From assembly GCA_038150265.1 (NCBI GenBank), contig JAYOTF010000057.1:1-14253 (forward strand): DNA of 14,253 nt, in the 5' to 3' direction. The translations under genes were made by a program, and so were the position numbers. The DNA comes from Deltaproteobacteria bacterium (GTDB lineage: Bacteria > SAR324 > NAC60-12). Of the stretch, positions 1-14,253 are shown one piece after another. The notes beneath the pieces were generated by a model, which did not search any database, was not told the DNA's origin, and saw only the letters and a list, made by a program, of their open reading frames with translations. Every line of letters starts with the position of its first letter. Within the stretch, counting starts at the first letter, position 1.

Positions 1-621
1 GTTCACCCGCAGCAGCACCAGCCGGCACCGCGAGCCTTCTTCCACAATGTAGGCAATGTTCAGCAGCTGCAGCAGTTCCACCGTGCCTTCCTGATCAAGT
101 GCATCCAGCAGCTCGGCAAACCCGGCTTCCTCCCAATACGAATCCCGGACCGTGAAGCCCACCAGCCCCCCGGAACGCGTCACCCGGATCAACTCGCGCA
201 GGGCCTCCGGACGCACATGCCCCGTCGTAAACGTTCCGACACAGAGGGTCGCGCCGTAGGTGTCATCCTCCAGCGTCAGGGCCTGATTCAGGTCTGCCTG
301 GCTCAGGTTTCGGTAGCACTGCTTCGCCTGGGCCTCCTGCAGCATCGACTCCGAGTAGTCGACACCATCCACCGGCCCCACGCCTTGAGCCTGCAGCAGC
401 TGTCCCACCAGTCCGGTCCCACATCCGGCATCCAGCACCGGAACCGATCGATCCGGCAGGTGTTCCACCAACAGCTGGACGCTCTTTTGAGGCGCCTGGT
501 ACCCCAATCGGTCGATCAGGTCCTCATCATAATTCGAGGCCCACTCCCGATAGGCTCCGGAGAGCTCCTCCAGGTCCTGGGCCTTCAGCACACGGTCATG
601 AATTTCGGTTCGGTTGTTCAT
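1..621 (-). CDS. Class I SAM-dependent methyltransferase (METTL27/WBSCR27-like), 3' end truncated by window edge
   Basis: Manually translated; not in the ORF track because no stop lies in the window. ATG at 621 is preceded by AGGGA, and the frame is open for 207 codons to base 1. Translation: MNNRTEIHDRVLKAQDLEELSGAYREWASNYDEDL..LGYQAP..VLDAGCGTGLVG..VDGVDYSESML..ADLN..CVGTFTTGHV..LRELIRVTRSGG. This contains SAM motif I (LDAGCGTG), the acidic residue after beta2, and a post-motif 'ELIRVTRxGG'. Confidence 0.9.
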   Translation of the reverse strand, partial: MNNRTEIHDRVLKAQDLEELSGAYREWASNYDEDLIDRLGYQAPQKSVQLLVEHLPDRSVPVLDAGCGTGLVGQLLQAQGVGPVDGVDYSESMLQEAQAKQCYRNLSQADLNQALTLEDDTYGATLCVGTFTTGHVRPEALRELIRVTRSGGLVGFTVRDSYWEEAGFAELLDALDQEGTVELLQLLNIAYIVEEGSRCRLVLLRVN

Positions 622-871
622 CGAATCCCTGGCATAAGCGGGTGATCATTCTGTTGGGTTGAAAGCCCGATCCCAGGCCCTCCAGACCCGCCTTCTGAAA
701 GAGGGTTTCAGGAAATAAACCGGCTTCCAACTGAATCAGTTTCTTCAGAAAAACGGACTCAACGCTAGCACAGGCCGGGCCCCCTGTAAACCGTCTGCGG
801 GAATGAGGCGCAGCAGCACCGCCTTCCTCACCCATGATTTTTGGCCACTCAAGGGGGCTGCTTCCTGCCAA

Positions 872-893
872 ATTTGTAAAAAATGATACAAAT
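872..893. promoter_or_regulatory. Candidate transcription-factor operator, ATTTGTA-N8-TACAAAT
   Basis: Perfect 7-bp inverted repeat (872-878 / 887-893) inside the only strongly AT-rich patch of the window, in the divergent intergenic region about 95 bp upstream of the operon's first start codon. Confidence 0.6.
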
Positions 894-905
894 CTTCAGA
901 AACGT

Positions 906-941
906 CTCTCTTTTGTGCAAAAAATCTGTATACTCCCCCAA
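906..941 (+). promoter_or_regulatory. Putative sigma70-type promoter of the catabolic operon (-10 TATACT at 929-934; no good -35)
   Basis: TATACT matches TATAAT at 5/6 in AT-rich DNA. The hexamer 17 bp upstream (CTCTCT) is a poor -35. A second short palindrome, TTTTG-TG-CAAAA (911-922), lies in the spacer. Confidence 0.4.
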
Positions 942-988
942 AATTTCTCAAGGCGCGTTGAGCCGCATGATTCGGAATGAGGAGGGAA

Positions 989-2029
989 ATGGCACAGCAA
1001 CTGGGCACACTGGAGGAGCTACCACAGGCGTTTCGAGACGCCATGGATCAGGCTGGCGTGGCTCCGCTCTGGCCCATGATGCGCAACCTCCTGCCGCTGG
1101 GGCAGCCGGCTCCCGTCACCCGTCCGGGGTACTGGAACTTCGAGGCCATCCGCCCACTCCTGCTCCAGGCAGGTGAGCTGACCCCGGTGGAGAAGGCGGA
1201 GCGCCGGGTGCTCGTGCTTTCCGATCCGGGACGAGGCGTCGGCGCCATGCAGGCCACCTCCACCCTCTACGTGGGCCTGCAGCTGCTGCTTCCTGGAGAA
1301 ACCGCTCCGGCGCACCGCCACACTCCCAGTGCCGCCCGGATTCTGGTTGAAGGCTCCGGCGGGTACACCGTCGTGGATGGCGAAAAGCTCCCCATGGAAA
1401 ACGGCGACCTCGTGCTGACTCCCGGAGGCGACATCCATGACCACGGTCACGAAGGCACCGAGCCCGTCATCTGGCTGGATGCCCTCGACCTGCCCCTGTT
1501 TGTGTCCCTCGAAGGCTCCTACGCAGAAGAGGCCACGCTCCAGAAGCCCCACTCGCGTCCGGATGCCTCTCAGCTGGAGTACCGGGCTTCCGGACTCGTG
1601 CCCTCTCGCCAGCGGCACCCCCGGGCTCGGCGCTACCCGATGACCCGCTTCCCGTGGGTCCGGACCGAGCAGACCCTCCGCCACCTGGCCGAATTCCAGA
1701 CCGCTCCGGTCACCGAGGTCGACTACGTCAATCCGGAAACCGGGCAAGACGTGTTGCCCACCATGGGGTTCACGGCCATGATGCTGTCCTCCCACCAGCC
1801 CCACCGACCGGTGCTCCGCTCCGAGAGTGCCGTGTTCCATGTGGTGCAGGGCTCCGGAACCACCCGCATCAACGGCACCCCGGTTTCATGGGGCCCCAAG
1901 GACACCTTTTCGGTGCCCGTCTTTGCTGAACTGGAACACCAGGCCCACACCCCGGAGGCCTTCCTGATTCGGGTCCATGACCGGCCCTTGCAGGAAAAAC
2001 TGGGCTATTACGAGGAGCGCGAGGCATGA
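989..2029 (+). CDS. nagI: Gentisate 1,2-dioxygenase (bicupin, NagI-like)
   Basis: Start taken at ATG 989, after GAGGAGG (979-985). Motifs: 'AGELTPVEKAERRVLVL', 'GLQLLLPGETAPAHRHTP' (HxH) and 'TPGGDIHDHGH' (third Fe His), 'PVIWLDALDLP', 'YVNPETG'. The N-terminus 'LGTLEELPQ..PLWP' resembles my recollection of Ralstonia U2 NagI. The C-terminal cupin lacks the HxH motif. A maleylpyruvate isomerase and a 3HB 6-hydroxylase are in the same operon. Confidence 0.9.
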   Translation: MAQQLGTLEELPQAFRDAMDQAGVAPLWPMMRNLLPLGQPAPVTRPGYWNFEAIRPLLLQAGELTPVEKAERRVLVLSDPGRGVGAMQATSTLYVGLQLLLPGETAPAHRHTPSAARILVEGSGGYTVVDGEKLPMENGDLVLTPGGDIHDHGHEGTEPVIWLDALDLPLFVSLEGSYAEEATLQKPHSRPDASQLEYRASGLVPSRQRHPRARRYPMTRFPWVRTEQTLRHLAEFQTAPVTEVDYVNPETGQDVLPTMGFTAMMLSSHQPHRPVLRSESAVFHVVQGSGTTRINGTPVSWGPKDTFSVPVFAELEHQAHTPEAFLIRVHDRPLQEKLGYYEEREA

Positions 2030-2670
2030 TCGAATTTCACGGATACTTCAGAAGCTCGGCGGCCTACCGCTGCCGGATTGCATTCAACCTGAAGCAGGTC
2101 GACTACACGTTTCACTCGGTCCACCTGCGCCAACAGGTCCAGAACCGCCCGGAGTACGTGGAGCTGAACCCCCAAAGGCTGGTCCCGACTCTGGTGGACG
2201 GAGACCAGGTCCTCACCCAGTCACTGGCCATCATCGAGTGGCTGGACGAGCAGCACCCCGAGCCTCCGCTGCTCCCGGCAGACCCGAACCTCCGGGCCCA
2301 GGTCCGGGCCTTTGCGCAGATCATCGCCTGTGACATCCATCCGATCCAGAACCTGCGGGTTCTGCAGTACCTCCGGAACGAGCTGGGCCAGGACGACGAG
2401 GCGGTCAACCGCTGGTGCCAACACTGGATTGGCGACGGGCTGGCCGCTTGCGAAGCCCTGCTGGCCAAGCAGTCTCACCCAGGTCCGTTTTGCTTTGGAG
2501 CCGACCCCGGACTGGCCGATCTGTGTCTGGTGCCGCAGCTGTTCAATGCCACCCGGTTTGGCGTTGACCTGGAGCCGCTGCCCAGACTCCGGGCCGTGCA
2601 GGCTGCCTGCGACGCCCTTCCTGCTTTTGCCAACGCCCATCCGCTGTCACAGCCGGATGCCGAGCCCTGA
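2026..2670 (+). CDS. maiA: Maleylpyruvate/maleylacetoacetate isomerase (zeta-class GST, NagL role)
   Basis: Zeta-GST motifs 'YFRSSAAYRCRIA', 'LNPQRLVPTL', 'TQSLAIIEWLDE', 'IACDIHPIQNLRVL', C-terminal 'AHPLSQPDA'. The start overlaps the dioxygenase stop (ATGA 2026-2029). Confidence 0.93.
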   Translation: MIEFHGYFRSSAAYRCRIAFNLKQVDYTFHSVHLRQQVQNRPEYVELNPQRLVPTLVDGDQVLTQSLAIIEWLDEQHPEPPLLPADPNLRAQVRAFAQIIACDIHPIQNLRVLQYLRNELGQDDEAVNRWCQHWIGDGLAACEALLAKQSHPGPFCFGADPGLADLCLVPQLFNATRFGVDLEPLPRLRAVQAACDALPAFANAHPLSQPDAEP

Positions 2671-2695
2671 TCCGGGCCGTTGGCGTCACCCCCGT

Positions 2696-2717
2696 TGATG
2701 AGGAATGAGCCTCATCA
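2696..2717 (+). other. Intergenic stem-loop upstream of dctP
   Basis: TGATGAGG-aatgag-CCTCATCA, a perfect 8-bp inverted repeat with no adjacent U-tract. Confidence 0.55.
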
Positions 2718-2743
2718 CGACCCCCACTTTTCAGGAGAGAAAC

Positions 2744-3784
2744 ATGAAGCACCTGACCGCCACCCTCGGGCGCCTGCTGGCGTCGGCCTCCCTCTTGACC
2801 AGCTTGGCCTGGAGCCCCCTGGCGGCCCAAGAGGTCACTCTGAAGATGCACCAGTTCCTGCCGGCGCAAGCAAATGTCCCCAAGTACGTTCTGGACGTCT
2901 GGGCGGACAAGGTGGAGCAGGAATCCGGGGGACGGATTCAGATCGACCGCTACCCCTCCATGCAGCTCGGTGGCAAGCCTCCGGAGCTGGCCAGTCAGGT
3001 CACGGATGGCGTGGTGGACCTCATCTGGACCGTCTGTGGCTACACCCCCGGGCGCTTCCCGCGGACGGAGGTGTTTGAGCTGCCCTTCATGATGACCAAC
3101 GCGGAAGCCACCTCGAAGGCCTACTGGGACCTCCATGAAAAGTACATGAAGGACCAGGACTTCCGGGAGATGCACATCATTGGGGTCTGGGTGCATGGCC
3201 CGGGGCTGATTCACTCGAAGGAGCCCGTGATGACGCTGGCCGACCTGAATGGCGTCAAGCTGCGGGCCCCGACGCGGGTGACCAACATGCTCTTCAAGGA
3301 ACTCGGGGCCACCCCGGTCGGCATGCCGGTGCCTGCGGTTCCGGAGGCCCTCTCCAAAGGCGTGATCGATGCCACCGTGATTCCCTGGGAAGTCACCGGC
3401 GCCCTGAAGGTGGCGGAGCTGGTTTCGAACCACACGACCTTCGGTGCCTCCAGCCTCTACACCACGACCTTCATCTTTGCGATGAACAAGGACAAGTACG
3501 AGTCCCTGCCTGACGACCTCAAGAAGGTCATCGATGCCAACTCCGGACGTGAGATGTCGGGGTGGGCCGGCCGCCTGATGCAGGAGTACGACGAGCCCTC
3601 TCGCCAGATTGCCCTCAAGCGCAACAACAACATCATCACCCTCTCCGATGCTCAGGTGAATGAGTGGCGCCAGGCGTCTCAGCCCATCATTGACAACTGG
3701 GTCAAGGAGATGGACGGCAGGGGCATGAATGGAACGCAGTTGCTGTCGGAAGCACGCGAGCTGATCGACCAGTACTCGAAGTAA
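2744..3784 (+). CDS. dctP: TRAP transporter substrate-binding protein DctP (probably aromatic monocarboxylate binding)
   Basis: Start taken at ATG 2744, after AGGAG. Sec signal peptide MKHLTATLGRLLASASLLTSLAWSPLAA. Motifs 'YPSMQLGG', 'GYTPGRFP', 'FELPF', 'DLNGVKLRAP' (carboxylate-binding Arg), 'EALSKGVIDA', 'MNKDKYESLPDDL'. Followed by dctQ and dctM. Confidence 0.93.
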   Translation: MKHLTATLGRLLASASLLTSLAWSPLAAQEVTLKMHQFLPAQANVPKYVLDVWADKVEQESGGRIQIDRYPSMQLGGKPPELASQVTDGVVDLIWTVCGYTPGRFPRTEVFELPFMMTNAEATSKAYWDLHEKYMKDQDFREMHIIGVWVHGPGLIHSKEPVMTLADLNGVKLRAPTRVTNMLFKELGATPVGMPVPAVPEALSKGVIDATVIPWEVTGALKVAELVSNHTTFGASSLYTTTFIFAMNKDKYESLPDDLKKVIDANSGREMSGWAGRLMQEYDEPSRQIALKRNNNIITLSDAQVNEWRQASQPIIDNWVKEMDGRGMNGTQLLSEARELIDQYSK

Positions 3785-3789
3785 TCCGC

Positions 3790-3863
3790 AAAGGGGCGTC
3801 CGCTGAGAGGACGCCCCTTTCCGGTGTTCCCCTGGGGTTCCCGCCCCCCTTGAACCCTGTTTT
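3790..3863 (+). terminator. Strong hairpin(s) after dctP: partial terminator or mRNA-stabilising structure
   Basis: AAAGGGGCGTCC-gctgaga-GGACGCCCCTTT is a perfect 12-bp inverted repeat (3790-3820). A second, weaker stem GGGGTTC..GAACCCT (3834-3858) is followed by GTTTT. Confidence 0.75.
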
Positions 3864-3875
3864 CACCAAGCTCCC

Positions 3876-4460
3876 ATGCTCCGGATCGTCTTTCAAGGGC
3901 TCGCCCGTGGAGTCGCTATTCTGGGAGGCATCCTCCTGACCTTGCTGATCCTCCTGATCACCATCAGTGTCGTCGGTCGTGCCGGCAACACGATTGCACA
4001 CATGGACTTTCTCAAGGAGAACCTTGCCGGGCTTTCCGACTTCCTGATTGCCTCGGGAGTGGGTCCGGTAGACGGGGACTTTGAGTTGGTTGAGGCCGGA
4101 ATTGCCTTCTCCATCTTTGCCTTCCTTCCCTGGTGTCAGCTCCGTCGCGGACACGCCACCGTGGACCTGTTTGCCCACTGGTACCCTCCGGCCATGAACC
4201 GCGCCATTGAGCTGCTTTCGGAGGTCCTGCTTTCTGCAGTGACCTGCCTGCTGACCTGGCGCCTGTACGAGGGCATGTCCGACAAGCTCCGCTATGGCGA
4301 AACCACCTTCTTGCTGCAGTTCCCCGTGTGGTGGGCGTATGCCGCCAGCCTTGCTGCCGCCCTGGTGGCATCGGTGGTGTCCGTCTATGCCGTGGGCGCC
4401 CGCTACCAGGAGCTTCGGAACCGGCACCTCGCTCCACCCGGAAGCGGAGGTGCCTCTTGA
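3876..4460 (+). CDS. dctQ: TRAP transporter small permease DctQ
   Basis: 194 aa with four hydrophobic segments, 'GDFELVE', 'GHATVDLF' and 'GETTFLLQFPVWW'. Lies between dctP and dctM. Confidence 0.92.
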   Translation: MLRIVFQGLARGVAILGGILLTLLILLITISVVGRAGNTIAHMDFLKENLAGLSDFLIASGVGPVDGDFELVEAGIAFSIFAFLPWCQLRRGHATVDLFAHWYPPAMNRAIELLSEVLLSAVTCLLTWRLYEGMSDKLRYGETTFLLQFPVWWAYAASLAAALVASVVSVYAVGARYQELRNRHLAPPGSGGAS

Positions 4461-5779
4461 CCGCGCTTGAAATCGGAATCGCCTCCTTCCCCGTCCTGCT
4501 CCTGCTGATCTTTCTGCGGATCCCCATTGGGCTCTCGATGATGATCTGCGGACTCGGCGGCCTGGCCCTCCTCACGGGAGGCCCCCACGTGGTGCTGTCC
4601 AAGCTGAAGTCCGAGACCTACTCCACCTTCTCGAGCTACTCGCTTTCCATCATCCCGCTGTTTTTGCTGATGGGACAGTTCTCCACCCTGGGGGGCATGT
4701 CCAAGGCGCTCTTTCGAGCAGCAGAAACGTGGCTGGGGCACCGACGTGGAGGCGTCGCCATGGCAGCCATTGGCGCGTGTGCCGGATTTGGGGCCATCTG
4801 TGGCTCTTCACTGGCCACCGCCGCCACCATGAGCCAGGTGGCGCTGCCGGAACTGCGGCGCTATGGCTACTCCGGAGGCCTTGCCACAGCGACCCTTGCG
4901 GCCGGTGGTACCCTCGGCATCCTCATTCCGCCCTCCGTGATTTTGGTCATCTACGCCATTCTCACCGAGCAAAACATTGCCAAGCTGTTCCTCGCGGCTT
5001 TTGTTCCCGGACTGCTCGCAGCGGTGGGGTACCTGATCACGATCTCCATTTATGTCCGGATGAACCCTGACGCCGCCCAGATGCGCGAGCGGGTTCCCTA
5101 CGGAGAGCGCCTGCAGGCCCTGATTGATGTCTGGCCCGTGCTGTCGGTCTTCCTGGTGGTCGTGGGAGGCATCTACCTGGGCTGGTTCACCCCCACCGAA
5201 GGGGCGGCGGTGGGAGCCGCAGGAACCGGCATCATTGCCTACGCCAATGGGGGATTGAGCCTGAAGAACCTCAAGGACTCCATTCTCTCCACGGCCAACA
5301 GCAGCGCCATGATCTTCTTCATTGTGCTGGGGGCCGCGTTTTACAACAGCTTCCTCGCCCTCTCACAGGTGCCGCAGGAGGTCTCGTCCTTTGTGGTCTC
5401 TCAGGGGTACAGCCCGTGGCTGATCCTCTCCATCATCCTGGTGCTGTACCTCGTGTTTGGCTGTGTCATGGACAGCCTGTCCATGATCTTGCTGACGATC
5501 CCGATCTTCTTTCCCATCATCTCGGAACTCGACTTTGGCCTGACTCCGGAAGAGCTGGCCATCTGGTTTGGGATCCTGGTGCTGATTGTCGTGGAAGTGG
5601 GCCTCATCACCCCCCCTGTAGGGATGAACCTGTTTGTCATCAATACCCTCGACCCTGACACCCCAATGGTCGACACCTACCGGAGCGTGACGCCCTTCAT
5701 TCTCTCTGATCTGATTCGAGTCGTGATCCTGGTGCTCTTTCCAGGCATCACCCTGTTTTTGTTGCGCTGGACCAGCTAA
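4457..5779 (+). CDS. dctM: TRAP transporter large permease DctM
   Basis: True start is probably TTG 4457 (GGAGGT at 4446-4451; TTGA overlap with the dctQ stop), giving 440 aa. DctM motifs 'IPLFLLMG', 'FGAICGSSLATAA', 'GTLGILIPPS', 'FTPTEGAAVG', 'GLITPPVGMNLFV'. Confidence 0.93.
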   Translation: MTALEIGIASFPVLLLLIFLRIPIGLSMMICGLGGLALLTGGPHVVLSKLKSETYSTFSSYSLSIIPLFLLMGQFSTLGGMSKALFRAAETWLGHRRGGVAMAAIGACAGFGAICGSSLATAATMSQVALPELRRYGYSGGLATATLAAGGTLGILIPPSVILVIYAILTEQNIAKLFLAAFVPGLLAAVGYLITISIYVRMNPDAAQMRERVPYGERLQALIDVWPVLSVFLVVVGGIYLGWFTPTEGAAVGAAGTGIIAYANGGLSLKNLKDSILSTANSSAMIFFIVLGAAFYNSFLALSQVPQEVSSFVVSQGYSPWLILSIILVLYLVFGCVMDSLSMILLTIPIFFPIISELDFGLTPEELAIWFGILVLIVVEVGLITPPVGMNLFVINTLDPDTPMVDTYRSVTPFILSDLIRVVILVLFPGITLFLLRWTS

Positions 5780-5805
5780 GGCGTGGTCTGGAAATGGAAA
5801 AAAGG

Positions 5806-7005
5806 ATGAACCAGCAACCGATCATCATTGCCGGCGGCGGCATTGGAGGCCTGACCTGTGCCCTTGGTCTGGCGCAGAAGGGATTTCCTTCAATTGTGCT
5901 CGAACGCGCCTCCAGGCTTGGAGAAATTGGGGCAGGCATTCAGCTCGGTCCCAATGCCTTCCATGCCTTTGACTACCTCGGCGTGGGAGATGCTGCACGC
6001 CAGATGGCCGTGTACATCGACAGCCTCCTGCTCATGGACGCCCTCTCCGGAGCAGAGATCACCCACATCCCCCTGGGCGACGACTTCCGGCAGCGCTTCC
6101 GGAACCCCTACGCGGTGGTGCACCGGGGCGACCTCCATGGCGTCTTCCTCAAGGCCTGTGAAGCCAGCCCCCTCATTCAGCTGCGCACCAGCGCCGAAGT
6201 GGTTGATTACGAACAGCAGGGCAGCTCCGTCACCGCCTTGCTGAAAGACGGGGAGCGCGTCTCCGGAGCCGGACTCGTCGGCGCCGATGGCCTCTGGTCC
6301 AACATCCGCAAGCGGGTCGTGGGCGACTCCGCCCCTCGGGTCTCCGGGCACACGTCTTATCGTTCGGTCATTCCCACCGAGGAGATGCCGGAAAACCTGC
6401 GCTGGAACGCCGCGACGCTCTGGGCGGGTCCGAAGTGCCACATTGTTCACTACCCCCTCTCGGGCTGGAAGGTGTTCAACCTCGTGGTCACGTACCACAA
6501 CAATGCTCCGGAGCCTGTTGCCGGGAAGCCCGTTCCTGTGGAAGAGGTCCACCGGGGCTTTGAGCACATCCATGCCATTCCGCGCCAGATCATTGAACGT
6601 GGCAAGGACTGGAAGCTGTGGGTGCTGTGTGACCGAGACCCCGTGGACGGCTGGGTTGATGGACGCGTCGCCCTCCTCGGAGATGCCGCCCATCCGATGC
6701 TGCAGTACTTTGCGCAGGGCGCCTGCATGGCCATGGAAGACTCCGTCTCCCTGGCCTCGGAAATGGAGGCCCACTCCGGAGACTGGGAAGCCGCCCTGCA
6801 GGCCTACCAGGAAAACCGAGTGGTCCGGACCGCCCGGGTCCAGCTGCAGTCTCGCCTGATTGGCGAACACATCTACCACCCCGGAGGCGCCCACGCCAAG
6901 CTCCGCAATGCCATCATGCAGGCCAAGACGCCCGAGCAGTGGTACGACACCGTGGAGTGGCTCTATGGCGGTTCCGGACTGCGTGGAACGGTCTCTACCA
7001 CCTGA
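5806..7005 (+). CDS. 3-hydroxybenzoate 6-monooxygenase (group A FAD monooxygenase; NagX/XlnD/MhbM-like)
   Basis: FAD fingerprints GGGIGG, 'EIGAGIQLGPNA', 'VGADGLWS' (DG) and 'LLGDAAHPMLQYFAQGACMAMED' (GD). His212, Tyr216 and Gln300 (counting from ATG 5806) match the spacing of the H213/Y217/Q301 active-site residues of Rhodococcus jostii 3HB6H. Alternative start at 5794. Confidence 0.87.
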   Translation: MNQQPIIIAGGGIGGLTCALGLAQKGFPSIVLERASRLGEIGAGIQLGPNAFHAFDYLGVGDAARQMAVYIDSLLLMDALSGAEITHIPLGDDFRQRFRNPYAVVHRGDLHGVFLKACEASPLIQLRTSAEVVDYEQQGSSVTALLKDGERVSGAGLVGADGLWSNIRKRVVGDSAPRVSGHTSYRSVIPTEEMPENLRWNAATLWAGPKCHIVHYPLSGWKVFNLVVTYHNNAPEPVAGKPVPVEEVHRGFEHIHAIPRQIIERGKDWKLWVLCDRDPVDGWVDGRVALLGDAAHPMLQYFAQGACMAMEDSVSLASEMEAHSGDWEAALQAYQENRVVRTARVQLQSRLIGEHIYHPGGAHAKLRNAIMQAKTPEQWYDTVEWLYGGSGLRGTVSTT

Positions 7006-7028
7006 ACTCACTTTCCCCCAACGGACTC

Positions 7029-7796
7029 ATGAAACTACAGGGAACAATTGCGCTGGTCACCGGAGGTGCCAGTGGTTTGGGACGCGCCTCCGCCGAACAC
7101 CTCGCGCATCAGGGCGCCCGGGTCGTGGTGCTCGATCGCTCGGTCGAGGCGGCTCAGGCCGTTGCTCAGCGCCTGCAGGGCCTGGCGGTTCAGGCGGATG
7201 TCTCTGATGAGGCCTCGGTTCAGGCGGCCTTCGACCAGGTCGTCTCCGAGTGGGGGCAGCCGCCTCGCCTCATTGTCAACTGCGCCGGCATCGGCACCGC
7301 CTCTCGCATCCTGCCGCGCGATGGCGGCCTGTCCGTCGACACCTTCCGGCAGACCATTCAGGTCAACCTGATCGGGACCTACATCGTCATGAGCGTCGCC
7401 GCACTGGCTCTGTCTCAGGTAGAGCCTGACTCTGAAGACGGAGAGCGGGGCGTCCTCATCAACACCGCCTCCGTCGCCTTTCAGGATGGTCAGGTTGGGC
7501 AGTCTGCCTATGCGGCCTCCAAGGGCGGAATCGTCTCGCTGGCGCTGCCTGCTGCCCGGGAACTCGCACGCCTCGGCATCCGGGTGATGACCATTGCGCC
7601 CGGACTCTTCCGGACGCCCTTGATGGAGACCCTCCCGGAAGAGGTGCAGCAGGCCATCACCAGCAACATTCCCTTTCCTGCCCGGCTCGGCGCTCCGGAA
7701 GAGTTTGCGGCGCTGGTGGAACACATTGCTCAAAACCCAAGCCTCAACGGTGAGGTCATTCGGCTCGACGGAGCCCTGCGACTTCCTCCTCGATAA
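7029..7796 (+). CDS. SDR 3-hydroxyacyl-CoA dehydrogenase (HSD10/type II-like; CouN/PhdB/Atu1415 role)
   Basis: Start taken at ATG 7029, giving 255 aa. TGGASGLG, Asp at the end of beta2 (NAD preference), NCAGIG, 'ERGVLINTASVAFQDGQVGQSAYAASKGG' (YxxxK), 'IAPGLFRTP', 'LNGEVIRLDGALR'. Confidence 0.88.
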   Translation: MKLQGTIALVTGGASGLGRASAEHLAHQGARVVVLDRSVEAAQAVAQRLQGLAVQADVSDEASVQAAFDQVVSEWGQPPRLIVNCAGIGTASRILPRDGGLSVDTFRQTIQVNLIGTYIVMSVAALALSQVEPDSEDGERGVLINTASVAFQDGQVGQSAYAASKGGIVSLALPAARELARLGIRVMTIAPGLFRTPLMETLPEEVQQAITSNIPFPARLGAPEEFAALVEHIAQNPSLNGEVIRLDGALRLPPR

Positions 7797-7815
7797 GCCT
7801 TTTTTCCAAAAGCCC

Positions 7816-8583
7816 ATGACCTCGTCCATTCTTGAAGTTTCCACCGACGGCAACATCACCTGTGTGGCCATGAACCGGCCTGACAAGCGCAACGCCATGA
7901 GCGACCAGCTCCTTGAGGCCCTGGATGCGTTCTTCTCTCACCCTCCGGAGGGCACCAAGGTGGTGGTCCTTTCCGGAAACGGGGGGCACTACTGTTCCGG
8001 GCTCGACCTGAGCGAACACGTGGCCCGCGATGCTGAAGGCACCATGCGGCACTCCCGGAACTGGCACCGCATCATGGACCTGATCCAGTACGGGGGCCTT
8101 CCTGTGGTTTCGGCCATGAACGGCGCCGTCATCGGCGGAGGACTCGAGCTGGCCACCGCGACTCATGTCCGGATCGCAGAGCCCTCCACGATCTTTCAGC
8201 TTCCGGAAGGGCGCCGTGGGATCTTTGTCGGAGGCGGGGCCTCGGTTCGGGTGGGACGCATCCTCGGAGCCGACCGGATGATTGAGATGATGCTGACCGG
8301 GCGCAAGTACAACGCCGAAGAGGGGCTTCAGCTGGGGCTGACTCACTACGCCGTTGGCGAAGGCGAGGCCCTGCCCCAGGCCCTGGAGCTGGCCCGGAAG
8401 ATTGCCAGCAACGCGAGCCTCTCGAACTACATCATGATCCAGGCCCTGAGTCGCATTGAAGACATGGCCAAGGCTGATGGGCTGTTTGCCGAAAGCCTCT
8501 GTGCCGCGGTCACCCAGACCAGCCCAGATGCCGCGGAGGGCCTGAAGGCCTTTCTGGAAAAACGTCCCCCGGTGTTCCGCTGA
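7816..8583 (+). CDS. Enoyl-CoA hydratase (crotonase family; CouM/PhdE/Atu1417 role)
   Basis: Start taken at ATG 7816, giving 255 aa. 'NRPDKRNAM', oxyanion motifs 'CSGLDL' and 'GGGLE', two catalytic Glu 20 residues apart (codons 8146 and 8206), C-terminal 'EGLKAFLEKR'. Confidence 0.9.
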   Translation: MTSSILEVSTDGNITCVAMNRPDKRNAMSDQLLEALDAFFSHPPEGTKVVVLSGNGGHYCSGLDLSEHVARDAEGTMRHSRNWHRIMDLIQYGGLPVVSAMNGAVIGGGLELATATHVRIAEPSTIFQLPEGRRGIFVGGGASVRVGRILGADRMIEMMLTGRKYNAEEGLQLGLTHYAVGEGEALPQALELARKIASNASLSNYIMIQALSRIEDMAKADGLFAESLCAAVTQTSPDAAEGLKAFLEKRPPVFR

Positions 8584-8628
8584 GCGTCTGGAGCGCTCCT
8601 TCCTGTCACCCCCAACTCAGGAGGCTTC

Positions 8629-10461
8629 ATGGCCCTCAGTTCCGCTTCGCCCGATGGCTACCGGCCCCATCGGGTCATCCGCCACGAGGAGCCGGATGGC
8701 ACCATTCGGCTGACCTCTCCGTATCCCCTGACCGACGTGGCGCCCAACACCGGAGCCTGGCTGCACCGCTGGGCCCAGGAGGCGCCCAACCGCGTGTTCC
8801 TGGCAGAGCGGTCTGGAGACGGCTGGCGCGAACACGGCTACGCAGAGGTGCTGGAACAGGTCCAGGCCCTCGCGGCTTCCTTGCTGGAACGCGACCTTGG
8901 CCCAGACCGCCCGGTGATGGTCCTCTCTGGCAATGGCGTGGACCACGGCCTGCTCTCCCTCGCCGCCCAGTACGTCGGGATTCCGGTCATTCCGCTGGCC
9001 GAGCAGTACTCGCTCATTCCGGAAGCCCTCGGCAACGTTCAGTACATTGCGGGCCTCGTTCAGCCCGGGCTGGTCTTTGCCGCAAAGGCGGGGCCGTATG
9101 CTGCCGCGCTGGGTCTGGACGTCTTTGAGCACGCCGAGAAGGTCAGTGTGGACCCCAGTGGCGCGGGCCAGGCGGTGACAGCCTTTGCGGAGCTGCTCCA
9201 GGGGCGGGCTCCTGCTGAAGTGGAAGCCGCTCACCGTCAGGTCGGTCCGGAGACGCTGGCCAAGATCCTCTTCACCTCCGGCTCCACCTCTCATCCCAAG
9301 GGGGTGCTGACCACACAGAAGATGATGTGCGTCAACCAGGCTCAGCTCCGCAGTGGCCTGCCCCTGCTCACACGTCGTCCTCCCAAGATCCTCGACTGGC
9401 TTCCCTGGAATCATGTGTTTGGAGGAAGCCACAACTTCAACATGATGCTGGCCAACGGAGGCAGCCTCTACATTGACGAGGGGAAGCCCACCAAGGCCCT
9501 GTTTGGCGCCACGTTGCGCAACCAGCTGGAGCATGCCGGCACCCTGATCTTCAATGTCCCGGTGGGCTTTGGGCTGCTGGCTGAGGCCCTGAAGGAAAAC
9601 CAGGCCCTCAAGGAGAAGTTCTTTGCCGAGCTGGAGCTCATCTTCTACGCCGGCGCCTCGCTGCCGCAGGACACGTGGCAGACGCTGGAGCGCTTTGCTC
9701 TCGAAATCCGGGGCGAGCTGCCGATGATGATTTCCAGCTGGGGCATGACGGAAACCGCGCCGGCAACCCTGCTGGTGCATGAGCCCATCCGGCGCTCCGG
9801 TGTCGTGGGGGTGCCGCTTCCGGAAGTGGAAGCCCGGCTGCTGAATGGCGATGACGGCCGCTACGAGCTGCGGGTGCAGGGTCCAAACGTCATGACGGGT
9901 TACTTCAAGGATCCGGAAAAGACTGCAGCGGTTTTTGATGACGAAGGCTTCCTGATCACCGGAGACGCGGTGCGGTTTGTGGATCCGGAGCATCCGGAGG
10001 CCGGCCTGATGTTTGATGGACGGGTCTCGGAAGACTTCAAGCTCCTGACGGGCACGTGGGTGCATGCCAACAAGCTGCGGCTGGAAGCCCTCGCGGCCTT
10101 TGCCGGACTCGTCCAGGATGTCGTCATCACCGGACATGACCAGCAGGAAGTGGGCGTGCTCCTCTTCCCGCACCCCGAGGCGCTGGCCCAGTTTCAGCTC
10201 ACGTCCGGAAGCTTTGGCGACACCCTCACCGATGCCGCCTACTGCGACGCCATCCGTCAGGGGCTTGCTCAGCTATCGGCGCACGCCACCGGTTCCTCCA
10301 CCCGCATCAGCCGGGCCCTGGTTGCCGCGGAGCCGCCTTCGTTTGGCGATGGAGAGATCACCAGCAAGGGCAGCCTCAACATCCGGAAGATCCTCAAGCG
10401 CCGGGGCGACCTGATTGCCCGTTTGTACCACGAGGCCGACCCAGCGGTCATTCGAGCCTGA
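8629..10461 (+). CDS. fcs: Feruloyl-CoA synthase-family (hydroxycinnamoyl/arylpropanoyl)-CoA ligase
   Basis: SD CAGGAGG. 610 aa with the AMP-binding P-loop 'FTSGSTSHPKG', 'DWLPWNHVFGGSHNF', 'GGSLYIDEGKP', 'WGMTET', 'TGDAV', 'FDGRVSEDFKLLTGTWV' and 'GEITSKGSLN', which are characteristic of the Fcs subfamily. The exact substrate is not determinable. Confidence 0.88.
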   Translation: MALSSASPDGYRPHRVIRHEEPDGTIRLTSPYPLTDVAPNTGAWLHRWAQEAPNRVFLAERSGDGWREHGYAEVLEQVQALAASLLERDLGPDRPVMVLSGNGVDHGLLSLAAQYVGIPVIPLAEQYSLIPEALGNVQYIAGLVQPGLVFAAKAGPYAAALGLDVFEHAEKVSVDPSGAGQAVTAFAELLQGRAPAEVEAAHRQVGPETLAKILFTSGSTSHPKGVLTTQKMMCVNQAQLRSGLPLLTRRPPKILDWLPWNHVFGGSHNFNMMLANGGSLYIDEGKPTKALFGATLRNQLEHAGTLIFNVPVGFGLLAEALKENQALKEKFFAELELIFYAGASLPQDTWQTLERFALEIRGELPMMISSWGMTETAPATLLVHEPIRRSGVVGVPLPEVEARLLNGDDGRYELRVQGPNVMTGYFKDPEKTAAVFDDEGFLITGDAVRFVDPEHPEAGLMFDGRVSEDFKLLTGTWVHANKLRLEALAAFAGLVQDVVITGHDQQEVGVLLFPHPEALAQFQLTSGSFGDTLTDAAYCDAIRQGLAQLSAHATGSSTRISRALVAAEPPSFGDGEITSKGSLNIRKILKRRGDLIARLYHEADPAVIRA

Positions 10462-10498
10462 GCCCTTCTTTTTCACCGATTTTCTTGCAGACGACCTC

Positions 10499-11371
10499 AT
10501 GATTGACCTGACCACCCTTAAAGCCATCGACTTTCACACCCATGCAGAAGAGCCCTGCGGGTGCCACGCGGACGACGGTTATGACGAGTTGCAGTCCACC
10601 ATGGCCAAGTACTTTGGGGCCCCCTGGGAGCACCCGCCCACCATTCCGGAAACCGCCCAGCACTACCGGAACCAGAACATCGCTGCCGTCATCTTTCCTG
10701 TTGATGCCGAGCGGGAAACGGGATACCGACGTTACCGGAATGAAGAGGTGGCGGCCCTCGCCGCCGAACACAACGACGTCCTCATTCCCTTTGCCTCCAT
10801 TGACCCCCACAAGGGCAAGCTCGGTGCCCGCGAGGCCCGGAGGCTGGTGGAAGACTTTGGCATCCAGGGCTTCAAGTTTCACCCCACCATGCAGGGGTTT
10901 TACCCAAACGACCGGCTCGCCTACCCGCTTTATGAAGCCATTGCCGAGTCAGGAAAGATTGCCCTGTTTCACACCGGACAGACTGGTGTCGGATCGGGGA
11001 TGCCGGGCGGAAATGGCATGCGGCTCAAGTACTCGAACCCGATGTACCTGGATGACGTCGCCGTCGATTTCCCCGACATGCCGATTGTGATGGCGCACCC
11101 CTCCTTCCCGTGGCAGGAAGAGGCCCTGGCCGTGGCCACGCACAAGCCCAACGTGTACATCGACCTGTCCGGATGGTCCCCCAAGTACTTCCCTCCCATC
11201 CTCGTCCGGTACACGAACACGTTGCTGAAGCGCAAGATGCTGTTTGGCTCCGACTGGCCCATGATCGCCCCGGAACGCTGGCTGAGCGATTTTGAGAAGA
11301 TCGAGATCCGTGAAGAGGTCCGGCCCCTGGTGCTGAAGGAAAACGCCATCCGCTTGCTGGGGCTCTCATGA
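10499..11371 (+). CDS. Amidohydrolase_2-family hydroxyphenyl-beta-ketoacyl-CoA hydrolase (CouO/PhdC/Atu1421-like)
   Basis: Start taken at ATG 10499, giving 290 aa. Metal motifs DFHTH, 'GFKFHP', 'FHTGQTGVGSGMPGG', 'MAHPSFPW', 'YIDLSGWSPKYF', 'FGSDWP'. Adjacent to Fcs, hydratase and SDR, as in cou/phd clusters. Confidence 0.85.
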   Translation: MIDLTTLKAIDFHTHAEEPCGCHADDGYDELQSTMAKYFGAPWEHPPTIPETAQHYRNQNIAAVIFPVDAERETGYRRYRNEEVAALAAEHNDVLIPFASIDPHKGKLGAREARRLVEDFGIQGFKFHPTMQGFYPNDRLAYPLYEAIAESGKIALFHTGQTGVGSGMPGGNGMRLKYSNPMYLDDVAVDFPDMPIVMAHPSFPWQEEALAVATHKPNVYIDLSGWSPKYFPPILVRYTNTLLKRKMLFGSDWPMIAPERWLSDFEKIEIREEVRPLVLKENAIRLLGLS

Positions 11372-13053
11372 GCTACGCGAACCAGGCCCGCCGGACCCTG
11401 CAGGTGCTTCAGGCCACTCCCAACTGGACGCGTCTGCAGGCGTTGCATCCTGAGCTGGATCCGGAGACGGTGCAGGTGATTGTCGAGGAAGCCGCAAAGT
11501 GGGCGGAACAGGTGCTCGCGCCGCTCAACGGCCCCGGAGACCGGGAAGGCTGCACCCTGGAAGCCGGTCGGGTCCAGACCCCCTCCGGCTACCCGGAGGC
11601 CTATCAGCAGTTTGCCGAGTCCGGGTGGCTGGGGATGACCGTCGCTGAGGCCCACGGAGGACAGGGCCTGCCCCTGGTGCTGTATGCCGCCTGTGAGCCG
11701 CTCTTTGAACGCGCGTGCATGGCCTTCATGATGGCCCCCGGCGCCGTCCATGCGGCCATGCACCTGCTGGACTCGGTCGCGGAACCAGCCCTGGCCGAGG
11801 CGTGGATTCCTCGGCTCGCCTCGGGCGAGTGGGCGGCCACGATCTGCATTTCCGAGCCGGACGCCGGTTCCGACGTCGGACGCATCCGGACGCAGGCCAC
11901 CTTGACCGAATCCGGGTGGCGCGTCTCGGGACAGAAGGTGTGGATCTCCTTTGGAGACCATGACCTGTCTGGACGGATTGGACACTGCCTGCTGGCCCGG
12001 ACCGGAACCGAGCCGGGCACGCGCGGCCTGAGCCTGTTCCTGGTTCCGAACCAAACCGACTCCGGCGCCCCCAATGGCGTCACCGTCGCTGGCGTGGAAC
12101 AGAAAATGGGCATTCACGGCTCCCCCACCTGCTCGCTGCTCTTCGACAACGCCGAGGCCGTGCTGCTGGGACAAGCCGAACGTGGGCTGCCTCAGCTCTT
12201 CCGGATGATTGAGATCATGCGCCTGCTTGTGGGGTGTCAGGGACTCGGCATCGCCTCGGGCGCCTGCGAAACCGCTCTTCAGTACGCCCGGGAGCGTCGG
12301 CAGGGGGGCGCGCCTCGGCAAGAAGCGGTCCCGATCCTTCAGCATCCGGATGTGCAGCGTCAGCTCCTGGAGATGGAAAGCCGGACCGAGCTGCTGCGGG
12401 CGACGGTTCTGGAAATGGCCTCGGTGATGGATTTGGCTCGGCTGGAACCCGATGAAGCGCTCCGTGCGTCTTATGCCGACCTCGCGGCCTGGATGCTGCC
12501 CCTGGTGAAGACCTTTGGAGCGGAAACCGGATTTGCGGTCGCCAGTGAGGCCATCCAGGTTCTTGGAGGCGCCGGTTACACACAAGACTGGCCCCTGGAG
12601 CAAGCCGCCCGTGATGTCCGGATTGCTGCCATTTACGAAGGCACCACGGGCATGCAGGCCCAGGACTTTCTGATGAGGCGCCTCTGGCGAGACGAGGGGC
12701 GGGGCCTGACCGCCTTCCTGCAGCAGGCTCGTCAGGACGCGGCTTCCTGCCAGGCTGCTTTTCCGGAAGCCGTGGCACAGGCCGAGCAGGTCTGGCAGGC
12801 GTTTGAGGACCTGAGTACCCAGGCGCGGTCCCTCCGCGAGACGCCTCAGCAGGGAGAAGCGGCCGCCGATGCCTACCTGCGCGCCGGATGGATCGCCGTC
12901 TCCTGCTGGATGGCCCTCCGCCTCCTGCAGACGCCTCAGGGGGCCAGCCTCGCCGAGGCGTTCCTGCTCACGGCGCCAGACGCCTTCCGGGTTCAGGCTC
13001 AACGGACTCGGCTCTCCGCCGCTCTCCTGCGTTCTCGGTACCTGGAGGAATGA
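11368..13053 (+). CDS. Acyl-CoA dehydrogenase (long ~560-aa type; PhdD-like role, arylpropanoyl-CoA -> cinnamoyl-CoA inferred)
   Basis: ATGA overlap with the upstream stop. Motifs 'CISEPDAGSD', 'GQKVWIS', 'EQKMGIHGSPT', 'YARERRQG', 'IQVLGGAGY', 'IYEGTTGMQA' (catalytic Glu). Confidence 0.9.
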   Translation: MSYANQARRTLQVLQATPNWTRLQALHPELDPETVQVIVEEAAKWAEQVLAPLNGPGDREGCTLEAGRVQTPSGYPEAYQQFAESGWLGMTVAEAHGGQGLPLVLYAACEPLFERACMAFMMAPGAVHAAMHLLDSVAEPALAEAWIPRLASGEWAATICISEPDAGSDVGRIRTQATLTESGWRVSGQKVWISFGDHDLSGRIGHCLLARTGTEPGTRGLSLFLVPNQTDSGAPNGVTVAGVEQKMGIHGSPTCSLLFDNAEAVLLGQAERGLPQLFRMIEIMRLLVGCQGLGIASGACETALQYARERRQGGAPRQEAVPILQHPDVQRQLLEMESRTELLRATVLEMASVMDLARLEPDEALRASYADLAAWMLPLVKTFGAETGFAVASEAIQVLGGAGYTQDWPLEQAARDVRIAAIYEGTTGMQAQDFLMRRLWRDEGRGLTAFLQQARQDAASCQAAFPEAVAQAEQVWQAFEDLSTQARSLRETPQQGEAAADAYLRAGWIAVSCWMALRLLQTPQGASLAEAFLLTAPDAFRVQAQRTRLSAALLRSRYLEE

Positions 13054-13069
13054 AGCAACCCGGCGCGCC

Positions 13070-14026
13070 TCAAGGGGCTGGGGGACGAGCAGCAGGCGCA
13101 GGGTTGCGGAGTTCACACAGCTTGTGCGTGTGTTCCGGGCCCAGGCCACAGCACCCTCCAAACACCGAACACCCCTGAGCCTGCCACTGCTGCGCAAACT
13201 CGAGCAGCTGGTCCGGAGGTATGATTTCCTCAAAGTGCCAGTGAGGGGCAGCAAAAAATCCACTGTCCGGATAGGCCGCCAGGATTCCTGAGTGGTAGCG
13301 CTGAATCAGGGCCAGGCAGTCGGCAATGGCGTCCACAGCCGTGTGCATGATGCCCATGCCCTCAAAGTGATAAGAGGCAGCCAGCTCGGTGATCGCTTCA
13401 AATGAGACCGAGGAGTCATGCCAGGACTCCAGTTCGGCATGAGGCGTCGGCCTCCTGGCCGACAGGCCACACCACACGGGCAATGAAGACGCCTGGGCGC
13501 ACTCAAAGAGCGGGATCATTCTGGAAGGGAGGGACATCATCTCCAGCAGCAGCAAATCCAGGCCTTCCTTCTCAAAGAGGGTGATCAGCTCCTGATAGGA
13601 GGCCGAGAGGGTCTCTTCGCTGATGGGGGGCTGCTGCTTGGCGCCCTCGGCGCCCTCCTGGAAGGGGATCACATGCGAAAGCGATCCGGCGATGGCCACC
13701 GGGGCCTGGGCCTGGTTCCGAGCCTCCATCGCCGCCGCAATGTTCCTCTGGTTGATCTCCTGCACCTGGTCGCCCAGCCCGGCAGGCTCCAGCATGAGCC
13801 GGGAACTCGCATAGCTGTTGATCGTGATGACGTCTGCCCCCGCCTCAATGTAGGCCAGGTGCGTCTGGACCAGCGCCTCATAGTCATCAATTGAGGCACA
13901 TCCCGCCCACTGCCCCGGACGCATGGGGGTGCCCCGCCTCTCAAGCTCCGTTGCGACCCCACTGTCAAGAATGATCGGAATCTGGTTGTCGTGCTTGGCC
14001 ACCAGTGCTTCGTAATACTTCGACAT
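13070..14026 (-). CDS. Homocysteine S-methyltransferase family protein (MmuM/BHMT-like TIM barrel)
   Basis: Motifs 'ILDSGVATELERRG', 'HLAYIEAGADVITINSY', 'IAGSL', 'DLLLLEMM', 'AYPDSG', 'GGCCGLGPEH'. G-rich SD (GGGGGAG) upstream. Convergent with the operon, with a 16-bp gap. Confidence 0.88.
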   Translation of the reverse strand: MSKYYEALVAKHDNQIPIILDSGVATELERRGTPMRPGQWAGCASIDDYEALVQTHLAYIEAGADVITINSYASSRLMLEPAGLGDQVQEINQRNIAAAMEARNQAQAPVAIAGSLSHVIPFQEGAEGAKQQPPISEETLSASYQELITLFEKEGLDLLLLEMMSLPSRMIPLFECAQASSLPVWCGLSARRPTPHAELESWHDSSVSFEAITELAASYHFEGMGIMHTAVDAIADCLALIQRYHSGILAAYPDSGFFAAPHWHFEEIIPPDQLLEFAQQWQAQGCSVFGGCCGLGPEHTHKLCELRNPAPAARPPAP

Positions 14027-14253
14027 GCGCTCCCCCCTTTAGGTTGCAGAAGGCTCGACCCCACCACGTGTGTGATGGGTTCATCAACAACGGCCTGATT
14101 GCCACCGAACCACACGCTGGGTGGCTGCACCGGGCCACAACGGGGTGACGGGGAGCCTCGCTGCGTGGCAACGATTCCGGCCACACCCCGCTCGGTATCG
14201 GCTCAAAAAATCCATTCTCACTCAGCCCAAGACCGGTTTGCAAGGCATTAGGG

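Follow-up and report, generated by a model that had tools for sequence, protein, structure and literature searches.

Gene Organization and Genomic Setting

The window, that is, the whole stretch of 14,253 nucleotides analysed here, makes up an entire contig (C57) of a draft genome assembly that totals 3.39 Mb over 87 contigs; the host bacterium is uncultured and estuarine. Eleven genes, every one on the + strand, occupy positions 989-13053 in the order gentisate 1,2-dioxygenase (GDO), MaiA, DctPQM, 3-hydroxybenzoate 6-hydroxylase (3HB6H), SDR, hydratase, ligase, amidohydrolase and acyl-CoA dehydrogenase (ACAD). The features are as follows.

622..988, no strand: leader, 367 bp between a divergent methyltransferase gene and GDO, presumed promoter region
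989..2029, + strand: gentisate 1,2-dioxygenase-like bicupin, 346 aa (Cupin_2)
2026..2670, + strand: MaiA-type (zeta GST) isomerase (TIGR01262, 294 bits, cut-off 171; GST_N, GST_C)
2744..3784, + strand: TRAP solute-binding protein DctP, TarP (phenylpropanoid) type (PF03480)
3876..4460, + strand: TRAP small permease DctQ (PF04290)
4457..5779, + strand: TRAP large permease DctM (PF06808; TIGR00786, 301 bits, cut-off 268)
5806..7005, + strand: 3-hydroxybenzoate 6-hydroxylase, FAD monooxygenase (NF006021 equivalog, 581 bits, cut-off 459)
7029..7796, + strand: SDR, read as aryl-beta-hydroxypropionyl-CoA dehydrogenase (PF00106, adh_short)
7816..8583, + strand: crotonase-type enoyl-CoA hydratase (PF00378, ECH_1; NF006013, 357 bits, cut-off 232)
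8629..10461, + strand: Fcs-like aryl-propenoate/propionate:CoA ligase, 610 aa (PF00501, AMP-binding)
10499..11371, + strand: CouO/Atu1421-like beta-ketoacyl-CoA hydrolase (PF04909, Amidohydro_2)
11368..13053, + strand: long acyl-CoA dehydrogenase, 561 aa (Acyl-CoA_dh N, M and C domains)

With start codons picked per gene, the intergenic distances in operon order are -4, 73, 91, -4, 26, 23, 19, 45, 37 and -4 bp. The co-directional arrangement with tight gaps (-4 to 91 bp) described in an earlier note was thus borne out, as was its list of gene contents by the family assignments of all 11 genes, including a side-chain set of the cou/phd/atu type. A divergent SAM-methyltransferase gene (1-621) lies upstream of the leader, and a convergent homocysteine S-methyltransferase gene begins 16 bp past the operon end. 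GGAGG directly precedes the ATG at 989. In the leader (622..988) no sigma-70 consensus site, Rfam family, inverted repeat, or MarR gene or remnant was found, and the leader of a congener (L002), which does bear MarR, showed no nucleotide similarity to it. Family searches of the window detected no regulator gene, no FAH-family hydrolase (fumarylpyruvate hydrolase) and no pobA, van or pca genes. The motif TCCGGA has a density of 3.2 per kb in the window and 2.86 per kb genome-wide, while five Rhodobacterales loci show only 0-0.14 per kb, and the tetranucleotide correlation between window and genome is 0.97; by these two measures the operon is native to the host lineage.

Predicted Ring-Cleavage Genes

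The gentisate genes form two blocks flanking the TRAP genes. The GDO-like cupin scores 279.5 bits against TIGR02272 (gentisate 1,2-dioxygenase), under the cut-off of 442.1; among solved structures the closest is 2D40 (E 1e-69), described as a putative gentisate dioxygenase, and homologues with 71-74% identity are located in MarR/GDO-FAH-MaiA clusters of Rhodobacterales. The start of maiA reaches 4 bp into the end of the GDO gene, and gene context suggests that its product is a glutathione-dependent maleylpyruvate isomerase. The nearest solved structure to the flavoprotein is 4BJY, the R. jostii 3HB6H (E 7e-68), in which His213 and Tyr217 of the active site align with His and Tyr in the window protein; an active-site role of both residues in 3HB6H is described in an excerpt of PMC5472690. 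Against the salicylate 1-monooxygenase profile the flavoprotein reaches 121 bits (cut-off 446).

Predicted Uptake and Side-Chain Shortening

The TarP-type TRAP system is the sole transporter within the operon, dctM having a TTG start that overlaps the dctQ stop. DctP matches PDB 7NR2 (E 1e-126), and its AlphaFold model (pLDDT 90.2) aligns best with the structure of coumarate-bound TarP_Sse (Z 47.9, rmsd 1.2, 316 residues, 57% identity); 7NRA is TarP_Sse again, bound to cinnamate. Coumarate, the ligand of this closest solved binding protein, is a para-hydroxy compound. No column of the DctP alignment splits gentisate-linked from other DctPs, with weak differences at two positions.

Among the side-chain enzymes, the SDR keeps its position across related modules (55-65% identity) and its substrate may be assigned by analogy with Atu1415. 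The hydratase shows 51-81% identity to its counterparts in those alpha- and gammaproteobacterial related loci that have one, and 92% in congener L002. Many alphaproteobacterial proteins share 80-87% identity with the amidohydrolase, and one of these carries the name 4-hydroxyphenyl-beta-ketoacyl-CoA hydrolase; a homologue from a Rhodococcus opacus plasmid, where it adjoins AMP-ligase, SDR and MaoC genes, shares 63%. The ACAD, presumably a 3-arylpropionyl-CoA dehydrogenase, has 81% identity in L002 and 76% in another congener (G007), but only 28-42% to ACADs of related alpha- and gammaproteobacterial loci.

The ligase scores 645 bits against PRK12582, under the cut-off of 777, and is 55% identical to a Phaeobacter gene that PGAP labels "feruloyl-CoA synthase", just the automated ferulate mislabel that had been anticipated. 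In the ligase tree it falls in a 17-row clade with four of the six PobA-linked modules (L003, L030, L056, L060) and apart from the remaining 3HB6H-linked ligases; the gentisate link amounts to six changes, at least four of them forced by starred branches. The side-chain module probably tolerates ring substitution. Neither the ligase tree nor the DctP alignment revealed sequence features favouring meta-hydroxy substrates, and the claim that the operon is dedicated to such compounds is not supported, given a ligase grouped with the PobA-linked clade and a DctP 57% identical to a coumarate/cinnamate binder with no separating column.

Recurrence in Other Genomes

The identical 11-gene order occurs on a 217-kb contig of a congener (L002/G006). 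The order GDO-FAH-MaiA-3HB6H-DctPQM-module was found in Marivivens, Aestuariivita and two Nioella genomes, while in Antarcticimicrobium GDO-FAH-3HB6H adjoins the module and no TRAP genes were found in the flank, which brings the Rhodobacterales genomes with a rearranged hybrid layout to five. The co-localisation of the module with 3HB6H and GDO, proposed as a check, was also found outside the window. In congener G007 the halves stand apart: a DctPQM-SDR-ECH-ligase-amidohydrolase-ACAD locus lacks gentisate genes, and a distinct locus carries MFS, MarR and 3HB6H-MaiA-GDO genes. In G000 and G006 the TarP-type TRAP system is the only importer with the gentisate genes.

A census covered 80 related loci, including 16 that span less than 15 kb. 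3HB6H adjoins the module in six of the 80, at least one gentisate-pathway gene does so in 17, PobA in six, and a MarR gene is present in 68. A MobA-like 3-hydroxybenzoate hydroxylase unrelated to 3HB6H (PDB 2DKH, a 3-hydroxybenzoate hydroxylase, E 1e-243; NF006144, about 1000 bits) adjoins it in seven, and another lies beside the module on a Phaeobacter plasmid. One or the other of these two unrelated hydroxylases thus accompanies the module in 13/80 loci. Together with the split halves of G007, this recurrence backs 3-hydroxybenzoate as the predicted module product on comparative genomic grounds, in agreement with the ring product first put forward.

The Rest of the Host Genome

Only one genome copy was found of GDO, MaiA, 3HB6H, ligase and amidohydrolase, and other genome matches to the hydratase, SDR, ACAD and TRAP proteins have at most 45% identity. 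The absence of pobA and pca genes, correct for the window, does not extend to the genome, which encodes a PobA (679 bits, equivalog cut-off 539), isolated among housekeeping genes, and a protocatechuate 4,5-cleavage set (LigA, LigB, OMA tautomerase and LigK). A para-hydroxy product, such as 4-hydroxybenzoate from p-coumarate, could consequently be consumed too. The best candidate for the FAH-family hydrolase is unlinked (C8:27978-28673) and shares 66% identity with the hydrolase that Nioella carries within its cluster.

In E. coli, the mhp meta-cleavage pathway hydroxylates and cleaves the ring of 3-(3-hydroxyphenyl)propionate (3-HPP) and 3-hydroxycinnamate with the side chain intact. The presumed substrates of the window operon are alike, but the host genome holds only two LigB-family genes, LigB and a DOPA-dioxygenase-like gene, so that no MhpB-like gene is seen in it, and its top-scoring MhpA-family hit (on C10) stays under the cut-off.

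Comparison With Known Systems

The hydroxycinnamate pathway encoded by SpG8-1b of Agrobacterium fabrum C58 (Atu1415-Atu1421) comprises a feruloyl-CoA synthase, a crotonase-type hydratase, a hydroxyacyl-CoA dehydrogenase and a beta-keto-CoA cleaving enzyme (excerpt of PMC7797058). The four-step logic and protein classes, matched by class description and not by sequence, are alike in the window. In A. fabrum, ferulate is converted to vanillate, from which an H4F-dependent demethylase yields protocatechuate, and HcaR (MarR type) and Atu1419 act as repressors, whereas the window contains neither demethylase nor regulator and adds a TRAP importer, the ACAD and 3HB6H/GDO/MaiA. According to PMC9618137 and PMC12125101, cou of Rhodococcus jostii RHA1 and phd of Corynebacterium glutamicum carry out CoA-dependent beta-oxidative deacetylation in which a final CouO-type hydrolase frees acetyl-CoA, a scheme common to the window. 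The cou repressor CouR is MarR-type with p-coumaroyl-CoA as ligand (PMC4737184). The known cou/phd substrates are para-hydroxylated, with products directed to protocatechuate; the R. opacus plasmid cluster, the one actinobacterial cluster inspected, has a MaoC-type dehydratase in contrast to the crotonase of the window. Stand-alone gentisate clusters (G007; mhb, gen) combine 3HB6H, a glutathione-type isomerase and GDO as in the window, but each comes with a transporter and regulator of its own and usually with an FAH hydrolase, none of which the gentisate genes of the window have.

Two physiological precedents exist. Haloferax sp. D1227 degrades 3-phenylpropionate via gentisate (Fu and Oriel 1998, 1999; PMC4005966, in part), thereby linking phenylpropanoid side-chain shortening to the gentisate pathway, although it is an archaeon acting on an unsubstituted ring and the Haloferax proteins share only 24-41% identity with their window counterparts. 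In Aspergillus niger, experiments showed that CoA-dependent beta-oxidation turns m-coumaric acid into m-hydroxybenzoic acid (excerpt of PMC12388069), a precedent for the m-coumarate to 3-hydroxybenzoate chemistry proposed here; this eukaryotic, peroxisomal system employs enzymes of the fatty-acid type, namely an oxidase, a thiolase and thioesterases, instead of an amidohydrolase, with no operon and no tie to gentisate. The literature search turned up no bacterial operon of the hybrid side-chain/gentisate kind that has been characterised; the earlier note's impression of novelty stands in that respect, but the layout recurs and there are these physiological precedents.

Proposed Route and Alternative Explanations

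The operon probably couples TarP-type uptake of a cinnamate-type or 3-arylpropionate-type acid, CoA-dependent beta-oxidation that shortens the side chain by two carbons, and 3-hydroxybenzoate/gentisate ring cleavage as one predicted transcription unit, and from its wiring a 3-hydroxybenzoate-type product is expected. Each step is assigned from protein families and gene context. DctPQM would import 3-HPP or m-coumarate, and the ligase would form the CoA ester; the ACAD would convert the dihydro form to m-coumaroyl-CoA, which the hydratase would hydrate; the SDR would oxidize the 3-hydroxy to the 3-oxo form, from which the CouO-like hydrolase would release 3-hydroxybenzoate and acetyl-CoA. 3HB6H would then produce gentisate, the cupin dioxygenase maleylpyruvate and MaiA fumarylpyruvate. 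The linked genes stop there, as the earlier scheme did; fumarate and pyruvate would be formed by the unlinked FAH-family hydrolase.

An unlikely alternative is a generalist hydroxycinnamate module acting chiefly on p-coumarate, ferulate and caffeate, with products passing to the unlinked PobA and 4,5-cleavage, and co-packed gentisate genes that serve 3-hydroxybenzoate or gentisate from elsewhere. The genomic pobA and LigAB-pathway genes, the clustering of the ligase with PobA-linked ones, the coumarate-bound TarP nearest to DctP, the six loci with adjoining PobA and the lack of a DctP signature in gentisate-linked modules all speak for it. Against it, the operon encodes no further transporter that could bring in 3-hydroxybenzoate or gentisate, unlike the separate gentisate locus of G007, which carries an MFS gene of its own; 3HB6H is wedged in 26 bp after dctM and 23 bp ahead of the SDR gene; the module is repeatedly accompanied by one of two unrelated types of 3-hydroxybenzoate hydroxylase (13 of the 80 loci); and pobA is solitary.

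Quite improbable is a Haloferax sp. D1227-style route from unsubstituted 3-phenylpropionate or cinnamate through benzoate or benzoyl-CoA to 3-hydroxybenzoate and gentisate. Cinnamate is bound by TarP proteins, and D1227 uses 3-phenylpropionate, cinnamate, benzoate and 3-hydroxybenzoate via gentisate (PMC4005966, in part). On pHV4 of H. volcanii a CouO-like amidohydrolase gene (41% identity) is grouped with ACAD, hydroxyacyl-CoA dehydrogenase and ligase genes, and some 6 kb separate this group from genes for a GDO-like cupin and for FAH; these may underlie D1227-type physiology, and the stretch showed no homologue of 3HB6H. The window, however, offers no benzoate 3-hydroxylase candidate, all 11 genes being otherwise assigned. 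Ortho or 2,5-dihydroxy substrates (o-coumarate or melilotate to salicylate, C5-hydroxylated by the flavoprotein, or 2,5-dihydroxycinnamate directly to gentisate) are hardly likely, since the flavoprotein exceeds the 3HB6H equivalog cut-off, falls far short of that for salicylate 1-monooxygenase and retains His213 and Tyr217, even if several Thalassovita loci with MaiA beside the module and no 3HB6H in the flank fit a product that is already gentisate (3HB6H may lie elsewhere there).

The earlier interpretation is thus supported in gene content, layout and module type and not in its dedication to meta-hydroxy substrates, and the hybrid route is a plausible reading. The merging of genes for uptake and side-chain shortening of cinnamic-type plant acids with those for 3-hydroxybenzoate ring opening points to a candidate bacterial route for meta-hydroxylated plant acids.

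Organization of the operon

Eleven genes, all on the forward strand, occupy positions 989-13053 of the window, which is an entire contig of a 3.39-Mb draft genome (87 contigs, 97.8% complete). Along the operon the intergenic gaps are, in order, -4, 73, 91, -4, 26, 23, 19, 45, 37 and -4 bp, and the genes are presumably co-transcribed. The family assignment of all eleven is backed by Pfam and NCBIfam, which together with the coordinates confirm the co-directional operon and the functions named in the earlier note; only the gene order differs from its list. Curated cut-offs are passed by three enzymes, namely 3-hydroxybenzoate 6-hydroxylase (3HB6H), the MaiA-type isomerase and the hydratase, and the dioxygenase and the CoA ligase score below theirs.

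Genes of the operon and its two flanks (coordinates, strand or orientation, product, family evidence)
1-621, divergent from the operon, SAM-methyltransferase gene, upstream flank
989-2029, +, gentisate 1,2-dioxygenase (GDO)-like bicupin, Cupin family, TIGR02272 below cut-off
2026-2670, +, MaiA-type GST isomerase, TIGR01262
2744-3784, +, DctP, TarP-type binding protein
3876-4460, +, DctQ, Pfam
4457-5779, +, DctM, Pfam/NCBIfam
5806-7005, +, 3HB6H, NF006021
7029-7796, +, SDR, adh_short
7816-8583, +, crotonase-type hydratase, ECH_1/NF006013
8629-10461, +, Fcs-like CoA ligase, PF00501, PRK12582 below cut-off
10499-11371, +, Amidohydro_2 protein (CouO-like), PF04909
11368-13053, +, 561-aa acyl-CoA dehydrogenase (ACAD), Pfam
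13070-14026, convergent with the operon, homocysteine S-methyltransferase gene, downstream flank

The SDR, hydratase, ligase, amidohydrolase and ACAD genes are referred to below as the module. The gentisate genes stand in two blocks, both here and in the congener G006: GDO-MaiA comes before dctP, and 3HB6H follows dctM and precedes the SDR gene. Terminator-like sites number 6 in the window against 9.7 expected by chance, and forward-strand gene junctions are free of them except for one within the end of dctM. The leader showed no sigma-70 consensus site, Rfam family or inverted repeat. As regards a regulator, no MarR domain and no tblastn match were found in the window, nor was a MarR remnant found in the leader; a MarR gene is present at 68 of the best 80 of at least 591 related loci, and in the G006 locus (L002) it is divergent from GDO.

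Conservation in the genus

The cluster is real, conserved and native to its genome. With 80-87% identity between the amidohydrolase and many proteins of Alphaproteobacteria, mis-binning or a recent transfer from that class came into question, and two compositional measures ruled it out. The six-base palindrome TCCGGA, present in every block of the operon, has 46 copies in the window, or 3.2 per kb, close to the 2.86 per kb averaged over the genome, against 0-0.14 per kb among five loci of Rhodobacterales; tetranucleotide usage in the window correlates at 0.97 with that of the remaining genome. The palindrome proved a useful marker that this contig is part of the genome.

An identical 11-gene order is found on a 217-kb contig of G006, with proteins 81-96% identical. 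Among 40 relatives the amidohydrolase has high identity in only two genomes, those of the genus's two remaining members; a search of 22 other genomes of the same family gave no match, and 16 genomes of the same order gave one, at 39% identity. The surroundings of the two fused operons differ, which implies that either the cluster has moved or its surroundings have been rearranged: methyltransferase genes lie on both sides in the window, and in L002 the divergent MarR gene precedes the operon and SDR, HAD and UvrD genes follow it. A 232-aa gene after the ACAD gene of L002, first read as an FAH hydrolase, is an SDR.

Another congener, G007, represents an unfused state that can be compared with the fused operon. 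One of its loci (L110, contig C7) has the order DctPQM-SDR-hydratase-ligase-amidohydrolase-ACAD at 76-96% identity without a gentisate gene, and a separate one (L111, contig C39) encodes an MFS transporter, MarR, 3HB6H (65%), MaiA (51%) and a different GDO (35%). The gentisate genes of the window and of G006 belong to a different type, which resembles that of Rhodobacterales (72-75% identity), and come without a transporter of their own.

Genes predicted for uptake and side-chain shortening

DctP matches PDB 7NR2 with an E value of 1e-126, and DctQ and DctM adjoin it. The top structural match of its AlphaFold model (pLDDT 90.2) is the TarP of Sagittula stellata with coumarate (7NR2; Z 47.9, rmsd 1.2 over 316 residues, 57% identity); the same protein with cinnamate (7NRA) is also among the best matches, followed by marine-metagenome proteins described as 'specific for aromatic acid ligands' (48% identity). 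Since its best matches are TarP, the only importer of the operon is of the phenylpropanoid type. This transporter type accepts differing ring substitutions. Gentisate-linked and other binding proteins differ weakly at window residues 52 and 72 and at three columns near the C-terminus, and the alignment held no column that cleanly separates gentisate-linked DctPs from the rest.

The ligase belongs to PF00501, scores 645 bits with PRK12582 (cut-off 777) and is 55% identical to a Phaeobacter plasmid gene that bears the annotation feruloyl-CoA synthase and lies in the same type of module. The hydratase (ECH_1/NF006013, 357 bits, cut-off 232) and its partner in the module, an SDR of the adh_short family, have substrates that we infer from family and context. 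The amidohydrolase is 84% identical to a protein that one source names 4-hydroxyphenyl-beta-ketoacyl-CoA hydrolase, and shares 63% identity with a homologue that adjoins AMP-ligase, SDR and MaoC genes on a Rhodococcus opacus plasmid. Judged by its family and the names of its homologues, it is a candidate enzyme of the CouO, Atu1421 and PhdC kind; PMC9618137 describes CouO-type enzymes as beta-ketoacyl-CoA hydrolases that eliminate acetyl-CoA. The ferulate label anticipated by the earlier note does occur: automated annotation applies the names 'feruloyl-CoA synthase' and 'amidohydrolase family protein', which would conceal such a route if the meta-hydroxy reading is right.

Genes predicted for ring cleavage

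The 3HB6H protein scores 581 bits with NF006021 (cut-off 459), and its closest solved structure is Rhodococcus jostii 3HB6H (4BJY, E 7e-68), of which His213 and Tyr217 are kept; an active-site role of these residues is described in PMC5472690. The GDO-like cupin reaches 279.5 bits with TIGR02272, below the cut-off of 442.1, and is closest to 2D40, a putative gentisate dioxygenase (E 1e-69). Its homologues in GDO-FAH-MaiA clusters, at 71-74% identity, likewise fall under that cut-off (293-298 bits). The isomerase matches the MaiA equivalog TIGR01262 with 294 bits (cut-off 171), and its gene context suggests maleylpyruvate rather than maleylacetoacetate as the substrate.

The gentisate pathway is incomplete inside the operon because an FAH-family hydrolase is lacking there: the window contains no PF01557 gene, and a tblastn search of it for fumarylpyruvate hydrolase gave nothing better than E 1.8. 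Four FAH-family genes are located elsewhere in the genome, the best candidate (contig C8, 27978-28673) sharing 66% identity with the hydrolase encoded within the Nioella cluster. No second copy of GDO, 3HB6H, MaiA, the ligase or the amidohydrolase was found in the genome. On contig C10 (73000-76700; 7051-10718 of locus L103) a 550-aa FAD-dependent oxidoreductase, a metallo-beta-lactamase-fold hydrolase and an FAH-family protein are encoded side by side; the oxidoreductase scores 835 bits with NF006002 and has partial matches to MhpA-type models, and the trio may belong to another aromatic pathway.

Related loci

A core of DctPQM-SDR-hydratase-(MarR)-ligase-amidohydrolase-(DUF3237)-ACAD is common in Rhodobacterales and other Alphaproteobacteria.

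Ring-modifying genes beside the module among the best 80 of at least 591 relatives (16 of the 80 loci are shorter than 15 kb, so that the counts are underestimates)
3HB6H, 74-91% identity: 6 of 80 (L002 of the congener, L027, L045, L068, L072, L073)
Any of GDO, FAH, MaiA or 3HB6H: 17 of 80
Long MobA-like FAD monooxygenase: 7 of 80 (L034, L035, L042, L049, L050, L065, L077)
PobA: 6 of 80 (L003, L030, L040, L056, L060, L072)

All five Rhodobacterales 3HB6H genes lie above the NF006021 cut-off, and in four of these five genomes GDO is situated just upstream of the retrieved stretch, the complete order being MarR / GDO-FAH-MaiA-3HB6H-DctPQM-module. The MobA-like monooxygenase (about 630 aa) scores about 1000 bits with NF006144 and matches the Comamonas 3-hydroxybenzoate hydroxylase 2DKH over its full length (E 1e-243); it is usually accompanied by a MarR gene, and it is also found next to the module on the Phaeobacter plasmid CP104104 (L105, 5058-6971). 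Five of the six adjoining PobA genes are above the TIGR02360 cut-off. In the best 80 of at least 591 relatives, therefore, two unrelated kinds of 3-hydroxybenzoate hydroxylase adjoin the module at 13 loci and 4-hydroxybenzoate hydroxylase at 6. On a FastTree phylogeny of 68 ligases the gentisate link requires six changes, at least four of them forced by starred branches, with gains indistinguishable from losses and related genomes non-independent.

Other features vary among these loci. A DUF3237 gene (about 152 aa), absent from the window, directly follows the amidohydrolase gene in 22 of the best 80 of at least 591 (for example L068, 10870-11328; L073, 10874-11332). Tandem DctP genes precede a single DctQM in Thalassovita and Aestuariivita (L032, 2576-3610 and 3681-4715; L045, 2707-3726 and 3834-4832) and may let one permease serve two ligand specificities. 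In L016 and L020 (near 5190) and L017 (near 2070) the module is closely preceded by a gene of the FAH family, 58-68% identical to Nioella's hydrolase; neither GDO nor 3HB6H was detected in the flanks of these three.

Comparison with known systems

The side-chain half would work like Agrobacterium fabrum atu1415-1421, R. jostii cou and Corynebacterium glutamicum phd (for the four-step A. fabrum pathway, see PMC7797058). Unlike these systems, with their regulators CouR, HcaR and PhdR, it is found here without a MarR regulator and without protocatechuate-directed partners; the ring half, unlike usual gentisate pathways, is without transporter, regulator and hydrolase. The system is best called a fusion of side-chain shortening and gentisate cleavage, both of known kinds, into one operon, and not a new kind of system. 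No characterised bacterial operon joining the module to 3HB6H and GDO was found in a full-text literature search with most subscription journals outside its reach.

The coupling has physiological precedents. Aspergillus niger converts m-coumarate to m-hydroxybenzoate by CoA-dependent beta-oxidation (PMC12388069), and Halomonas IMPC converts it to the corresponding benzoate. In Haloferax sp. D1227, 3-phenylpropionate and cinnamate are broken down by way of gentisate (PMC4005966). The H. volcanii plasmid pHV4 (L113, 84955-113809) encodes a CouO-like amidohydrolase (41% identical) together with a CoA ligase, a 650-aa hydroxyacyl-CoA dehydrogenase and two ACADs; a gene for a GDO-like cupin and an FAH gene are about 6 kb away. 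These genes plausibly underlie the published Haloferax physiology.

Proposed route and substrates

In the proposed route, the TarP-type TRAP system would import a cinnamate-type or arylpropionate-type acid, the ligase would form its CoA ester and the ACAD would desaturate the dihydro form. The hydratase, SDR and CouO-like hydrolase would then release a hydroxybenzoate and acetyl-CoA, after which 3HB6H, the cupin dioxygenase and MaiA would convert 3-hydroxybenzoate to fumarylpyruvate, with an unlinked FAH hydrolase completing the pathway. This order, with the side-chain steps ahead of the ring steps, is a prediction from family membership and genomic wiring, as are the substrates.

The wiring within the window points to gentisate, not protocatechuate. 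The two halves are probably joined by a 3-hydroxybenzoate-type product, with m-coumarate or 3-(3-hydroxyphenyl)propionate (3-HPP) as likely substrates. The conversion of these two acids to fumarylpyruvate put forward by the earlier note is, by families and wiring, the best-supported reading, with the hydrolase placed outside the operon and the substrates predicted. The claim that the operon is dedicated to meta-hydroxy substrates was too strong. Contig C3 carries, among housekeeping genes, a gene at equivalog level for PobA (679 bits, cut-off 539), and LigA, LigB, a LigI-like hydrolase, OMA tautomerase and LigK are encoded on contig C8, so that a para-hydroxy product could be consumed too; no intradiol dioxygenase was found in the genome. 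Dedication is further counted against by the absence of a DctP signature, by an operon without FAH hydrolase or regulator, and by the ligase, which groups with four PobA-linked modules in a clade of 17 rows (support 97) and apart from the other 3HB6H-linked ones. The PobA and Lig genes, this grouping of the ligase and the lack of a DctP signature favour a generalist para-hydroxy module with gentisate genes that are co-located and functionally separate, which we regard as unlikely. Smaller weight is given to a Haloferax-like route for an unsubstituted ring, for which the pHV4 genes offer a parallel, and to ortho- or 2,5-dihydroxy substrates.

Biological meaning

Both 3-HPP and m-coumarate are common products of microbial caffeate and flavonoid breakdown, and mhp meta-cleavage is the textbook bacterial route for them. 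If the meta-hydroxy reading is true, a second bacterial route would exist beside mhp, in which the side chain is shortened first and the ring is then cleaved via gentisate. Several cultured Rhodobacterales (Nioella sediminis JS7-11, N. nitratireducens SSW136, Antarcticimicrobium luteum 318-1) have the hybrid layout, which makes the hypothesis cheaply testable.

A wider proposal, which we advance tentatively and think somewhat doubtful, is that the widespread marine alphaproteobacterial 'feruloyl-CoA synthase' module, found also in the estuarine lineage studied here, serves meta-hydroxylated phenylpropanoids in many lineages instead of lignin-type para-hydroxy acids, having been wired repeatedly and independently to 3HB6H (toward gentisate) or to the MobA-like enzyme (toward protocatechuate). 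The finding also suggests that many of these marine modules may be mislabelled as to substrate. If the proposal holds, it would point to aromatic substrates of a kind so far overlooked in coastal waters. The census bears on how the abundant marine copies of the module are to be read, and hence on how the turnover of plant-derived aromatics is estimated for estuaries.
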